Origin: Nitrospirota bacterium
Lineage (GTDB): Bacteria > Nitrospirota > UBA9217
Length of the DNA stretch: 64,000 nt
Direction: 5' to 3'
Assembly (NCBI GenBank): GCA_963754875.1
Contig: CAVWHO010000020.1
Location: forward strand, 175,374 to 239,373
In this document: positions 1-64,000 of the stretch, one piece after another
Numbering within the stretch: position 1 is the first letter of the stretch
Layout: each line of letters starts with the position of its first letter
Notes under the pieces: model-generated
Databases searched by the model: none
The model's input: the letters and a program-made list of their open reading frames with translations, nothing else
Told to the model about the DNA's origin: nothing
Translations under genes and position numbers: made by a program

Positions 1-95
1 CAAAACATAATAACCTTTCAAAACTAACGATCGCATCACGCGCCGCCATATGGGCGCGTCGCTGTGGACGCGATTGGTGTACCTTATATGTTCTA

Positions 96-1303
96 GTGTA
101 GTGTCTCTCAATTAACTGGTGTTATGCCATGACTTGTGATAGAATGCTGTTCATGGCACGACACGCTTTAATTATAGACCTTACGGCGTCAGATCGACAA
201 GAACTGGAGCAATGGGTACAAGCTCATCGCACCCCGCAACAAGTCGCTCAACGATGTCGAATTATTCTAGCAGCAGCGAGTGGCCAACAAGACAAGGCCA
301 TCGCAAAGCGAATTCAAATCAATTATAAAACGGCCGCATTATGGAGGCAGCGGTTCTGTAGCGAAGGTCCGGACTGCCTTTGGGAAGTTGCGGCAGGTCG
401 CGGACGTAAACCGGAGTTAACGACAACCAAAATTAATAAAATAATTAGATGCCACTCTGCAATCAAGGCCTGCTGGCGCGACCCACTGGAGTTGCCGAAC
501 AATGGCTGAAAAGCACGGCGTCAGCAAAGCAACGATCAATAGAATATGGCAGAGCCATAACATTAAACCGCACAGAACTAAGAGCTTCAAGTTGTCCCGC
601 GACCCACGGTTTTTGGAGAAGCTTACCGATGTAGTCGGTCTTTATCTGAATCCTCCAGCAAAAGCATTAGTGCTCTGCGTGGATGAGAAAAGCCAGATTC
701 AAGCGCTGGATCGCACACAACCTGGGTTGCCTTTGAAAAAAGGGCGTTGTGGAACAATGACCCATGATTATAAGCGCAACGGTACCACGACGCTATTTGC
801 GGCGCTCGAATTGGCACAAGGTAAAGTCATTGGTCAGTGTTACGCGCGGCATCGCCATCAGGAGTTTCTCAAGTTCTTGAAGCAACTGGACGCTGAGTTC
901 CCGGTCGAAAAGCAATTGCACCTGGTGATGGATAACTATGGAACCCATAAACATCCCAATGTCCAGAAATGGTTATCACGTCATCCACGCTTTGTGACGC
1001 ACTTCGTTCCGACCAGTTCAAGTTGGTTGAATCTTGTCGAGCGTTGGTTCGGAGAACTGACGGGAAAACGATTACGTCGTGGTGTCTTTGTCAGCGTGGA
1101 CGCGCTCAAGAGCGCGATCGAAGAGTATTTGGCTACTTGGAATAAAGACCCAAAACCGTTTGTATGGACCGCAACCGTCGAATCGATTGTTAAGAAACTT
1201 GGACGCTGCAAGCAGACATTGGAGAAAATTCAGCCAGGCTGCACGTTACCTCGCTCTCGCAAGAAAAAGGCTGATAACACCAGTCGTTTGTGAGACACTA
1301 CAC
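96..1303 (+). mobile_element. IS630-family insertion sequence, degenerate copy 1 (~1.2 kb) flanked by TA
   Basis: Left end GTGTAGTGTCTC at 96 and right end GAGACACTACAC ending at 1303, each preceded or followed by TA. About 90% identical in nucleotide sequence to the two intact copies downstream. The 33-nt leader before the ATG is conserved. Confidence 0.8.
129..1293 (+). pseudogene. IS630-family DDE transposase split by a +1 frameshift (ORFs 129..509 and 502..1293)
   Basis: The two ORFs together align with the intact 387-aa transposase of copies 2 and 3 ([19 protein letters not shown] motifs). Compared with the intact copies there is a one-base insertion near 437 (attaGatgcc versus attaatgcc) that shifts the frame, plus many substitutions. 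Confidence 0.75.
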
Positions 1304-1319
1304 TAGCTTATAAATAGAA

Positions 1320-1673
1320 TCACGGCTTCACTAAAGGCCACATCCGCAGAAAGCTTCGAATAAGAAATAGTACAAACAGTAGCACAACAGAATAGCGAAC
1401 GCGCCGCCAGTAACGCCAACCATCTGGGGTGAAGTTTTCTTGCCCTGCGCATAACTTCGACCAGAGAGTAATGTTCCAATATTCGTCTTGCCCCTCTGGT
1501 GATAATAATGTCATTGCTCTAAACCCCCAGTATGAGCCGAGGAGTATACTGCCCGCCATCATTAAGTCAATGATTGAAGCTGGTGGATTCCACGAAGTAA
1601 TTGCGGGTATAGCTAAAATGAGACTTACAAACAACATTCCGATGACATTCATTATTGCCACTGCTGCTCGCAT
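1320..1673 (-). CDS. hypothetical small membrane protein (about 3 TM helices) in an AT-rich island
   Basis: 117-aa ORF with hydrophobic segments. GGAG sits 5 nt upstream of the ATG on the minus strand. Local GC is far below the window average. Confidence 0.45.
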   Translation of the reverse strand: MRAAVAIMNVIGMLFVSLILAIPAITSWNPPASIIDLMMAGSILLGSYWGFRAMTLLSPEGQDEYWNITLWSKLCAGQENFTPDGWRYWRRVRYSVVLLFVLFLIRSFLRMWPLVKP

Positions 1674-1740
1674 ATTGACTCCGGTATAACGCGCGCGTGA
1701 GGAGCGTGGTTTTCGCGACTCACTCGACGCGCTCGTTATG

Positions 1741-2133
1741 TCATTTATGTGCCTTTAATTTCCTTAATGTGAGTGAGTATACGAGCAAGATGTTGCCGAT
1801 TAAGAAACTCAAAACGCAACCACCGCCGCAAATATTGCCTAACCAATCGAGCGATGGCCATACTGAAAGAAGAAGAGCAAGACCAGCAAGGAAGGAAGGT
1901 ATTATCCAGATAAAAAATAGCGATACTTTTAATAATATTTCGTTAACGAGTCTATCGTTCACAAGGAAGATGAAAAATACACTTTTTATGATAATAAATA
2001 ATCCACCGAAGATCTTTAGTTTTTCAAATACAGTTAGACCTGGAATGAAAATCAGAGAAAGGGCTATTATCGCTTCAGCAGATACCGCGATCACAGCTGA
2101 TTGGTAAATTCGCTTTTTGTTATGTGTTGTCAT
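1741..2133 (-). CDS. hypothetical membrane protein (about 4 TM helices) in an AT-rich island
   Basis: 130-aa ORF, strongly hydrophobic, with no recognisable motif and no clear RBS. Confidence 0.35.
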   Translation of the reverse strand: MTTHNKKRIYQSAVIAVSAEAIIALSLIFIPGLTVFEKLKIFGGLFIIIKSVFFIFLVNDRLVNEILLKVSLFFIWIIPSFLAGLALLLSVWPSLDWLGNICGGGCVLSFLIGNILLVYSLTLRKLKAHK

Positions 2134-2184
2134 TGTAGCGCCTCAGGAGGCAGCGTATAGACTTTCTGCCCAAATAATGTTAAG

Positions 2185-2217
2185 GCTTCTTTCTGAACGC
2201 ATTATTCAGAAAGAAGC
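2185..2217. repeat. perfect 13-bp stem hairpin (gcttctttctgaa-cgcatta-ttcagaaagaagc); possible end structure of the IS91-like element
   Basis: Perfect inverted repeat read directly from the sequence. It lies 270 bp beyond the 3' end of the IS91-family transposase gene. Confidence 0.6.
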
Positions 2218-2484
2218 TGGTTGGACTAAGCCGTAGCGCGCCACGTTGCTATGGGATTTCAAATGATTTTTCAGTTTAAAGCGAAGTCCGTGGAGGCGGC
2301 ATTGGCAGGGGCATGAGACTTGTTCGATTGAAAAGCGGCGATTCCGGACTGCTCCGCAAGCCCCTTTCGTAAATGACTATACAGGAAAAAGGGCTTTGGA
2401 GCAATAGAGTATCGTTGCGAAAAACAGGGCTGTTTTCGGGGGTGGATGTCGGGGCTGGGTTGTTCATTACAGTACTTGCGATAA

Positions 2485-3597
2485 TCATATTTGCGGCGGT
2501 CCTTTGCAGCGCGCGGGCTGCATGATCTCGATGGTACGCATTGTTCGTTCGCCGCAGGCAGGGCATTTGGCGACGTCGATGCCGGCGATCCTGAGCAGGG
2601 ATTCCTGCCACGTCTCGGTTTTCTGTTCCCCCTTGTTCTGCTCGGCGCAGGCTAGAAGCTCCCTGCAGCGATCGAGTTTCTTCTTACGGCATCTGTTGCC
2701 CAACAAACCGTAGTGCCTGATCTTCACGAACCTGTCGGGAAGGACGTGAAGCAGGAACCGCCTGATGAACTCATCGGGCTTAAGAGGCATGATTTTGGTT
2801 TTGTTGTTATCGGCGTAGTCGCGCCACCGGAAGGAAACTTCGTCTTTATCGATCTTCACGAGCCGGTGATTGCTGATCGCGATACGGTGAGTGTACCTGC
2901 CGAGATATTCAAGAACACCCTTGGTTCCGTCGAACGGCGGCTTGCAGTAAACGACCCATTTCTTCTTGTACAGATCGGTGATCAAAGCCTTGAATGCCCC
3001 CGGCGACGCAAAATGGCTTACGGCGCCGGGGTAAATGAGTTTATTTTCGGCACGGAGCTTTTCCAGATAAGCAATAAATTTTCCCCGAAAGAGCTTCGAC
3101 ATCACTTTGACCGGGAGGAAGAAGTCATTCTTGCATGACTTCCATTTCCGTCCATCACGGGACAAGCCTCCGCCGGTGACGATGTTGTGGAGGTGCGGAT
3201 GGTCCATGAGATTCTGTCCCCACGTGTGTAGGATCGAGATAAACCCGATGTCAGCGCCAAGATGCTTCCGGTTTTCCGAGAGCTGGGCCAGGGTTTCTGA
3301 GGCGGACTTGAACAGGATTCCGTAGAGAACTTCCTGATTCCGGAGCACCAGAGGATTGAGAAGATCGGGGAGGGTGAAGATAACATGGAAGTACGGGATG
3401 GGAAGCAGATCTTTCTCCCGAGCCTCTATCCACTGCTCTTTTTTGAGGAACTGGCACTTGGGACAATGCCGGTTTCTGCAGGAGTTGTACGAGATCACTT
3501 TCGTTCCGCAGTGCTCGCACTCGTCCACGTGGCCGCCTTGGTCGGCGGTACGGCAGGTTTCAATCGCCCGCATGGCGCGAAGACGATTCAAGGGCAT
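2485..3597 (-). CDS. IS91-family (rolling-circle, HUH Y2) transposase
   Basis: N-terminal zinc-binding CxxC...CPKC motif. LHTWGQNLMDHPHLHNIVTGGGL is the IS91 HxH motif region. The tyrosine region YLGRYTHRIAISNHRL follows. Confidence 0.8.
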   Translation of the reverse strand: MPLNRLRAMRAIETCRTADQGGHVDECEHCGTKVISYNSCRNRHCPKCQFLKKEQWIEAREKDLLPIPYFHVIFTLPDLLNPLVLRNQEVLYGILFKSASETLAQLSENRKHLGADIGFISILHTWGQNLMDHPHLHNIVTGGGLSRDGRKWKSCKNDFFLPVKVMSKLFRGKFIAYLEKLRAENKLIYPGAVSHFASPGAFKALITDLYKKKWVVYCKPPFDGTKGVLEYLGRYTHRIAISNHRLVKIDKDEVSFRWRDYADNNKTKIMPLKPDEFIRRFLLHVLPDRFVKIRHYGLLGNRCRKKKLDRCRELLACAEQNKGEQKTETWQESLLRIAGIDVAKCPACGERTMRTIEIMQPARCKGPPQI

Positions 3598-3699
3598 GGG
3601 ATGAGCGTTCCGGTAAAGAGGACCGTACCGGCGAAAGATGTCCGCGACTTCGATCTGTCGGCTATCTCGCGTCTACACGGCGGGTGTCGCGTGTGCAGG

Positions 3700-3921
3700 C
3701 TACGAGGGTTGCGAAGGATTTGAGAAGGGGCCTAAGTCCAGAGGGCTCACGATTTTCGAGAGGTTCTTTTTGCTCACGTGGAGATAAATGGTGGTCGTTC
3801 TCACCGACGCATGGCCGAGCAGAAGCTGAATATAGTGCAGATCAGCTCCCGACTCCAGCAGGTGTGTGGCGAAGCTGTGGCGGCTATTCCGCATGCGGAA
3901 TAGCCGCCATTCATTTGCCAC
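3700..3921 (-). pseudogene. C-terminal fragment of a tyrosine recombinase (phage-integrase/Xer family), upstream of and co-oriented with the IS91 transposase
   Basis: [18 protein letters not shown]...[16 protein letters not shown] carries the R-H...Y catalytic box. There is no N-terminal domain; it is truncated at the palindrome centre. Confidence 0.7.
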
Positions 3922-4060
3922 CCACCTTTTGCAGGCCGGCTATGACCTCCGCACGATCCAGGAACTGCTCGGGCACGCCGATATCCGGACGACGATGATC
4001 TACACCCACTGCGTGCCGAGCAAAACATTGAAAGAGATGAAGATCCCGTTGGATTTCTAG
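3866..4060 (+). pseudogene. second, diverged tyrosine recombinase C-terminal fragment in inverted orientation
   Basis: [28 protein letters not shown]...[14 protein letters not shown], about 70% identical to the minus-strand fragment. Confidence 0.65.
3878..3909. repeat. perfect 32-bp palindrome (tggcggctattccgca|tgcggaatagccgcca) at the centre of a ~190-bp imperfect inverted duplication of the integrase 3' end
   Basis: Arm-by-arm reverse complement verified base by base. The flanking ORFs encode near-identical peptides on opposite strands. Confidence 0.9.
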
Positions 4061-4513
4061 GAAGGGAACATACGACTGAAGCTTGTGAACCGCGATGGCG
4101 ACAGTTTATGCCGTGCCATGACAATAACAGGGAACAGGGTACTTTCGTGCAGAAAACGAATATGTGGTTCTCTGTGCGGGATAATGAGTAGTTGAATTTT
4201 ATCATGAATCGGATTATCATTGCTTACTATCATTCGTATCAGCATTTAACTGGAAAAACTTTTAATTGTGCATTATCAAAAACCATCAGTTAACGGCTCA
4301 CGTTTTGATCGATTTCATTTCATACTGCAATGCTGTTTACGCAATCCTTACGTTTTCTTTCATTAATGAAATATTCCTTTAAAGTTATTCGTCGTTTATG
4401 CCGATAAGTTAGATGAAGTGCGCGAGGTGCTTTTGCTCGAACAGGATGATCGGACGAGGCATTCAAGATGTCTGAATTCATTGTTTCTTTGCTCAAAAAA
4501 ACATCCTCTTCGG

Positions 4514-4542
4514 TTGACAACTAAACAAAATGATGCTTAATT
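4514..4542 (+). promoter_or_regulatory. candidate sigma-70 promoter (TTGACA-17-TTAATT) for the 4595 gene
   Basis: Hexamers and 17-bp spacing read in the AT-rich intergenic region 50 nt upstream of the RBS. Confidence 0.3.
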
Positions 4543-4594
4543 CCAGTCATCTGTTTTTTTATTTATTTAAAATCAATCGAGCCGGAGGTCGTAC

Positions 4595-5440
4595 ATGTAT
4601 ATTGTATTCCTCATCGCTGTAACTATGGGACTTATAGGCACCGCAGCCTACTTCTCGGTGTTCGGCATTGCCAGCATGTTCGCCTACAACTACATACCGG
4701 CCATGATCATGGGCATCACGCTCGAGGCGAGCAAGATCGGGGTTGCCGTTTACCTGTTTCGCTATTGGACGTTCATGTCCCGTCTGTTTAAAACGATTCT
4801 TATCGTATTTCTGGTGTCCCTCATGTTCATCACTTCTGTCGGCATTTTCGGCTTCCTGAGCCAGGGCTATCAGAAGACATCGGAGGATTTTAATCTCCTG
4901 TCCCTGGAACTGAAGAACCTCGAGGATGACTATAAAGTCAAAACAGCCCGTTTGGAGGACATTAATTCTCAGATCGCCCTTCTTCCTGCTCAATCGGTAA
5001 CCAACAAGATCCGCCTGTCCCGGGAGTTCAGCGACGAACAGGCCGAGATCCGGGACCGGCTGGCGGTGATCGGGCCGAAGGTCCAGGAACTGAAAGTCAA
5101 ACGGCTCGCCTTTGAAACCCACATCGGTCCCATTGCGTATGTGGCCCGCATGCTGAAAGCGCCCCAGGACACGGTCGTCTTTTTTGCGATCCTGATGCTG
5201 GTGTTTGTCGCCGATCCTCTGGCCATCACGCTCACGATTGCGAGCAATATGGTCCTCATCCGCTATTGGGAGCATGCCCGGCCGCAAGCCTCCAACCAGG
5301 CGTTCAAGTCTCCCATGGTGTTCAACAATATCCTGAACCGGGTGCAGACCATGGCAAAGGAATCCTATGAGCACACGTTCAAGAAGAAGCGGGTCCGCAA
5401 AAAAGCCGCCAAGACCAAGACGAGCAGAAAAAAGAAATAG
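4595..5440 (+). CDS. hypothetical membrane protein with 4 N-terminal TM helices, a central coiled-coil and a Lys-rich C-terminal tail
   Basis: GGAGG lies 7 nt upstream of the ATG. The translation is hydrophobic and heptad-like, whereas the antisense ORF 4559..5374 is compositionally junk. Confidence 0.6.
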   Translation: MYIVFLIAVTMGLIGTAAYFSVFGIASMFAYNYIPAMIMGITLEASKIGVAVYLFRYWTFMSRLFKTILIVFLVSLMFITSVGIFGFLSQGYQKTSEDFNLLSLELKNLEDDYKVKTARLEDINSQIALLPAQSVTNKIRLSREFSDEQAEIRDRLAVIGPKVQELKVKRLAFETHIGPIAYVARMLKAPQDTVVFFAILMLVFVADPLAITLTIASNMVLIRYWEHARPQASNQAFKSPMVFNNILNRVQTMAKESYEHTFKKKRVRKKAAKTKTSRKKK

Positions 5441-5461
5441 AAAAGGGAAGGCGGAGAATTC

Positions 5462-6169
5462 ATGAGGAAACTGCTGAGTATTGTTCTTCTCCTGACCGCG
5501 GCAGGCTGCGCCACAACACTCCGCGCACCGGAACCGGCGCCCCCGGAAACTGCTCAGGCGCCGCAGACGGTTCGTATCGAACCGGCGCCAGTGCCGCCTC
5601 TCGAAAAACCGGCCGCAATAATCACAGAACCTGCGTCACCTGTGCCAGGACACGGGGCGTCCCGGCCGCTTGCCGGGGAAAAAGAAAAACCGGAGCATCA
5701 TCCTGCAACGGCCCGGAAGCCTGGAGATCAGGCACAACCTCCCGTCGTCGCATCGAAACAACCGGGGACGCCGGCTGTAGAACAGAGAACAAGGCCCTCT
5801 GAGGAGTTACGGGAAAAACCCGTGCCTGACCATAAACTGCGGCCCCTGGCTGAGTTTGCCGCTGCCAACGACGATAAATTAATGAACGTGTACGTGGGAA
5901 TGTATAAGAAGACCGTGGAGACGATCATGGGCCCGGACCGCCGCAATCCTTACCGGAAGACGACGATCACGGGTAGAGAAGACCAGGTTTACGAGGTCCT
6001 GTTCTACCTCACGAGGGAACCGCGCCAGGGCAAGCCGATAACAGACCGGATGCTGTCGCCGGTCATTTTCAGGAAAGGCCGTGTTGTGGCAATGGGAAAC
6101 TATAAGCTCAAAAAGCTGATACGCGACGGAACGCTTGAGCGCCGGAGACCGGTGCTGAGCGTTCAATAA
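5462..6169 (+). CDS. lipoprotein with a Pro-rich linker and a C-terminal BamE/DUF3192-like domain
   Basis: Signal peptide with lipobox LTAAGC. AAGGGAAGG RBS is present. The C-terminal ~100 aa is globular. Confidence 0.6.
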   Translation: MRKLLSIVLLLTAAGCATTLRAPEPAPPETAQAPQTVRIEPAPVPPLEKPAAIITEPASPVPGHGASRPLAGEKEKPEHHPATARKPGDQAQPPVVASKQPGTPAVEQRTRPSEELREKPVPDHKLRPLAEFAAANDDKLMNVYVGMYKKTVETIMGPDRRNPYRKTTITGREDQVYEVLFYLTREPRQGKPITDRMLSPVIFRKGRVVAMGNYKLKKLIRDGTLERRRPVLSVQ

Positions 6170-6189
6170 TAAGCTTACGAAAAATTAAA

Positions 6190-6225
6190 AAGGCTGGGGA
6201 TTAAACACCCCCAACCTTTTTTTAT
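6190..6225 (+). terminator. rho-independent terminator candidate (ggctgggg...ccccaacc followed by a T7 run)
   Basis: Imperfect 8-bp stem followed by tttttttatttt, immediately after the lipoprotein gene stop. Confidence 0.5.
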
Positions 6226-6368
6226 TTTACTGCAGCAACGTCTCTTCCTCAATTTCTGAGATACTTCTCATAAAAAAAATTAGAATCAATTCCACAGGAG
6301 TAAAAGTCATTTTTTTGCGTCTCTGCGGCAAAAAAGGGTCTTGACGTGAAGTCCAAATAAACGGGCCT

Positions 6369-7733
6369 TTATGAGATCCCGAGTTTTTTCCTGAGTGTCA
6401 ACCTGTTGATGCCAAGCAGCCTGGCGGTCTCGGACTGGTTCTCCCGTGTATGAGACAGGAGATAGGCGAACACATGCCGGTCCACTTCGGTATGGACCTT
6501 GTCATAGATGTTTTTCTCCTTGTTGTCGAGCGCTTTTTTTACAAAGGGGACGAGTACGGCTGCAAGGGCGTCTGCATCGCCTGCCGGGGGCCTTGCCGTG
6601 GAATGCGAACCCAGGTCCCTCAGTTCCTGCGTAGTCAGGTAGTCTGTTTTGCAAAGGGCGATTGCCGACCGGAGGGTGTTTTCCAGCTCGCGAATGTTGC
6701 CCGGCCAGTCATAGGTGAGAAGCCGGTCCATGAAGGCCTTGGTCACTCCCTTGATCGGCTTCTGCGCCGTATGGGCATGGCGGTAGAACAGGCACTGGAC
6801 CAGCGGCGCGATGTCCTTCTTGCGTTCGCGAAGCGGCGGCACGTGGATCGATGCGACGCGGAGCCGGTGATAAAGGTCTTCCCGGAACTTTCCTTCGCGC
6901 ACCATGTCGGCAAGGTCGCGGTTCGTTGCCGAGATCACGCGTACGTTCACCTGTACCTCTTTCGTGCTGCCCACAGGATAAAATGTCTGGGTCTGAAGAA
7001 AGCGCAGGAGCTTTCCCTGGAGCTGCAGCGGAAGCTCTCCGATCTCGTCGAAGAACACGGAGCCTCCGTCGGCAGCTTTGAGCATGCCTTCTTTGGAGGC
7101 CACGGCGCCGGTGAATGCTCCGCGTTCATGGCCGAAGAGTTCCGATTCAAGCAAAGTGTCGGGCACGGCAGCTGAATTGATGACAACGAAGGGTTTGCCG
7201 AAGCGAAAAGAAAGCTGCGCAATCGCCTCGGCTACCAGTTCCTTTCCGGTGCCCGTCTCACCGGTGACGAGAACGGGGACCTCGACCTGAGCGATGCGCG
7301 CGATTTTTTCGCACAGGCTCATGACGAGCGTGGACCTGCCCACGATGACACACGTTGCGGCAGGCGCCAGCAGGTCCTTCGATATCGTTACGGTGTGCTC
7401 CATTTCCGTGGTGAGCCCCTGCAGCTCCGCCAGGAGCCGCTCGAACCGCTCCTTCCTGAGCGGCCTCCGCATGATTTCATAGGCGCCCCACGTGGCGGCC
7501 TCCATGACCGGACCGGTCCGTTCCTGGTCCGTGATAGCGATGACGAACGTCCGTTCGCTGTATCCCTTGATCACCTGGGCATCAATCGAATCGAGGTCCA
7601 CAAGAACGAAATATTCATCCCGGCCGGAGATCCCCGACTTACGGCCGGTCGTCAGCTTGTACCCTTTCGGCAGGATGGCGGAAACCTCCTGCTCCAGAGA
7701 CTGGTCTTTCGTCAACAGCAGCACTTTTTTCAT
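6369..7733 (-). CDS. sigma-54-dependent transcriptional regulator (degenerate receiver-like N-domain, AAA+ sigma-54 activator domain, Fis-type HTH)
   Basis: GETGTGKELVAEAIA Walker A, ESELFGHERGAFTGA (GAFTGA sigma-54 contact motif), C-terminal HTH. GGGAGG RBS present. Confidence 0.85.
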   Translation of the reverse strand: MKKVLLLTKDQSLEQEVSAILPKGYKLTTGRKSGISGRDEYFVLVDLDSIDAQVIKGYSERTFVIAITDQERTGPVMEAATWGAYEIMRRPLRKERFERLLAELQGLTTEMEHTVTISKDLLAPAATCVIVGRSTLVMSLCEKIARIAQVEVPVLVTGETGTGKELVAEAIAQLSFRFGKPFVVINSAAVPDTLLESELFGHERGAFTGAVASKEGMLKAADGGSVFFDEIGELPLQLQGKLLRFLQTQTFYPVGSTKEVQVNVRVISATNRDLADMVREGKFREDLYHRLRVASIHVPPLRERKKDIAPLVQCLFYRHAHTAQKPIKGVTKAFMDRLLTYDWPGNIRELENTLRSAIALCKTDYLTTQELRDLGSHSTARPPAGDADALAAVLVPFVKKALDNKEKNIYDKVHTEVDRHVFAYLLSHTRENQSETARLLGINRLTLRKKLGIS

Positions 7734-8072
7734 AGCGCCTCCCTAATGTTTAAATAATATACAGTATGTATATTTATAAATCAATTCTTTTTCTTTATTG
7801 CCTAGCCGGAACCAACGTTTTGGTTGCAACAGTGTGCCGTCGTCCGGACGCGATATCTCGCAGGTTGATCCACACTTTATTTCCTTTACGCATTATTACC
7901 GTTTAACTCCATCACGAGTTCGATATCTGTTATTTTCTGGCCTGTCCTGAATTGTTCTGCACTTTATTATTCAGCATATGGACACTAGTAATCGGGTTTC
8001 GTGGGGAAATGTTATAGTAATTATGAGGGCTCTTTTCAATGCGAGTGACATCTGATTGAGTGGAGGATTGAC

Positions 8073-9014
8073 ATGTTTGGATGCAGAACCATTTTGGGGT
8101 TTGTTCTCGCGTGCATTATCGGCTTGACCGGATGCAATGGAAAAGAAGCGCCGCGAAAAATTAGTCTTGAAAAGCGCCAAGAGACGCCCCGTCAAATTGA
8201 TCTTCGGGAGCTGCATCTCCGCATCGCCGTCGGAGGCATGATCACCCCAAAGGCCGGGTACGGGTATTACCGGCAGTTTTTGGACTACATCGGCGAAAAG
8301 GTCGGCATGCAGGTGGATTTTGTGGACCGCGATAATTATGCGGAGATCAACAAGCTGGTCAATACCGGCAACGTTGATGTCGCCTTTGTCTGCGGCGGCC
8401 CTTATGTGATAGGGCATGATAAATTCGGCATGGAGCTCCTGGCAGCGCCTCAGGCCTACGGCAAGACTGTCTACTATTCCTATATCATCGTTAACAGAGA
8501 CAGTACCATAAGCGGGTTCGAAGGTTTGCGAGGAAAAAGCTTTGCCTTTACCGATCCTCTTTCCAACTCAGGCACGCTCGTGCCCACCTATATGCTTGCG
8601 CGGATGCATGAAACACCAAACACCTATTTCAGCAAAACCATCTTCACACAGACCCACGATAAATCAATCAAGGCTGTTGCGCAGGGAATCGTGGACGGTG
8701 CGTCGGTGGACAGCCTCATCTGGGAATATGAGAACCGCGCGGATCCGGAATTTACTTCCCGGACAAGAATCATTAAAAAGTCTCTCCCCTACGGCATCCC
8801 GCCCGTTGTCGTTCGTCCGGGTTTAGACCCCAAATTGAAGGAACAAATTCGTGTGGTCTTACTGAACGCCCATCATGATCCTAAAGGAAAGGCAATTCTG
8901 GCGGGCATGATGATCGATAAGTTCGTTCCTATCGGGGACAGCGCTTACGACTCCATCAGGGAAATGGATAAATGGATCGCGGACCATAGAGAAAAAGGAA
9001 ACAAAAAACCGTAA
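8073..9014 (+). CDS. PhnD/SsuA-like periplasmic substrate-binding lipoprotein
   Basis: Lipobox LTGC; resembles the phosphonate-binding-protein fold often paired with sensor proteins. Confidence 0.6.
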   Translation: MFGCRTILGFVLACIIGLTGCNGKEAPRKISLEKRQETPRQIDLRELHLRIAVGGMITPKAGYGYYRQFLDYIGEKVGMQVDFVDRDNYAEINKLVNTGNVDVAFVCGGPYVIGHDKFGMELLAAPQAYGKTVYYSYIIVNRDSTISGFEGLRGKSFAFTDPLSNSGTLVPTYMLARMHETPNTYFSKTIFTQTHDKSIKAVAQGIVDGASVDSLIWEYENRADPEFTSRTRIIKKSLPYGIPPVVVRPGLDPKLKEQIRVVLLNAHHDPKGKAILAGMMIDKFVPIGDSAYDSIREMDKWIADHREKGNKKP

Positions 9015-9019
9015 GCATT

Positions 9020-10354
9020 ATGCAATCACTTCGACTCAAGACAAAATTTTTTATCGGAACGATCAGCATCGTCGTGCTCCTTGGCCTGGCGATGATCCTG
9101 TTTGTCGAGATTGTCGTGTATAAACAGTTGTATGCCAATCTTGAAAAAAGGGGCATATTCATGGCCCGCAAGATCGCAACGGACAGCATTGACCCCATTT
9201 TGACGGAAAAGTTTTTTGAGCTCCAGATGCTGATCAAGGACCAGAAAAACGCGGAAGATGATATAGAATATATTTTCGTTCAGAATGCACGAGGCGACGT
9301 CCTTGCGCACACGTTTGAACAGGGGTTCCCTGAAGACCTGCGACAGTTGGATGGCACCGGCAACGGCCGTACCAACGAAATCCAGCGTCTCTCCACCGAG
9401 CGGGGCGTAATCCTCGATTTCCCTTCTCCACTGCTCAATGGTACGATCGGTCGGCTGCACTTGGGGCTCTCGGAAGGGCCTGTCAGGGCAGGTGTGAATA
9501 AAGTCGTGGTTCTGTTGATGTGGACCATCGTTGCTGTGCTGATCCTCGGCGGAGGATCGGCCGTGGTCCTTGCCAGGTCGATAACAAAGCCGGTCCACCT
9601 CCTTGCCGTTGCAGCCCAGTCCCTCGAGCACGGCAATCTTAACACCAGGGTTCCGGTCCGCACACAGGACGAGGTAGGACAGCTGGCAATGGCCTTCAAC
9701 AGGATGGCCGAGACCTTGATGTTTGTAAATGATGCTCTTAGTGCCGGTGAAAAAAAGCTACGGGATATCACGTCGCATCTGGCGGAAGGACTCTATGTGA
9801 TGGACTTGAACGGGAAGATCACGTTTATGAATCCGGAGGCTGCGAATCTTCTGGGACGGAGCATGGACGAACTGAATGAGGGCGGACATTTTCTCATTCA
9901 TAACCGAAAAGCCGATGGAACGCCGTTGCCGCTGGAAGAGTGCCGGATGCATAACGTCATCCGTACCGGGATACGATTCGTTTCGACAGAGGAAGTGTTT
10001 ACCCGAAAGGACGGTACGGTCTTTCCGATAGCCGTTGTCAGCAGTCCCCTTTTTGAAGAAGGGAAAATTGTGGGGTCCGTGACAGCTTTCCGGGACATCA
10101 GCAGGCAGAAAGAGCTGGAGCAGGACCGGGACCAGTTGATTCTCGCCTACCGGGATGCCCTTGAACGCGTCAAGACCTTGAAAGGATTCATTCCGATCTG
10201 TTCTTCCTGCAAAAAAATCCGCAACGACAGCGGATTCTGGAGCCAGATCGAAGCATATATCAGCGAGCATTCAGATGTGGAGTTCAGTCACGGCATTTGT
10301 CCGGATTGTGCGCAAAAGCTTTATCCCGAATTTTACAAAGAAAAAGATCCTTAG
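9020..10354 (+). CDS. membrane signalling protein with TM, HAMP, PAS and a C-terminal 4-Cys module, and no kinase or other known output domain
   Basis: Two TM segments, HAMP (VHLLAVAAQSLEHGNLNTRV...), PAS (ITSHLAEGLYVMDLNGKITFMN...), ending IPICSSCKKIRNDSGFWSQIEAYISEHSDVEFSHGICPDCAQK. Starts 6 nt after the upstream stop (translational coupling). Confidence 0.7.
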   Translation: MQSLRLKTKFFIGTISIVVLLGLAMILFVEIVVYKQLYANLEKRGIFMARKIATDSIDPILTEKFFELQMLIKDQKNAEDDIEYIFVQNARGDVLAHTFEQGFPEDLRQLDGTGNGRTNEIQRLSTERGVILDFPSPLLNGTIGRLHLGLSEGPVRAGVNKVVVLLMWTIVAVLILGGGSAVVLARSITKPVHLLAVAAQSLEHGNLNTRVPVRTQDEVGQLAMAFNRMAETLMFVNDALSAGEKKLRDITSHLAEGLYVMDLNGKITFMNPEAANLLGRSMDELNEGGHFLIHNRKADGTPLPLEECRMHNVIRTGIRFVSTEEVFTRKDGTVFPIAVVSSPLFEEGKIVGSVTAFRDISRQKELEQDRDQLILAYRDALERVKTLKGFIPICSSCKKIRNDSGFWSQIEAYISEHSDVEFSHGICPDCAQKLYPEFYKEKDP

Positions 10355-10620
10355 CCTTGGACTTCTTGACCATGAAATAATCATGTCCAGATGCGCTGTT
10401 ATTATCACTAAGCCACGGGGCCCGTCTGTGTTCCACGTCATGCTGCTTTTTCCCGCCTCGCCATCTTCGTTGTCATTGCAAGATGCTTCGAGATAAAGGA
10501 CGTTTCCGATGCCGGCATTTGCTTTGTTCGACAGAATGTGATATTAATCGAATAGGGCAGGGTATGAAACAGGACCTGTGTCTCTTTCCGTCTTTCAAAC
10601 TGGGGGGAGGTATCCATATC

Positions 10621-12243
10621 ATGAAGGCGTCGGACTTGCTTGTCAAATGTCTCGAAAATGAAGGTGTGGAGTATATCTTCGGCATTCCCGGCGAAGAAAC
10701 ACTCGACCTCATGGAGTCGCTCAGGACCTCTCCCATAAAATTTATCATCACCCGTCATGAACAAGCCGCGGCCTTTATGGCGGACGCGTACGGCCGGCTT
10801 ACCGGCAGGGCCGGGGTCTGCATTGCGACGCTGGGACCGGGCGCTACAAACCTTTTGACGGGCGTAGCCGACGCCTATCTCGATGCTTCCCCCGTGGTCG
10901 CGATTACGGGACAGGCCGATCTCAAGCGGATCCACAAGGAATCGCATCAGTACATCAATATCGTCGATATTTACGAGAGCGTGACCAAGTGGAACGGCAG
11001 GATCGAGACGCCGGAAGTCATCCCCGAAATGGTACGGAAGGCCTTCAAACTTGCTGAAGCGGAAAAGCCGGGCCCTACGCACCTGGAGCTTCCCGAGAAC
11101 ATCGCCTCAATGAAAACGCATGAGATGTATGCGGCAATGATCCCGCCCATCAGGGCCAGGAGGAGCTCTCCTGACCGGCAGTCCCTCAGGAAAGCCGCTG
11201 ATTTGATAGAGTCGGCAAATTTCCCCGTCATCCTGGCAGGTCACGGCATTGTTCGCAAGGCGGCAAACGCCCAACTCCAGCAGTTCGCCGAACTGCTGTG
11301 CGTCCCCGTGGTAACAACCTTCATGGGTAAGGGGGCGATCAGCGCTAAAAGCCCGGCCTGCATCGGAAGCCTCGGCCTCTCGAACGACCTCCAGATCGAG
11401 GACGTTTTCAGCCGCGCCGACCTCATCATCGCCGCCGGGTACGGCCTCGTCGAATATGCTCCGAAAAACTGGAACCCGAAAATCGACAAGCGCATCATTC
11501 ACATTGATTTCACGTCGAGCGAGGTCGATCTCCACTACGTGCCCGAGGTCGAGATCGTTTCGGACATCCGGGAGAGCATTGAGCTCCTCGAGGGCATGCT
11601 CAGCACGAACAAGAAGAGCCAGTGCGCCATCGACCTCCATGCCAACTTCCGCGGGGAATTTGAACGCATCGGCTCGGAGAAGACCTGGCCCGTCCGGCCC
11701 CCGCAGGTGTTATACGGCATCAGGAAGGTGCTCGGAGATCCCGATATTTTGATCTCGGACGTGGGAACGTGCAAATTCTGGGCGGCGAAATTCTACCCCG
11801 TCTATGCCAACAATACGTTCATTTTGTCCAACGGATTCGCATCCATGGGGTTTTCCCTCCCGACAGCTATGGTAGCCAAGCTCGTGCACCCCGACCGCAA
11901 GGTGGTCGCCCTCTCCGGAGACGGCGGTTTTCTCATGAACCTGCAGGACCTCGAGACCGCGGTCCGGTTGAAGCTCAACATGGCCATTGTCGTTTTCAAC
12001 GACAGCAGCTACAACCTGATCAAATGGAAATCCATGAAGAAGTTCGGCGCCTCCTATGGCGTCGATTTCACGAACCCTGATTTTATCAAGGTTGCCGACG
12101 GTTTCGGCGCCATCGGCATGAGGCTGAAAACAGCTGAAGACTTTGAGCCCATGCTCCGTGAGGCCCTGACCAGGGACGTGCCGGTCATCATTGACGTTCC
12201 GATCGATTATTCGGACAATGAACTTATTTACAAACTCCTTTAG
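10621..12243 (+). CDS. alsS: thiamine-pyrophosphate enzyme, catabolic acetolactate synthase (AlsS)-like
   Basis: HEQAAAFMADAYGRLTGRAGVCIATLGPGATNL and C-terminal VPVIIDVPIDYSDN closely parallel B. subtilis AlsS. RBS GGGGGAGG is before the ATG at 10621; the ORF-track start at 10483 lacks an RBS. Confidence 0.75.
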   Translation: MKASDLLVKCLENEGVEYIFGIPGEETLDLMESLRTSPIKFIITRHEQAAAFMADAYGRLTGRAGVCIATLGPGATNLLTGVADAYLDASPVVAITGQADLKRIHKESHQYINIVDIYESVTKWNGRIETPEVIPEMVRKAFKLAEAEKPGPTHLELPENIASMKTHEMYAAMIPPIRARRSSPDRQSLRKAADLIESANFPVILAGHGIVRKAANAQLQQFAELLCVPVVTTFMGKGAISAKSPACIGSLGLSNDLQIEDVFSRADLIIAAGYGLVEYAPKNWNPKIDKRIIHIDFTSSEVDLHYVPEVEIVSDIRESIELLEGMLSTNKKSQCAIDLHANFRGEFERIGSEKTWPVRPPQVLYGIRKVLGDPDILISDVGTCKFWAAKFYPVYANNTFILSNGFASMGFSLPTAMVAKLVHPDRKVVALSGDGGFLMNLQDLETAVRLKLNMAIVVFNDSSYNLIKWKSMKKFGASYGVDFTNPDFIKVADGFGAIGMRLKTAEDFEPMLREALTRDVPVIIDVPIDYSDNELIYKLL

Positions 12244-12301
12244 AGTGAGCGTCGGGAATCATCAAAGAAATGACGCAAGAAGGCAAAGAGGTGCTTAAAC
12301 C

Positions 12302-12781
12302 ATGAAATGGGCTGTGCTTTTGCTTTTTGGAACTATCGGCTTGGCCTCGCTTGTCAGCGGGACAAGGTGGGGACTTGAATCCTACCCCCTTTATCGTGAC
12401 AGCGTGCCGACCCAGGGCACGGTCGTCGATCAGTACCAGAAAAAGGACGATAAAACATCGGAGGTCGTGTATTTCCCGGTGATAGAATTTTCCACTTCGG
12501 GCATGGAAAAAGTTCGCTTCCGGGGCAGTGCAGGGTCCTTCAGCAGCCCCGGATATGAGTTGGGAACTGTGGTCGATGTCCTTTATGATCCCCGCAATCC
12601 TGCGAACGCGAAGATGGGCAGCATTAAGCAATTGTGGATGGGACCCTTAACAGCAGCGGGCATCGGGCTTGTGCTTTTGCTGCTGAGCATAGTTCTTTTC
12701 GTGAAAATCGGAAGCTTTGAAAAACATCTCCGATCCATGCGACCTCGTACAAAAGAGGACAGGGGGGAGCGAACGGTTTAA
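12302..12781 (+). CDS. DUF3592-family membrane protein
   Basis: TM, beta-rich domain (EVVYFPVIEFSTSGMEKVRF...VVDVLYDPRNP), then TM; typical DUF3592 pattern. Confidence 0.6.
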   Translation: MKWAVLLLFGTIGLASLVSGTRWGLESYPLYRDSVPTQGTVVDQYQKKDDKTSEVVYFPVIEFSTSGMEKVRFRGSAGSFSSPGYELGTVVDVLYDPRNPANAKMGSIKQLWMGPLTAAGIGLVLLLLSIVLFVKIGSFEKHLRSMRPRTKEDRGERTV

Positions 12782-12980
12782 AAGGCCGTACAACCTTGTT
12801 CATCCACTTCAACGAGTTTTTTCCTTATCGAACACCGTTTCCCTCTCGAAGCCGCCATCCGACTGACTGTGCGCGGGTATTCATTGTATATATAAAAAAT
12901 AAACAAATTGTATAATAAATTAACAGATCTGAACGCTCCCCTTTGGTAAACCCTCTGAATTTGCCGTTGTTTTCGCTGGC

Positions 12981-13003
12981 ATGCACGTTGCTATAACGTG
13001 CAT
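12981..13003. promoter_or_regulatory. perfect 9-bp-arm palindrome (atgcacgtt-gctat-aacgtgcat), candidate operator ~115 nt upstream of the sulfite-reductase-like gene
   Basis: Read directly. It lies just downstream of a TGTATAAT-like -10 element at ~12905. Confidence 0.4.
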
Positions 13004-13116
13004 AGCATCAATGCCGCGATGTGCGAAAGCATGAAGTGGGCCCCTTCCTCCCCTTAGGCAGTTCTTGCTTCGTGCCTTCACAACGCTGCGGCATACTTCT
13101 CTGAGAGGTGACAAAA

Positions 13117-14261
13117 TGAGCGAAGTTGCTGCGCAGGTTTCCGTCGACGAACTGAAACGGGTCGGGATCATCGGCCAGAAACAGAAGGATTTTTATCTCA
13201 TTCGACTTCGGACCGTGGGCGGCGGAATGACCGCCGAGGAACTGAACACGGTCTCGGAGGTCTCGCGGAAATACGGGAACGGGCAGGTGCACCTCACGAC
13301 ACGCCAGGCAATCGAGATCCACAACATCCATGTCGAGAATCTTCAGGCCGCCCGTGAGGAAATAGAGGCGTGTGGGATCGTGCTTGGCGTATGCGGGCCG
13401 CGCGGCAGGGGGATCGTGGCCTGCCCCGGAAACGCAACATGCACCTCGGGTCTGATCGAAACCAGGGAACTGGCCGCAGAGTTCGACGAGGCCTATCTGC
13501 GCATGCCTGCTCCGCACAAGTTCAAAATCGGCATTTCCGGTTGCCCGAACAATTGTTCTAAACCTATTGAGAACGATGTCGGCATTATGGGCGGCGTACT
13601 GCCGCGTTGGCACAAGGACACCTGCACTGCCTGCCAGCTCTGCGTAAACATTTGTCCAACCAGGGCGATCGAGCAAAAAGGCGGGGATTTTGTCCTCGAC
13701 AGCGGCAAGTGCCTCCTGTGCGGGCTTTGCATCAGTAACTGCCCGTCGTCGACATGGACTGCAGAGAAGACCGGTTACACGCTCTATCTCGGCGGGACCA
13801 TGGGCAAGAAACCCCGCCTCGGGACCAGGGCAAAAGTATTAATTGAAACAAAGGAAGAGCTTGTAGCTGCGGTCCGCAAGGCGTTCGACTTTTACGTTGC
13901 CCACGGCAGGAAAAAAGAGCGTTTCGGCCACACCCTCGACAGGATCGGAGTGGACCAGGCTTTTGCCCAAATCTTTTCAGACAAGACTGAAAAGCCGGTG
14001 TCAGCACAGGATTCTACGGCAGCGTCACCAATAAAAAGGAACCTCCTCGACCTGAGAGGCGTCTGCTGTCCCATGAATTTCGTGAAGGCAAAACTTGCAA
14101 TGGACAAGATCAGGAACGGCGAAACGATTGAGTTTTACCTTGACGATGGGGAGCCGATCGTAAATGTCACCCGCAGTCTCAAAGATGAGGGACATCAGGT
14201 GCTGAGTGTAGTGCCGCAGGACGCATATTTCAAAGTACTGGTCGAGAAGAAGATCTCCTGA
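13117..14261 (+). CDS. sulfite/nitrite-reductase-family protein (ferredoxin-like half domain, siroheme-type 4Fe-4S site and 2x[4Fe-4S] ferredoxin insert; AsrC/DsrA-like) fused to a C-terminal TusA-like domain
   Basis: CPGNATCTSG...GCPNNC siroheme/FeS motifs. CTACQLCVNICP and CLLCGLCISNCP are ferredoxin motifs. C-terminal LDLRGVCCPMNFVKAKLAMDKIRNGETIEFYLDD is a TusA/SirA-like fold. RBS GAGAGGTG is before the ATG at 13117. Confidence 0.7.
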
Positions 14262-14458
14262 GAGGATGAACACCCTTTTGGTTTCCCCGCGGGAGTTCAG
14301 GGACGTTGGCGCAGAAATTGATTCTTTAGGGGTTCGACGTGCTGCGTTCGATTTTACCGGAACGGCCTGAAAGCGGGGGAAATCAAGGTGGACGGAGAAG
14401 GAGAAAAAGGCTGATTGTCTGTCGAATGCGGGGCCTGGGGTACTGAAGGCTGTCGCCG

Positions 14459-14998
14459 TTACAACACCTTTCCCATAAGCACTTCACTGATGAAATCCCT
14501 GCCCATCCGTATCCTGTTCTTCCTTACACCTTCTTCAATGAAGCCGGCCTTCTTGAACATGCTGAGAGAGCGCTGATTTGTCGTGAAGATATTTGCCTCC
14601 AGTTTTTTGAACCCCATCTCGGTGGCCCATTCTATCGAATAGTTGAGCAGGTTTGCCCCGATGCCGAGCCCCCGGAACTTCTCTTTCAAATGAAGCCCGA
14701 TGTGCAGAATGTGGGCTGTTTCCGGCCTCATCCCGGCATCTGCCTGCAAAGCCGCCAGGCAACCGACGACCTCATCGCCTGCTGAAGCAACGATGAGAAG
14801 GTTGCTCGTGCGCTCCAGTCCGCTTATATATTCTCTCTCCGACGCGGAATCCTTGCCATACTGCTCCATGAGGACATAACTGCGCTCATTTGCATTTGAT
14901 CGCACGGTGTCAATGATGGCGCAGGAATCATCAGGCTGGGCCGGCCTGATCGTTATTTCCGACCCGTCTTTTGCCATGAACGTCCTGATCGTGTGCAT
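14459..14998 (-). CDS. GNAT-family N-acetyltransferase
   Basis: Acetyl-CoA binding motif region (FRGLGIGANLLNYSIEWA). Confidence 0.7.
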   Translation of the reverse strand: MHTIRTFMAKDGSEITIRPAQPDDSCAIIDTVRSNANERSYVLMEQYGKDSASEREYISGLERTSNLLIVASAGDEVVGCLAALQADAGMRPETAHILHIGLHLKEKFRGLGIGANLLNYSIEWATEMGFKKLEANIFTTNQRSLSMFKKAGFIEEGVRKNRIRMGRDFISEVLMGKVL

Positions 14999-15041
14999 GG
15001 TCCCCTCCTTGCGGCCTCTATGAATTTGATTATATACCTGA

Positions 15042-15091
15042 ATCCCGCGACTTGCAATCCCCAGGCTCCTGCCGGAGGGGCTCCACTCGCA
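15042..15091 (+). repeat. ~50-nt dispersed repeat, copy A (atcccgcgacttgcaatccccaggctcctgccggagggg...)
   Basis: About 85% identical to 24279..24334, in the same orientation. Confidence 0.7.
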
Positions 15092-15342
15092 GCGATCACG
15101 ATGCGTAATGAGAAAAAATGATGCTCAACCGTTGAATGCCAATACCTCGGATCAACGGTCAAGCCATTGATCGACCTGATCGACCCGGCCCCGAGTATTA
15201 TTTTGGAATTTGCAACGGCTCGTCTACGGGGAAACTTTTGAGGGCATGCTCTTGGCGAGTACGGTGTACGGCTGGGATAAAATATCGCGGCAGGACGGGC
15301 GTTGAAAACAACACCCGGCCTGCCTTGTTCGGGGATCCTGTT

Positions 15343-15534
15343 TTACGGTTTCTTTTCTTCCAGTTTTTTCGCTTCTACCGTGTCTTCTTCCTTCTCAGAC
15401 ATGGCTTTCTTGAATCCCCGGATGCTTTTCCCGAGGCTTTCCCCGAGTGCCGGCAATTTCCCCGGGCCGAAGATGATCAAGACGATTACGAGAATCAAAA
15501 GCAAATGCATTGGCTGAAATAGTCCTCTACCCAT
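15343..15534 (-). CDS. tatA: twin-arginine translocase subunit TatA/E (paralog 1)
   Basis: MGRGLFQPMHLLLILVIVLIIFGPGKLPALGESLG is a TatA TM-hinge-amphipathic helix. GGAG RBS before the internal ATG; the ORF could begin 5 codons earlier. Confidence 0.85.
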   Translation of the reverse strand: MGRGLFQPMHLLLILVIVLIIFGPGKLPALGESLGKSIRGFKKAMSEKEEDTVEAKKLEEKKP

Positions 15535-15557
15535 GGTAGCACCCTCCAATATTCAGG

Positions 15558-15809
15558 TTACTTTTTTATATCGCGCGAAGATCGCGTCTTCTTTTTCAAC
15601 GACGTTAAAATAAACATCACGAGGATCAGTATCCAGACAAATTTTAATGTTAAAAGAGTGAACGATAAATAGATAAATTGCTTTATCGACTTTAACGCTA
15701 AACCTGCAGCCACGATGAGGCCGCCGATAAGTAATATTCTATCAAATTTCATATCACACAATGAGGAAAACGACGTGTATACTGTAAATCTTTTTCCTTT
15801 GTTCTGCAA
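15558..15809 (-). CDS. hypothetical small membrane protein
   Basis: 83-aa hydrophobic ORF directly downstream of tatA; AT-rich; no motif. Confidence 0.3.
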   Translation of the reverse strand: MQNKGKRFTVYTSFSSLCDMKFDRILLIGGLIVAAGLALKSIKQFIYLSFTLLTLKFVWILILVMFILTSLKKKTRSSRDIKK

Positions 15810-15870
15810 CCTCTTTTTTCACATTGAGAAACGCCTTTACAACGCACCCGGCAGTTTTATGTTCATACGC

Positions 15871-17232
15871 TCACTCGCTTTCTAACCCATACTTCTTGAG
15901 CTTTCTCCAGAGGGAGACGCGATCTATGCCCAGTATCTGAGCGGCGAGGGTCTTGTTGCCGCCGACCTCGTTCAGCACCCACTTGATATAGGCTTCTTCC
16001 TGTTCATCGAGCGACGGAATTTTGCCTTCCTTTTTTCGGAACGTTTTGATGCTGAGTTCCCGCAGGTCCTCGGGCAGGTGGCCGGTCTCGATCGCTCCGC
16101 CGTTCGCGAGCGCCACGCCCCGCTCCATGATGTTCTCTAGTTCCCGTACATTGCCGGGAAAGTCGTAGTGCATGAGCAGGGCGATCACTTCTTCCGCGAT
16201 TTCGGTGACCTCTTTCTTCATAAGCACCGCATATTTTTTGAGGAAGTAGTAGGAAAGGAGGGGGATATCGTCCTTGCGTTCGACGAGCGGCGGGATGCGA
16301 AGCGAAACGACGTTCAGCCTGAAGTACAGGTCCTGACGGAATGAACCGCTTTTCATCGAATCGTGAATGTCCCTGTTCGTTGCCGCTACGAACCGTACGT
16401 CTACCTTGAGCGGGTCAATGCCCCCGACGCGCAGCACTTCCTTCTCCTGGATCACGCGCAGCAGTTTTACCTGCATGGACTGCGGCATCTCGGTCACTTC
16501 GTCCATGAACAGGGTGCCGCCCGACGCCATCTCGATCAGTCCCTTTTTCATGGCGCTCGCGCCGGTGAAGGCGCCCTTTTCGTGCCCGAACAGCTCGTTT
16601 GACAACAGCTCCTCGGTGAAGGCCCCGCAGTTGATGGCAAAGAAGGGGCCTTCCATGCGCTTGCTGTTAAGGTGGATGTATCGCGCGAAGAGTTCTTTGC
16701 CGGTTCCACTTTCTCCGGTGATCAGCACATTGCAGTCCGTGGGCGCGATTTGGCGCGCGGTCTCAAGCAGCTTCTGCATCGACGGGTCCTGGGTGATGAT
16801 CTTGACCTTGCCCTGGTAGCTTTCGAGTTGCTCGCGGAGGTGACGGTTCTCGGTCTTGAGCCTCACCTTATGCACGGCCTCCGACACGACCTTTCGCACT
16901 TCCTCCAGTTTAAACGGTTTCGCAATGTAGTAGAACGCCCCATCCTTCATGGTCTCAACGGCAGAGTCGAGCGTTGCATAACCCGTGATCATGACGACTT
17001 CCGTGTCCGGGTAAAGCTCGCGGGTCTTTTTTAGGATCTGCATGCCGTCTACTTTTTCCATACGGAGGTCTGTGAGCACGACGTCGAACTGCCGGTCTTC
17101 GAGAAGTTTAAGGGCGTTTGTTCCGCTCTGCGTGGCCGTAACGTCGTATCCTTCTTTTTTCATCACGTGCTCAAGGTTCCTGAGGGCTATCCGTTCGTCG
17201 TCGATGATGAGCAACTTACCTGAATCGGGCAT
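15871..17232 (-). CDS. sigma-54-dependent two-component response regulator (NtrC family: REC-AAA+-HTH)
   Basis: Receiver domain with DDERIAL...VLTDLRMEKVDG. GESGTGKELFARYIH, GAFTGA, C-terminal Fis HTH. Confidence 0.9.
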   Translation of the reverse strand: MPDSGKLLIIDDERIALRNLEHVMKKEGYDVTATQSGTNALKLLEDRQFDVVLTDLRMEKVDGMQILKKTRELYPDTEVVMITGYATLDSAVETMKDGAFYYIAKPFKLEEVRKVVSEAVHKVRLKTENRHLREQLESYQGKVKIITQDPSMQKLLETARQIAPTDCNVLITGESGTGKELFARYIHLNSKRMEGPFFAINCGAFTEELLSNELFGHEKGAFTGASAMKKGLIEMASGGTLFMDEVTEMPQSMQVKLLRVIQEKEVLRVGGIDPLKVDVRFVAATNRDIHDSMKSGSFRQDLYFRLNVVSLRIPPLVERKDDIPLLSYYFLKKYAVLMKKEVTEIAEEVIALLMHYDFPGNVRELENIMERGVALANGGAIETGHLPEDLRELSIKTFRKKEGKIPSLDEQEEAYIKWVLNEVGGNKTLAAQILGIDRVSLWRKLKKYGLESE

Positions 17233-17349
17233 GAATATGACTCCTTGTCAAATCTTGTGAGGACCAGAGGAACGTCTATCTGGTTCATGATGCAATCTCT
17301 GTACTTCCCCTGCCTGTAACTGAGACATCTTCTGTGATTCGTTTCTTCT

Positions 17350-18874
17350 TTAGTACTTCATCGGCAGCCGGATTAAAAAGCTCGTCCCTTTACCGGCCTC
17401 GCTGTCAACGGCGATACACCCGTCATGTTCCTCGATGATCTCATGGACGATGTACAGGCCGAGGCCCGAACCCTTTCCCACGTCTTTGGTAGTGAAGAAG
17501 GGGTCGAAAATCTTGGGAATGATGTCGACCGGGATGCCGGGACCGGTGTCCCTGATCTCGATGTCGACGGTGTCCTGGTCAAGCGTGCACTTGCCGCCGT
17601 ATTTCAGGTAATTATAAATACCGATCTTTCCGTCTTCAACGTCGTCCAGTGCCCTGCGTTTCTCCGCCTTGATCGTTACCGACCCTTCGGCAGACGTTAT
17701 GGCTTCAATAGCGTTCTTGATCAGGTTCAGGAACGCCTGCTGGATCCGCTGCTTGTCCGCGAAGATCACGATATCGTCGGGAACTGCAACGGTGATTGCG
17801 ATCCTGGTCGGGACCTGGCCCTTGATGAACTGGATCGTTTCCTCAAAGATCTTTTTGAGTACCAGCGACTCTTTCGTGAACTCCCGGTCCCGGGAAAAGT
17901 CGAGCAGGGAGCGGACGATATTTCGCGCCCGGTCTGTTTGATCGTTGATCTGATTGATCAGTTCCTGAACAAAATCAGGGTCTACGGGCCAGGAGACGTC
18001 CGCCTGTTTGCCGCGTGCTTCTTTCACTTCTTCCGCCAGGATCTGGTTCGACGTCGAGATGTTCGAAAGCGGATTGTTCAGCTCGTGGGCCACGCCGGAG
18101 AGGAGCGTGCCCAGGGACGCGAGCTTCTCGGACTGGATGAGGTGCCGCTCGTGCAGCTCCAACTCCTTCAGCATCTTATTGAAGGCCCGTGTCAGCGAGG
18201 CGATTTCCCGGTCTTTCGAGTCAATGGCAATGCGTTCAAACTTGCCTTCCGCGATGATGCCCATGCTCTCTTCAAGAGATTTCAACGGCTTCACCACCAT
18301 CCGGGACAGGATCTGGCCGATGACGATCACGGCGACGGACAGGATCAGGATCGAGATGACCAGGATGAGCTGAGAGTTCTTCAGCAGCAGCTGCAGGCTC
18401 CTCCGTTCGGTTTTAGCGATATCTTCCGCGGCCGTGATGATGTCCTTGCCCGTAGCACGGATATTGCCGGCGAGCATGAGCTTCCGTGCACTGCTATGCC
18501 TGCCTGCGAGTGCGTACTCTTCCATGAGCTCCCGATAGGTTTTCAAGCCGACCTGAAGCGACGATATCTGTTGCGACGAAGCAAAAGCCCTGAACCCGCG
18601 GATGTTGCGGTCGATGAGGTCCTGTGCCCGGGCAACGTACTGCACGTTTTCGTCATAGTCCGATTGCTGCTCGTAGAGAAAGAAATTCTTCTCGAATCGC
18701 CTGATCTTCGAGCGTCGTATCGAAAAACTCGGAGATCGCCTCGCCGACGATGATCTTCCGTTCCACGAACCGGAGTTCGAGATAGGTGAAGATCGTCAGA
18801 CCGATGATCAGGGCGACGATCGCATAGTAGCCCAGGGTGATCTTCTGTCGTATGCTGGGTTGATAATTGAACAT
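17350..18874 (-). CDS. sensor histidine kinase (TM-periplasmic domain-TM-HAMP-HisKA-HATPase) whose reading frame is interrupted near 18646..18655
   Basis: HELNNPLSNIS H-box. DTGPGIP...GSGLGLYIV G-boxes. The 73-aa ORF 18653..18874 carries TM1 and the start of the sensor domain, and the 431-aa ORF carries the rest. The two are offset by a frame change, and the downstream ORF begins with GTG at 18643. Confidence 0.75.
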
Positions 18875-18896
18875 GGTTTTCGCAAAGAGAGCTTTA

Positions 18897-18957
18897 CGTC
18901 TCAGGTCTCAAGTTTCTGGTTTTAAACTTGAGACTTGAAACTGGAGACTTGAGACAT
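18897..18957. repeat. cluster of GTCTCAAGTTT / AAACTTGAGAC motifs, including an 11-bp-arm palindrome
   Basis: gtctcaggtctcaagtttctggttttaaacttgagacttgaaactggagacttgagac. It shares a 15-mer with 21981..22030. Confidence 0.7.
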
Positions 18958-20955
18958 CTAAATCAGCACCGCATGTACGGCGTCCATCACGTTGTCGACC
19001 AGGCGAAGCTCGATGTCCTTTTTTACTTCTTCATCCAGTTCATCCACGTCGTCGCGGTTGCGGGCGGGCACGATCATGGTCTTGACCTTTGCTCGCTTGG
19101 CTGCCAGGACCTTTTCCCTGATGCCGCCCACCGGAAGTACCCGTCCCGTGAGAGTGATCTCGCCGGTCACGGCGATGTCCTTTCGCGCCGGGCGCCCGGT
19201 GAGCAGCGAGGCAAGGGCAAGGAGGATGGTGATGCCGGCCGACGGGCCGTCTTTCTGGATCGCGCCGGAAGGCACATGGACGTGGATGTCTTTCTGCTCA
19301 AAAAAATTGTCAGGGATGCCGAAGGCCTCGGCATTGCTCCTGATATAGGATAGGGCCGCCTGCGCCGACTCACGCATGACGTCGCCGAGGGATCCGGTGA
19401 TGATCAACTCTTTCGTGCCGTTCATTTTTGCTGCTTCCACGAAAATGATGTCTCCGCCTGTTTCGGTCCGCACGAGTCCTGTTGCGACGCCGATGCGGTC
19501 TTGCTCCTCGACCACGTCGAAGTGGTACTTCCGTTTGCCGAGATACGTCTCGACCGCGGCCGGCGTAATCACGACGGTTTCCGGCAGACCATGCCGGTCG
19601 ACAGAGGATTTGGCGATCTTTCTGCAGATGGTAGCGATCGTGCGCTCGAGGTTCCGGATGCCTGCTTCCCGGGTGTACTCCCGGATGATTTTTGCTACGG
19701 CGTCACCGGTAAAAACGACGTCGTCCGGAGACAGACCTTTCTCGCGGATCTGTTTCGGACAGAGGAACCGTGAAGCGATAAGCGCTTTTTCCTCCTCTGT
19801 GTAACCCGAGAACTCGATTACTTCCATGCGGTCCCGAAGCGGGGCCGGGACGGTTTCAAGCACGTTCGCGGTCAGGATAAACATGACGCCTGAAAGGTCG
19901 AAGGGAGCGTCCAGATAGTGGTCCACGAACGCGCGGTTCTGCTCCGGATCGAGCACTTCGAGCAGCGCCGATGCAGGGTCGCCCTTGAAGTCACGTCCGA
20001 TCTTGTCAAGTTCGTCGAGCATGATCACCGGGTTGGCCGATTCGACGCGGCGGATCTCCTCTATCACCCTGCCGGGCTTCGCCCCGACGTACGTGCGGCG
20101 GTGCCCCCGGATGTCTGCTTCGTCCTTGAGGCCGCCGAGGGCGATGCGGGTGAACTTTCTGCCGAGGGCCCGCGCAATGGAACGGCCGAGGGACGTCTTG
20201 CCTGTACCCGGAGGACCGGCGAAACAGAGGACCGAGCCCTTCGTGTTTGCCCGCACTGTCTTTGTATCCAATGCCTTCTTGATGGTGTCACGGACTTCAT
20301 CGAGCTTAAAGGGCTTCGCAATATAGTGGAAAGCCCCTTTTTGCATTGCCTCGATGGCGGAGGGGACCGTGGCAAAGCCGGTTATCATGACGACCCGGGC
20401 GTCCGGGTACCGGACCTTGATCCGGTCCAGGAGGTCCATGCCGTCGATTTTCCCCATGCGAAGGTCGGTCAGCACTACATCGAACTCGTCCATGTCGAGC
20501 TCTTTGAGCGCATCTTCGCCGCCTGCTACGGCAACCACGTCATACTCTTCCTTCGTAAGCACGTGAGCAAGGTTCTTTCGCGCGATCTCTTCATCATCGA
20601 CGATCAGGATTCGTGCCTTTTTGCTCATCCTGAGCACCTTCACGGCCAGGTGCTCGAGGACCCGCTCCTTGATCGTGCTGAGGCCGTAGTGGTTTTCGTT
20701 CAGGATACGCTCGGCACGGGAGAGGTCGAGATTGTCTTCGGTCTTTTTGTTCCACGGCAGACAGGCGAGGTAGTCGATGTAGGTCACACCGATGGTGTAT
20801 TCGGCAGACGATGGGCTGATCTTTGCCAGGATCGAGAGCTCCTGATCAGCGATCTTCTCCACCGGCCCGGGCATGCCGGCGCGAGATATTTTCTGGCGCA
20901 GCTCGGCAATGATAAGTTCGTGCTCGTTGTCGTCCGATTTTTTAAAAAATTTCAT
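18958..20955 (-). CDS. Lon-family ATP-dependent protease lacking the N-terminal substrate domain and carrying an inserted response-regulator receiver domain (linker-REC-AAA+-protease)
   Basis: YIDYLACLPWNKKTEDNLDLSRAERILNENHYGLSTIKERVLEHLAV is the Lon pre-AAA helical linker. ARILIVDDEEIARKNL...VLTDLRMGKIDGMDLL...AKPFKL is a CheY-like REC. GPPGTGKTSLGRSIA...GHRRTYVGAKPGR is Lon AAA+. DGPSAGITIL...GGIREKVLAAKRA supplies the Ser-Lys dyad. The ORF track begins at 20988; the ATG at 20955 has GAAGG upstream. Confidence 0.8.
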   Translation of the reverse strand: MKFFKKSDDNEHELIIAELRQKISRAGMPGPVEKIADQELSILAKISPSSAEYTIGVTYIDYLACLPWNKKTEDNLDLSRAERILNENHYGLSTIKERVLEHLAVKVLRMSKKARILIVDDEEIARKNLAHVLTKEEYDVVAVAGGEDALKELDMDEFDVVLTDLRMGKIDGMDLLDRIKVRYPDARVVMITGFATVPSAIEAMQKGAFHYIAKPFKLDEVRDTIKKALDTKTVRANTKGSVLCFAGPPGTGKTSLGRSIARALGRKFTRIALGGLKDEADIRGHRRTYVGAKPGRVIEEIRRVESANPVIMLDELDKIGRDFKGDPASALLEVLDPEQNRAFVDHYLDAPFDLSGVMFILTANVLETVPAPLRDRMEVIEFSGYTEEEKALIASRFLCPKQIREKGLSPDDVVFTGDAVAKIIREYTREAGIRNLERTIATICRKIAKSSVDRHGLPETVVITPAAVETYLGKRKYHFDVVEEQDRIGVATGLVRTETGGDIIFVEAAKMNGTKELIITGSLGDVMRESAQAALSYIRSNAEAFGIPDNFFEQKDIHVHVPSGAIQKDGPSAGITILLALASLLTGRPARKDIAVTGEITLTGRVLPVGGIREKVLAAKRAKVKTMIVPARNRDDVDELDEEVKKDIELRLVDNVMDAVHAVLI

Positions 20956-21229
20956 GTGCCTTCGTAAAAAACAATAAAGTGGTTGCATTTTACAACGTTC
21001 AGATTATCAATGCAACACTCAAAAAATCTTTTTTATTCAACGCGTAGCATGACTTTAGAGATAAAGCATTGCATTCTAAAACAATGGTGGACGAAAGTAC
21101 GATTTTTTATATTTATGTATTGTATCATTTTTTCAATGCATTATGCCGAGAAAAGGTTTTGGCACGAAGGTTGTAATTAGGAATAGTGAAAGAGCACAAG
21201 AAAACATCACGGGAAAGGAGGAACAGAGT

Positions 21230-21406
21230 ATGAAAACCTTAATGGAGAAATTAGAAACCACCATGGCGGCAGCTGCATTTGCAGAGGAAGGCGAGTTCGA
21301 GACCGCCCTCCAGATCCTGAGGGAAGATCAGCCGAGAAAAACCGACAGGCCGTCTGTTCATGATTATAAGAGACCATCTGCCAGAAAAGAACTGCGAGCC
21401 GACTGA
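21230..21406 (+). CDS. small hypothetical protein with an N-terminal TMAAAAFAEEGEFETA motif
   Basis: AAAGGAGG RBS 8 nt upstream. Shares its motif with the next gene. Confidence 0.5.
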   Translation: MKTLMEKLETTMAAAAFAEEGEFETALQILREDQPRKTDRPSVHDYKRPSARKELRAD

Positions 21407-21464
21407 TATTGCTGGCAACGCCTCAAGCGACTGTGAAAAAGCTGCATTCGTCAATAGAGGGACC

Positions 21465-21971
21465 ATGGAAACGACAAAGATCAAAAAGATGATGAAAATG
21501 GTGGAGCAGGCCCTGACAGCAGCATCATTTGCCGAAGAAGGGGAAGCGGAGACCGCCAATGCATTACTGTGGGAATCGCGGCGGGTGCTGCTGGGGCTCA
21601 AGGCAGGGCAGATAGATCCCAAAACACTGAAATACGCTCTCAACTCAGCCAGGCGGATCAATGCGCATCTCGACATTCTCTACGTTACCGGAGCGGTCAG
21701 CCAGAGTAAGGGTACGATTGATCCCGTACTTGAGCCATTTGTGTCGGAACTAACTGCAGCAGGGATTCCTTTTCGCCTGATCCCCCGGTCCGGTTGTCTT
21801 AAACAGCAGATAATCGACTACTCGAACAGTGAGAAGGAAATCCTGTTCGCCGTCATTGAGTCCCCGGCTACATTGGACGATGACTGCAATAAGCGCGACA
21901 AGGTGCTTGCTGAACTGTGGCGCCAACTGAAGTGTCCGCTCGTCGTGGTTATGGACGGGGCTGGGGCGTAA
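21465..21971 (+). CDS. protein with the same N-terminal motif (LTAASFAEEGEAETA) followed by a Usp-like alpha/beta domain
   Basis: AGAGGGA RBS. The C-terminal region LDILYVTG...ILFAVIESP...VVVMDG resembles the universal stress protein / adenine-nucleotide alpha-hydrolase fold. Confidence 0.55.
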   Translation: METTKIKKMMKMVEQALTAASFAEEGEAETANALLWESRRVLLGLKAGQIDPKTLKYALNSARRINAHLDILYVTGAVSQSKGTIDPVLEPFVSELTAAGIPFRLIPRSGCLKQQIIDYSNSEKEILFAVIESPATLDDDCNKRDKVLAELWRQLKCPLVVVMDGAGA

Positions 21972-21980
21972 TTAAGATAA

Positions 21981-22030
21981 GTCTCAAGTTTCATGTCTCA
22001 GGTCTCAAGAAACTCAAGTTTCAAGTCAAA
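21981..22030. repeat. second cluster of GTCTCAAGTTT-type motifs
   Basis: gtctcaagtttcatgtctcaggtctcaagaaactcaagtttcaagtc. Lies directly after the stop of the Usp-like gene. Confidence 0.7.
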
Positions 22031-22076
22031 CCAGAAAACTCAATACAATATTATTTCAATTCAAGGAGGATTTATC

Positions 22077-22328
22077 ATGGCACACAGCACCACGAAGAAA
22101 AAGCCGGTCGCTGCGATGATCGTTATGGGCATCATATCCCTGGCGCTCTATGCGGCGCTCCTGCTCAAACAGGATATGGTAAACAGTATTTTTGCCAAGG
22201 GCGGGCTGTACGCGCTGCTGCCGATCATCACGGCATTCATTTTTTCGTTTTTCCACGGCTCGTTTACCGGGCATTTCTGGACCGTACTCGGCGTAGAAGC
22301 GTCAAAGAAAAAAATGGAGGTAAAATAA
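22077..22328 (+). CDS. small 2-TM membrane protein immediately upstream of the TauE/SafE permease
   Basis: AGGAGGA RBS. Its stop lies 1 nt before the next ATG, suggesting coupling. Confidence 0.55.
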   Translation: MAHSTTKKKPVAAMIVMGIISLALYAALLLKQDMVNSIFAKGGLYALLPIITAFIFSFFHGSFTGHFWTVLGVEASKKKMEVK

Positions 22329-22329
22329 C

Positions 22330-23412
22330 ATGGACGATATCGTGACGAATTTCATCAATCTTGACGCTATTACCATCCTCTATCTGTTCGGTGTCGGATT
22401 TGTCGGCGGTCTGGTCAGCGGATTTATCGGTTCGGGCGGCGCTTTTGTTCTCACGCCGGGCATGATGAGCCTGGGCGTCCCTGGTCTCGTTGCAGTGGCG
22501 AGCAATATGTGCCACAAGTTTCCCAAAGCGCTCGTGGGTTCAATCAAACGTGCAAAATACGGGCAGGTTGACGTAAAGCTCGGCATTGTACTGGGTATTT
22601 CGGCTGAAGCCGGCGTGCTCTACGGCGCCCAGATCCAGGAAAACATCAAAAAAGCCTTCGGTGATGCCGGTTCCAATCTGTACGTGAGCGTGGCTTTTGT
22701 TGTGATTTTGGCAACGGTCGGCGGCTTCGTTCTTTATGACGCGTGGAAAACCTACAAGGCCGGAAACTCCCATGCCGTGGAAACGACCGGGAAACTGGCC
22801 AAGTGGGTGCAGTCCATCAATATCCCCGGCACCATGGTCTATTTCAAGAGCATCAATGCACGCGTATCTATCCTCTTCACGATCCCCCTCGGGTTTGCCA
22901 CCGGCATGCTGGCAGCCACGATCGCGGTCGGCGGCTTCATCGGCGTCCCCTCTATGATCTACGTCCTCGGTGCACCCAGCCTCATGGCCTCGGCCACGGA
23001 GCTGGTGATCGCTTTCGTCATGGGCCTCGGCGGTTCGCTCAAGTATGCCATGCACGGCATGGTCGACATCCGCCTTGCCATGATCATCCTCGCGGGATCG
23101 CTCTTCGGCATTCAGCTCGGAGCAATCGGCACAACCTATGTGAAGCCCTTCATGATCAAGGTCGTCATGGGCCTGATCATGGTAATCGTATTGTTCAGCC
23201 GGGGCCTCATGGTCCCTGTGTATCTTGCCCAGCTCGGTCTCATTGATAAATTGGGCGAGGGAACGGTGTCGTTGCTCAAGACCACGAGCTTTGCGATAAT
23301 GATCTTTGCACTGATGCTCGGTGCCTTCATCGTCCTTCGTGCCATGTGGCAGGGACGCCAGGCCGAGAGATTACAGCATGCGACTGGAGCCCTGGAACGT
23401 GGGGAAGTATAG
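22330..23412 (+). CDS. TauE/SafE (TSUP) family anion (sulfite/sulfonate) exporter-type permease
   Basis: GFIGSGGAFVLTPGMM, the duplicated 4-TM repeats and an overall 8-10 TM topology. Confidence 0.75.
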   Translation: MDDIVTNFINLDAITILYLFGVGFVGGLVSGFIGSGGAFVLTPGMMSLGVPGLVAVASNMCHKFPKALVGSIKRAKYGQVDVKLGIVLGISAEAGVLYGAQIQENIKKAFGDAGSNLYVSVAFVVILATVGGFVLYDAWKTYKAGNSHAVETTGKLAKWVQSINIPGTMVYFKSINARVSILFTIPLGFATGMLAATIAVGGFIGVPSMIYVLGAPSLMASATELVIAFVMGLGGSLKYAMHGMVDIRLAMIILAGSLFGIQLGAIGTTYVKPFMIKVVMGLIMVIVLFSRGLMVPVYLAQLGLIDKLGEGTVSLLKTTSFAIMIFALMLGAFIVLRAMWQGRQAERLQHATGALERGEV

Positions 23413-24253
23413 GAAGATCCTTGTTGCTGTAGACGGATCGGAATCGAGCCGGAACGCCCTTCACCAGGCGTTCCGGTTTGCTATTGATGAGAAATGCTGG
23501 ATCACCGTGACGTCGGTGGTGCCCCCGTACGAGGGGGAGATAGAGATCCTTGGCGTCAGGGACATCCGCGCTGCCTTGCGGAAACCTTGTGAAGAGGCCC
23601 TGGATGATGCCCAACGGTTCGCGGACGAGGAGCGCGCTCTCATCAAGACGGTTTGCGAAGAAGGGGAGGCGCATGAGCGCATTGTCGAACTTGCCGACGC
23701 GGAGAACTGTGACCTCATCATCATGGGGCGGCGGGGGCTCCGGCCCGTCGAGCGCATGCTGGTCGGGCGCGTCACGGCGCGGGTCATCGGCCATACGCAT
23801 CTCGATGTCCTGGTTGTCCCGAACAATACGACCGTCGGCTGGAAAAAAATCGTGCTGGCGACCGACGGTTCGAAGTACAGCGCGGCAGCGGCAGAACGGG
23901 CGATCGCCTTTGCCAAATCCTACGGCGGGGAACTGAAAGTCCTGTCGGTTGCTGACCTGCCTCCGGAATTTTATGCCGAAGCCCCCCAAGCAGTAGAGGA
24001 TCTTGTGCACAAAGCGAAAGGGTTCGTGTCTGCTGTAAAAAAACAGGCCGAGGCTGTGGGAGTGCCGGCAGAGACCTTTGTGGGGGAGGCGGAAGCGTAT
24101 CAGGCGATCAATAACCTTAGGTGGGATCAGAAGGCCGACATCATCGTCCTGGGGTCGCATGGCAGGACCGGTCTGCGCCGTCTCCTCATGGGAAGCGTCA
24201 CTGAAAAAGTCATCGGATATGCGTCCTGTCCCGTGCTCGTTGTCAAAACGTAA
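23378..24253 (+). CDS. tandem universal stress protein (UspA) domain protein
   Basis: Two Usp repeats (KILVAVDGSESS... and KIVLATDGSKYS...GSHGRTGLRRLLMGSVTEKV). The start is uncertain (ATG 23378 or GTG 23399). Confidence 0.75.
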   Translation: MRLEPWNVGKYRKILVAVDGSESSRNALHQAFRFAIDEKCWITVTSVVPPYEGEIEILGVRDIRAALRKPCEEALDDAQRFADEERALIKTVCEEGEAHERIVELADAENCDLIIMGRRGLRPVERMLVGRVTARVIGHTHLDVLVVPNNTTVGWKKIVLATDGSKYSAAAAERAIAFAKSYGGELKVLSVADLPPEFYAEAPQAVEDLVHKAKGFVSAVKKQAEAVGVPAETFVGEAEAYQAINNLRWDQKADIIVLGSHGRTGLRRLLMGSVTEKVIGYASCPVLVVKT

Positions 24254-24278
24254 TGCCATTTAGATGTTAATCTCATGG

Positions 24279-24334
24279 ATCCCGCAACTTGCAATCCCCC
24301 GGCTCCTGCCTGCCGGAGGGTGCCCCATTCGCAC
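24279..24334 (+). repeat. ~50-nt dispersed repeat, copy B
   Basis: atcccgcaacttgcaatcccccggctcctgcctgccggagggtgccccattcgca; see copy A at 15042. Confidence 0.7.
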
Positions 24335-24495
24335 TCCCTGCTTATCCTGAATTTATTTGTCAGAACGATCTCTGTCAATGGGTACAACGACGCCGAAGGC
24401 TGGCTGGGAATAAAAAAAATCGGTTATGCTCTCTGCCTCATGTTCGTCGAGTAACCGTGAACAGGCGCCGGAGGCCTCCTTCGCCCATTTATGAA

Positions 24496-24524
24496 TTGAC
24501 AGCATGAAGAAAGGCCGGTATAAT
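24496..24524 (+). promoter_or_regulatory. consensus sigma-70 promoter (TTGACA-17 bp-TATAAT) for tatA paralog 2
   Basis: Perfect hexamers with a 17-bp spacer, 27 nt upstream of the tatA2 ATG. Confidence 0.75.
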
Positions 24525-24550
24525 AAATTGTCGTTAAGGAGGGGAACACC

Positions 24551-24751
24551 ATGTTTGAAGGCCTGTTTCAGCCCATGCATCTGATTCTTATCTTGCTTAT
24601 TGTGCTCATCATTTTTGGACCCGGCAAGCTTCCCGAACTCGGCGAGGGGCTCGGAAAAAGCATTAAAGCTTTTAAGAAGGCCATGAAGGACGAGAGCAGC
24701 GAAAAAACCGAAATACCAACCATAGAGCACAAGGAAGAAAAAAAGGCGTAG
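24551..24751 (+). CDS. tatA: twin-arginine translocase subunit TatA/E (paralog 2)
   Basis: MFEGLFQPMHLILILLIVLIIFGPGKLPELGEGLG; AGGAGGGG RBS. Confidence 0.9.
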   Translation: MFEGLFQPMHLILILLIVLIIFGPGKLPELGEGLGKSIKAFKKAMKDESSEKTEIPTIEHKEEKKA

Positions 24752-24796
24752 CCTACACCCCGCCATATCAGTTCCTTTTGAATATTCAGCATACCA

Positions 24797-24842
24797 AAGA
24801 CACGGGTTGAGGTAGTGATCCTCAATCCGTGTCTTTTTTGTG
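24797..24842 (+). terminator. rho-independent terminator after tatA2
   Basis: aaagacacgggttgagg...cctcaatccgtgtcttttttgtgttt: a long stem followed by a T-run. Confidence 0.8.
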
Positions 24843-24930
24843 TTTATCCCGTTGTTTACCGGCAACTCCAGGAACAACGATAGTAAACCGGATAGATTCG
24901 GTCATTGAATACTGTTTGTCCATTATCTTT

Positions 24931-26745
24931 ATGCCTGACACAACCTCCTCGTTCAGAGGAATCATAAAGTCTCTCGGCCTGGTCTTCGGCGACATCGGCA
25001 CAAGCCCGATCTACACCCTCACGGTCATTATCCTGCTCACCCCGCCGACGATGGAAAACGTGATCGGCGTACTATCGCTCATCGTCTGGACTCTCATCAT
25101 ATTGGTGACCGTGGAGTATGCATGGCTCGCCATGAGTCTGGGCAAGCGCGGCGAGGGCGGGACCATAGTGCTTAGGGAGCTACTGGTGCCGCTGCTGAAG
25201 ACAGGCCGGCAGGTGAGCCTTGTAACGCTGCTCTCCTTTATCGGCATTTCGCTCATCATCGGAGACGGTGTCATCACTCCTGCCATCAGTATCCTATCCG
25301 CTGTGGAAGGCATGCTTCTGATCAAGGGGCTTGAGGGGATAAGCCAGACGTCCCTCGTGGTCATCGCCGGTGCCATCGCCATCCTGCTCTTTTCATTTCA
25401 AAAAAAGGGAACCGAGCGCGTTGCCGGCGCTTTTGGCCCCCTGATGCTGGTTTGGTTTGCTGCCTTGAGTGTGTCGGGCCTGGCCTCCATCGTCCAGGTA
25501 CCTGTGGTGATCAAGGCGATCAACCCTTACTACGCCCTTGTCTTCCTCGTCAAAAACGGAATAGGCGGGTTCTTCGTACTCTCCGAGGTTATTCTGTGCG
25601 CAACGGGCGGTGAAGCACTTTATGCCGACATGGGCCATCTCGGCCGTGAGCCCATCGTCCGGGCATGGTACTTCGTTTTCATTGCACTCGTGCTCAATTA
25701 TCTCGGCCAGGGCGCCTTTTTGATCCAGCATCCCGATGCCAAGAACGTGCTGTTCGAAATGGTCTATCACCAGGCACAATTCCTCTACATCCCGTTCCTT
25801 GTCCTCTCCATCATTGCAACGGTCATTGCGTCACAAGCGATGATCAGCGGCATGTTCTCGATCGTCTATCAGGGTATCACGACGCGGATCATGCCCATGT
25901 TCAAGGTCGATTACACGTCCGAAGAACGACACTCCCAGATATATATCGGCTTCGTAAACTGGTTCCTGCTCTTCTGTGTGCTCTACATTATCAAAGAGTT
26001 CCGCGAATCAAGCAAGCTGGCTGCCGCCTACGGTCTGGCTGTCACCGGCACCATGACCCTTACCGGCATCTTCATGACCTGGATTTTCATGCTCCGGAAA
26101 AAATACGGACATGCGGCCGTTTCCCTGCTCGTCACGTTCGTAACTTTCACCTTTCTGTTGTCCAATACCTACAAGATACCGCACGGCGGGTATTGGTCCA
26201 TCATTATTGCAGCCATCCCGTTTTCTATCATCATGCTCTACCGCGTGGGGCAGCGGAAGCTCTACAATGCGCTCCAACCTCTGCCGATCGATGTTTTTTT
26301 GCTGAGCTACAATCAAATTTATCAAAGGGCGAGCAAGATCAACGGTACGGCGCTTTATTTTGCCAAGGATGCCAAAGAAATACCGCCCTACATCGTCCAT
26401 ACGATGTTCAAGAACAATATCCTTTACGAAGACAATATTATTGTTTCAATCGTAAAGCGGGAAGACCCCTTCGGCGTTACCGGATTTTTCAAAGGGGAGC
26501 TTGCCCAGGGCCTGCGCGCCTTCGAGATTCAGATGGGATACATGGAAGTGCCCGATGTTGAGGAGATTCTTAGGGAGGCGGGGATCCAGGAGAAGACGAT
26601 TTTCTACGGCGTCGAGGACATCCTGCCGAGCAACCTTATCTGGCAGATTTTTTCGTTGATCAAGAGGCTGACGCCGAACATCGTCCAGTTCTACAAACTT
26701 CCTTACAATAAACTTCACGGTGTCGTGACGAGGATTGAGTTATAA
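24931..26745 (+). CDS. kup: KUP/HAK/KT family potassium uptake transporter
   Basis: GLVFGDIGTSPIYT signature near the N-terminus, ~12 TM helices, and a C-terminal cytoplasmic domain. The start is taken at the internal ATG that precedes the conserved motif. Confidence 0.85.
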   Translation: MPDTTSSFRGIIKSLGLVFGDIGTSPIYTLTVIILLTPPTMENVIGVLSLIVWTLIILVTVEYAWLAMSLGKRGEGGTIVLRELLVPLLKTGRQVSLVTLLSFIGISLIIGDGVITPAISILSAVEGMLLIKGLEGISQTSLVVIAGAIAILLFSFQKKGTERVAGAFGPLMLVWFAALSVSGLASIVQVPVVIKAINPYYALVFLVKNGIGGFFVLSEVILCATGGEALYADMGHLGREPIVRAWYFVFIALVLNYLGQGAFLIQHPDAKNVLFEMVYHQAQFLYIPFLVLSIIATVIASQAMISGMFSIVYQGITTRIMPMFKVDYTSEERHSQIYIGFVNWFLLFCVLYIIKEFRESSKLAAAYGLAVTGTMTLTGIFMTWIFMLRKKYGHAAVSLLVTFVTFTFLLSNTYKIPHGGYWSIIIAAIPFSIIMLYRVGQRKLYNALQPLPIDVFLLSYNQIYQRASKINGTALYFAKDAKEIPPYIVHTMFKNNILYEDNIIVSIVKREDPFGVTGFFKGELAQGLRAFEIQMGYMEVPDVEEILREAGIQEKTIFYGVEDILPSNLIWQIFSLIKRLTPNIVQFYKLPYNKLHGVVTRIEL

Positions 26746-26875
26746 AGTTCGAATGCCGGTTGGGACCGTTTCAAGTTGAACCAGAGTGGTCATCAGTCCA
26801 ATCGGGGGTCGTTTTCTGACCCATAGTAATCTTTTTTCGGCTGTGGTATAGTATTCTCGAAGGTGGTGAACTTTT

Positions 26876-27181
26876 ATGGTGGACAACATCAATAATGCAC
26901 CGTTAACAGCGCTTAATGCTTATAGCACTCTGCTGAACAATACGGCCAATAATGTTGCCAATATGAATACCGATACCTATCGACCTCTTGAAACCACCAT
27001 GCAGGATTCCACTCCTTCAGGCGTCACGGCAATAACGTCGCGGAACGAAAATGGAGACCGTGTCGATCTTTCAAGGGAGGCGGTGAGTCTGATCACCGCG
27101 GAGACCGGTTTCAAGGCAAACATCGACGTTTTAAAAACCGTTCAAAAAATGCAGAAGAGCGTTATTGACATAATTGCATAG
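26876..27181 (+). CDS. short flagellar basal-body-rod-family (FlgB/FlgC-like) protein, orphan
   Basis: N-terminal ANNVANMNTDTY matches the rod N-terminal signature (ANNiANanTpGY), and the C-terminus is DVDLSREAVSLITAETGFKANIDVLKT. An upstream -10 tatagt is present. Confidence 0.45.
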   Translation: MVDNINNAPLTALNAYSTLLNNTANNVANMNTDTYRPLETTMQDSTPSGVTAITSRNENGDRVDLSREAVSLITAETGFKANIDVLKTVQKMQKSVIDIIA

Positions 27182-27215
27182 GTTCGTGAGAGGGTAGGCG
27201 TTGTTGGGGAAGGGG

Positions 27216-28316
27216 TTATAGCGGAAGTTTCGTTGTCTCCTCGATTACGGCGTGGGATTCCGTCCCGCTTAAAGACTGCAGCCGGTCCCCGAACTTTTCC
27301 AATCTCTTGTCCGCATCATCGTATTTCGATTTCGTATTTGTCAGATGTTTTCCCACCAGTTCAAAATCCGCCCTGAACTTCTCAAAATCACCGGACAGTC
27401 TCGCCAGGCTTTTCAGGATCTCCTGCGCCTGTTCTTCGACGTGCATTCCTTTAAGACCGAGAAGTATCGTCTGGAGATAAGCATAGAAACTGTTCGGCGA
27501 CACGGGGATAACGCGTTTCGTAAAAGCGTAGTTCAGCAGAGCCTTGTCCGTGTCCACTGCCTCGTCTTTAATGATGAGCTCGTAATAGACATTTTCCGCC
27601 GGGATGTACATAAGTGCGAAGTCAAAGGTCCCTTCGTCGGGCAGGATGTACTTGCCTGCAATGGCATCGATATGTTTTTTCACGTCGCTGATGAACTTCT
27701 TTTTTGCGGCCTTGCGATCCTCTTCCGTGGCCGTCTCCACGACGCGCTTGAAATTCTCCAGAGGAAACTTGGCGTCAATCGGCACAAGGTTGTGGCCGAG
27801 CCTGATGACGGCGTCTACGGCCTCGCCGCTCTTGAACCGGTGTTGAAGCGAGTAGTGGGCCGGCGGAAAGATTTGCGCCAGCAGGTCGCCGAGGAACAAC
27901 TCCCCGAGCCCGCCGCGAAGTTTTGGCGACCGCAGGATCTCCTGCAGGCTTGCGATGTCCTTCCCCACGTCGAACACCTTTTTCGTGGCCTCAGAGAGGC
28001 TGCCCAGTCCCTTGCTTACCTCCTGGACCACGCGCGCCGCGTTATCGAGCCGCGTATTCAGGTCTCCCGTTGATTTCTGGAGTTGCTGCGTCACCTGGCC
28101 GAGCTGCGAGTTGACCTGGAGCGTTATTTGGCCGAGTTGCTGGTTCACGGTCTCCTGGCTTTTGAGCATGGCCTCCGTCAGCTGACCGCGGAGGGATTGC
28201 ACTTCCTGTTGGAGCATCCCGACCGTAGGATCGATGCTCTTCTTCTGCGACTGGAGTACGAGCCAGAGAAGGATGAAGACGACTGCTGCAAGGAGTATGA
28301 GGATGGCGGTAAGCAT
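27216..28316 (-). CDS. rmuC: DNA recombination protein RmuC
   Basis: N-terminal TM, a long coiled-coil, and the C-terminal RmuC nuclease-like region (YILPDEGTFDFALMYIPAENVYYE). Confidence 0.75.
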   Translation of the reverse strand: MLTAILILLAAVVFILLWLVLQSQKKSIDPTVGMLQQEVQSLRGQLTEAMLKSQETVNQQLGQITLQVNSQLGQVTQQLQKSTGDLNTRLDNAARVVQEVSKGLGSLSEATKKVFDVGKDIASLQEILRSPKLRGGLGELFLGDLLAQIFPPAHYSLQHRFKSGEAVDAVIRLGHNLVPIDAKFPLENFKRVVETATEEDRKAAKKKFISDVKKHIDAIAGKYILPDEGTFDFALMYIPAENVYYELIIKDEAVDTDKALLNYAFTKRVIPVSPNSFYAYLQTILLGLKGMHVEEQAQEILKSLARLSGDFEKFRADFELVGKHLTNTKSKYDDADKRLEKFGDRLQSLSGTESHAVIEETTKLPL

Positions 28317-28400
28317 AGGTACGTTCGGAGTATTACCTTCGGAGTGATGAGTGCCGAGTCTGGAGCGCTGATTAAATTTGCTCCGAACTCTGGACCGCTA

Positions 28401-29607
28401 GTGTAGTGTCTCACAAACGACTGGTGTTATCAGCCTTTTTCTTGCGAGAGCGAGGTAATGTGCAGCCTGGCTGAATTTTCTCCAATGTTTGTTTGCAGCG
28501 TCCAAGTTTCTTAACGATCGATTCAACGGTTGCGGTCCATACAAACGGTTTTGGGTCTTTGTTCCAAGCAGCCAAATACTCTTCGATAGCGCTCTTGAGC
28601 GCGTCCACGCTGACAAAGACTCCGCGACGTATTCGTTTTCCCGTCAGTTCTCCGAACCAACGCTCAACAAGGTTCAACCAGCTTGAACTGGTCGGGACGA
28701 AGTGGGAAACAAAACGTGGATGCCGTGTTAACCATCTCTGGACTTTGGGGTGCTTATGCGTGCCATAGTTATCCATCACTATGTGCAGCTGCTTTTCGAC
28801 CGGGAATTCAGCATCCAGTTGCTTTAAAAACTTGAGAAATTCCTGATGGCGATGCCGAGCATAACATTGACCGATCACTTTACCTTGCGCCAATTCGAGC
28901 GCAGCAAAAAGGGTTGTCGTGCCGTTACGCTTATAGTCATGAGTCATGGTACCGCAACGCCCTTTTTTTAAAGGAAGTCCCGGTTGTGTACGATCTAACG
29001 CTTGAATCTGGCTTTTCTCATCCACACACAGCACTAATGCTTTTTCTGGAGGATTGAGATAGAGCCCGACGACATCGGTAAGCTTTTCCAAGAACCGTGG
29101 ATCGCGTGACAACTTAAATCCCGTGGTTCTGTGCGGCTGAATATGATGACTTTGCCAGATCCTATTGATCGTTGCTTTGCTCACGCCCTGCTGTTCAGCC
29201 ATCGTTCGGCAACTCCAATGGGTGGCTCCAGCAGGCTTCGTTTGCAGTGTGGCATTAATTATTTTATTAATTTTGGTTGCCGTTAACTCTGGCTTACGTC
29301 CGCGACCTGCCGCAACTTCCCAAAGGCAGTCCGGACCTTCACTACAGAACCGCTGCCTCCATAATGCAGCCGTTTTATAATTGATTTGCATTTGCTTTGC
29401 GATGGCCTTGTCTTGTTGGCCATTCGCAGCGGCTAGAATAATTCGACACCGTTGAGCAACTTGTTGCGGGGTGCGATGAGCCCGCACCCATTGCTCTAGT
29501 TCTTGTCGATCAGACTCAGTAAGGTTTATGGTTAAAGCGTGTCGTGCCATGAACAGCATCCTATCACAAATCATGACATAACACCAGTTAATTGAGAGAC
29601 ACTACAC
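28401..29607 (-). mobile_element. IS630-family insertion sequence, intact copy 2 (1207 bp, TA target duplication)
   Basis: Ends GTGTAGTGTCTC...GAGACACTACAC flanked by TA on both sides. Identical to copy 3. Confidence 0.9.
28411..29574 (-). CDS. IS630-family DDE transposase (387 aa)
   Basis: HTH N-terminus. DDE region VDEKSQ...VMDNYGTHK...[12 protein letters not shown]. Confidence 0.9.
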   Translation of the reverse strand: MICDRMLFMARHALTINLTESDRQELEQWVRAHRTPQQVAQRCRIILAAANGQQDKAIAKQMQINYKTAALWRQRFCSEGPDCLWEVAAGRGRKPELTATKINKIINATLQTKPAGATHWSCRTMAEQQGVSKATINRIWQSHHIQPHRTTGFKLSRDPRFLEKLTDVVGLYLNPPEKALVLCVDEKSQIQALDRTQPGLPLKKGRCGTMTHDYKRNGTTTLFAALELAQGKVIGQCYARHRHQEFLKFLKQLDAEFPVEKQLHIVMDNYGTHKHPKVQRWLTRHPRFVSHFVPTSSSWLNLVERWFGELTGKRIRRGVFVSVDALKSAIEEYLAAWNKDPKPFVWTATVESIVKKLGRCKQTLEKIQPGCTLPRSRKKKADNTSRL

Positions 29608-30605
29608 TAGTGTATCTCCAGCATCCTGTCCAGCGCACGCTTGGCAGGGATACGAATGTCTTCCGGTACTTTTATCACGTACTGCATCTTTTCCATGGCC
29701 GCGAGCACGCTTTCGAGTTTGGTCCGTTTCATATTGGGGCAGACCATTTCCTTGTTCAGGACATAGAACCGTTTGTCAGGGCTTTCTTTTTTGAGACGAT
29801 GGAGGATTCCTTCTTCGGTGCCGATAATGAATTCTTTATGATTTGACTCTCTGCAGAAACGGAGCATGCCCGACGTGCTCGTGATCTGATCAGCCATGTC
29901 CTGGACTTCAGGCGGGCATTCGGGGTGTACGACCAGGACCGCGTCGGGGTGTTCCGCCCTGGCGCGTTTCACATCGTCCACATCGAGATGAGCGTGATGC
30001 ACGTTGCAGAACCCGTCCCAGGAAATGATTTTCTTTTTTGTCCGCTTCGCTGCATAGGCAGAGAGGTTGCGGTCGGGGATGCAAATGACGGTGTCTGCCT
30101 TCAGGGATTCGACGACCTTGACGACATTGGAAGAGGTGCAGCAGATATCGCTTTCGGCCTTGACCGCCGCCGATGTGTTCACGTAGGCCACGACGGGCAC
30201 GCCGGGATATTTTTTCTTCATGTCCAGGAGCGTGAAATCATCGGCAAACTGAAAGGTTATTCCCATGACGTCCGAGTAGAGGTCTCTCCGCGTCTTGCGC
30301 GGTCCTTTGACCGTGACCATGTCCGCCATGGGACAACCGGCACTTATCTCCGGGAGCAACACGGTCTTGTCCGGGGAGAGAATCGATGCGCTTTCGGCCA
30401 TGAAATGTACGCCGCAGAACACGATCACGTCGTAGTCAGTCTTCGCAGCTGCGCGCGACAGTTCCAGGGAATCTCCGGTGATGTCGGCGATGTCCTGCAC
30501 CTCGGGGCGCTGATAATTGTGGGCGAGGATGACGGCATTCAGATCTTTTTTCCGTTTCCGAATTTTGTCGTGGAGGATGTCGATGTCCGATGCATGGGCA
30601 GTCAT
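29607..30605 (-). CDS. nadA: quinolinate synthase NadA
   Basis: The translation matches NadA throughout ([13 protein letters not shown]..., three Cys ligands). The stop codon TAG is formed by the last base of the IS plus the TA target duplication. Confidence 0.85.
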
Positions 30606-30727
30606 AAGTACGCTGATAATACCGATAATCGCTGCCGCTTGTCAAATGGAAAGTACTGAAGAGAAGTTGAATGGCAGGGCTTGCACGTCCGCCCGAAAGG
30701 AGGCGTTTTCCCGCGTTTATAAAAACA

Positions 30728-31268
30728 TCCTGAAATACCCAGCAGCTCTGCTGCTGGGATGAAAAGGATATCCTGACGAAGTCAGGATGAGAATCTGTTA
30801 CAATACGGGCCATGAGCCCATTGAGAAGAAGCAAACATAGCGTCTATGATCTGAAGTACCATTTTGTATGGATACCAAAATATCGAAGGAAGCTGTTCAG
30901 CGATCGAATGACGACGAGACTGAAAGAGATATTTCGTGAGATCGCAGAGCGATATGAATTTGAAATAGATACGATGGAAGCAATGGATGATCATGTGCAT
31001 TTGTTTTTGGTTGTGCCACCGAAGTATGCTCCAGCGAGGGTAGTACAGATAATCAAAAGCATATCGGCAAAGATGATGTTTCGAGAATTCCCCGAGATAA
31101 AGAAAAAACTTTGGGGAGGAGAACTCTGGAATGACGGCTACTTTGTCCGTTCGGTTGGCGACAAAGTAACGGCAGAAGTTATAAGAAAGTATATTCGGTA
31201 TCAGCATGATGAGCAAGTTGGCTTTAGGTTCTAGCGCATTTAGGATGCCCCGCAGCTCTGCTGCGGGG
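30728..31268 (+). mobile_element. IS200-like element (tnpA only) bounded by related hairpins CCCAGCAGC-TCT-GCTGCTGGG and CCCCGCAGC-TCT-GCTGCGGGG
   Basis: Two 9-bp-stem hairpins sharing a TCT loop flank a Y1 HUH transposase gene. Confidence 0.75.
30812..31234 (+). CDS. tnpA: IS200/IS605-family Y1 (HUH) transposase TnpA
   Basis: YHFVWIPKYRRK, the HVHLFL HUH motif, and the C-terminal Tyr region; 140 aa. Confidence 0.85.
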   Translation: MSPLRRSKHSVYDLKYHFVWIPKYRRKLFSDRMTTRLKEIFREIAERYEFEIDTMEAMDDHVHLFLVVPPKYAPARVVQIIKSISAKMMFREFPEIKKKLWGGELWNDGYFVRSVGDKVTAEVIRKYIRYQHDEQVGFRF

Positions 31269-31272
31269 TAAT

Positions 31273-33756
31273 TCACTCGCGAACCTTTCCGGATGCATCA
31301 GCCGGGCCGGCCGCGGATTTCGTGCGGAGCGGAACCGTGACGCGGACGCACGTCCCCTCATCCGTCGAGACAGTGACTGTCCCCCCGATCTCATTTGCCC
31401 GGTTTTTCATATTGGTCAACCCCCTGCCTCGGTTCAGGGTGGCAGAACGATCCCGTCCCCGGCCGTTGTCCTGCACGGTCAAAGTCAGGTCCTCCATGCC
31501 GATCCGGAAACTGACGACGACTTTGGTTGCCTGAGAATGCTTTACGATATTGGTGAGCGCTTCACGGTAAATCCTGAATAGGTTCAAATATAAAATGCTT
31601 CCGGGCTCGCCGCTGACGTCATCAATTTGTGAAGTCATGTCAAAGGATATCTTGTGGGCCTTGACGATCGACATGCCCTGGTTTCTCAATTCCGCGACGC
31701 AAGCATGCCAGCTCAGGTCCTTACTGTCAAGGCTGTGCATGAGGCTTCTTATCTCTCCCAAACCCTCCCGCGACAGGCTCGCGATGGTGGCGAGCGCCCT
31801 GTTGACGTCTTCCGGGGACTGCGCCTTCCGGGCGACCTCGGACAGCAGGCTGATATTGGTCGTTATGCCGCCGATCCCGTCATGAATGTCCATGAGTATC
31901 TTCTCTTTCTCCCGCTGGTGTCTCTTTTCCTCTTCGACCCTCTCACGGTATTGACTGACATTTTGTTCGTTCAGGCGTGCACGCTCATCATCCGCCTGTT
32001 TGTGCTCCGTGATGTCTAGGAGCGCCGCGATGGTCGCGGGTTCCCGCCCAAAATCGATGAGCCCCGCCGTGGCCAGCAGCCACCGTTCTTTGCCGTTTTT
32101 CCTGATGATCTTGAACTCATACTGGCTGGGGACGGGCTCCCCCTGGAGCCGTGCGATGACACGCTGGCGCACCAGGTCCAGATAGTCCGGATGGATGATA
32201 TTGCTGAAGTTCAGCCCGAGGAATTCTGCATGAGTATACCCCGTAATGGATTCAGTTGCGGGATTGATGTAGAGGAACTTATCGTCCCGGTAGATAACGA
32301 TCCCCACCTTAATGGTTTCCGCAAGGGTCCTGAATTTCTGTTCGCTCTCCTTGAGTGATTCCTTCACAAGACGGGCCTCTTCGTACAGCGCTGCATTTTC
32401 GATAGCCAGGGCCGCTTGCCCGGCCAGCGTCTGCAGGAGGTCGACGTCGCTTTTCACATAGGGTCTCCCGTTTCCCTTCGGTCCAAGCGCCAATATCCCC
32501 TGTATCTTACCCTTATAAATGAGGGGGATGAGGATTTCAGCGCCCATCTGCACCATCGCGGCGTGCAGTCTGGCTGGCTCCCCCTCGCCGGAGGCTCCTT
32601 CGAGTTCCTCCCTGATGATGATTTCGCGGACCTTTCCCAACCACAGCATGATCTCGTTGGTCCGGGCCTCAGTATTCGAGACACCGTCACCTTGCAGGGG
32701 TGTACTACGACCGGCCTCGTTCATCAGAAAAAGGTGGACCGTAACGACCTTCAGGCTCTTTTTGATGCTGTCGATGATGGTATTCAGAAGGATATCCCGG
32801 TCGAGGATCGTGATGATTGCCTGGGTGGAGTCTTTCAAAATCTGTTGATAGTCATACCTGCCCCGAAGGACAAGCGCATTTATCCAGACGATGATGGTTT
32901 GCGCAAAAGGCGTTGCAATCAAAACCAGGCCGATAAGGGTGAGCGAAACCAGGTCAGCCGGCATGTCACCCATGGCCGGTCCTAAAATTCTGTCCAGTCC
33001 GAGATGGATGCTCTCAAAGAGAGACAGAAGCAGTACGACACTGATGACTTTCGAGACCATAAGCGGTATGTCGAACAGGCGGTAGCGGGTTATAGCGTAG
33101 AACGTAAGCAGCACCCAGGGGAAGCTGAAATAGGAGGAGAGGGTAGGGTCGAACTTCCCCCAACCGAAGACGTGCAGAAAAGCGCCGATCATCGATCCGC
33201 CGAGGGCGAATACGAGGGTGCCGTAGAAAAAGTAATCGAGCTGCGCTTTTTTCATGCCGCTGACTTTTTTCCTGAACAGATATATCTCGACGATCAACCA
33301 CAGAATCAGGCTCCCGTCGAGGATACGGGCCGGTGTATCGAGGAAACCGGGATTGTAAATGAAGGGTACCAGCGTATACGGGCCGGCAACGATCCAGTTC
33401 GTCAGGAGCGAGATCAGCAGGATAAGCGACATGAGGGGATACAGGACCAGTCCGATAATCCGCGCCTTCCGGCTCTTTTCATTCTTGAGATAGGAGATAA
33501 ACTGGAGCGCGGGAGGGATGCAGAGCCAGCCGACCCACGTCGCTTTGGCGAAGGGAAGGAAGTCGAGGCCGAGGGAAGCTCGGAGGTACATGATTGCCGT
33601 CAACAGAGAAAAGGCGGACGAGAAAAAGGAAAAAGCGGCGACCGCTTTATTGATGGGGCTGTTGCGCGGATTGTGCCTGATGAGAATGATCCCGAGGACG
33701 ATCTCCAACGCCGCAACGAAAAACAGCGGATATCCGATTATTTCATGCAGGTTCAT
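31273..33756 (-). CDS. membrane sensor histidine kinase (multi-TM N-domain, GAF, PAS, HisKA_3, HATPase), orphan
   Basis: ~8 N-terminal TM helices; GAF and PAS segments; the HisKA_3 H-box HDGIGGITTNISLL; HATPase TVQDNGRGRD...GRGLTNM. Confidence 0.8.
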   Translation of the reverse strand: MNLHEIIGYPLFFVAALEIVLGIILIRHNPRNSPINKAVAAFSFFSSAFSLLTAIMYLRASLGLDFLPFAKATWVGWLCIPPALQFISYLKNEKSRKARIIGLVLYPLMSLILLISLLTNWIVAGPYTLVPFIYNPGFLDTPARILDGSLILWLIVEIYLFRKKVSGMKKAQLDYFFYGTLVFALGGSMIGAFLHVFGWGKFDPTLSSYFSFPWVLLTFYAITRYRLFDIPLMVSKVISVVLLLSLFESIHLGLDRILGPAMGDMPADLVSLTLIGLVLIATPFAQTIIVWINALVLRGRYDYQQILKDSTQAIITILDRDILLNTIIDSIKKSLKVVTVHLFLMNEAGRSTPLQGDGVSNTEARTNEIMLWLGKVREIIIREELEGASGEGEPARLHAAMVQMGAEILIPLIYKGKIQGILALGPKGNGRPYVKSDVDLLQTLAGQAALAIENAALYEEARLVKESLKESEQKFRTLAETIKVGIVIYRDDKFLYINPATESITGYTHAEFLGLNFSNIIHPDYLDLVRQRVIARLQGEPVPSQYEFKIIRKNGKERWLLATAGLIDFGREPATIAALLDITEHKQADDERARLNEQNVSQYRERVEEEKRHQREKEKILMDIHDGIGGITTNISLLSEVARKAQSPEDVNRALATIASLSREGLGEIRSLMHSLDSKDLSWHACVAELRNQGMSIVKAHKISFDMTSQIDDVSGEPGSILYLNLFRIYREALTNIVKHSQATKVVVSFRIGMEDLTLTVQDNGRGRDRSATLNRGRGLTNMKNRANEIGGTVTVSTDEGTCVRVTVPLRTKSAAGPADASGKVRE

Positions 33757-34127
33757 GTCCTCTCCGATCGCGGGAGTACTATTACTGTTACTATCGCAAA
33801 AGACAGGCTAAGCGTCAAGAGGATTCTTCACCGGGGCCGCGATTTCAGCGGTTGTTGCGCTCAAGCCGCGTGTCATCGGAGCGCCGCTCACTCTTGCGGA
33901 GTGCGTCTCATCTGGGGAAGATCTTACCGTGGAATACGATTGGTTCCGGTCTGCCCAGTCAGGCACACCGTCAAAGATACTCCTCGAAGCTCTTGCAATC
34001 GTGAAACGATTGTAGTACGCTCGACGCACTGGGAAAAGCATCGGCCTGAAGGGCTTTTCACAGACCGTAGACGACCTGTCATGAACGATACAGTCATGCA
34101 AAATGGAATCAGCATTCGAACGTTGCC

Positions 34128-34646
34128 ATGCGCAAGATCATTCTTTTCATAGCGTCAAGCCTCGACGGGTTCATAGCAAGGAAGTCCGGTGGGATCGACT
34201 GGCTGTTCACTGACCAGGATTACGGGTACACTGAATTTTTCAAGACCATCGGCGTAGTCATCATGGGAAGAAAGACCTATGATCAGACCTTGACCTTCGG
34301 CGAATATCCCTTCAAAGGGAAAGAGGCCTTCGTCTTCTCACGGTCCCGCGCAGGAGCAACGGATGGGAACGCGAGGTTCATTTCCGGAGATGTGGAAATC
34401 TTCATGGACTCTCTCAAGTCCAAACAAGGGAAGGATATCTGGCTCGTAGGCGGGTCCGAACTCATTCAGCAATTCCTAAAGCATGATCTCATTGATGAGT
34501 TCGTTATCTCCATCCATCCCATTATCCTCGGCGAGGGCATTCCCCTGTTTCTTGCCCCGACCCCCCAGAAAGCATTGCATCTGGAGCAGTGCAAGACATT
34601 TGACACGGGACTCGTCCAGATAACGTATAGCCGGAAATCTTTTTAA
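34128..34646 (+). CDS. dihydrofolate reductase-like / RibD C-terminal domain protein
   Basis: IILFIASSLDGFIA...GRKTYDQ...IWLVGGSELIQQFL pattern. Confidence 0.7.
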   Translation: MRKIILFIASSLDGFIARKSGGIDWLFTDQDYGYTEFFKTIGVVIMGRKTYDQTLTFGEYPFKGKEAFVFSRSRAGATDGNARFISGDVEIFMDSLKSKQGKDIWLVGGSELIQQFLKHDLIDEFVISIHPIILGEGIPLFLAPTPQKALHLEQCKTFDTGLVQITYSRKSF

Positions 34647-34672
34647 TTATCACATAAACGGGAAAAACCTCT

Positions 34673-35149
34673 ATGCTGCGCTCAAAGTTCATGATAGCGT
34701 TTCTGTTCCTAAGTTTGTCTCTTTTGACCCACGGCCAGGCATCCGCTGCCGGGCTGGGCGATTTCACCAGCGACGGCTGCAGTCTGTTCCCCGATGGAAC
34801 GATCGCGGACCGTGTGCTCTGGTGCGACTGCTGTCTTGCTCACGATATCGCTTACTGGCAGGGAGGAACTAAGAAAGAACGCCTGGCTGCGGACCGGATG
34901 TTGAGCGAATGCGTGTACGATCGTACGCACAACAAAGCTCTGGCAGACATGATGTATGACGGCGTCCGTGCAGGCGGTCATCCCGCATTTCCCACCTGGT
35001 ACCGTTGGGCCTACGGCTGGAAATACGGCAAGGGATATGCTCCTCTTACGGAGGAGGAGAAAAAACAGGTCCAGGAAAAGCTTGGCGCTTACCATGCAAA
35101 ACATCCGGCTGGCTATTGCCGTGAAAAGCACGGCGAGACGAAGCAGTAG
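34673..35149 (+). CDS. secreted protein with a prokaryotic phospholipase A2-like motif
   Basis: Signal peptide. SDGCSLFPDG...WCDCCLAHDIAYW parallels the bacterial PLA2 motif DLCTQAPD...ACARHDFGY. Confidence 0.45.
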   Translation: MLRSKFMIAFLFLSLSLLTHGQASAAGLGDFTSDGCSLFPDGTIADRVLWCDCCLAHDIAYWQGGTKKERLAADRMLSECVYDRTHNKALADMMYDGVRAGGHPAFPTWYRWAYGWKYGKGYAPLTEEEKKQVQEKLGAYHAKHPAGYCREKHGETKQ

Positions 35150-35272
35150 TGCGGCGGGAAAAGGAAATCAACGCTTTTTTCTGGGGTGATTCGTTATTAC
35201 GTTAAAAAACAGGCCGGCGGATTTGGACAACGCCGGCCTCTGCGAAAGGAAATCAGCAACGGACCACGCTTA

Positions 35273-35611
35273 CTACGACGGCCCGTCCATCGGCCCCATG
35301 TGCTGCCTGCCTGGTCCGCCATTGCGCCTGCCGCCGGGACCCATTCCTTCAGGCCGCTCGGGACGGCATTTTCTCAATGCGTCATTGTTCGTTGCAGCTT
35401 CTATGCATGTCTTTGCCTGATCGAGCTTCGCCCTGCGCTCCTCAATCATCTGGAGGATGCGGGCTTTTCTCTCCTGGAATTGCTCCGGCGTGACCGTCTT
35501 CCCGGTCCCTCCCGGCGCTGCTTGGGAGCCGGGGCCCTGCTGGGCCAGCGCGACCTGCGAAATCCCTGCTAAAAAAAGTATAATAACAGCAAAACGCAAT
35601 ATGCCTCTCAT
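35273..35611 (-). CDS. periplasmic Spy/CpxP/ZraP-family (LTxxQ) protein
   Basis: Signal peptide, VTPEQFQERKARIL LTxxQ-like motif, Gly/Pro-rich C-terminus. Confidence 0.5.
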   Translation of the reverse strand: MRGILRFAVIILFLAGISQVALAQQGPGSQAAPGGTGKTVTPEQFQERKARILQMIEERRAKLDQAKTCIEAATNNDALRKCRPERPEGMGPGGRRNGGPGRQHMGPMDGPS

Positions 35612-35801
35612 CGTATGCCCCTCCTTTTCAGATGAATGCCTTGTGCTGTATGAGACTCTCGATCAAGAAAAAGGTTGAACGCGTGGTTTGAGAAATGGCT
35701 AAAGATGACCGGAAAACCCCGGGCATACGGTATTCTTATAAAAGACCTTCGCGTCGCTGAGCTTTTTATGCTTTTTACAGTTGTTTACATGCGTACAACA
35801 A

Positions 35802-36101
35802 TCATCCTTTGTTTTTGTAGATAAACCCGAGAAATATCCGGTAGGGACCCGGTGTGCCCCATGGTACGAATGCCACGCGGTCTCCCGGCTGGATAGCATA
35901 GCTCAAAGACTGGGTGTAACCGTTGACAATTATTACTTCAATTTCTTCCCGGGCAAGTTCCAGCTTGTGGGCCAAAGCAGTACCCGTGATCGGCCCTTCG
36001 ATGTCAAGCAGGAGAGGGGTTGGTAAACCTCTTTTCTCGAAGATCCCGGATAAATGACCGAATGCTCTCACTTCAACTGGTTTCTTTGCAGGTTCTGGCA
36101 T
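35802..36101 (-). CDS. MoaD/ThiS-like beta-grasp protein lacking a C-terminal Gly-Gly
   Basis: VEVRAFGHL...IIVNGYTQSLSYAIQPGDRVAFVP follows the MoaD pattern but ends ...PWGTPGPYRIFLGFIYKNKG. GGAGGG lies 10 nt upstream of the internal ATG. Confidence 0.4.
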   Translation of the reverse strand: MPEPAKKPVEVRAFGHLSGIFEKRGLPTPLLLDIEGPITGTALAHKLELAREEIEVIIVNGYTQSLSYAIQPGDRVAFVPWGTPGPYRIFLGFIYKNKG

Positions 36102-36288
36102 TGATTGAAAACCCTCCGATCTCGTAATGTACACCTCTAGTATAGCAAACGAAATCCTGCGCAATTTCGAAATCGCACATTGGAAGGTTCATTGCATACA
36201 CCTTGGTCGGAACGCAACGCATCTGTATATTCCGTTGGTTCCGGCTTTTCTGTTGCGTGCAGCATGCATTTCGGGTATTCTGTCTTCC

Positions 36289-37188
36289 ATGGCAGGGGAA
36301 AAACCATTCAAATCAGGATTCATCTCGATCATCGGCAGACCGAATGTGGGCAAGTCCACGCTTTTGAACGCCCTTCTCGGCGAGAAGATCGCCATCATCT
36401 CCGACAAACCCCAGACAACGAGGAACCGTATCCTCGGCATCGTGAACAAGCCGGGGGCGCAGATGGTGTTCATGGACACGCCGGGCATCCACAAGCCCAT
36501 GCACAAGATGAACGAGTTCATGGTGCAGACCGCGCTCCGGACGTACAACGAAGTCGACATCATCCTCATGCTTGTTGAGGCAACCACGCCGGCCGGGTCA
36601 GGGGACCAGTTTATCATCGAGACTCTATCGAAGGTGAAGACGCCGGTCTTTCTCTTGATCAACAAAATCGATCTTATCAGTAAAGAAGCGCTCCTACCGC
36701 TTATCCAGCAATACAGCAACCTCTATCATTTCGCCGAGATCATTCCGATTTCCGCGCTCAAGAACGATCTCAGCAGCCTCCTTGACGCGATCCTGAAACG
36801 CCTTCCGCAGGGGCCTCAGTATTTCCCCGACGACCAGCTGACGGACCAGCCTGAACGGTTCGTCGTGGCTGAACTTGTCCGAGAGAAGGTCTTCGAACTC
36901 ACGAAAGAGGAGATTCCGTATTCCACGGCCGTGGTCATCGAGGAAATGAAAGAGGAACCGGACATCACGCGCATCCATGCGATGATCATCGTGGAACGGG
37001 ACTCGCAAAAGGGCATCCTGATCGGCAAGGGCGGCGGCATGCTCAAGCAGATCGGAACGCTTGCCCGGCAGGACGCGGAAAAACTGCTCGGGACCAAGAT
37101 ATTCCTGAAACTCTACGTCAAGGTCAAAAAGGGGTGGCGCGAAGACGAGCGGCTGCTCAAGAACTTCGGGATTATCGAAGAAAAATAG
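36289..37188 (+). CDS. era: GTPase Era
   Basis: GRPNVGKSTLLN (G1), DTPG (G3), NKID (G4), C-terminal KH domain. Confidence 0.9.
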   Translation: MAGEKPFKSGFISIIGRPNVGKSTLLNALLGEKIAIISDKPQTTRNRILGIVNKPGAQMVFMDTPGIHKPMHKMNEFMVQTALRTYNEVDIILMLVEATTPAGSGDQFIIETLSKVKTPVFLLINKIDLISKEALLPLIQQYSNLYHFAEIIPISALKNDLSSLLDAILKRLPQGPQYFPDDQLTDQPERFVVAELVREKVFELTKEEIPYSTAVVIEEMKEEPDITRIHAMIIVERDSQKGILIGKGGGMLKQIGTLARQDAEKLLGTKIFLKLYVKVKKGWREDERLLKNFGIIEEK

Positions 37189-37323
37189 AAAGCGGATGAG
37201 GGAGATGCGGCCCTGCGTAGCCGCCTATTTCAGGACAACACCCTGCTCTTGCGAAGGCGCGGGTGCGAGACCACACAGGGTTGCCTCTCCATTCGGATTT
37301 CGTACCTGGAAGGGAATAAATAA

Positions 37324-37947
37324 ATGCATGAACTGATCAACTGGCTCGTTCAAACCATCGGCGCCCTGGGCTATCCCGGTATCTTCCTCCTTATGGCCTT
37401 GGAGAGCTCGGTCATTCCGATCCCGAGCGAGTTGGTGATGCCGCCGGCTGGATATCTTGCCCAGCAGGGGCAGATGAACATGGCGATCGCTATCCTCTGC
37501 GGCACTGCCGGCAGCCTCATCGGCGCTTACGTGAATTACTTCGCGGCCCATTATCTCGGCAGACCACTCATCCTGAAATACGGCAAGTACGTCTGGATCA
37601 CCGAGGAGAAATTCTCCCGGGTAGAGGGTTTTTTCAAGGACCACGGCGAGATATCGACCTTCATTGCGAGGCTCCTGCCGGTGGTTCGGCACCTTATTTC
37701 GCTCCCTGCAGGACTCGTCGGCATGAACCACCTGAAGTTCTCGCTCTACACCGTGCTCGGAGCCGGCATCTGGGTCACCGTGCTCTCGTATATCGGCTAT
37801 ATCATCGGCGCGAATCAGGAGCTCATCATGAAGTATTCTCACCAGGCGGTCATCGGCGTGGTAATCGTGAGCGGATTCATCATCGCCGTGTATGTCCGGA
37901 ACCACCGGAAAAAAAAACAAAAGGCCGGAGTTGTTGATAGCCAGTAG
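37324..37947 (+). CDS. dedA: DedA-family membrane protein
   Basis: GYPGIFLLMALESSVIPIPSE and the conserved DedA core. Confidence 0.8.
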   Translation: MHELINWLVQTIGALGYPGIFLLMALESSVIPIPSELVMPPAGYLAQQGQMNMAIAILCGTAGSLIGAYVNYFAAHYLGRPLILKYGKYVWITEEKFSRVEGFFKDHGEISTFIARLLPVVRHLISLPAGLVGMNHLKFSLYTVLGAGIWVTVLSYIGYIIGANQELIMKYSHQAVIGVVIVSGFIIAVYVRNHRKKKQKAGVVDSQ

Positions 37948-38479
37948 GCGGTCTTCTTGTATGACTCTCCAAAATATGATGCGTTCAAATAACGTCATGA
38001 TACAAACGAACCCAGTTCTGGATAAATTCCATGCTTCCATTTCAGTATCTCCTGGCGTGAACGAATCAGGGGAAAACTGTGACAGAATGCCAAGTGGGGA
38101 TGGGCCTCGACAATAAGCGCAATCCCCGATACCTGCGTCAGGGAAGAGGTCTTGAAAAACATCTCCAAAAGATAGCAGCCCGGGATTCGGATCGCGCGGT
38201 TGGGTTCTTTTACCTGGAACTCTGTACTCTGAACGCTGTACTCTGTACTGCAGTAAGCTCCTACCCCGAAAATACCCCATTTTTCCCCTTTATCTCCTTT
38301 CGAAAATTCATTATACTTTACACAATCTTTCCAGCAGCACGTTCTAGCCTTTTTTACCCTGCATGCAGTATCAATGCAGAGATGATAGCAGCTCATTTCT
38401 GCTCGTAACTGAAAAACCAAGTCTCGCCGTTATTGCGTTAACAACACAACCGACAGCAGCCAAACAGGAGAGATATATC

Positions 38480-41400
38480 ATGAATGTCAAAACAGTCTTG
38501 GGAGTGATTCTGGGATTTTGCATCACCCTGGGGCAGGCAGGCGCGGAAGAAGCGTCAATCGATATGTTCAGCCCTCAGGGAGAAGTGAAGAACGTACGCC
38601 AAGTGACAGCCCGATTCACTGAACAGATGGTACCCTTCGGAGAGCCACGGCTTACGGAGCCTTTTGACATCACCTGCCCGGGAAAGGGGCAAGGCAGGTG
38701 GGTTGACGGCAGAAACTGGGCGTACGACTTCGATCGCGATCTTCCCGCAGGGGTCGTCTGTGAATTCACCATCAAACCTGATCTCAAAACACTTGCCGGC
38801 AAAAAGATCGGCGGGCAGCAGAGGTTTACTTTTACCACGGGAGGGCCGGCAGTGAAGCGATCCAACCCGGCCGAAGGATGGCAAATTGACGAGGAACAGG
38901 CGTTCGTGCTGGCACTCGATGCAGAAGCGAAAGAAGAATCAATGCTCCAGAACGCTTACTGCTCCGTGGACGGGATCGCGGAGAGGATCGGGATCAAAAT
39001 CCTGAAGGGCGACGACCGTGAAGAAATACTCAAGAACGAGGGGCGGCATTTCAGCTTCGGAATTTCCCGCGAAGAAGCAAAGGGCTTTCCGCTTGTGGTC
39101 GTTCAATGCAAGCAGCGTTTCCCCAGCAACGCAACGATGCGACTTGTCTGGGGCAAGGGCATCGAATCCCTGAACGGCGTGAAAACGTCGGCTGATCAGG
39201 TGCTGTCCTACAAGGTCCGCGAGCCGTTCAGGGCAACCTTCAGCTGTGACCGCGAGAATGAAAAGGCCGACTGCATTCCTATTCTGCCTTTTCAAATATA
39301 TTTTACGAGCGCGGTCTCCGGTGAATACGCAGAAAAGATCGTCATGCGGGGCCCGAACAATACCATCTTCAAACCTGTGCAGTCCAGGTCTGGAGAGGAG
39401 GGCGAGGGCACTGCAAAAAAGCCGGATTTCGTGAACCGCCTTGTGTTTGCTGCGCCGCTGCCGCCTCTTGCCTCGTTCACCATCGAGTTCCCGAAGGATC
39501 TTAAGGATGATGCGGGTAGGTCTCTGTCGAACGCGGACAAGTTCCCGCTTACGGTGAAGACAGCGGACTATCCGCCGCTTGCCAAATTTGCTGCGGACTT
39601 CGGCATTGTCGAACGGGCAGATCCGTTCCTTCCGGTGACCCTGCGTAACATCGAGGCCGAAGTTAAGGCGCATGTGTTCGATGCACGAGATGCCAAGAAC
39701 ATCGCTGAGAAAGCTGCAGATGGCGTCTCCGGCACTATCAAGAATTTGATTTCCGGCCAAGTCACGGGCAAGGTCAGGACCTTCGCTGCTGATACAGACA
39801 TCATGATCTGGCTGGACCGTGTGGAAGGCAAGTGGGAACGACCTGGACAAACCCTGTTTCCTGGTACCGAGGCGGAAACCAAGGCAACGGAGCTGACTCT
39901 GCCCAAACCCAATGGGCCCAAGGCATTCGAAGTGATCGGCATCCCGCTCAAACAACCGGGGTTCTACGTTGTCGAATTGGAGAGCCGTATCCTCGGTGAA
40001 TCGCTGTTAGCAGAACCAAGACCCTACTATGCTTCCGCGGCCGCGCTGGTGACGAACCTTTCAGCGCATTTTAAACGCGGCCGTGAATCGTCCCTGGTCT
40101 GGGTCACGACGCTCGATAAAGCGGAGCCGGTGAAGGACGCCCAGGTCACTATCCGTGACTGCGGGGGCACGGTCCATTGGGAAGGAAAGACCGATGCATC
40201 CGGCGTCGCGTACGTGAATAAGGAACTGCCGCAGGAGAAAAGCTGCAGGAACTCCCGGACGTGGGGGTACTACATTTTTGCTCGAACGTCCGATGACATG
40301 ACCTTTGTGCGTTCTGATTGGAACAAGGGCATCGAATCCTGGCGTTTCAATCTGCCGGAGGCGTCTTACGAGGGGCCGGTGATCGCCCACACAATCCTCG
40401 ACCGCAGCCTCTTGCGCGCGGGCGAAACAATCTCCATGAAGCATCTCATCCGAAAACACACGACCTCGGGCTTCTCACAGGTGAAGGATTTGCCCAATGC
40501 CGTCGTGATCCAGCACCAGGGCAGCGATCAACGATACGAGTTTCCCCTGGCATGGGACCAGAGCGGCATCGCCGAGACGACCTGGCAGATCCCGAAAGAC
40601 GCAAAGCTCGGGACTTACACCATTACTCTGCTTAAGAAGGCGAGTGCTAAGACGAAGCAGAGGACATCAGTGGGAGGTTATGAAGAGGGCGACGAGGAGT
40701 ATTTCAGCGCCGATGGCTGGCAATCCGGCACCTTCCGGGTGGAGGAATTCCGGGTGCCGCTCATGAAAGGGATCATCCAGCCGCCCAAAGAGCCGCTCGT
40801 GAATGCGCGTGAGGCAACGGTTGATCTCTTCGTAAAGTATTTGGCCGGAGGAGGTGCCTCCAATGCTTCGGTCAAGTTCAGGACACTGACTTCACCGAAA
40901 CAGGTGAGCTTCGACCAGTATGAGGATTTTCTGTTTGCCAACGGAAAGGTCAAGGAAGGGCTCACCAGCCGCGAGCAAGAACGGAATTATGAGGAAGAAT
41001 ATGAGGGGGGTGAAGGCGAAGCTGAGGAGGTGTCGCCCCGCACAAGAAGGATTGCGGTCCTTAAGGAGGCAAGGACCAGAGAACTTATGTTGGATATGAC
41101 CGGCGCTGTAAGAACGACGATCATTGATCTGCCGAAGGCTGCGGTTCCGCAGGACATCCAGGCTGAGATGGAGTTCAGGGACCCGAACGGAGAGGTGCAG
41201 ACCGTGTCTTCACGCATTCCTCTCTGGCCCTCGGCCATTCTCGTGGGCATCAAACCCGACTCCTGGGTCGCATCGAAAGAGTCCTTCAAATTCCATGTTC
41301 TTGTCGTTGACCTGGCAGGCAAGCCGCTGTCGAACCGCCCGGTAACAGCCGACCTCTTCGAACGAAAGACCTATTCTCATCGCAAGAGGCTGATCGGAGG

Positions 41401-44279
41401 CTTCTATGCCTATGAGCATACAACCGAAACAAAAAAGGTAACGCAGGTCTGTGAAGGGAAGACTGATTCCAAAGGTCTTCTTATCTGCGAGTCGAAGTCT
41501 CCCGTGTCCGGGAACGTGATCATCCAGGCGCGGGCAACAGATGATGCCGGCAACGAATCAATCAGCCACCGGGACATCTGGATAGCGGACAAGGGCGAGT
41601 GGTGGTTCGATGTGTCCGACAACGACCGCATCGACCTGCTGCCGGAGCAGAGACACTATGAACCGGGCGAGACAGCGCGATTCCAGGTCCGGATGCCATT
41701 CCGCGAGGCAACGGCCTTGGTGACCGTGGAACGAGAGGGAGTCATGGAGACCTTTGTCAGACACCTTTCGGGAAAGATGCCCGTAGTAGAAGTTCCTGTC
41801 AAAGGAAACTATGCACCGAATGTATTCGTTTCCGTACTAGTCGTGCGCGGACGGGTCGGAGACATAAAACCTACGGCATTGGTGGATCTGGGAAGACCTG
41901 CATACAAACTCGGCATCGCCGAGATCAACGTGGGCTGGCGCGCGCATGAGCTCAGGGTTTTCTTAACCCCGGAAAAGCAGGTCTACCGCATTCGCGACAA
42001 AGCAAAGGTCTTCATAAAAGTCCGTCAGAGGGACAGAAATAATCCCTGGCCCCCGAAAAGCACGGAACTGGCAATTGCTGTCGTGGATGAGGGACTTCTG
42101 GAACTCATGCCGAACAAAAGCTGGAAGCTTCTCGATGCCATGATGGGACGCCGGGGCTATGAGGTGCATACGTCCACTGCCCAGATGCAGGTCGTGGGCA
42201 AGCGGCATTACGGGCTCAAGGCATTCCCGCCGGGCGGCGGAGGCGGCAGGACGGTAACGCGCGAAATGTTCGACACGCTGCTTTTATGGAAAGGCAGGGT
42301 CAAGCTGAACGAGAACGGAGAGGCAACTGTCGATATTCCTCTGAACGACGCACTCACCAGTTTCAGGATCGCTGCGGTCGCGAACGCCGAATCAGGACTC
42401 TTCGGCAGCGGCGAAACCTCGATCCGCACGACCCAGGACCTGATGCTCCTTTCCGGTCTGCCGCCGGTCCTCCGTGAAGGGGATAAATATAAAGCAGGGT
42501 TTACGGTCCGGAATGCCTCGGACCACAAGATGGATGTCGACATCACAGCATCGGTAAGCGGCGCATCGATCAAGCCTGAATTGAAAACAGAAAGCCTCGG
42601 CCCCGGCGAGGCTCGGGAGATTTTCTGGGACGCAACAGCGCCGCTCAATATCGACTCGGTCCTCTGGGAAGTTTCTGCGACAGAGAAGAATGGCGGAGCA
42701 GCAGACAGGCTCAAGATCAAGCAGAAGATCGTCGAAGCAGTACAGGCTCGCGTGTTCCAGGCAACTATCACTCAGGTGGACAAGGTCCATACGCTCACAA
42801 TCGAAAAGCCGAAAGACGCGATGCCGGGCAAGGGTGGCGTGAACGTCTCGTTTAGGAAGAAGTTGTCGAACGGCCTTGGCGGTGTAACGTGGTACATGAA
42901 GAACTATCCTTACACGTGCATGGAGCAGAAGACTTCCCGTGCGATTGCTCTCCGGGATGAAGCGCTCTGGAAAGCGGTGATAGCGGAACTACCAGCGCAT
43001 CTCGACAGTGACGGCCTGGTCAAGTACTTCCCGACCTGTCTTGTGGGGAGCGATACCCTTACCGCATATATGCTATCGATTTCAAACGAGGCAGGCTGGG
43101 CAATACCCGACGATCTCCAGAATAAAATGATTGAAGGCCTGCGCGGGTTCATCGAGGGAAAGGTCATCCGCTGGTCTGCGCTTCCCACTGCCGATGTCTC
43201 GATCAGGAAGATGGCGGCGCTTGAGGCCCTTTCCCGCTATAACAAAGCAGAGTCGGGTCTCCTGAGCTCGATCATGCTCGAACCGAACCTGTGGCCGACG
43301 TCAGCGGTGATCGACTGGCTGAATGTGCTCGTGCGCGTGCCGGACATGCCGGACCGCGAAAAGCGCATCAACGAGACTGAGCAGATCATCCGCTCGCGCC
43401 TCAACTTCCAGGGGACCACGATGGGCTTCTCAACGGAGAAGACCGACTACTTCTGGTGGCTCATGGTATCGACAGACGTGAATGCAGTCCGCACCGTGCT
43501 CACCTTCCTCGACAGGGACCAGTGGAAGGACGACATTCCGCGGCTTGTGCGCGGCGCCATCAACAGGCAGTACCACGGCGCGTGGGGCACGACCACTGCA
43601 AATGCCTGGGGCGTTCTGGCCATGGAAAAATTCTCGAGGAAATTCGAGAATGTTCCGGTTACGGGCAAAACATCTGCCAAAATTGGGGACAAAGCAAAAA
43701 GCGTTGACTGGCAGGCTGCCGCAGAAGGAGCGGCATTGATGTTCAACTGGCCGGCCAAAGAGACCGATCTCACGGTAAACCACCAGGGCACGGGCAAGCC
43801 CTGGGCCACGATCCAGAGTATCGCAGCGATCCCGCTTGAAGGAGCCGTTCTCGAGCGGGTATACGATCAAGAAGACAGTGACGCCCGTAGAGCAGAAACA
43901 GCAGGGTGTCTGGTCGCGCGGCGACGTAGCGCGCGTCAAGCTTGAGCTCGATTCCCAGGCGGACATGACCTGGGTAGTGGTGAACGACCCGATTCCTGCG
44001 GGATCGACGATCCTCGGAAGCGGTCTGGGCGGAGATTCAAAAATGCTCACGAGCAATGAACAGAAAGCCGGTTGGGCCTGGCCGGTCTTTACGGAACGCA
44101 CTTTCACGGCATACCGCGCCTATTATGAATATGTCGCAAAAGGCAAGTGGTCACTGGAATACACCGTGCGTTTGAACACGAGCGGCGCCTTCCAACTTCC
44201 CGAGACCCGCGTGGAGGCGCTCTATGCCCCGGAAATGTTCGGGGAGATGCCGAATGCAGGAATGACGATCAATCCTTAA
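38480..44279 (+). CDS. bacterial alpha-2-macroglobulin family protein (~1930 aa) with an apparent +1 frame change near 43836..43845
   Basis: Signal peptide after an AGGAGA RBS. Thioester motif YTCMEQ (CxEQ). The protein continues as ...LSISNEAGW... typical of the A2M domains. The C-terminal domain continues in another frame (ORF 43836..44279, ...YTIKKTVTPVEQ...). Confidence 0.8.
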
Positions 44280-44404
44280 TGATACGATGGATGTGTCTTC
44301 GCTGGTTCAGGCGTGCAGCCCGAACCGGTTGTTAATGTGTGGTTCAATCTTCAAGATTGAACCAGCGAAGAGTCCATAGCAACGCATTGTATGGGTAAAA
44401 GAAC

Positions 44405-46492
44405 ATGAGATACACCTGGACCATAATAGTTTTGTTCCTGCTGGCCGGCCAATCCTTCGGGATGTCCTCGTTTGACGAAGTGAATGCCGCCTATCATTCG
44501 TCCGACGCGGTCCTTCTTGACCGTCACGGCGAGGTGATCCATGAACTGCGCGTTGATCCGAATTCCCGAAAGCTTCAGTGGACGAGGCTTGCTGATATTT
44601 CTCCGGCGCTCGTGAAGGCGGTTATCAGGTCCGAGGACAAGCGGTTCTACCTGCATCACGGCGTTGACTGGACAGCCTTGTCGTCTGCTGCAGTAGGGAG
44701 CATATTCTCGGGCAGGCCGCGTGGCGCGAGCACGATCACGATGCAGCTTGCTTCACTCATTGACGCGAAGGTGAAATCGAGGAGAGGCCGGCGCACCATC
44801 GGTGAGAAGTGGGAACAGATAAAGGCTGCTCAATCGATCGAAACTACCTGGACAAAAGACCAGGTGCTCGAAGCCTATCTGAACCTCGTGAGCTTTCGGG
44901 GAGAACTGCAGGGGATCGCGGCTGCGTCGCGCGGTATTTTCGACAAGGCACCGGCTGGATTGGATGATACTGAGTCGGCGATTCTTGCTGCGTTGATCCG
45001 GTCACCCAATGCTTCTCCTGAAAAAGTCGGAGAACGGGCCGAGCAGCTTGCCGCGTCCCTGGGGAACTCTCTCCCGGCAGGAAAGATCAGACAACTTGCA
45101 ATTGACCGGTTGTCCAAAGCATATTCTGTGCGAAAGAGCATTGACCTTGCGCCGCATGTCGCGAAGATGCTCTTGCGAAAAAGTGTCAGGACTGCAAAAA
45201 CGACGCTTGATGCCTCTATCCAGCGTTTCGCGGGGGAAGCTCTCAGCCAGGCAATCAGAGCCCTTGCTGAACAGAATGTGCAGGACGGCGCCGCCCTGGT
45301 CGTGGACAACAAAACCGGCGACGTTCTCGCCTATGTCGGCAATGTAGGCAGTGGTTCTTCGGCCGCCTATGTTGACGGCATTCAAGCGAGGAGGCAGGCA
45401 GGTTCTACGCTTAAACCGTTTCTCTACGGTCTCGCCATCGAGAAGAAGATTGTTACAGCAGCCTCGCTCATCGAGGATTCTCCGCTGGACTTGCAGACCG
45501 GGCGCGGCGTTTACCGGCCTGAGAACTACGACAAAAACTTTCGCGGCTTTGTTCCTGTCAGGACCGCTCTTGCCTCGTCCCTCAATATCCCGGCAGTAAA
45601 AACGCTGAATCTCGTGGGGGTGAGTGAATTCGCTTCAAAGCTTCGCCAGTTCGGATTCAGCGGGCTTAGGGATTCGGAATACTACGGCCCTTCTCTTGCG
45701 CTCGGAAGTGCTGATATCACGCTCCTTGAACTGGTGAACGCATACAGAACGCTTGCAAACGACGGGGTCTGGAGCAGGCTGCGGATGTCGCCCGGCGATA
45801 GCAGACATCTTCGCAGACGCGCTCTTTCCCCGGAGGCGGCCTTTATTATTTCCTCCATCCTCTCCGACCGCGAGGCAAGAAGCGCGACCTTCAGCCTCGA
45901 AAGCCCGCTCTCCACGCGCTTCTGGACTGCGGTAAAGACCGGTACGAGCAAGGACATGCGGGACAATTGGTGTGTGGGCTTTTCCGACCGCTACACCGTG
46001 GGCGTCTGGGTGGGGAACTTTTCAGGCGCAGCCATGTGGAACGTATCAGGGGTGAGCGGGGCAGCGCCGGTATGGCTCGAGATCATGAATTTTCTCCATC
46101 AGGACTCTCCGAGCCGCGCGCCTGCTGTTCCTGCCGGCGTTACATCACGGCTCGTCACGTTCGCTGATAAGGGATCGTCCGTGCGAAAACAAGAGTGGTT
46201 CATCAAAGGTACGGAACAGGACCGGGTCAGGACCGACGTCGCACTAGTGCAACCGAAGATCATCTATCCCGCACCGGATATGGTGATTGCTCTTGATCCG
46301 GACATCCCGCATGATGTGCAGAAAATCTTTTTCGAAGCATCATCAGATTCAACCATGCGATTCGTTCTGGACGACCGCCTCATCGGGTCAGCGCCTCTCG
46401 CATCGTGGCGGCCCGTACGAGGCATGCATAGAATTTCGCTTACAGGCGGGAATGGCGCTGTTATTGACCGGGTTACTTTTGAGGTGCGATGA
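44405..46492 (+). CDS. pbpC: penicillin-binding protein 1C (transglycosylase + transpeptidase)
   Basis: Glycosyltransferase-51 motifs (RSEDKRFYLHHGVD). Transpeptidase STLKP at SxxK. Confidence 0.85.
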   Translation: MRYTWTIIVLFLLAGQSFGMSSFDEVNAAYHSSDAVLLDRHGEVIHELRVDPNSRKLQWTRLADISPALVKAVIRSEDKRFYLHHGVDWTALSSAAVGSIFSGRPRGASTITMQLASLIDAKVKSRRGRRTIGEKWEQIKAAQSIETTWTKDQVLEAYLNLVSFRGELQGIAAASRGIFDKAPAGLDDTESAILAALIRSPNASPEKVGERAEQLAASLGNSLPAGKIRQLAIDRLSKAYSVRKSIDLAPHVAKMLLRKSVRTAKTTLDASIQRFAGEALSQAIRALAEQNVQDGAALVVDNKTGDVLAYVGNVGSGSSAAYVDGIQARRQAGSTLKPFLYGLAIEKKIVTAASLIEDSPLDLQTGRGVYRPENYDKNFRGFVPVRTALASSLNIPAVKTLNLVGVSEFASKLRQFGFSGLRDSEYYGPSLALGSADITLLELVNAYRTLANDGVWSRLRMSPGDSRHLRRRALSPEAAFIISSILSDREARSATFSLESPLSTRFWTAVKTGTSKDMRDNWCVGFSDRYTVGVWVGNFSGAAMWNVSGVSGAAPVWLEIMNFLHQDSPSRAPAVPAGVTSRLVTFADKGSSVRKQEWFIKGTEQDRVRTDVALVQPKIIYPAPDMVIALDPDIPHDVQKIFFEASSDSTMRFVLDDRLIGSAPLASWRPVRGMHRISLTGGNGAVIDRVTFEVR

Positions 46493-46564
46493 TCAGTTGC
46501 CTCCTGGTTGATTCCGCAGTATTGGGTTGTTTTTTTCCTTCTTTGCTCTCTTCCCCCGACAGTG

Positions 46565-46570
46565 TATAAT
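46565..46570 (+). promoter_or_regulatory. candidate -10 element (gTGTATAAT) for recO, implying a near-leaderless transcript
   Basis: TATAAT hexamer 10 nt upstream of the recO ATG. Confidence 0.25.
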
Positions 46571-46580
46571 GTCGTCACCC

Positions 46581-47333
46581 ATGAAATCCAAAACCGAAGC
46601 CATCATTATCAGCAGCATGAACCTGGGCGAAGCGGACAAGCTCGTTACGTTCTTCTCCCTTGACCGGGGCATGCTCAAAGGCGTAGCCAAGAACGCGCGA
46701 AAATCGTTCAAACGCTTCGGTGCAGGGCTCGAGAGTTTTACCCTCGTCCGGCTCCATCTCTACGAACGCGAGCACCAGGAACTTGCACGGATCGAATCTG
46801 CCGATATCATCGAGCAGCACTCCGGGATCAGCGCAGACCTCGGCCGCACTGCCGCCGGGGCAGTGATGCTGGAAATGGTGCGGGAAATGTCCCCGCTCGG
46901 CGAGCGGAATGCCGCGGCATTCCTGCTCCTCTCCCACGTGTTCCATCTTCTCGACGAAAGCGTAGACCCGCTTTTTCTGCTCAGCATCTTCAAAATAAAG
47001 TTCCTGTCGCTTTTGGGATATCAGCCCAAGCTCGACCACTGTCTGTCCTGCGGGAACCAGCCGAAAGGGGAGATCATTTTCCTCAGCATGAAGGGAGGCA
47101 TTCTCTGCCCGGACTGCATGGTGTCTTCCGGCGAACCGCAGGTGAAACTGTCTCCCGGAGCGGTCGGCTTTTATTACCAGGCGCTCAGGATGGAGATGGA
47201 CAAAATATCCCGGCTCAAGCCTTCATTGGGCATCGTGCAGGAGCTTGATAAGACGTTCACTGCCCACACCTTCCACATTCTCGGCAAACGGCTCAAAGCA
47301 ACGGAGTTTCTGAAAACAATAACGGCATTGTAA
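46581..47333 (+). CDS. recO: DNA repair protein RecO
   Basis: N-terminal OB-fold region and a C-terminal Zn motif CLSCGN...CPDC. Confidence 0.8.
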   Translation: MKSKTEAIIISSMNLGEADKLVTFFSLDRGMLKGVAKNARKSFKRFGAGLESFTLVRLHLYEREHQELARIESADIIEQHSGISADLGRTAAGAVMLEMVREMSPLGERNAAAFLLLSHVFHLLDESVDPLFLLSIFKIKFLSLLGYQPKLDHCLSCGNQPKGEIIFLSMKGGILCPDCMVSSGEPQVKLSPGAVGFYYQALRMEMDKISRLKPSLGIVQELDKTFTAHTFHILGKRLKATEFLKTITAL

Positions 47334-47364
47334 GGTTAGTTTCGCCACGGAGTCGCTGCGAATG

Positions 47365-48939
47365 TCAGGATGCTTTTTCCCGAATTTTTGCGGCCTTTTT
47401 GGAGAGGGCAGTGGCTTTTCTCGGGATTTTTGCCAGCAGGATCAGGCTTAAAATCACGCAGGCATAGGAGAAGAGGTCGCCGTACCGGGTATAGAAGGAG
47501 TGTTCGGTCCCCGGTACGAGCTTGTGCGTAAGGTATGCTTCGGTGAAGATCCCTGAGGTTTCGAGGATCCTTCCCCGTGAATCGATAAACCCCGAAATGC
47601 CGGTATTCGCAGCTCGGGCGACCGGCACGCGGTTCTCCACGGCACGGAAAACCGCCATAGAAAAGTGCTGGTAGGGGGCCGCGGTCCTGCCGAACCAGGC
47701 ATCGTTCGTGATCGTTGTCACGATCTCGGCCCCTCGATCGACAAATCTTCTGACGAGATCGGGGAAAATGATCTCATAACAAATGACCGTACAGAGCTTT
47801 GTTTCTTTCCGCTGCCCCGGCTCTCCATAAGGCAGCGTCATCACCGTGTACTCGTTTCCGCCCTGGAAGTCGCCGATTGCCTGCACCATCTTTTCGATAA
47901 AGAACAGGACTTTTTTGAGCGGCACGTATTCACCGAAGGGGACCAGGTGCATCTTATGGTACACGGCGTCGATGTTGCCGTCTCCCGAGATTAGAAACGC
48001 TGAGTTCCTTCCGATGATCCGCCTGTTGGGTTGTATTTCGTACGTCGGGCTGCCCGTGAGCAGCGGCACATGGTTCTGCCTCACGAATTCAATGAGGTCG
48101 GCAGTCATAACGCGGTCGGTCGTACCGACTCCCGTGAAGTAGAACGGTGTAGCGGTCTCAGGCCAGATGACCAGATCAGGACGCTGCCTGAGTGCTTCCT
48201 GCGTGAGCCGCTTGTAGGTCGAGATCACTTCTGACTGGTAGGCAGGGTCCCATTTTTTGTCCTGCTCGATGTTTCCCTGAATGACGGAGATCGAAACCCC
48301 ATCGGACGCCTGAGGAGCGCGAAGCTTCGCGAACCCGTAGCCCAGAACGAGGATCACCACGAGGGAAGCCGTGATGATAGGAACATGGTTTTTCCTGTCC
48401 ATGATGGCTGACGCCAGGGCGGCATTCACCAGTACGATAAAAAACGAGACCCCGTACACGCCGGTGATGTCAGAGATCTGTATGACCGGAAGCACGGAGT
48501 ATTGCGAGTAACCGAGCAATGACCAGGGGAAGCCGCTGAATACATAAGTCCGCGCAAGTTCAAGGGCGGTCCAGATCAAAGGTGCTGCGACGAAAAACAG
48601 TTTCGGATGATTGTACCTGATGTTGACCATGCAGGCGCCGAACAAGGCCGGGTAGAGCGCGAGATAAGCGCAGAGGGACAAGGTGATGAGGGATGCGGGA
48701 ATGAGCGGAAAACCGCCATAAAAATGAATTGAATTCGTGACCCAGTGGACGGTGCCGCTAAAGAACACTATTCCCGTAATTCCGCCGAGCCAGAAGCCGG
48801 TCTTGACGTTCAGTTCCCTGAGCGCAAAGAAAAGCGGAATAAAGGCAATCCAGGCAAGGAAATGGAGATTGAAGAGAGGGAAGGCTGCGGCGAGGAGAAG
48901 ACCGGACAGCGCGGCGAGGGCCGTGGAACGGAGGTTCAT
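47365..48939 (-). CDS. lnt: apolipoprotein N-acyltransferase
   Basis: Multi-TM N-terminus plus CN-hydrolase domain (catalytic E-K-C context). Confidence 0.85.
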   Translation of the reverse strand: MNLRSTALAALSGLLLAAAFPLFNLHFLAWIAFIPLFFALRELNVKTGFWLGGITGIVFFSGTVHWVTNSIHFYGGFPLIPASLITLSLCAYLALYPALFGACMVNIRYNHPKLFFVAAPLIWTALELARTYVFSGFPWSLLGYSQYSVLPVIQISDITGVYGVSFFIVLVNAALASAIMDRKNHVPIITASLVVILVLGYGFAKLRAPQASDGVSISVIQGNIEQDKKWDPAYQSEVISTYKRLTQEALRQRPDLVIWPETATPFYFTGVGTTDRVMTADLIEFVRQNHVPLLTGSPTYEIQPNRRIIGRNSAFLISGDGNIDAVYHKMHLVPFGEYVPLKKVLFFIEKMVQAIGDFQGGNEYTVMTLPYGEPGQRKETKLCTVICYEIIFPDLVRRFVDRGAEIVTTITNDAWFGRTAAPYQHFSMAVFRAVENRVPVARAANTGISGFIDSRGRILETSGIFTEAYLTHKLVPGTEHSFYTRYGDLFSYACVILSLILLAKIPRKATALSKKAAKIREKAS

Positions 48940-48940
48940 G

Positions 48941-49354
48941 CTACTTTGCCGCTTTCTGTTCCTGCATCCATTTCAAGAGTCCGTCCTTCATGCTGCTGTT
49001 GATGGGCTCGCCCGCAGATGCTGAAAGCGCCGGTTGCTGGTGCATTGGCCGCGGTTTGCGTGCAACACTTTTCCCAGATTTTGGATTTGGAGCTACGGAC
49101 GGTTTCCTCGCCGCGGGCCGCTGCTGCGCCGGCGGCCGTTTCTGCTCCTCCTGCACAGCGGGGCTGAGCGTAGAAATCGCATGGCGATACAGAATTTCCC
49201 GCTTCGGGCCTTCCATGATAATGACGTAGCCGTCGAATGCCTTGATTTTTCCCGAAACACGGATCTTGTTCTGGAGCGTTACGGTTACGGGCGTCTGCTC
49301 GGTCAGATAGGTATTCAGCATCCGGTCGAGGAGATTTGTTTCCATGGAAAACAC
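48941..49354 (-). CDS. hfq: Hfq paralog 2 (single Sm domain with a basic Pro-rich tail)
   Basis: LLDRMLNTYLTEQTPVTVTLQNKIRVSGKIKAFDGYVIIMEGPKREILYRHAISTLSP matches the Hfq Sm1/Sm2 consensus. Confidence 0.8.
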   Translation of the reverse strand: MFSMETNLLDRMLNTYLTEQTPVTVTLQNKIRVSGKIKAFDGYVIIMEGPKREILYRHAISTLSPAVQEEQKRPPAQQRPAARKPSVAPNPKSGKSVARKPRPMHQQPALSASAGEPINSSMKDGLLKWMQEQKAAK

Positions 49355-49363
49355 CTCATGCTA

Positions 49364-49861
49364 CTACCGATTGATCGTTGTGATCGAATGTTTATAGTAC
49401 AAGTGCTGCTTGCCGCTTTCTTTCAGAAGGAGCGTGAAACTGTCATATGCTTCTATATTCCCCTTGATTCGTTGCCCGTTGATCAGATACAGCGTAAGGA
49501 CCTGGTTTTCTCTGATAGCTTTATCGAGAAACTCCTGTTGAATGTTCGGCCGTCCTGACGCCGCCTCGGATGAGGATTGCGTCTGATCAGAAACTGCCGG
49601 GACCGCTTGTGATGCGGGAAACGTGAGGAGCGTCTGCGGAGCGGTGAGGTAGGATATTTCCTGTTTCAAAAGAGTGATGATCTTGCCGCCTGCGTCAAGA
49701 TTTATTTCGTACCTGCCGATCTCGCGGATGATTCCCTCAAATTCGGTTTTGTTCATCTGGCCGATACGAAGCTTGATGCCGCTTGCTAAAGCCTGAGACA
49801 GGAACTGAGGTTCGACGGTTGCCTTTGTTTCTTCCTTCAATACTTCCATTGAGAAAATCAT
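49364..49861 (-). CDS. hfq: Hfq paralog 1 with two Sm-like repeats (degenerate N-terminal repeat plus canonical C-terminal Hfq domain)
   Basis: C-terminal IQQEFLDKAIRENQVLTLYLINGQRIKGNIEAYDSFTLLLKESGKQHLYYKHSITTI is canonical Hfq. The N-terminal FEGIIREIGRYEINLDAGGKIITLLKQEISYLTAP repeats the Sm pattern. Confidence 0.75.
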   Translation of the reverse strand: MIFSMEVLKEETKATVEPQFLSQALASGIKLRIGQMNKTEFEGIIREIGRYEINLDAGGKIITLLKQEISYLTAPQTLLTFPASQAVPAVSDQTQSSSEAASGRPNIQQEFLDKAIRENQVLTLYLINGQRIKGNIEAYDSFTLLLKESGKQHLYYKHSITTINR

Positions 49862-50135
49862 ATCTGAAATTATTTACTTTTGCAAGAAAATTGTGCGGAC
49901 CGCTTTTTCTTCTCCTTCAAGAAAAATGACCCGTCACGGTCGTTCGCGATGAAGGTCGAAATATGGCACGATCATTCTTCCGGGGTGCCGGCTTTCCTCT
50001 GGTTCAGCGCGAACCGAAAGTGAAAAAGAACATCCCCCGCGTTCAATATTCATGCGGAAAATATCACTTTTCCGCCGCGGCAGAAAGCTTTTTCCTTATT
50101 GACTTTTCGACGTGTATGGCCTATTATCCAACGCT

Positions 50136-50504
50136 ATGTATGAACTTATGGTTGAATCAAAATTTGCAGCGGCCCATCAACTGCGGGGATATCAGGGCAA
50201 GTGCGAAAAACTCCACGGCCACAACTGGCGCGTGACGATTGCCGTGACCGCCGAACGGCTGGACGAAGTTGGGCTTGCAATCGATTTTCACGAATTGAAA
50301 GATTCGCTCCGCGAAGTGCTCGACCAGCTCGAACATACGTTTTTGAACGAAATATTCCCTTTTACGCAGATCAACCCGTCATCGGAAAACCTGGCCAAGT
50401 GGATCTACGACAACATGGCGAAAAAAATCGATGACGAGAATGTCGAAGTCGCGAGCGTGACTGTCTGGGAGTCCGACACGGCGTCGGCGAGTTACTTCGA
50501 GTAA
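50136..50504 (+). CDS. queD: 6-carboxytetrahydropterin synthase QueD / PTPS family
   Basis: SKFAAAHQL, CEKLHGHNW zinc-binding motif, 6-pyruvoyl-tetrahydropterin synthase (PTPS) fold signature. Confidence 0.8.
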   Translation: MYELMVESKFAAAHQLRGYQGKCEKLHGHNWRVTIAVTAERLDEVGLAIDFHELKDSLREVLDQLEHTFLNEIFPFTQINPSSENLAKWIYDNMAKKIDDENVEVASVTVWESDTASASYFE

Positions 50505-50543
50505 GATCCGTTATGCTTTACCGCAGGGCGCAGAGGAGGCACC

Positions 50544-51881
50544 ATGGAAAGAAACACTGCGGAAAAGATTCTCTCTTTTGCCCGATCCCATAAGGCCGAT
50601 GCAGCTGAAGTCTTTCTCCGGGCCTATTCCTCCACATCCATTGAAGTAAAAGACCAAAAGGTTGATGCCTTCGACCGCGCTAAGGACATCGGGGCCGGGC
50701 TCCGTCTCCTCGTCGGGACGCGCATGGGTTTTGCCTTCACGACCGACCTCTCCGAAAATTCGCTCAAGACGCTTGCCCAGGCTGCGGTCACGAACGCGCA
50801 AAACACGGAGCCCGATCCGTTCCATTCTCTCCCCAACAAACCTGCAACGGCTTATCACAAGGTAAATATCTTTGATTCCGAAATCGTCAACCTGGGCGAG
50901 AAGGAAAAAATTGAACGGGTGATGGCCATGGAACGGGAAGCTTTCGCCGTCGATGCGCGGATCAAGCGCATCCGCAAAGCATCAGCAACCTTCTCTGATG
51001 CCGAGACCCTGATCATGAATACCAATGGCGCTGAATCGTCGTACCGGAGCACTGCATGCTCATCGAGCATCGAGGTCGTTGCCGAGGACAAGGGCGAAGC
51101 GCAGGCGGGTTCCGACTTCGACGTAAACCGCTTTTACCGGAAACTCCGGATTGAGGAAGTAGGCCGGAAGGCCGCGCAGAATGCCCTCGACCTGCTCGGC
51201 GCAAAGCACATCGATTCAATCAAAGCTCCCGTCATCCTTGAAGCGACGGTGGCCCAGGAGTTCCTCTCGATGATGGCAAGCGGCTTCTCTGCGGAGAGCG
51301 TACAGAAGAAGCGGTCGCTCTTCATGGGCAAGCTTGACCAGGAGGTAGCATCTTCGGTCATCACGGTGTTCGATGACGGGCTGCTTGAGGGCGGGCTCGG
51401 GACCGCGCCATCGGACGACGAGACCGTGCCGATGATAAAAAAAACCGTGATCGAACGGGGCTGGCTGGCCATGTTCCTTTATAATACGTACACGGCGAAC
51501 AAAGACAAGACCGTATCAACGGGAAACGGCATGCGCGGCGGGTTTAAGGGCATCCCCGGCGTGGGTCTGACGAACCTTTATGTTGATCCGGGAAAGCAAT
51601 CTCTTGAAGACCTGATCGGTTCAATCGACAAGGGCCTTTACGTGACGGAAGTCATGGGCATGCATACCGCCAATCCGATCTCCGGGGACTTTTCCGTGGG
51701 GGCGATCGGGTTCTGGATCGAGAAGGGCAGGAAAGCCTATCCCGTGCGCGAGATCACGCTCGCAGGAAACATCCTCGATCTCATGAAACACGTAGATGCC
51801 GTGGGCAGCGACCTTCGCTTTTCCGGAAGGCTCGGCAGCCCGTCGCTTCGAATCAGGGAACTTTCGATAGGCGGGAAGTAG
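50544..51881 (+). CDS. pmbA: TldD/PmbA-family metalloprotease
   Basis: Typical PmbA N-terminal and C-terminal regions (GSDLRFSGRLGSPSLRI). Confidence 0.8.
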   Translation: MERNTAEKILSFARSHKADAAEVFLRAYSSTSIEVKDQKVDAFDRAKDIGAGLRLLVGTRMGFAFTTDLSENSLKTLAQAAVTNAQNTEPDPFHSLPNKPATAYHKVNIFDSEIVNLGEKEKIERVMAMEREAFAVDARIKRIRKASATFSDAETLIMNTNGAESSYRSTACSSSIEVVAEDKGEAQAGSDFDVNRFYRKLRIEEVGRKAAQNALDLLGAKHIDSIKAPVILEATVAQEFLSMMASGFSAESVQKKRSLFMGKLDQEVASSVITVFDDGLLEGGLGTAPSDDETVPMIKKTVIERGWLAMFLYNTYTANKDKTVSTGNGMRGGFKGIPGVGLTNLYVDPGKQSLEDLIGSIDKGLYVTEVMGMHTANPISGDFSVGAIGFWIEKGRKAYPVREITLAGNILDLMKHVDAVGSDLRFSGRLGSPSLRIRELSIGGK

Positions 51882-51889
51882 GTTGCGTC

Positions 51890-53260
51890 CTGAACCAGCG
51901 TTTTGTTCCATAATTAAGTTGAGTGATCTACCCCACGCCTGAAGGCGGGGGCTTCTCAGGTCAACGAAGGGCTTTAGTACGCCGATTCTCACTGAGCGTT
52001 ACTTTCGGGCGATCCGCCCGTAGTTAAATTTGTCCGAAAAGGAGAATGTTTTGAGCAGCATTGAAATCACGGTCAACGATTTCTCTGCAACCTTGACAAG
52101 TCCACTCTCGATCTTTGAGTGTAAGCCCGTCGTTGATCCAGCCGCACGTTGCATGCCGCTTAGACGATGGGAAAAACCTGTCGATTTGACCGAACATGGT
52201 TCCACTCCATTCGGATTTGTACGCAACCTGACGGATGAATTCAGACCAGCCAGCATCGCAAACGCTTTTTGCAATGCAGTGGTTCGCCGTCATGCCCTTC
52301 ACATTCAAGTCCTCGGCAAAGATAGCTTGGTTCTCGCTTACCAGCCGGGAACTCAATTTGTGAAGGAAATCTTTTCTTTGATTCGCAATTTTTTCATGAA
52401 GCAGCGCGACCTTGTGACGCGCTTTGTTCCGGTTCGCGCTGCCCTTTACCTTGCGGGAAAGACGGCACTGAAAGAACTTCAAGCGATCTTCGGACTTGCG
52501 GAGAAACTTTGGGGACTCAACCCGTTCACCATTGGAGGTTACGAGAAACGATTTGAGCCCCAGGTCGATGCCGATCTGATTACCAGACTTTTTCGGCTTT
52601 ATTTTCTTTTCGACTTCACAAAGAACGGAGGCAAAATACTTTCCGGTCGTTGTCTTCGAGATCGTAATGCTCTTCAATGCGCCTTCAATCTTGCGGTGAA
52701 GAACGGCCTTGATCGGAGCGAACTTCGGAATACTGATAGTCCCAGAGTCAGTATCGACGGAAAAATGTTGAGGCACCAGAAACGATTGTCTGTCATGCTT
52801 GCTCTTGAACTTCGGGAACTCCGATCGCTTGTTAAAAAAGTTGTTGTATGCAACATCAAGACGACGCAGGGACTGTTGAAGCGCCTGAGAATTTACAGCG
52901 TTCAGCCACACAAATTCAGGGCTCTTTTTGAGATCAGTCAGCATCTTCGCCGTGTCATTGTACGTCAATCCCTGTTTCTTCTTGCCCTTATTCGTAGCGT
53001 AGTAATCAATGCGCTCACGCAGAAATCGGTTGTAGACGAAACGGCAGGACCCGAAATGATGAGCGAGAAATTCGGACTGCTTCGCTGTCGGGTTAAGCCG
53101 AAAACTGTAAGCTTTATTGATGAGCATGATTTACAATATATCATGGTTTAATGTAAAAGGCAACTAAATTCTTAGCCCGCTTTGCGGGATGCGGCTTATA
53201 TCCCCATAGCTAAAGCAAGGGGTCTTACGCCGCGAGGTGATAAATAAGTATGAGATAGGC
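51890..53260 (-). mobile_element. IS605-family (IS1341-type, tnpB-only) element; boundaries approximate
   Basis: A TnpB gene with hairpins near both its 3' end (ccccacgcc-tgaa-ggcgggggc, cgggcg-atc-cgcccg) and its 5' flank (cccgc-tttg-cggg). Confidence 0.5.
52024..53127 (-). CDS. tnpB: TnpB (IS605 OrfB, RuvC-like RNA-guided nuclease family)
   Basis: MLINKAYSFRLNPT N-terminus; RuvC motifs IGIDLG, AIFAEDLN, DRDFNAAQNI; zinc finger CGWIND...CQGC. Confidence 0.85.
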   Translation of the reverse strand: MLINKAYSFRLNPTAKQSEFLAHHFGSCRFVYNRFLRERIDYYATNKGKKKQGLTYNDTAKMLTDLKKSPEFVWLNAVNSQALQQSLRRLDVAYNNFFNKRSEFPKFKSKHDRQSFLVPQHFSVDTDSGTISIPKFAPIKAVLHRKIEGALKSITISKTTTGKYFASVLCEVEKKIKPKKSGNQIGIDLGLKSFLVTSNGERVESPKFLRKSEDRLKFFQCRLSRKVKGSANRNKARHKVALLHEKIANQRKDFLHKLSSRLVSENQAIFAEDLNVKGMTANHCIAKSVCDAGWSEFIRQVAYKSEWSGTMFGQIDRFFPSSKRHATCGWINDGLTLKDREWTCQGCREIVDRDFNAAQNILLFGQI

Positions 53261-53846
53261 CAATCGTACTTCGAGCCGTTTAACCCCGCCCGTCACACGT
53301 CACGTATATCCAGATCACTGAGGGAAGCCCCCGAAGCGAGGCGTAGTTGTGGTTCCGCCTAACCTGTGCTTAACTATCCAGTGCGGCGGCCCCATGACAT
53401 GGAGTCGCTTATACCGCGGCCACTGGTGACAGTTCTGCCGCCAGCAGTTGCTGGATTTCCAAAGAAGCATGGCCGAATTCGAGTAGAAGAACATTCGGAT
53501 CATCGCGGCTTCGTCTGATCCCTTGAATAAGCTGCCAAGACTGTCGAACATTACGGTTTGACCTTTGCCGTGGGGTACGGCCTCGTCCCTAGAGCAGTGT
53601 CATCAATCACCGGGGCTTTCTGCAATCCCGCGAAAAACTTCCTCCATGCAACTGGATTTATCATCAGCCCGGGAGGAAAGATTGAGAACGCAGTATACAG
53701 CAGCAGGTCTATTGGAAGGCTCAGGCCCAAGTCTGCCTCGCTTTTATCAATACTTAGCACACCTCGATGAACAAAGGACGAATTTTCCCCCAAGGACCGC
53801 TAATGTATTCTCGAAGGAAAGTTTGTACCCACCGCAGAAGAATCTA

Positions 53847-55053
53847 GTGTAGTGTCTCACAAACGACTGGTGTTATCAGCCTTTTTCTTGCGAGAGCGAG
53901 GTAATGTGCAGCCTGGCTGAATTTTCTCCAATGTTTGTTTGCAGCGTCCAAGTTTCTTAACGATCGATTCAACGGTTGCGGTCCATACAAACGGTTTTGG
54001 GTCTTTGTTCCAAGCAGCCAAATACTCTTCGATAGCGCTCTTGAGCGCGTCCACGCTGACAAAGACTCCGCGACGTATTCGTTTTCCCGTCAGTTCTCCG
54101 AACCAACGCTCAACAAGGTTCAACCAGCTTGAACTGGTCGGGACGAAGTGGGAAACAAAACGTGGATGCCGTGTTAACCATCTCTGGACTTTGGGGTGCT
54201 TATGCGTGCCATAGTTATCCATCACTATGTGCAGCTGCTTTTCGACCGGGAATTCAGCATCCAGTTGCTTTAAAAACTTGAGAAATTCCTGATGGCGATG
54301 CCGAGCATAACATTGACCGATCACTTTACCTTGCGCCAATTCGAGCGCAGCAAAAAGGGTTGTCGTGCCGTTACGCTTATAGTCATGAGTCATGGTACCG
54401 CAACGCCCTTTTTTTAAAGGAAGTCCCGGTTGTGTACGATCTAACGCTTGAATCTGGCTTTTCTCATCCACACACAGCACTAATGCTTTTTCTGGAGGAT
54501 TGAGATAGAGCCCGACGACATCGGTAAGCTTTTCCAAGAACCGTGGATCGCGTGACAACTTAAATCCCGTGGTTCTGTGCGGCTGAATATGATGACTTTG
54601 CCAGATCCTATTGATCGTTGCTTTGCTCACGCCCTGCTGTTCAGCCATCGTTCGGCAACTCCAATGGGTGGCTCCAGCAGGCTTCGTTTGCAGTGTGGCA
54701 TTAATTATTTTATTAATTTTGGTTGCCGTTAACTCTGGTTTACGTCCGCGACCTGCCGCAACTTCCCAAAGGCAGTCCGGACCTTCACTACAGAACCGCT
54801 GCCTCCATAATGCAGCCGTTTTATAATTGATTTGCATTTGCTTTGCGATGGCCTTGTCTTGTTGGCCATTCGCAGCGGCTAGAATAATTCGACACCGTTG
54901 AGCAACTTGTTGCGGGGTGCGATGAGCCCGCACCCATTGCTCTAGTTCTTGTCGATCAGACTCAGTAAGGTTTATGGTTAAAGCGTGTCGTGCCATGAAC
55001 AGCATCCTATCACAAATCATGACATAACACCAGTTAATTGAGAGACACTACAC
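53847..55053 (-). mobile_element. IS630-family insertion sequence, intact copy 3 (identical to copy 2, TA-flanked)
   Basis: Same ends and TA duplication. The encoded 387-aa protein is identical to copy 2. Confidence 0.9.
53857..55020 (-). CDS. IS630-family DDE transposase (387 aa)
   Basis: Identical translation to the ORF at 28411..29574. Confidence 0.9.
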   Translation of the reverse strand: MICDRMLFMARHALTINLTESDRQELEQWVRAHRTPQQVAQRCRIILAAANGQQDKAIAKQMQINYKTAALWRQRFCSEGPDCLWEVAAGRGRKPELTATKINKIINATLQTKPAGATHWSCRTMAEQQGVSKATINRIWQSHHIQPHRTTGFKLSRDPRFLEKLTDVVGLYLNPPEKALVLCVDEKSQIQALDRTQPGLPLKKGRCGTMTHDYKRNGTTTLFAALELAQGKVIGQCYARHRHQEFLKFLKQLDAEFPVEKQLHIVMDNYGTHKHPKVQRWLTRHPRFVSHFVPTSSSWLNLVERWFGELTGKRIRRGVFVSVDALKSAIEEYLAAWNKDPKPFVWTATVESIVKKLGRCKQTLEKIQPGCTLPRSRKKKADNTSRL

Positions 55054-55090
55054 TAGGAAATTACACAGCGACCAGAGCAAGAAATTGTGC

Positions 55091-55137
55091 TTGACATTTA
55101 TGTAAAAGTATAATAATATTTGCATACTTTTATGTAA
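55091..55137 (+). promoter_or_regulatory. promoter (-35 TTGACA at 55091) overlapping a 14-bp-arm imperfect inverted repeat (ttatgtaaaagtat-N12-atacttttatgtaa); candidate ArsR-family operator
   Basis: Hexamer and inverted repeat read 40-80 nt upstream of the arsR ATG. Confidence 0.45.
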
Positions 55138-55172
55138 ATTGTTTTTCGTTTCGATATAAGGAGAAAAACAAA

Positions 55173-55514
55173 ATGCTCCCCATGGACAAGAGAATCGATC
55201 TCCTCAAAGTCATCGCCCACCCCATGCGCATCAAGATTCTCGAAGAGCTTACTCAAGGTGTGAAATGCGTAAGCGATTTCGAAGACTCCCTCGACATCAG
55301 CCAGCCGAATGTGTCACAGCACTTGACCCTCCTCCGAACGAACGGAATCATCGATTTCTTCGTTGACGGAAGGCTCAAGTGCTATTTCCTCAAAGAACCT
55401 CTCATCCCTGATCTCCTGGGACTTCTCAAAAAAAAGTATAAAGAAGACATACCCGCACCGGCCTGTTGTCCGGTGACGAAAAAAGGAACTTACCCTGGCG
55501 AAAGGAGAAGATAA
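55173..55514 (+). CDS. ArsR/SmtB-family transcriptional regulator with a C-terminal Cys pair
   Basis: HTH region CVSDFEDSLDISQPNVSQHLTLL. C-terminal PAPACCP. AAGGAGAAAAA RBS. Confidence 0.8.
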   Translation: MLPMDKRIDLLKVIAHPMRIKILEELTQGVKCVSDFEDSLDISQPNVSQHLTLLRTNGIIDFFVDGRLKCYFLKEPLIPDLLGLLKKKYKEDIPAPACCPVTKKGTYPGERRR

Positions 55515-55520
55515 GTCTGC

Positions 55521-55790
55521 ATGAAAAAGCACACAATTACTCTCTACGTGAACGACCCCATGGGCAAGCGCTGATTGTCCAATATGGATGCCGCTCGTGT
55601 GGCGGAGAAAGAGTTCGGCGCAGAAGTCGTCGTAATCAAGAAGACCTCGAAGGAGTATCAGGGGCAGCGAGACCCGCTTCCCTGTCCTTCCGTTGTCTTG
55701 AACGGGCGGCTCATCGCAAAGAAAGATACCATTACGTACCAAAGCTTGAAGACATCGATCATGTGCGACTGTGAAATAACACTCGTATAA
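55521..55790 (+). CDS. candidate thioredoxin-fold (redox-active-disulfide-protein-2-like) selenoprotein with an in-frame TGA at 55572..55574
   Basis: The ATG at 55521 has AAAGGAGAAG 9 nt upstream. Its 17 codons run in frame into the ORF 55575..55790, which has no RBS of its own. The translation MKKHTITLYVNDPMGKR-U-LSNMDAA...PCPSVVLNGRLIAKKD aligns with small Trx-like proteins, with U at the second position of the CxxC motif. Confidence 0.45.
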
Positions 55791-55801
55791 AGGAGGGTGC
55801 C

Positions 55802-56158
55802 ATGCCAAAAACCGTAACTCTATATTTATCAACATCGCCGTATTCCTACGAGAACACGCTGACGAGCGCCCGCATTGCCGAATCCGCTTTGAACAAGGGC
55901 CATACCGTCAACCTCATCGCATCGGCTGACGGCATCTACTGCTTTCTGACAAAGCAGAAGGCGAAAGGGATCCTGAATGCCGAAGAGGAATTCACCAGGC
56001 TCATACAAAAAGGCTTGAAGGTGTATCTCTGAGGCGGGTGCCTCAACTTTCGCCGTGCGGCGAAAGACGACTATCTTGCAGGTACAGAAGTAGGCTCGCT
56101 TAAAGGCCTGTTTGCAACCATGGGCGAGACGGACGTGTGGATTAATCTAGGTGCATAG
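55802..56158 (+). CDS. dsrE: DsrE/TusD-like sulfurtransferase with an in-frame TGA (probable selenocysteine) at 56030..56032
   Basis: AAGGAGGG RBS. The ORF through TGA and 42 further in-frame codons gives ...KVYL-U-GGCLNFRRAAKDDYL...GETDVWINLGA, which aligns with TusD ...NICVAAALRRGV...LTCDRVVQF with U at the active-site Cys78 position. A hairpin cuuucgcc-GUGC-ggcgaaag begins 14 nt after the UGA. The next gene starts 10 nt after the extended stop and has its own RBS. Confidence 0.7.
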
Positions 56159-56167
56159 GAGGAGCAT

Positions 56168-56521
56168 ATGTCAAATGTTGCGATGATCTTAAAGAGATCT
56201 CCCTACGGCGATATCAACGCGGCCGAGGCTGTACGCCATGCCCTTGGCGCTGTGTCCGGTGAACTTAGCGTTGATCTCATCCTGATCGACGGCGGGGTGC
56301 TGCTTGCAAAGAAGGGGCAGGACGACAAGGGTACGGGTTTCACAAATCTCGAAGGCACTCTCAAGGACTGCGTCGAAATGGGAGTCGCCGTCTATGCCGA
56401 CACTGCTTCGCTCAAAACGCAGGGTGTCCCGTCAAACGAGGTCGTCGAAAACGTCAAACTGGTCGGTGCCAAAGAGATCGCGGGACTGTTGAAGGAAGCA
56501 AAATCGACCATGATATTCTAG
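56168..56521 (+). CDS. dsrF: DsrF/TusC-like protein
   Basis: The DsrE/DsrF-family fold pattern (MILKRSPYGD...LILIDGGVLLAKKGQ). AGGAGG RBS. Confidence 0.7.
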   Translation: MSNVAMILKRSPYGDINAAEAVRHALGAVSGELSVDLILIDGGVLLAKKGQDDKGTGFTNLEGTLKDCVEMGVAVYADTASLKTQGVPSNEVVENVKLVGAKEIAGLLKEAKSTMIF

Positions 56522-56532
56522 AGGAGGCTGCT

Positions 56533-56814
56533 ATGTTCGTGATGATAAAGAGCGCGCCGGATACGACTGATGGAGCACTCGGATTGACCCTTGCGAAAGA
56601 AAGCGGGGCCGATCTTATCCTGCTGCAGAACGGCGTGTATTTTGCGAAAAAAGAACGGCTCGGCGATTTTGCCAGGACAGTGTATGTCCTGGATGACGAC
56701 AAGAGGCTCCGGGGTCTCAAGGATTCCGAAATGGATGGGCGTGCAAAAAACATCGACTACGACAAGCTGACCGACATCATTACGGGCGGCGACAAGGTGG
56801 TCGGGATGTTTTAA
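56533..56814 (+). CDS. dsrH: DsrH/TusB-like protein
   Basis: MFVMIKSAPD...LILLQNGVY pattern of TusB/DsrH. GAGGAGG RBS. Confidence 0.65.
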   Translation: MFVMIKSAPDTTDGALGLTLAKESGADLILLQNGVYFAKKERLGDFARTVYVLDDDKRLRGLKDSEMDGRAKNIDYDKLTDIITGGDKVVGMF

Positions 56815-56839
56815 ATCTTGTTGTACAGGGGAGGTTATT

Positions 56840-58030
56840 ATGTCAAGGATCGTTGTGGTAGGGGGATCGTTCGGGGGATTGACAGCGGCCTTCGAGCTTA
56901 AACGACTGCTTGGGAAGAAAGCCGACGTGACCGTGGTGAGCGACGATGACCGGTTTGTGTTCCTGCCGTCGCTGCCGTGGCTCATCATGGGGTGGAGAAA
57001 GCCGGAAGATATTACCCTTAAGGTGAGCGAGATCCTGAAGCCCAAGGGGATCGAGTTCGTTCATGACGCGGCAAAGCAGATCGACGCCGATTCATCGAAG
57101 GTAACAACCTCAAAAGGAAAAGAGCTGCCCTATGACTTTCTCGTAATATCTACGGGACCGTATCTTTCCTTTGATGAGATTCCCGGGCTGGGACCTGATA
57201 AGGGCCATACCGACTGTACGTTTACACTTGATCATGCATTAAGAGCCAGAGAATCGTGGAAAAAGATCCTGGAGAACCCCGGTCCGATAGTCGTCGGTTC
57301 GTCGCAGATGGTGAGCTGTTTCGGCCCGTCCTACGAGCTGGCGTTTGAGATGGACACCGAGCTTCGCCGTCGAAAAATGCGCCACAAAGTACCCATCCTC
57401 TATCTCACGTCTGAACCCTATCTCGGCCACATGGGGGTCGGTGGTCTCGGCAAATCAAAGCGCTTCATGGAAGACGAATTTGCCGAGCGGGACATCAAAC
57501 CCGTCATCAGCCAAGCCATTGAAGAGGTAACGCCCGGAGAAATCAAACTCAAGGACGGCACAAAGCTACCCTTCAAACTTGCCATGATCGCGCCGCCGTT
57601 CAAAGGCGTGCCTGCCGTCATGCCGTTGGGAAATCCCCGCGGGTTCATCCCGGTTGACAAGAACTATCGTCATACGAAATTTAAAAATATTTTTGCCATC
57701 GGTGTTACCATGGCCATCGCACCGCCGGAGGCGACGCCGGTGCCGACGGGCGTTCCCAAGACCGGATTTATGACGGTGAAGATGGCGAAGATTGCCGCGG
57801 CAACTATCGCTGCCGGCATCACCGGGAAGACCCCGCCTCCTCCGTCGGAAATCGGCGTGGTTTGTCTCATGGACATGGGAAACACAGCCGCATACATGAA
57901 GGCCTATCCCGTGCTTCCGCCGCGCCAGAGTTCCTATACGAGGAAGACCATCTGGGCGAAGTGGATGAAGGTCCGGTTCGAGAAATACTTCCTCTGGAAG
58001 ATGAAGAGGGGGCTCAGCAATCTGCCATGA
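56840..58030 (+). CDS. sqr: sulfide:quinone oxidoreductase-like FAD-dependent pyridine nucleotide-disulfide oxidoreductase
   Basis: VVVGGSFGGLTAA Rossmann motif. The length and the Cys positions (VSCFGP, VVCLMDMG) fit SQR/FCSD-type flavoproteins. GGGGAGG RBS. Confidence 0.65.
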   Translation: MSRIVVVGGSFGGLTAAFELKRLLGKKADVTVVSDDDRFVFLPSLPWLIMGWRKPEDITLKVSEILKPKGIEFVHDAAKQIDADSSKVTTSKGKELPYDFLVISTGPYLSFDEIPGLGPDKGHTDCTFTLDHALRARESWKKILENPGPIVVGSSQMVSCFGPSYELAFEMDTELRRRKMRHKVPILYLTSEPYLGHMGVGGLGKSKRFMEDEFAERDIKPVISQAIEEVTPGEIKLKDGTKLPFKLAMIAPPFKGVPAVMPLGNPRGFIPVDKNYRHTKFKNIFAIGVTMAIAPPEATPVPTGVPKTGFMTVKMAKIAAATIAAGITGKTPPPPSEIGVVCLMDMGNTAAYMKAYPVLPPRQSSYTRKTIWAKWMKVRFEKYFLWKMKRGLSNLP

Positions 58031-58173
58031 AGAAAGAGATATTGAAGCTGCACGCTGATTTTTGCAAGATATTTTCCAATCCCACGAGGCTTGAGATACT
58101 CTGCCTGCTTAGAGAAGGCGAACTGACTGCCGGCGAGATCACTGAGAAGCTCGGCGTGTCACATGGCTATTAA
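58027..58173 (+). pseudogene. second arsR-family gene truncated after the first HTH helix by inserted DNA
   Basis: MKKEILKLHADFCKIFSNPTRLEILCLLREGELTAGEITEKLGVS then HGY-stop. Homologous to the 55173 protein up to the recognition helix. Confidence 0.6.
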
Positions 58174-58180
58174 ACTTACA

Positions 58181-58798
58181 TCATAGGTGCAGGGCCAGGC
58201 GGTTATGTCGCCGCGATACGTGCAGCGCAGGCTCTTTCGTTCTTTGAGCTTCGGTGTAGATTTCATGGCTGAAAAGGTCAATGACATGCAGCGCATAGAA
58301 CCTACGGTCATCTTTGATGTAGCGCGGCCCCACCAAGCCCATCTGGTGGATATTGTTGCACCCCAAGGCCTCGGTGAAGTAAGGGTATTCGACTCCTTTG
58401 GACGCATAGGCTGTTTTTTTAACGAGCCCTTTGCGTTTCAGCACTCGGTTTATCGTGCTGTCCGAAGGAAATGGTAGCCCCTGCTTCTTGAGCTCCCATT
58501 TGATGGCGGAAACGCCGATCTGGGCATAAGGCGCATCCACCAGTTGCTGCCTGGTCAAAAGGATGCGCTTTTTCGCTCCCTCGTCGATCTCCGAGGGCCT
58601 TGTTTTGGGAGCCCGAGATTGTTCTTTGAACCAGCCTGCTGCTCCGGTTCGATATCGTATCAGCCATTTGAAGAACCACTTCTTGGATCGGTTCAGGCTG
58701 GTATAAACATCTTTGGGTGATTCGCCTCTTTGGATGTGTCGTTTGATAGGGGTCTGTCTGAGTGCGCTCTCCTTTAGTAATCTGAATAAGGAGAGCAT
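58181..58798 (-). pseudogene. IS481-like transposase N-terminal fragment (HTH plus the start of an rve integrase core)
   Basis: Transposase-type HTH. GPRYIKDDRRFYALHVIDLFSHEIY begins the DDE core, but the ORF ends after 205 aa. Confidence 0.55.
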
Positions 58799-58840
58799 GA
58801 ATTGGGCCGAGAAGATGCTCTAGCCTAATAAACACGATTT

Positions 58841-58879
58841 CGGGTAACCGATGTCTTGACCAGCCGGGTAACCGATGTC
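58841..58879. repeat. two copies of the 15-mer cgggtaaccgatgtc separated by 9 bp
   Basis: Exact direct repeat read beside the IS481-like fragment. Confidence 0.7.
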
Positions 58880-58912
58880 CTGAAACTTGTCAGCTATACC
58901 ATAATCCCTGCA

Positions 58913-60601
58913 CTACGAGTCTTGTTTCTTTTCATCCTCCCACACTTTTTTCTCGATCTCTTTTAACAAGCCTTCGAACGAACCCTGATTGATCGCTGAA
59001 CAGACAACGCCCCTGAACCGGTTTGCCATGGCTTTTGCCCAGAGGGGGTTTACGAGGTCCACCTTGTTCAGAACAACAATCTGGGGAATGTGTTCAAGGC
59101 CGATCTCCCTCAAGAGATTGTTCACCGAGTCCATCTGCTGCTCGAACCGGGGATTGCTGATATCAACTACGTGCAGGATCAGGTCGGCGTCCTGCATTTC
59201 GTCGAGCGTGGCACGGAACGCTCCGAGCAGGTCCTTCGGCAGGTCCTTGATGAATCCTACGGTGTCGGTGATGACGACCTCTCGGTCGCGCGGAAAGCGT
59301 AGTCTCCGCGTGGCCGTGTCGAGCGTGGCGAATAAAAGGTTTTCCGCCTTGACCTCCGATTTCGTCAGCGCATTAAAGAGCGTTGACTTGCCGGCATTGG
59401 TGTACCCGGCAATCGAAACGATGGGGATCTCGCTTTTGATGCGCCGCTCGCGCCGCTGGTCTCTGGCCTTCCCGAGGGCATCGAGCTGCTTCTCCAGCCT
59501 CCGGATCTTGTCCCGCGCCCTGCGCATGTCGACCTCGAGCCGCGTTTCGCCCGGGCCTCTTCCGCCGATGCCGCCTGTGAGCCGGGAAAGGGCAGTGGAA
59601 CGTTCCGATAATCTCGGCAGGCGGTATTTGAGCTGGGCAAGCTCGACCTGCACCTTGCCGTCGCCGCTGTGGGCACGGCGCGCGAAGATGTCGAGGATGA
59701 GCTGGGTGCGGTCGATGACGCGCATCTCGGTGATGTCGCCGATGGCCTTGACCTGGGCAGGAGACAGGTTCTGGTCGAACACGATCAGGTCCGCGCCGAG
59801 TTGCTGAGAACGGATGATGAGCTCCTTGAGTTTTCCTTCACCGAGCAGATACTTCGGGTTGATGTCATGCAGCCGCTGGATCACGGTATCCAGCACCGTG
59901 ATGCCGTCCGTTCGTGCGAGTTCCTTCAGTTCCTCGACGGATTCCTCCTGCTCGTGCCTGCTCTTTTTCGATACGCTCACGAGGATGGCGCGGTCTTTTT
60001 TGGCTACTTCACGTGCTTCCTGTGCCCTCTCCATCTGGCGCTCGATGTCCGCGATGAATTCCGCGGCATCCAGCGCGATCGCATGTACGGAACGCGGCGG
60101 CATGACCTCATAAATTTTCTCTTCGGGATTGGGCGGGACGAGATAGGCGATCGAGATGTTTCCGGGCAGCCCGTCGGCCTGGACCGCGAGTGCAGCCATG
60201 AAATCCAGCCGGAGCAGGGCAAGGTCCGTCAGGTCTTCCTGGTTCAGCGGCTGGCCCTTAAGATGGGTGTGGATGAAGCGGACGCCCCGCAGCCGTTTCG
60301 CGCCCAGGCGGTGCTCGGACAAGTCGGGAATGAGGATGTCCTTGTTCGTGCCGACAAGCACGTTGCGAACGCTGCCGGAGCGGTCGATGATGAGACCGAT
60401 CTGCCTGCCCGTCTCTGCAGAGGCCTCGGAAAGAGCCCTCGCTGCCTCGGGAGTGATAACCGCGTCCGGCGGCATTCTCCTTCGATAGAGACGCTCGAGC
60501 AGTTTTACTTCAGCAGGTTTAAGACCTGTTGTTTCGCCGTGAATAGTTGGGATGACGGTCTCCTCGGGATTTTCCTGTGTAAAAAGATACAGCGCAGGCA
60601 A
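58913..60601 (-). CDS. hflX: GTPase HflX with a ~195-aa N-terminal extension
   Basis: HflX N-domain (FVGEGKLKEL...VIDRTQLILDIFARRA), G-domain (GYTNAGKSTLFNALT, DTVGF, NKVD) and C-terminal domain. The start is uncertain. Confidence 0.8.
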   Translation of the reverse strand: MPALYLFTQENPEETVIPTIHGETTGLKPAEVKLLERLYRRRMPPDAVITPEAARALSEASAETGRQIGLIIDRSGSVRNVLVGTNKDILIPDLSEHRLGAKRLRGVRFIHTHLKGQPLNQEDLTDLALLRLDFMAALAVQADGLPGNISIAYLVPPNPEEKIYEVMPPRSVHAIALDAAEFIADIERQMERAQEAREVAKKDRAILVSVSKKSRHEQEESVEELKELARTDGITVLDTVIQRLHDINPKYLLGEGKLKELIIRSQQLGADLIVFDQNLSPAQVKAIGDITEMRVIDRTQLILDIFARRAHSGDGKVQVELAQLKYRLPRLSERSTALSRLTGGIGGRGPGETRLEVDMRRARDKIRRLEKQLDALGKARDQRRERRIKSEIPIVSIAGYTNAGKSTLFNALTKSEVKAENLLFATLDTATRRLRFPRDREVVITDTVGFIKDLPKDLLGAFRATLDEMQDADLILHVVDISNPRFEQQMDSVNNLLREIGLEHIPQIVVLNKVDLVNPLWAKAMANRFRGVVCSAINQGSFEGLLKEIEKKVWEDEKKQDS

Positions 60602-60647
60602 ACACCTGCGCTGTTTTCATTGTATCATAGTTTTGTGCGACGCAACG

Positions 60648-61124
60648 TTACTTCACAAGAAACACGATATCATGTTCCCGGGCGTGGTCTTTTACTTTGA
60701 GGCCGACGCTCTGGCCTGCCGAGGCCTGGTCTACGTGCTGGTGTTCATACTCCATGGATTCCACTGCTTGCGTAAAGTCTGTCACGTGTCCTTTTATGTG
60801 GATGGTAGCGCCGGTTTTGAGCTCTCCTTTATTGAGCTGGACAACCGCCACGCTGAGATGGCTGTAATAATGGGTCACCGTGCCGATGGCCTCCTCATTG
60901 GAGACAGGTTCTTCCAAAGGCGGCATGCTGCGCGGAGGCGGGCCTGGCTCTACGGTGGTCGGCTTCAGCGGAACAGCTTGCTCGAGCGAAGGCACTCTCT
61001 TTTTCGCAGCTTTTTTCTTAATGATTTTCTTTTTAGCAAGTTTTTTCTTGATTGTTTTCTTGGCGGGTTTTCGGGAAGCGGCTTTCTTTTTTGTTTTCTC
61101 GCCTTTTACTTTTTTTTTCGGCAT
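60648..61124 (-). CDS. Lys/Ala-rich histone-like N-terminus fused to a beta-barrel domain resembling EF-Tu domain 2
   Basis: The N-terminal 60 aa are a KKKxAxK low-complexity region. The C-terminus GTVTHYYSHLSVAVVQLNKGELKTGATIHIKG...SVGLKV resembles the EF-Tu domain 2 (EFTu_D2) fold. Confidence 0.5.
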   Translation of the reverse strand: MPKKKVKGEKTKKKAASRKPAKKTIKKKLAKKKIIKKKAAKKRVPSLEQAVPLKPTTVEPGPPPRSMPPLEEPVSNEEAIGTVTHYYSHLSVAVVQLNKGELKTGATIHIKGHVTDFTQAVESMEYEHQHVDQASAGQSVGLKVKDHAREHDIVFLVK

Positions 61125-61321
61125 TCGATAACCTCCTCCGTATTCTTTCTCGCATTACAAGAATTCTACGTCATGAATCTTCTGATTGTTTTGCGTGGTT
61201 GTGAGCCACATCCAGTCGAGATATCTCCTGACAGAAAAACTGTCAGAATTCTAGCAAAAAAACCGCAAAATGCAAGTGCAAAAGAAGTTAAAATCGTAAG
61301 TTGAGGGCCGTGAATGTTAGC

Positions 61322-61350
61322 TTGACAGCTTCTGATAAATGTGAAATAAT
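61322..61350 (+). promoter_or_regulatory. sigma-70-like promoter (TTGACA-17-AATAAT) in the leader of the FadL-family OMP gene
   Basis: Hexamers and spacing read from the sequence. Confidence 0.5.
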
Positions 61351-61371
61351 CGCCCAACAAATAGGAGGCCT

Positions 61372-61403
61372 CTCCCGCCGAAGTTCGACGGGGAGCTTTT
61401 TTT
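61372..61403 (+). terminator. intrinsic terminator-like hairpin plus T8 inside the 5' leader (candidate attenuator)
   Basis: ctccc...gggag stem followed by cttttttttgg, ~20 nt after the predicted transcription start and 90 nt before the ATG. Confidence 0.5.
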
Positions 61404-61489
61404 TGGTCCATATAGTTTAGTAGTATCGAAACATCATTACGAGTAGGGGTACTGGCCGAGTGCCAGATTGAGAAAGGAGAGGAGGGCGT

Positions 61490-62971
61490 ATGAAAAAAGG
61501 GATATCTGTAATGTTGTTTGCTCTGATCGTTGGAAGTGTGTCACTGTTTGTGCCTGCTACAGTCTTTGCAACCGATGGTATGAATCTTGAGGGATACGGT
61601 CCGATTGCGACGGGTATGGGCGGCGCGTCCATGGCCTACGACAACGGCACCGCGGCAATGATGAACAACCCTGCAACACTCGGCCTTATGCCGGAGGGGA
61701 ACCGGCTCGATGTGGCTTTTGGTTATCTGGGACCGAACATCAAGGTGAGTGTGCCCGGTCAGGAGACCACATCGCAATTGAATGCCTTCTATATGCCGGC
61801 CATCGGTTGGGTACAGAAGAGTGGGCAGTCGTCATACGGCGTTGGTGTGTTCGCTCAGGGCGGCATGGGAGCGCAATATTCGGCGGATTCATTCATGGCG
61901 GCGGGATCAGGTGACAAAGTCCGTTCCGAGTTGAGTGTCGGACGACTGATCATTCCGTATGCCTATCAGGTAGACAAGAACTTGATTTTGGCCGCGTCCG
62001 TTGATTATGTGTGGGCCGGTCTGGACCTGAAGATGGCGCTTCCGGGGGCAGCATTTCTTGACATGGCCGCTTTTCCGGGATCAACGCAAACCTACGGTAC
62101 GGTGTCAGGAAGCATGATGGACGCCTTTGGCAGTCTGGTTTTTGGCGGCGGCGCGTTTCCAGCTGGTACGGTCAATCCTGCCAACCCGGTGAACTATGGT
62201 CGCTTTGATTTCTCCGATAACGACCCATTTACTGGCAAGGCCATGGGATCCGGCTTTGCCGGCAAGCTCGGCGGCGTCTACAAGATAAACGATGCAGTAT
62301 CCGTTGGTTTGACTTATCACAGCAAAACCTGGCTCGGAGATCTGGAAACAAATGGCGCTCAGGTAAGCTTTAATGCGAATGTCGACTCGGGTGTTGCCGG
62401 CGGTGGTGCGCCAAACGGCGTATACGTCCCTGCCACAATCCCGCTCACGGGCAAGATCCAGATCAAGGATTTTCAGTGGCCCCAGATGATAGGCGCCGGC
62501 GTCTCTTATCAAGCGTCAGACAATCTGATGGTCGTATTCGATTATAAGTGGATCAACTGGGCAGACGTGATGAAGAACTTTAAAATGGTTTTCACCGCGG
62601 ACTCGACTCAGTCCAATCCTATGGCGCAGGCGGCTTTTGGCGGTACGGAACTTGATGCCACTCTGTTCCAAAAATGGAGGGACCAGCATGTGTTCATGAT
62701 CGGCGCAGGCTACAAGGTTAGTCCCGACTGGATACTGCGCGCGGGGTTGAATATCACCAACAATCCGATCCCTGACACCTATTTAAATGCATTGTTCCCG
62801 GCCATCGAAAAGAACCATGTGACGTTGGGCGCGGGCTATATGATCACCAAGGCCTCGAGCGTAGACGCATCCTTCACCTATGCTCCCGAGGTCAAGGCGA
62901 CCAACGGTCAGGGCCAGACCATAACCCACAGTCAGACCAATTCACAGGTCATGTACAGCTATCGTTTCTAG
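61490..62971 (+). CDS. outer-membrane transport protein, OmpP1/FadL/TodX family
   Basis: Signal peptide, beta-barrel composition, and a C-terminal ...YSYRF ending in Phe. GGAGAGGAGGG RBS. Confidence 0.75.
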   Translation: MKKGISVMLFALIVGSVSLFVPATVFATDGMNLEGYGPIATGMGGASMAYDNGTAAMMNNPATLGLMPEGNRLDVAFGYLGPNIKVSVPGQETTSQLNAFYMPAIGWVQKSGQSSYGVGVFAQGGMGAQYSADSFMAAGSGDKVRSELSVGRLIIPYAYQVDKNLILAASVDYVWAGLDLKMALPGAAFLDMAAFPGSTQTYGTVSGSMMDAFGSLVFGGGAFPAGTVNPANPVNYGRFDFSDNDPFTGKAMGSGFAGKLGGVYKINDAVSVGLTYHSKTWLGDLETNGAQVSFNANVDSGVAGGGAPNGVYVPATIPLTGKIQIKDFQWPQMIGAGVSYQASDNLMVVFDYKWINWADVMKNFKMVFTADSTQSNPMAQAAFGGTELDATLFQKWRDQHVFMIGAGYKVSPDWILRAGLNITNNPIPDTYLNALFPAIEKNHVTLGAGYMITKASSVDASFTYAPEVKATNGQGQTITHSQTNSQVMYSYRF

Positions 62972-63006
62972 TAGAAAATAGTTTTGTAAAGACTGGTTTA
63001 GCAAAG

Positions 63007-63045
63007 GAGCAATCCTCCCGAAAATGGAGGATTGCTCTTTTTTTC
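63007..63045 (+). terminator. rho-independent terminator after the OMP gene
   Basis: ggagcaatcctcc-cgaaaat-ggaggattgctc followed by tttttttc. Confidence 0.85.
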
Positions 63046-63132
63046 TACTCTTAATCCGAATCGGGTGTCTTGCGTCTGTTTTCGAGTTGACTGCGTCCAG
63101 TGATTGGATTATCATTGCTGAACGTCCGCACT

Positions 63133-64000
63133 ATGAAAATTCTTATCATCAAACTTTCCGCGATCGGCGATGTTGTCCAGACTTTGCCTGCACTCGAAGC
63201 AATCAAAAAAACCTATCCCGACAGCGAAATAACGTGGGTGGTCGAGGAGGCCGCGGCAGGCATTCTGGAAGGGCATCCGCTCATCGACCGGCTGCTGGTA
63301 TCGCACAGGAGAGCCTGGCTGCACTTGTTCAAAAATCCCTTCACTGCATGGCGGGGCCTGAGCGGTATCACCAGGTTCGTCCGCGAGCTGCGCAGCATCC
63401 GCTTCGACATCGCCATAGATTTCCAGGGGCTCTTCAAGAGCGGCGTCCTTATCGGTCTTGCCCATGGGGACCGAAAAATCGGATTCGACCGTACGCGCGA
63501 ATTTTCTTACCTGTTCCTGAATGAGCGCTTGCCGGCCTATGACATCGAAAAACATGCGCTCGAGCGGTATCTCGACATCGCGCGGTACCTCGGCGCGAGG
63601 GATGTTTCTACGGCCTGTGCGCTGCCGATCGAAGGGGAGCGGGAAAAGATCAAGCGGCGAATTGACGCAGTGAAGCCGGCGGGACGGCGTTTCGTGGTCA
63701 TGAATCCCGGAGCGCGCTGGACAACAAAGCTCTGGCCGGAGAGAAACTTCGCAGAACTTGCGGACCGGTTGATTCAGGAAAAAAATGCAGTAGTCATCTT
63801 TACCGGAGGTCCGGACGACCGCAGGATGATCGAGCGGGTAATTACTCTGATGAAGCACGGTGACGCTTTGAACTGGGGAGGGGAAACTACGCTCAAGGAA
63901 CTGGCAGCGCTCGCGTCGCTATCCGATCTGTTTATCACGACGGATACCGGCTCCATGCACCTTGCGGCGGCTGTCGGAGCGAAGGTCCTTGCGCTCTTCG
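63133..64000 (+). CDS. ADP-heptose:LPS heptosyltransferase (glycosyltransferase family 9), 5' partial running off the window
   Basis: MKILIIKLSAIGDVVQTLPALEAIKK is the classic WaaC/WaaF N-terminus. The open frame continues to the window end and is absent from the ORF track because it has no stop. Confidence 0.75.
   Translation, partial: MKILIIKLSAIGDVVQTLPALEAIKKTYPDSEITWVVEEAAAGILEGHPLIDRLLVSHRRAWLHLFKNPFTAWRGLSGITRFVRELRSIRFDIAIDFQGLFKSGVLIGLAHGDRKIGFDRTREFSYLFLNERLPAYDIEKHALERYLDIARYLGARDVSTACALPIEGEREKIKRRIDAVKPAGRRFVVMNPGARWTTKLWPERNFAELADRLIQEKNAVVIFTGGPDDRRMIERVITLMKHGDALNWGGETTLKELAALASLSDLFITTDTGSMHLAAAVGAKVLALF

What the first reader, a model, noticed from the sequence alone, without database searches (positions are those of the whole stretch)
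55521..55790. Possible second selenoprotein: a thioredoxin-fold ORF only explained by UGA readthrough
The only RBS (AAAGGAGAAG) serves the ATG at 55521. Seventeen codons later a TGA is followed in frame by a 71-codon ORF that has no start signal of its own. The joined product resembles small CxxC redox-active-disulfide proteins (an N-terminal beta strand ...ITLYVNDP, then the active site, then a PCPS cis-Pro loop and VVLNGRLIA). The U falls at the second Cys of the CxxC, while the first Cys position is Gly. Only a weak hairpin (ccgc-ucgugug-gcgg) follows the UGA, so this is less secure than the dsrE case.
Basis: inference. Interest (0 to 1): 0.55.

Follow-up and report, generated by a model that had tools for sequence, protein, structure and literature searches.

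The report
TsoC-like thioredoxin-fold selenoprotein gene
The in-frame TGA is very probably a selenocysteine codon in one 89-codon gene for a small thioredoxin-fold protein, a mis-annotated relative of the recently predicted selenoprotein TsoC that sits in a sulfur-trafficking operon.

Summary
An AGGAG ribosome-binding site and ATG at 55521 are followed by 17 codons, TGA (55572-55574), 71 more in-frame codons and TAA (55788-55790).

Comparative evidence shows this is a single selenoprotein gene:
- 38 of 41 related loci keep TGA at the same codon, and the other 3 have TGC (Cys).
- A 98%-identical strain (L045) has TGC there and encodes an uninterrupted 89-aa protein.
- The 17-codon leader is under strong purifying selection as protein.
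- No start codon or RBS is conserved downstream of the TGA.
- A G+C-rich hairpin with compensatory changes lies 16 nt after the UGA, and 26 of 33 distinct relatives meet all four published bacterial SECIS rules. The window's own copy is weak (-5.5 kcal/mol).

This is a new member of a known kind, and the function is inferred only.

The parts
55091..55139 (+). Putative sigma-70-type promoter (TTGACA-17-TAATAT, 55091-55119) overlapped by an imperfect palindrome (55096-55111 / 55124-55139). It is a candidate operator for the ArsR-type repressor of the operon.
   Evidence: Consensus scan and inverted-repeat search. These are pattern matches only, and function is not shown.
55173..55514 (+). ArsR/SmtB-family regulator (113 aa) immediately upstream. 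It has Cys32 and a C-terminal vicinal Cys-Cys (PAPACCPV).
   Evidence: Pfam HTH_5 at 4.6e-11. NCBIfam HTH_metalloreg at 68 bits (passes), with BigR at 50 bits and TsoR at 31 bits, both below cutoff. It lies directly upstream of the homolog in about 35 related loci.
55503..55507 (+). Shine-Dalgarno sequence AGGAG serving the ATG at 55521 (13-nt spacing; the ArsR stop TAA is at 55512-55514).
   Evidence: Sequence. An AGGAG/GGAGG-type site precedes the leader ATG in nearly all relatives.
55521..55790 (+). Complete selenoprotein gene: 89 codons including Sec18, plus a TAA stop. The product is MKKHTITLYVNDPMGKR-U-LSNMDAARVAEKEFGAEVVVIKKTSKEYQGQRDPLPCPSVVLNGRLIAKKDTITYQSLKTSIMCDCEITLV.
   Evidence: Public gene calls keep only the last 68 residues (P0001).
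55572..55574 (+). In-frame TGA, inferred to be the selenocysteine codon (residue 18, the U of the G-K-R-U motif).
   Evidence: TGA at the aligned codon in 38 of 41 related loci and TGC in 3. Further Cys forms are P0059, P0073, P0075, P0083 and P0084.
55591..55605 (+). Candidate bacterial SECIS hairpin: stem CCGCU/GGCGG with loop CGUGU. The stem starts 16 nt after the UGA and the apical loop starts 21 nt after it.
   Evidence: In-register hairpin across 33 distinct sequences: 86.9% of cells paired, against 29-53% when the partner is slid, and 0 of 500 shuffles reach the observed pairing or covariation. Pair 33-45 occurs as CG, UG, UA and AU. Synonymous-recoding control gives mean z = -1.8. 26 of 33 relatives pass all four bSECIS rules, but the window's copy fails the energy rule at -5.5 kcal/mol.
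55683..55685 (+). TGT codon for Cys55 in the P-L-P-C-P-S motif. It is invariant in this clade and sits just before the presumed cis-proline of the thioredoxin fold. It is the candidate partner of Sec18.
   Evidence: Invariant column C55 and nearly invariant P56 in alignments A1 and A3. Strand 3 begins at residue 58 in the model. The pairing with Sec18 is inferred, not measured.
55802..56158 (+). Adjacent DsrE-like selenoprotein gene. It has an in-frame TGA at 56030-56032 (motif U-G-G-C) and a strong SECIS hairpin at 56047-56066. It shows that the same mRNA carries a second Sec codon.
   Evidence: Translation. Fold of -21.9 kcal/mol, z = -3.1, with an 8-bp stem and the GUGC loop starting 22 nt after the UGA. 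The review lists DsrE-like UxxC as a known selenoprotein family.
56168..56814 (+). DsrF/TusC-like gene (56168-56521) and DsrH/TusB-like gene (56533-56814).
   Evidence: Pfam DsrE at 1.6e-16 and DsrH at 3.6e-08. NCBIfam TusC and TusB hits are below cutoff. Both are conserved downstream in at least 20 loci.
56840..58030 (+). SQR-like FAD-dependent pyridine nucleotide-disulfide oxidoreductase (396 aa), the last conserved gene of the operon.
   Evidence: Pfam Pyr_redox_2 at 1.1e-19. The best NCBIfam hit is the type III SQR selenoprotein subtype at 108 bits against a 525-bit cutoff, so it is a distant relative only. Conserved in related loci.

Best explanation
Window 55521-55790 is one gene for an 89-residue thioredoxin-fold selenoprotein.

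How it is made. Translation starts at the ATG at 55521. The UGA at 55572 is decoded as selenocysteine by SelB and Sec-tRNA(Sec), with help from a small G+C-rich hairpin (55591-55605) whose apical loop begins 21 nt after the UGA. Translation then continues to the TAA at 55788.

What it is. The protein belongs to a small clade with the motif N-D-P-M-G-K-R-U. This clade is a paralogous sister of the predicted selenoprotein family TsoC (NCBIfam NF045708, NEPxGxxU). Sec18 occupies the second position of what is CxxC in thioredoxins, and the first position is Gly. An invariant Cys55 sits immediately before the presumed cis-proline.

Inferred mechanism. Sec18 is the nucleophile. It forms a selenenylsulfide or Se-S(n) adduct that Cys55 or a partner protein resolves. 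The protein would work as a redox or sulfane-sulfur carrier alongside its co-transcribed partners: the Sec-containing DsrE-DsrF-DsrH-like sulfur-relay complex and an SQR-like flavoprotein. An ArsR-type repressor controls the operon.

Shown versus inferred. Gene structure, conservation of UGA, Cys counterparts, hairpin conservation, fold and operon conservation are shown here. Actual selenium insertion, the Sec18-Cys55 couple and the substrate are inferred.
For: Sec/Cys pairing. 38 of 41 related loci have TGA and 3 have TGC at the aligned codon. Additional full-length Cys forms are P0015, P0044, P0059, P0073, P0075 and P0083. P0084 (locus L045) is 98% identical in DNA, differs at this codon only by TGA to TGC, and gives an intact 89-aa ORF.

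Leader is coding. Entropy by codon position is 0.46/0.34/1.23, and synonymous codon differences outnumber nonsynonymous ones (3367 vs 2275). An ATG with AGGAG is present in nearly all relatives.

No alternative start. 5 of 34 relatives have no ATG, GTG or TTG within 24 codons after the TGA, others have the first one only at +12 to +18, and there is no Shine-Dalgarno sequence.

Hairpin. It is conserved in register with compensatory changes. It is more stable than synonymous recodings of the same peptide (mean z = -1.8 over 32 sequences). 26 of 33 relatives meet all four published bSECIS constraints, and the Cys forms do not (constraints from PMC13188914). L040-L042 keep a hairpin through a different stem shifted by 3 nt.

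Family. NF045708 TsoC matches at E = 2.5e-8.

Sec decoding in the same transcript. The neighbouring dsrE-like gene has a conserved TGA and a strong SECIS, with its loop 22 nt after the UGA.

Operon. It is conserved in at least 20 loci.
Against: The window's own hairpin is marginal. It is -5.5 kcal/mol in the family register, which is weaker than the -7.5 kcal/mol limit of the consensus model. It is no more stable than dinucleotide shuffles, and 11% of synonymous recodings fold as well.

The closest relative has already switched to Cys while keeping the identical hairpin, so Sec insertion in this lineage may be inefficient.

The stem lies in conserved coding sequence (A-A-R-x-A-E), which limits the independent weight of its conservation.

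No tRNA-Sec was found in the 64-kb window, and no Sec machinery was found among the ten large ORFs sampled.

Pfam thioredoxin models do not match. The fold rests on a model of a 56%-identical Cys ortholog, not of the window protein itself.

The function is inferred from neighbours only. Some relatives sit in other contexts (SelD-like, TauE, DedA/VTT, the tsoABC operon), which would fit selenium or metalloid handling equally well.
Confidence: 0.82

Rival explanations
1. This is the reading of the public annotation. The TGA terminates translation, and the real gene is the 68-71-residue ORF that starts at TTG 55575 or ATG 55584. The upstream 17 codons are a leader peptide or non-coding.
For: Automatic gene callers report this. 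P0001 (68 aa) and most of the 52 database homologs are 64-72 aa. TTG or ATG follows the TGA directly in many relatives.
Against: There is no Shine-Dalgarno sequence before any downstream start. The downstream start is not conserved: it is absent within 24 codons in 5 of 34 relatives, and at +12 to +18 in others. The leader is more conserved as protein than the downstream part. Cys forms fuse both parts into one ORF. The truncated product would lack strand 1 and the active-site turn of the thioredoxin fold.
Confidence: 0.05
2. In this genome the TGA is a recent nonsense mutation, or a sequencing error, of a Cys codon. The gene would then be a fresh pseudogene and not a selenoprotein gene.
For: The nearest relative, L045, differs by a single base (TGC vs TGA) and shares the identical, rather weak hairpin.
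Against: TGA is the majority state across 38 of 41 loci from distinct lineages, so TGA is ancestral and TGC is derived. The ORF downstream of the TGA is intact, and the differences from L045 are mostly synonymous or conservative. The neighbouring gene also uses Sec-UGA.
Confidence: 0.04
3. The UGA is recoded, but not as selenocysteine. It would be read through by a near-cognate tRNA (Trp or Cys) or under an alternative genetic code.
For: The window's SECIS-like hairpin is weak. Selenium insertion has not been shown.
Against: TGA is used as an ordinary stop elsewhere in the same operon, for example at the end of the SQR-like gene at 58028-58030. The UGA aligns specifically with Cys in homologs. 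A SECIS-type hairpin at the canonical distance is conserved. The profile match is to a curated selenoprotein family.
Confidence: 0.03
4. This rival accepts the same gene structure but proposes a different role. The protein would handle selenium or a metalloid (a selenide, selenite or arsenite carrier or chaperone) and would not be part of a sulfane-sulfur relay.
For: In L012 the homolog lies next to a SelD-like gene (AIRS and AIRS_C domains) and a TauE gene. In L010 it follows tsoABC and precedes a DedA/VTT-family membrane protein. The regulator is an ArsR-type metalloregulator with a C-terminal vicinal Cys pair. ArsD, a thioredoxin-fold arsenic chaperone, is among the structural matches.
Against: The dominant and most conserved context is DsrE-DsrF-DsrH plus an SQR-like flavoprotein, in at least 20 loci. 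That context, together with TauE and a multihaem cytochrome in some loci, points to sulfur chemistry. The two roles are not mutually exclusive.
Confidence: 0.25

Closest known systems
TsoC, 'NEPxGxxU motif selenoprotein' (NCBIfam NF045708; Haft & Tolstoy 2025, mSystems 10:e0141724, cited through review PMC13188914)
   Same: It is the only profile that matches (E = 2.5e-8, profile positions 2-82 of 87). The size is the same (about 85-105 aa). The motif N-[ED]-P-x-G-x-x-U has Sec at the same place. Both have a short SECIS hairpin about 16-20 nt after the UGA. Both are computational predictions with no known function.
   Different: The score is 33.8 bits against a 45-bit cutoff, and clade members score 25-45 bits. 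Identity to a bona fide TsoC is only 25%. In L010 both genes occur side by side, so they are paralogs. The window clade has an invariant Cys (P-C-P-S) where the one true TsoC I examined has V-A-P-A. The window has no TsoA or TsoB, and the gene's partners are DsrE(U)FH and an SQR-like enzyme.
Minimal thioredoxins and 'redox-active disulfide protein' types (for example MtH895, PDB 1ilo; Pfam Thioredoxin_3)
   Same: The four-strand, three-helix thioredoxin fold of about 80 residues is the same. The reactive residue sits in the first turn of helix 1, and a proline-containing loop precedes strand 3.
   Different: There is no CxxC. The first Cys is Gly and the second is Sec. There is no Pfam or PDB match at sequence level. 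The loop between strand 1 and helix 1 is longer, by my reading of the sequence.
Rdx-family selenoproteins (SelW-like, CxxU) and other thioredoxin-fold prokaryotic selenoproteins listed in PMC13188914
   Same: They have a thioredoxin-like fold with Sec at the C-terminal position of the CxxC-equivalent motif. Cys-containing homologs exist.
   Different: Those families keep the first Cys (CxxU), whereas this one has Gly. No sequence similarity was detected (at E <= 10 returned only TsoC).
DsrE-like selenoprotein (UxxC, PF02635), the neighbouring gene
   Same: It is co-transcribed, uses Sec, and has a SECIS loop at nearly the same distance from the UGA (22 vs 21 nt).
   Different: The fold and family are unrelated. 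It is a partner of this protein, not a homolog.

Membership tests
Bacterial selenoprotein gene | In-frame UGA conserved at the same codon in orthologs | tested here: met
   38 of 41 related loci have TGA at the aligned codon.
Bacterial selenoprotein gene | Cys-containing homologs in which Cys aligns with the UGA | tested here: met
   P0015, P0044, P0059, P0073, P0075, P0083, P0084 and L036. L045 is 98% identical in DNA and has TGC.
Bacterial selenoprotein gene | bSECIS matching the consensus model: 3-9 nt loop, 4-16 bp stem, G in the first two loop positions, 16-37 nt from the UGA, MFE <= -7.5 kcal/mol (PMC13188914, Fig. 2) | tested here: inconclusive
   The window hairpin has a 5-nt loop CGUGU (G at position 2), a 5-bp stem and 21-nt spacing, so three rules are met. 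The simple hairpin is only -5.5 kcal/mol, although the 33-51-nt region folds at -8.6 to -12.2 kcal/mol. 26 of 33 distinct relatives pass all four rules.
Bacterial selenoprotein gene | Sec machinery (selA, selB, selC, selD) in the same genome | not testable with these tools
   Only 64 kb is available. It contains no tRNA, and no Sec gene was found among the ten large ORFs sampled. Indirect support comes from the adjacent dsrE-like gene, which has a conserved Sec-UGA and a strong SECIS, and from relative L012, which has a SelD-like gene nearby.
Bacterial selenoprotein gene | Selenium shown in the protein | not testable with these tools
   This needs 75Se labelling or mass spectrometry.
TsoC (NCBIfam NF045708, equivalog) | Whole-protein score at or above the curated cutoff of 45 bits | tested here: not met
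   The window protein scores 33.8 bits. Clade members score 25-45.0 bits, and only L001 reaches the cutoff. The true TsoC fragment in L010 scores 97.5 bits.
TsoC (NCBIfam NF045708, equivalog) | NEPxGxxU motif | tested here: inconclusive
   The window has N-D-P-M-G-K-R-U. The spacing and the G and U positions match, but D replaces E. L006, L030 and L034 have NEP.
TsoC (NCBIfam NF045708, equivalog) | Neighbourhood with TsoA (LULAxC) and TsoB (rhodanese/DsbD fusion, UxxxxU) | tested here: not met
   There is no TsoA, TsoB or TsoX motif in a coding context anywhere in the window. Only L010 has tsoA-tsoB-tsoC, and there the window-type gene is a fourth, separate gene.
Thioredoxin fold | b-a-b-a-b-b-a topology superimposable on thioredoxins | tested here: met
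Thioredoxin fold | CxxC dithiol active site | tested here: not met
   The motif is G-K-R-U. Gly15 is invariant at the first position.
Thioredoxin fold | cis-Proline loop facing the active site | not tested
   Pro56 is at least 90% conserved and lies two residues before strand 3.
Thioredoxin fold | Match to Pfam thioredoxin-family profiles | tested here: not met
   There is no Pfam hit at E <= 1 and no PDB sequence hit at E <= 10.

The most novel reading that the evidence does not exclude
The NDPMGKR-U clade is a distinct selenoprotein family and not merely TsoC. It would be defined by a Sec18/Cys55 selenenylsulfide couple across the thioredoxin active-site cleft and by its obligate ArsR-controlled operon with a second selenoprotein, DsrE(Sec)-DsrF-DsrH, and an SQR-like flavoprotein. 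Together these would form a selenium-dependent sulfane-sulfur relay in anaerobic Nitrospirota (Thermodesulfovibrionia), in which sulfur is passed between two selenols. That would be the first sulfur-trafficking pathway built around two cooperating selenoproteins.
Probability: 0.25. Interest if true: 0.65.

Novelty: new member of a known kind. Interest (0 to 1): 0.45.

Why it matters
Public annotation truncates this gene to a 68-residue hypothetical protein, and most of its database homologs are truncated in the same way (64-72 aa). The true product and its active site are therefore invisible to anyone mining these genomes.

Recognising it adds a second selenoprotein to an operon that already encodes a Sec-containing DsrE. 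The operon is widespread in subsurface and sediment Nitrospirota. The result is a concrete, testable candidate for selenium-dependent sulfur (or selenium) trafficking.

It also shows that the curated TsoC model misses a sister clade sitting just under its cutoff. A dedicated model would correct the annotation of dozens of genomes.

It does not change what is known about Sec decoding, and the biochemical role is still unknown.

Tried and rejected
- **Pfam:** a scan of the U-to-C joined product and of the truncated ORF gave no hit at E <= 1.
- **PDB sequence searches:** the family profile and P0015 gave nothing relevant.
- **Rfam:** a scan of 55400-56300 at E <= 10 gave only two chance-level hits and no SECIS family.
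- **Source paper:** Haft & Tolstoy 2025, the paper that described TsoC, is not in the held library. I could not check whether the authors already noted this sister clade.
- **Structure of the window protein:** The natural Cys ortholog P0015 was used instead.
- **Source contig:** look-up through P0001 found nothing, so the source organism is inferred only from its nearest relatives (Nitrospirota metagenome-assembled genomes).
- **5' mini-hairpin:** a second small hairpin directly after the UGA (UCCAAUAUGGA) was rejected as part of the element because it is not conserved across relatives. The long-range pairing of the UGA region with columns 56-61 proposed by RNAalifold shows no compensatory change.
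- **MccSep link:** I considered whether the pentahaem cytochrome next to some homologs is MccSep (PMC13510729). The only PDB match was cytochrome c552, 5ze8, so the link is untested.
- **Model coordinates:** they could not be read, so the Sec18-Cys55 distance was not measured.

Full report
**1. The observation**

- The ArsR-type gene ends at TAA 55512-55514, and an AGGAG (55503-55507) lies inside its last codons.
- An ATG follows at 55521, then 17 sense codons (MKKHTITLYVNDPMGKR), TGA at 55572-55574, 71 further in-frame sense codons, and TAA at 55788-55790.
- Taken alone it is weak. The 51 nt after the UGA fold no better than dinucleotide shuffles (z = +0.32), and the family-register hairpin is only -5.5 kcal/mol.

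**2. Family assignment**

Pfam finds nothing for the joined product, even at E <= 1. NCBIfam gives one hit: NF045708, "NEPxGxxU motif selenoprotein TsoC", at E = 2.5e-8 and 33.8 bits. That is below the curated 45-bit cutoff, and the match covers profile positions 2-82 of 87.

The window motif is N-D-P-M-G-K-R-U. A 2026 review lists TsoC (GxxU, one Sec) among selenoproteins predicted computationally by Haft & Tolstoy 2025 (PMC13188914). The original paper is not held.

**3. Sec/Cys pairs and conservation of the UGA**

A search of 5.8 billion proteins found 52 homologs. Nearly all are 64-72 aa and begin right after the position of the UGA, which is the signature of truncated gene calls. Two full-length proteins have ITLYVNDPMGRRC, with Cys at the UGA position.

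Scans of genome and metagenome contigs gave 42 loci, mostly Nitrospirota/Thermodesulfovibrionales metagenome-assembled genomes plus one Desulfobacterales. Of the 41 loci where the motif could be located, 38 have TGA and 3 have TGC at the aligned codon.

An exhaustive profile search of 1.84 billion representatives found only 32 clusters. Again these are mostly truncated, with further Cys forms P0059, P0073, P0075 and P0083, the last being a fusion protein.

The window's own 90% cluster contains P0084, an 89-aa protein with Cys at residue 18. Its locus, L045, is 98% identical to the window in DNA and differs at that codon only by TGA to TGC. Its dsrE-like neighbour still carries TGA.

**4. One gene, not two**

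Across 34 distinct sequences, the 17 leader codons vary mainly at third positions (entropy 0.46/0.34/1.23). Synonymous codon differences outnumber nonsynonymous ones (3367 vs 2275). That is tighter protein-level constraint than in the 20 codons after the TGA.

An AGGAG-type site precedes the leader ATG almost everywhere. The first possible start after the TGA is not conserved: it is absent within 24 codons in 5 of 34 sequences and lies at +12 to +18 in others. It also lacks a Shine-Dalgarno sequence.

**5. The SECIS candidate**

All relatives have a G+C-rich hairpin in the same register, starting 16 nt after the UGA, with the apical loop 21-22 nt after it.

| Test | Result |
|---|---|
| Cells forming a standard pair, 33 distinct sequences | 86.9% |
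| Same, with the 3' partner slid by 1-3 columns | 29-53% |
| Shuffles reaching the observed pairing or covariation | 0 of 500 |
| Pair types at columns 33-45 (third positions of two Ala codons) | CG, UG, UA, AU |
| Synonymous recoding of the same peptides, 32 sequences | mean z = -1.8, median -2.0 |
| Cys forms under the same control | z = +0.7, -0.5, -1.4 |
| Distinct TGA sequences passing all four published bSECIS rules | 26 of 33 |
| Cys forms passing all four rules | none |

The stem is coding, so I recoded each sequence synonymously using the family's own codon usage; that is the control in the table. L040-L042 keep a hairpin through a different stem shifted by 3 nt.

The four bSECIS rules come from PMC13188914. 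The window meets the loop-size, G-position and spacing rules but not the energy rule, because a closing U·G pair weakens the stem. Its near-identical relative L045 has already become Cys.

The dsrE-like gene 230 nt downstream has a much stronger SECIS (-21.9 kcal/mol, z = -3.1) with its loop 22 nt after its UGA. One SelB could therefore serve both sites.

**6. Fold**

- The model has pLDDT 88.6 and pTM 0.79. Its elements are b1 5-10, a1 16-32, b2 35-40, a short helix 44-47, b3 58-60, b4 63-66 and a3 73-83.
- Foldseek against the PDB returns thioredoxins, including MtH895 and ArsD, at probability about 1.0 and TM 0.55-0.70.

Residue 18 lies in the first turn of helix 1, and Gly15 lies at its N-terminus. 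From general knowledge of the fold, that corresponds to the second and first Cys of CxxC. Cys55 is invariant in this clade, and Pro56 is at least 90% conserved two residues before strand 3. That is where the cis-proline sits in thioredoxins. A Sec18-Cys55 selenenylsulfide is therefore plausible, but it is inferred, since I could not read the model coordinates.

**7. Relationship to TsoC**

L010 (Desulfobacterales) carries a complete tso operon:
- a TsoA motif, LULAEC;
- TsoB, with ALVFY-U-AGLT-U at the rhodanese/DsbD junction; the DsbD part alone scores 795 bits against NF045694;
- a bona fide TsoC, MLKVRFFLNEPNGKP-U..., whose truncated part scores 97.5 bits;
- directly after that, the window-type gene, at 39 bits.

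The two types are thus paralogs. They are only 25% identical, and the true TsoC has V-A-P-A where the window clade has P-C-P-S. Members of the window clade score 25-45 bits, and one (L001) sits exactly at the cutoff. The window has no TsoA, TsoB or TsoX motif. I therefore file the protein as TsoC-like, not as TsoC.

**8. Context and likely role**

The order ArsR, this gene, DsrE(Sec), DsrF, DsrH, SQR-like flavoprotein is conserved in at least 20 loci. There are no convincing internal terminators. A promoter-like site overlapped by a palindrome lies upstream of ArsR.

Other contexts occur in some relatives:
- In several loci, a TauE-family membrane protein and a five-CxxCH cytochrome are inserted between this gene and dsrE.
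- The Cys form in L036 keeps ArsR, TauE and two DsrE-family genes.
- In L012 the gene lies near a methyltransferase, a SelD-like gene and a TauE gene.

The dominant association points to sulfane-sulfur or persulfide handling, with Sec18 as the nucleophile. A selenium or metalloid role is a live alternative. Both are inference from neighbours.

**9. Verdict**

The gene is a genuine, mis-annotated selenoprotein gene, with about 0.8-0.9 confidence in the gene structure. It belongs to a small thioredoxin-fold clade that is sister to the recently predicted TsoC family.

It is a new member of a known kind. It is useful for annotation, and it is a lead into Sec-based sulfur trafficking, but it is not a surprise for specialists.

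The main weaknesses are the marginal hairpin in this particular copy, the lack of genome-wide evidence for Sec machinery, and the absence of any experimental data on the family.

Noticed in passing
window 55802-56158: The next gene is a DsrE-like selenoprotein with an in-frame TGA at 56030-56032 (motif U-G-G-C). It has a strong 8-bp SECIS hairpin at 56047-56066 (-21.9 kcal/mol, z = -3.1). The operon therefore encodes two selenoproteins.
   Followed up: partly
window 53857-55020, 28411-29574 and near 1108 (opposite strand); also 52024-53127 and 27216-28316: There are repeated mobile-element ORFs. Two 387-aa transposase-like ORFs share the same peptide, with a third related copy near 1.1 kb. There are also two TnpB-like ORFs of 366-367 aa. 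One IS copy ends only about 150 nt upstream of the ArsR gene of this operon.
   Followed up: no
window 58027-58173 and 58181-58798: A second ArsR-like ORF starts at 58027, with an ATGA overlap on the stop of the SQR-like gene. It ends prematurely at 58173, next to a transposase-like ORF on the minus strand, so an IS insertion may have disrupted it.
   Followed up: no
L010 3400-6240: A Desulfobacterales metagenome-assembled genome carries four consecutive Sec-containing genes: TsoA (LULAEC), TsoB (ALVFY-U-AGLT-U), a true TsoC (NEPNGKP-U) and the window-type paralog (NDPMGKR-U). A DedA/VTT-family membrane protein and a fatty-acid-hydroxylase-family protein follow.
   Followed up: partly
L001 6273-8272; L024 1972-4856: In several Nitrospirota loci, a TauE/SafE-family membrane protein and a cytochrome with five CxxCH motifs sit between the homolog and dsrE(Sec). 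The best PDB match is cytochrome c552, 5ze8. A relationship to the pentahaem selenoenzyme MccSep for sulfur respiration (PMC13510729) was not tested.
   Followed up: partly
L012 7480-8353: A SelD-like gene (AIRS and AIRS_C domains) lies two genes downstream of the homolog. It is split into two overlapping ORFs, which suggests a frameshift or an assembly error.
   Followed up: no
L045 1180-1449 (Logan SRR24975956): A strain 98% identical to the window has TGC (Cys) in place of TGA in this gene, while its dsrE-like neighbour keeps TGA. This looks like a very recent Sec-to-Cys replacement, with the hairpin still intact.
   Followed up: yes
L009 6001-6254; proteins P0049, P0050, P0074: Some homologs have frameshifted or chimeric C-termini (for example L009 ends ...VVVNGRLSQGTTRLHSGRSRQRS). 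These are probably assembly errors or decaying copies.
   Followed up: no
protein P0083 (334 aa): A Cys-form copy of this domain (NNPMGVRC, lacking Cys55) is fused to a Cys-rich C-terminal region of about 250 residues and unknown function.
   Followed up: no
window 55096-55139: An imperfect palindrome (ATTTATGTAAAAGTAT / ATACTTTTATGTAAAT) overlaps a promoter-like site (TTGACA-17-TAATAT) upstream of the ArsR gene. It is a candidate operator.
   Followed up: no

What the first reader, a model, noticed from the sequence alone, without database searches (positions are those of the whole stretch)
55802..56158. DsrE-like gene with in-frame UGA at the active-site cysteine position and a downstream hairpin
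The reading frame continues for 42 codons past the TGA at 56030 and ends 10 nt before the next gene's ATG. The extension ...VYL-U-GGCLNFRRAAKDDYLAGTEVGSLKGLFATMGETDVWINLGA aligns with the TusD/DsrE C-terminal half, placing U where the persulfide-accepting Cys sits. A stable hairpin (8-bp stem, GUGC apical loop) starts 14 nt after the UGA, the spacing expected for a bacterial SECIS. Without readthrough the protein would lack its catalytic residue and its C-terminal half.
Basis: partly seen in the sequence, partly recalled or inferred. Interest (0 to 1): 0.7.

Follow-up and report, generated by a model that had tools for sequence, protein, structure and literature searches.

The report
Selenocysteine DsrE-like sulfur-relay gene
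The "stop" codon inside this small sulfur-carrier gene almost certainly encodes selenocysteine. The protein belongs to a selenoprotein family described in 2005, but every public database entry I could see for this Nitrospirota branch cuts it short at 72-76 residues, which may explain reports that these bacteria have dsrF and dsrH but no dsrE.

Summary
ATG 55802, in-frame TGA 56030-56032, 41 further sense codons to TAG 56156-56158, and an 8-bp/GUGC hairpin at 56047-56066, 14 nt after the UGA.

- The TGA is invariant in 31/31 Nitrospirota orthologues, and the downstream frame evolves as coding sequence.
- Synonymous variation collapses exactly over the hairpin.
- Six more distant TGA-type examples (seven lineages counting the window's clade) keep TGA, UxxC and a 40-42-codon extension. 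Six of the seven have a clean hairpin 11-15 nt downstream.
- Full-length homologues carry Cys (CGGC, CGTC) at that position and lack the hairpin.
- The Sec column aligns with Cys78 of DsrE and TusD and with the first Cys of the YchN CxxC.

The gene sits in a conserved operon: ArsR, a second UGA gene (TsoC-like, 55521-55790), DsrE(Sec), DsrF-like, DsrH-like, a bona fide sulfide:quinone reductase, and a second ArsR.

Inferred function: a Sec-based sulfane-sulfur acceptor coupled to SQR.

"DsrE-like, UxxC" selenoproteins have been known since 2005, so this is a new, consistently mis-annotated member of a known kind. Interest is moderate.

The parts
55091..55139 (+). Sigma-70-like promoter (TTGACA-17-TAATAT, 55091-55119) overlapped by a 16-nt imperfect inverted repeat (55096-55111 / 55124-55139). 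This is a candidate ArsR operator ahead of the operon.
   Evidence: These are consensus matches only; function is inferred.
55173..55514 (+). ArsR/SmtB-family regulator, 113 aa, with a C-terminal vicinal Cys pair (PAPACCPV).
   Evidence: Pfam HTH_5 E = 4.6e-11. NCBIfam HTH_metalloreg scores 68 bits, above its cut-off. BigR scores 50 bits and TsoR 31 bits, both below cut-off. The gene is conserved upstream of dsrE in nearly all related loci.
55521..55790 (+). Second candidate selenoprotein gene, TsoC-like, 89 codons. The motif is NDPMGKR-U, with the in-frame TGA at 55572-55574.
   Evidence: translation. NCBIfam NF045708 TsoC: E = 2.5e-8, 33.8 bits against a cut-off of 45. TGA at codon 18 in all 22 sequences listed, the window included (21 related loci).
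55591..55605 (+). SECIS-like hairpin of the TsoC-like gene. In the window it reads CCGCU-CGUGU-GGCGG; in most relatives CCGCC-GGUCG-GGCGG. It starts 16 nt after the UGA.
   Evidence: One relative (L023) reads GCAGCC...GGCUGA, a C-G to A-U compensation.
55802..56158 (+). DsrE-like selenoprotein gene, 118 residues (76 + Sec + 41). An AGGAGG Shine-Dalgarno sequence lies at 55791-55796.
56030..56032 (+). UGA read as selenocysteine (residue 77). It is the first residue of the UGGC (UxxC) motif.
   Evidence: TGA in 31/31 orthologues and in all seven TGA-type lineages examined. Cys at this column in full-length homologues P0127, P0129, P0132, P0142, P0144, P0148, P0150 and P0156.
56047..56066 (+). 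SECIS-like hairpin: 8-bp stem CUUUCGCC/GGCGAAAG with apical loop GUGC, 14 nt after the UGA.
   Evidence: - Folding.
- Synonymous-site suppression falls exactly here.
- 94% of cells are paired in 31 distinct sequences.
- 4 of 8 pairs are changed on both sides relative to the L037-39 group, with pairing kept at 92% against at most 58% in slid controls.
- It is not terminator-like, having no T run.
- It is absent from the Cys homologues.
56168..56521 (+). DsrF/TusC-like subunit, 117 aa, with Asp at the position equivalent to the active site.
   Evidence: Pfam DsrE E = 1.6e-16. TIGR03010 scores 40.6 bits against a cut-off of 94.
56533..56814 (+). DsrH/TusB-like subunit, 93 aa, containing no cysteine.
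   Evidence: Pfam DsrH E = 3.6e-8. TIGR03011 scores 35.6 bits against a cut-off of 49.2.
56840..58030 (+). Sulfide:quinone oxidoreductase, 396 aa.
   Evidence: phmmer against Aquifex SQR 3hyv gives E = 1.4e-97, and against A. ferrooxidans SQR 1e-94. Both redox-Cys motifs align (VSCFGPSYE and VVCLMDMG).
58027..58173 (+). Second ArsR-family gene. Its start overlaps the sqr stop (ATGA). It is only 48 codons here against about 95 in relatives, and appears cut off next to a transposase-like gene at 58181-58798 (-).

Best explanation
**Decoding (about 0.93).** The UGA at 56030 is decoded as selenocysteine. The hairpin at 56047-66 acts as a bacterial SECIS that recruits SelB-GTP-Sec-tRNA(Sec) to the ribosome paused at the UGA. 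The product is a 118-residue DsrE-fold protein with Sec77 in a UGGC motif.

**Shown.**
- Conservation of the TGA, the downstream reading frame and the hairpin.
- Cys/Sec pairing with full-length homologues.
- Alignment of Sec77 to Cys78 of DsrE and TusD.
- Operon structure.

**Function (inferred, about 0.55).**
- The protein is the only redox-active subunit of a DsrEFH/TusBCD-like complex made with the two downstream gene products. The DsrF-like protein has Asp at the equivalent site and the DsrH-like protein has no Cys.
- Sec77 accepts sulfane sulfur as a Se-S-(S)H adduct. The sulfur would come from the product of the co-transcribed SQR, or from polysulfide.
- Cys80 can resolve the adduct to an intramolecular selenenyl-sulfide, or hand the sulfur on. 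The neighbouring TsoC-like selenoprotein is a possible redox partner.
- The operon is controlled by Cys-rich ArsR repressors. It would serve sulfide and sulfane-sulfur oxidation or detoxification, by analogy with the cst/yrk clusters of Firmicutes.
- Selenium gives faster chalcogen exchange than sulfur, both as nucleophile and as leaving group.
For: - **TGA and frame.** TGA is invariant in 31/31 orthologues. The 41 downstream codons are conserved with third-position-dominated change.
- **Hairpin under selection.** Synonymous diversity is lowest of all 108 windows exactly over the hairpin; no permutation in 100,000 was as low.
- **Wider family.** All seven TGA-type lineages examined keep TGA, UxxC and a 40-42-codon extension. 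Six have a clean hairpin 11-15 nt downstream, with different sequences; the seventh (L049) folds differently. Between two groups, 4 of 8 stem pairs are compensated.
- **Cys homologues.** They have CGGC, CGTC or CGSC at the site and lack the hairpin.
- **UGA is otherwise a stop here.** It ends 9 of 25 Pfam-supported genes in the window, and it is the terminal stop of this same gene in 13 of 31 orthologues.
- **Active-site position.** The U column aligns to DsrE and TusD Cys78 and to the YchN CxxC.
- **Operon.** The extended ORF ends on the Shine-Dalgarno sequence of the next gene. The order ArsR, DsrE(U), DsrF, DsrH, SQR is conserved in over 30 loci. The SQR is genuine.
- **Phylum uses Sec.** Reported in PMC13188914 and PMC13510729.
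- **Analogous clusters.** Repressor, DsrE, thioredoxin, TauE and SQR occur together in sulfide-detoxification clusters (PMC9918477).
Against: - No selA, selB, selC or selD and no tRNA gene lies in the 64-kb window, so Sec capacity of this genome is inferred from relatives and the literature.
- No Rfam family matches the hairpin.
- Within the close clade the stem is nearly invariant, so covariation rests on one deeper split. Eight stem positions are also constrained by the conserved peptide NFRRAAK.
- The functional part is context-based only. Relatives outside Nitrospirota pair the DsrE(U)FH core with other genes, such as an MMPL transporter, methyltransferases or a fatty-acid hydroxylase. The vicinal-Cys ArsR could equally sense a metalloid.
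- The DsrE, DsrF and DsrH-like proteins all score below the NCBIfam equivalog cut-offs.
Confidence: 0.85

Rival explanations
1. The UGA is an ordinary stop. The cell makes a 76-residue DsrE fragment, and the downstream 123 nt are non-coding or a separate small ORF. This is how every public annotation I saw treats it.
For: All 120 best database homologues are annotated as proteins of 75-103 residues that cover only about 64% of the query (most are 76 aa). Some pipelines call a separate 38-aa gene after the TGA.
Against: - The downstream frame is conserved as protein in 33 loci and in six more distant TGA-type lineages.
- Substitutions concentrate at third codon positions.
- In the window's clade no start codon follows the TGA closely; the first Met is 30 codons later.
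- Full-length Cys homologues are collinear with the read-through product.
- A 76-residue product would lack the active-site residue and the last third of the fold.
Confidence: 0.03
2. The gene is a pseudogene or carries a sequencing error: a nonsense mutation in a formerly Cys-encoding gene.
For: One relative (L035) has a frameshift just after the TGA.
Against: The same TGA occurs in 31/31 independent assemblies and in lineages only 33-50% identical. The frame is intact and under purifying selection. The hairpin is conserved.
Confidence: 0.01
3. The UGA is read through, but not as Sec. Possibilities are near-cognate Trp, Cys or Arg insertion, or a reassigned code, with the hairpin merely stimulating read-through.
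For: No Sec machinery could be checked in this genome, and no direct chemistry is available.
Against: - UGA ends 9 of 25 genes in the window, and ends this same gene in 13 of 31 orthologues, so the code is not reassigned.
- The codon sits exactly where homologues have a redox Cys in CxxC. This is the signature of Sec/Cys exchange.
- The hairpin geometry fits bacterial SECIS elements: a small G-containing apical loop starting 22 nt after the UGA (PMC1088965).
- The neighbouring gene shows the same arrangement, with a GGUCG loop.
Confidence: 0.04
4. Decoding as Sec is right, but the complex handles selenium or a metalloid (selenide, selenite, tellurite or arsenic species) rather than sulfur. It would work like the DsrE-like CGxC domain of YedF.
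For: - A weak NCBIfam hit links the UGGC region to selenium-metabolism protein YedF (E = 0.01; PMC5322559).
- The ArsR regulator has a vicinal CC pair.
- The Chloroflexi Cys homologue sits with an ArsR-rhodanese fusion and SAM methyltransferases.
- An ArsB-like gene lies near one locus.
Against: - In Nitrospirota the invariant partner is a genuine SQR with both redox cysteines.
- Many relatives add TauE and a five-haem cytochrome.
- The nearest solved relatives are sulfur-relay proteins.
Confidence: 0.2
5. The hairpin is not a SECIS. It would be a transcription attenuator or terminator, or an RNA-processing site inside the operon.
For: It is a stable GC-rich hairpin lying between what annotators call two genes.
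Against: - It has no T run and is not picked up by the terminator scan.
- It lies inside conserved coding sequence.
- Its position tracks the UGA (11-15 nt) in six of the seven TGA-type lineages despite different sequences.
- It is absent where the codon is Cys.
Confidence: 0.03

Closest known systems
DsrE-like selenoprotein family (Pfam PF02635, UxxC motif). Zhang, Fomenko and Gladyshev 2005, PMC1088965; listed in reviews PMC9312934 and PMC13188914 with example WP_014524487.1; also reported in Desulfovibrio vulgaris, PMC1794560.
   Same: Same Pfam domain, same UxxC position of Sec, and a small G-containing hairpin after the UGA.
   Different: I could not retrieve the reference sequences to compare them. 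An exhaustive search with the N-terminal 76 residues finds only 39 clusters (at 50% identity), and none of the members that carry names is a Desulfovibrio. This may therefore be a separate subfamily. Here the protein is encoded with DsrF- and DsrH-like partners and an SQR.
DsrEFH of Allochromatium vinosum (2hy5) and TusBCD of E. coli (2d1p)
   Same: Three adjacent genes of the E/D, F/C and H/B types. Sec77 aligns to the persulfide-carrying Cys78 and the following RR(G) motif. The F-type subunit has Asp at the equivalent site.
   Different: - All three proteins score below the NCBIfam equivalog cut-offs.
- There is a second Cys (UxxC), not the single Cys of CVAA.
- The DsrH-like protein has no Cys.
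- No dsrAB/dsrC or tusA/tusE/mnmA lies in the operon.
- It is linked instead to SQR and ArsR regulators.
[quoted passage not shown]
   Same: YchN is the best solved-structure sequence match (E = 1e-14). It has a CxxC exactly where this protein has UxxC. YedF has CGxC (PMC5322559; weak hit).
   Different: As far as I recall, YchN is a stand-alone protein without F/H partners. YedF is fused to a TusA-like domain and linked to selenium metabolism.
Sulfide-detoxification clusters of Firmicutes: S. aureus cst (cstR-cstA-cstB-sqr, tauE) and B. licheniformis yrk (PMC9918477)
   Same: The same logic applies: a thiol-based repressor, SQR, a DsrE-type sulfur carrier, a thioredoxin-like protein, and a TauE exporter (TauE is present in many relatives of this locus).
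   Different: The regulator is ArsR-type, not CsoR-type. There is no persulfide dioxygenase, rhodanese or TusA in the operon. The carrier is a three-subunit DsrEFH-like set and contains Sec. This is an analogy, not homology of the whole cluster.
E. coli fdhF-type bacterial SECIS
   Same: A stem-loop shortly after the UGA with G (and U) at the start of a small apical loop. The loop is GUGC here and GGUCG in the neighbouring gene.
   Different: It has no bulged U, and no sequence similarity to any Rfam family. SelB binding is untested.
TsoC, the NEPxGxxU-motif selenoprotein (NCBIfam NF045708; Haft and Tolstoy 2025, cited in PMC13188914). This concerns the neighbouring gene.
   Same: An N[ED]PxGxxU motif near the N-terminus, similar length, and a full-length match to the model at E = 2.5e-8.
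   Different: The score of 33.8 bits is below the 45-bit cut-off. There are no TsoA or TsoB genes, and the regulator is not TsoR (31 bits against a cut-off of 115).

Membership tests
Bacterial selenoprotein gene (Sec-UGA plus SECIS) | In-frame UGA conserved among orthologues | tested here: met
   TGA in 31/31 full-length Nitrospirota orthologues and in all seven TGA-type lineages examined.
Bacterial selenoprotein gene (Sec-UGA plus SECIS) | Protein-coding conservation downstream of the UGA | tested here: met
   The 41 codons are conserved. Variable columns at codon positions 1/2/3 are 24/13/37.
Bacterial selenoprotein gene (Sec-UGA plus SECIS) | Homologues with Cys aligned to the UGA | tested here: met
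   P0127, P0129 (CGGC), P0132 (CGTC), P0142, P0144, P0148, P0150, P0156 and an archaeal locus, L036.
Bacterial selenoprotein gene (Sec-UGA plus SECIS) | Stem-loop shortly after the UGA with a small apical loop containing G | tested here: met
   An 8-bp stem with GUGC loop, 14 nt after the UGA. Synonymous suppression falls on it. Equivalent hairpins occur in five of the six more distant lineages examined. Compensatory pairs are present. It is absent in Cys homologues. The numeric consensus (apical loop 16-37 nt from the UGA) is recalled from Zhang and Gladyshev 2005, not read here.
Bacterial selenoprotein gene (Sec-UGA plus SECIS) | Match to a curated SECIS RNA family | tested here: inconclusive
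   No Rfam match at gathering threshold or at E up to 10. Rfam covers few bacterial SECIS types.
Bacterial selenoprotein gene (Sec-UGA plus SECIS) | selA, selB, selC and selD in the same genome | not testable with these tools
   None lies in the 64-kb window and the rest of the genome is unavailable. Sec use in Nitrospirota is reported in PMC13188914 and PMC13510729.
Bacterial selenoprotein gene (Sec-UGA plus SECIS) | Selenium shown in the protein | not testable with these tools
   Needs 75Se labelling or mass spectrometry.
DsrE-like selenoprotein family (PF02635, UxxC) | DsrE/DsrF-like Pfam domain | tested here: met
   PF02635, E = 2.9e-14, residues 5-114 against profile positions 3-114 of 116.
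DsrE-like selenoprotein family (PF02635, UxxC) | Sec in a UxxC motif | tested here: met
   UGGC here; UTGC, UGSC and UGTC in other lineages.
DsrE-like selenoprotein family (PF02635, UxxC) | Sequence relatedness to the published members (WP_014524487.1, AACY01486889) | not tested
   These sequences could not be fetched with the tools. No Desulfovibrio protein appears among the named members of the 39 representative clusters.
DsrE/TusD of DsrEFH/TusBCD (TIGR03012 and partners) | Score above the NCBIfam equivalog cut-offs | tested here: not met
   TusD 15.4 bits against 89.25. TusC 40.6 against 94.15 and TusB 35.6 against 49.2.
DsrE/TusD of DsrEFH/TusBCD (TIGR03012 and partners) | Nucleophile at the Cys78 position | tested here: met
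   The U column aligns to the Cys of 2hy5_A and 2d1p_A. Here the residue is Sec.
DsrE/TusD of DsrEFH/TusBCD (TIGR03012 and partners) | Adjacent F/C-type and H/B-type genes | tested here: met
   56168-56521 and 56533-56814. The arrangement is conserved in relatives.
DsrE/TusD of DsrEFH/TusBCD (TIGR03012 and partners) | Conserved Cys in DsrH (Cys20 in A. vinosum; recalled from memory) | tested here: not met
   The DsrH-like protein has no cysteine.
DsrE/TusD of DsrEFH/TusBCD (TIGR03012 and partners) | Genomic link to dsrAB/dsrC or to tusA/tusE/mnmA | tested here: not met
   None is in the operon. The neighbours are ArsR, the TsoC-like gene and SQR. A NIR_SIR-TusA fusion gene lies 42 kb away.
TsoC (NF045708), for the neighbouring gene 55521-55790 | Score at or above the curated cut-off | tested here: not met
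   33.8 bits against 45, E = 2.5e-8.
TsoC (NF045708), for the neighbouring gene 55521-55790 | NEPxGxxU motif with Sec | tested here: met
   NDPMGKR-U with TGA in all 22 sequences listed, the window included.
TsoC (NF045708), for the neighbouring gene 55521-55790 | Tso operon partners (TsoA, TsoB, TsoR) | tested here: not met
   The ArsR scores 30.6 bits against TsoR's cut-off of 115. No TsoA- or TsoB-like genes are in the operon.
Sulfide:quinone oxidoreductase, for the gene 56840-58030 | Homology to solved SQRs with both redox cysteines | tested here: met
   3hyv E = 1.4e-97. VSCFGP and C(L/I)xD motifs align. It is not the Sec subtype NF049943 (108 bits against 525).

The most novel reading that the evidence does not exclude
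In Nitrospirota (and at least Rokubacteria), the DsrE subunit of a DsrEFH-like complex is predominantly a selenoprotein. It is encoded beside a second selenoprotein and an SQR. Together they would form a selenium-dependent sulfane-sulfur relay that current annotation cannot see. This would account for the published oddity that most Thermodesulfovibrionia 'possess dsrFH, but no dsrE' (PMC11033732). It would also mean that using dsrEFH presence or absence to call oxidative versus reductive sulfur metabolism is biased in Sec-using lineages.
Probability: 0.5. Interest if true: 0.55.

Novelty: new member of a known kind. Interest (0 to 1): 0.4.

Why it matters
**Annotation.** In the 5.8-billion-cluster protein collection, none of the 120 best homologues covers more than 64% of the query. 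They are labelled 'DsrE family protein' or 'hypothetical', and the clusters hold 272, 116, 10, 8, 5, 5 and 2 members. NCBIfam has no model for the family. Automated pipelines will therefore keep missing it.

**Ecology.** dsrEFH is widely used as a marker of sulfur oxidation. A 2024 survey of aquifer Nitrospirota reported dsrFH without dsrE in most Thermodesulfovibrionia (PMC11033732). A Sec-truncated dsrE immediately upstream of dsrFH is a simple explanation that can be tested.

**Biochemistry.** A Sec at the persulfide-carrier position of a DsrE-fold protein, next to an SQR, is a tractable case for asking what selenium contributes to sulfane-sulfur transfer. It parallels the recently described Sec-dependent polysulfide reductase MccSep (PMC13510729).

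**Limit.** None of this changes what kinds of system are known.

Tried and rejected
- **Rfam.** The whole window at gathering thresholds, and 55400-56300 at E up to 10, gave nothing relevant.
- **ARAGORN.** No tRNA or tRNA-Sec in the window.
- **Exhaustive search with the read-through protein.** I used the 76-residue N-terminal part instead.
- **Wrong-frame query.** My first tblastn for the TsoC-like gene used a start coordinate off by one (55522), so the query was out of frame. Its hits and the output are meaningless for that gene. One search corrected this; the start is 55521.
- **hhalign against TusD.** The result placed U on Cys78 but with only 5.6% probability. I replaced it with the profile search of PDB sequences.
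- **Other TGA-interrupted ORFs.** A window-wide scan returned 99 candidates. Beyond the two genes reported, the flanking peptides of the rest did not look like coding sequence by eye; none was checked further.
- **Pfam on the TsoC-like protein.** No hit.
- **Haft and Tolstoy 2025.** The source paper for the Tso families is not held in the library.
- **First hairpin (56030-56045), which includes the UGA.** It is only partly conserved: one pair is broken in 16 of 31 sequences. I do not count it as part of the element.
- **Structure prediction.** Not run.
Full report
**1. What is in the sequence**

The reading frame that starts at ATG 55802 is preceded by AGGAGG at 55791-55796. It runs 76 codons to TGA 56030-56032, continues for 41 sense codons, and ends at TAG 56156-56158. 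The stop lies on the Shine-Dalgarno sequence of the next gene, whose ATG is at 56168, so the gap is 9 nt.

Fourteen nucleotides after the UGA lies a perfect 8-bp hairpin with a GUGC loop, CUUUCGCC-GUGC-GGCGAAAG, at 56047-56066. The 46 nt starting at the UGA fold much better than shuffles (z = -3.5).

The gap is 9 nt, not 10. The extension is one third of the protein, not one half.

**2. Is the UGA read as an amino acid?**

A scan of one genome per species returned 36 loci, 35 of them from Nitrospirota-type MAGs.

- All 31 full-length orthologues have TGA at codon 77, followed by GGC[LMVQ]NFRRA... and a stop 41 codons later.
- After the TGA, variable columns fall 24/13/37 on codon positions 1/2/3. 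This is the same pattern as before the TGA (36/27/75), so the extension is under purifying selection as protein.
- UGA is a normal stop in this genome. It ends 9 of 25 Pfam-supported genes in the window. It is also the terminal stop of this same gene in 13 of 31 orthologues. A reassigned code is therefore excluded.
- The 120 best database homologues are 75-103 residues long (most are 76) and cover only about 64% of the query. Gene callers everywhere stop at this codon.

**3. The hairpin**

- Normalised synonymous-codon entropy averages 0.69 across the gene but 0.17 over codons 82-88. That is the lowest of all 108 seven-codon windows and coincides with the hairpin. None of 100,000 random codon sets was as low. 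For example, the two Arg codons are CGC-CGT in 31/31 sequences, whereas Arg codons elsewhere in the gene vary freely.
- Inside this clade the stem is almost invariant: 94% of cells are paired and there are no double changes.
- An exhaustive search with the N-terminal 76 residues found only 39 clusters at 50% identity. Several are again truncated at the same position.
- I fetched DNA for six more distant examples, giving seven TGA-type lineages with the window's clade. All have TGA, a UxxC motif (UGGC, UTGC, UGSC or UGTC) and a 40-42-codon extension with a conserved C-terminus.
- Six of the seven have a clean hairpin 11-15 nt after the UGA, with different sequences. Examples are AGCCGC-GGUCUU-GCGGCU, GCGAUUC-AGGG-GAAUCGC and UUCCGC-GGUCU-GCGGAA. 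The seventh (L049) folds into a different, longer structure.
- In a codon-aligned comparison of the window's type with the L037-39 type, 4 of 8 stem pairs are changed on both sides while 92% of cells stay paired. Controls with the partner slid by 1-3 columns give at most 58% paired and at most one such pair. This is essentially one evolutionary split, so it is supportive rather than decisive.
- Full-length homologues with Cys at the site do not have this hairpin.
- The hairpin is followed by no T run and is not terminator-like.
- No Rfam family matches it.

**4. The protein**

With U replaced by C, the protein matches Pfam DsrE (PF02635) from end to end, E = 2.9e-14.

A profile of Sec- and Cys-type members finds three solved relatives: YchN (1jx7, E = 1e-14), A. 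vinosum DsrE (2hy5_A, 4e-12) and E. coli TusD (2d1p_A, 6e-8). The U column aligns to the first Cys of YchN's CKTC and to the Cys in 'VVCVAAAQRRG' and 'NICVAAALRRG'. That Cys is Cys78, known from the literature as the persulfide-carrying residue of DsrE and TusD (my knowledge, not read here).

The motif, however, is UxxC as in YchN and the CGxC of YedF (PMC5322559; weak hit). It is not the single Cys of DsrE/TusD.

Full-length relatives carry CGGC (P0129), CGTC (P0132) and CGSC (P0136, P0142), among others. In this narrow family the Sec-type clusters are large (272, 116, 10, 8, 5, 5 and 2 members). The Cys-type clusters hold only one or two members each.

**5. Context**

The gene is the third in an operon.

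- A promoter-like site with an overlapping 16-nt palindrome lies at 55091-55139.
- Next comes an ArsR-family regulator at 55173-55514.
- Next comes a small gene, 55521-55790, with its own in-frame TGA at 55572-55574. Its motif is NDPMGKR-U. It matches NCBIfam TsoC at E = 2.5e-8 but below the cut-off. All 22 sequences listed, the window included, keep the TGA and a hairpin, mostly CCGCC-GGUCG-GGCGG.
- DsrE(Sec) follows at 55802-56158.
- A DsrF/TusC-like gene follows at 56168-56521, then a DsrH/TusB-like gene at 56533-56814.
- A 396-residue flavoprotein follows. It is a genuine sulfide:quinone reductase: E = 1.4e-97 to Aquifex SQR, with both redox-Cys motifs aligned.
- Last is a second ArsR gene. 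Here it is cut to 48 codons, next to a transposase-like gene.

The order ArsR, DsrE(U), DsrF, DsrH, SQR, ArsR is conserved in over 30 Nitrospirota loci. Many relatives also carry TauE and a five-haem cytochrome between the TsoC-like gene and dsrE. The window lacks these. In Rokubacteria the ArsR-DsrE(U)FH core is followed by an MMPL transporter. A Chloroflexi Cys-type locus has an ArsR-rhodanese fusion, methyltransferases and an FCSD/SQR-like gene.

The DsrH-like protein has no Cys. The DsrF-like protein has Asp at the equivalent site. Sec77 and Cys80 (plus Cys47, which is specific to this clade) are therefore the only candidate redox residues of the presumed complex.

**6. Mechanism**

Decoding rests on direct sequence and comparative evidence. 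The model is SelB-dependent insertion of Sec at UGA 56030, directed by the hairpin at 56047-66. I put it at about 0.93.

The function is inferred from context, at about 0.55.
- SQR oxidises sulfide to sulfane sulfur.
- Sec77 of the DsrE(U)FH-like complex accepts the sulfur as a Se-S adduct.
- Cys80 resolves the adduct or passes it on.
- The TsoC-like selenoprotein may act as a redox partner.
- The ArsR proteins, which carry several conserved Cys, would de-repress the operon in response to reactive sulfur species.

The same parts list occurs in characterised sulfide-detoxification clusters of Firmicutes: repressor, SQR, DsrE-type carrier, thioredoxin-like protein and TauE (PMC9918477).

The main functional rival is a role in selenium or metalloid handling. 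The YedF resemblance, the vicinal-Cys ArsR and the methyltransferases in a Cys-type locus point that way. I give it about 0.2.

**7. What is known, and novelty**

'DsrE-like protein, PF02635, UxxC' has been on the list of bacterial selenoprotein families since the Sargasso Sea study (PMC1088965). It is also reported in D. vulgaris (PMC1794560) and appears in recent reviews (PMC9312934, PMC13188914). The finding is therefore not a new kind of thing.

Four points are not in the papers I could read.
- This branch is part of a three-gene DsrEFH-like set coupled to SQR.
- It sits beside a second selenoprotein.
- The Sec form is the dominant state of the family.
- Every database entry I saw is truncated, and NCBIfam has no model for it.

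A 2024 survey states that most Thermodesulfovibrionia 'possess dsrFH, but no dsrE' (PMC11033732). The Sec-truncated dsrE directly upstream of dsrFH is a likely cause. That link is my inference and was not tested on their MAGs.

I could not compare directly with the published reference sequences, so whether this is the same subfamily remains open.

**8. Verdict**

This is a new, systematically mis-annotated member of a known selenoprotein family, with moderate practical significance for sulfur-cycle annotation. Interest: 0.4.

Noticed in passing
window 55521-55790 (+); TGA 55572-55574; hairpin 55591-55605: A second candidate selenoprotein gene lies directly upstream of the finding. It reads MKKHTITLYVNDPMGKR-U-LSNMD... 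and is TsoC-like (NF045708, 33.8 bits against a cut-off of 45). All 22 sequences listed, the window included, keep the TGA and a GGUCG-type hairpin. Gene callers report only the 71-residue tail, or nothing.
   Followed up: yes
L011 1979-2767 and 2824-3975 (similar in L004, L006, L008-L010, L013, L017 and others): In many relatives a TauE exporter and a five-haem cytochrome c (five CxxCH motifs) sit between the TsoC-like gene and dsrE(Sec). The window lacks both. The cytochrome contains 'AAHYLPTGTPDRH', which resembles the Sec-site peptide 'AGHSIPDGUPTPNR' of the polysulfide reductase MccSep (PMC13510729) but has Thr where MccSep has Sec. Homology to MccSep was not tested.
   Followed up: partly
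window 58027-58173 (+) and 58181-58798 (-): The second ArsR gene of the operon starts on the sqr stop (ATGA) but is only 48 codons long, against about 95 in relatives. It abuts a transposase-like ORF (HTH_32) on the other strand. An insertion probably truncated the operon's 3' end.
   Followed up: partly
window 502-1293 (+), 2485-3597 (-), 52024-53127 (-), 53857-55020 (-): The window is rich in mobile elements: two DDE_3 (IS630-like) transposases, an IS91-type Y2 transposase and an IS605 OrfB/TnpB (Cas12f-like TNB domain). Two of them lie immediately upstream of the operon.
   Followed up: partly
window 13065-14261 (+): A 398-residue protein fuses a small nitrite/sulfite-reductase module (NIR_SIR with ferredoxin-like and 4Fe-4S domains) to a C-terminal TusA sulfur-carrier domain. 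It is another sulfur-trafficking gene in the window.
   Followed up: no
window 22330-23412 (+): A stand-alone TauE/SafE sulfite-exporter homologue lies elsewhere in the window. It might substitute for the TauE missing from this copy of the operon.
   Followed up: no
L035 4001-4346: One relative has an 8-nt shorter sequence just after the TGA, which shifts the frame. It is either a decaying copy or an assembly error. It is the only exception among the 34 Nitrospirota loci that span the TGA.
   Followed up: no
L045 3610-8523 (Chloroflexi, Cys-type homologue P0132): The Cys-type DsrEFH-like set is flanked by an ArsR-rhodanese fusion, two SAM-dependent methyltransferases and an FCSD/SQR-like flavoprotein. 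This hints at methylation of a chalcogen or metalloid species in that lineage.
   Followed up: no
window 38363-43945 (+): A 1860-residue bacterial alpha-2-macroglobulin homologue is followed by a penicillin-binding protein 1C-type gene (44405-46492). This is the known A2M-PbpC pairing and is unrelated to the finding.
   Followed up: no
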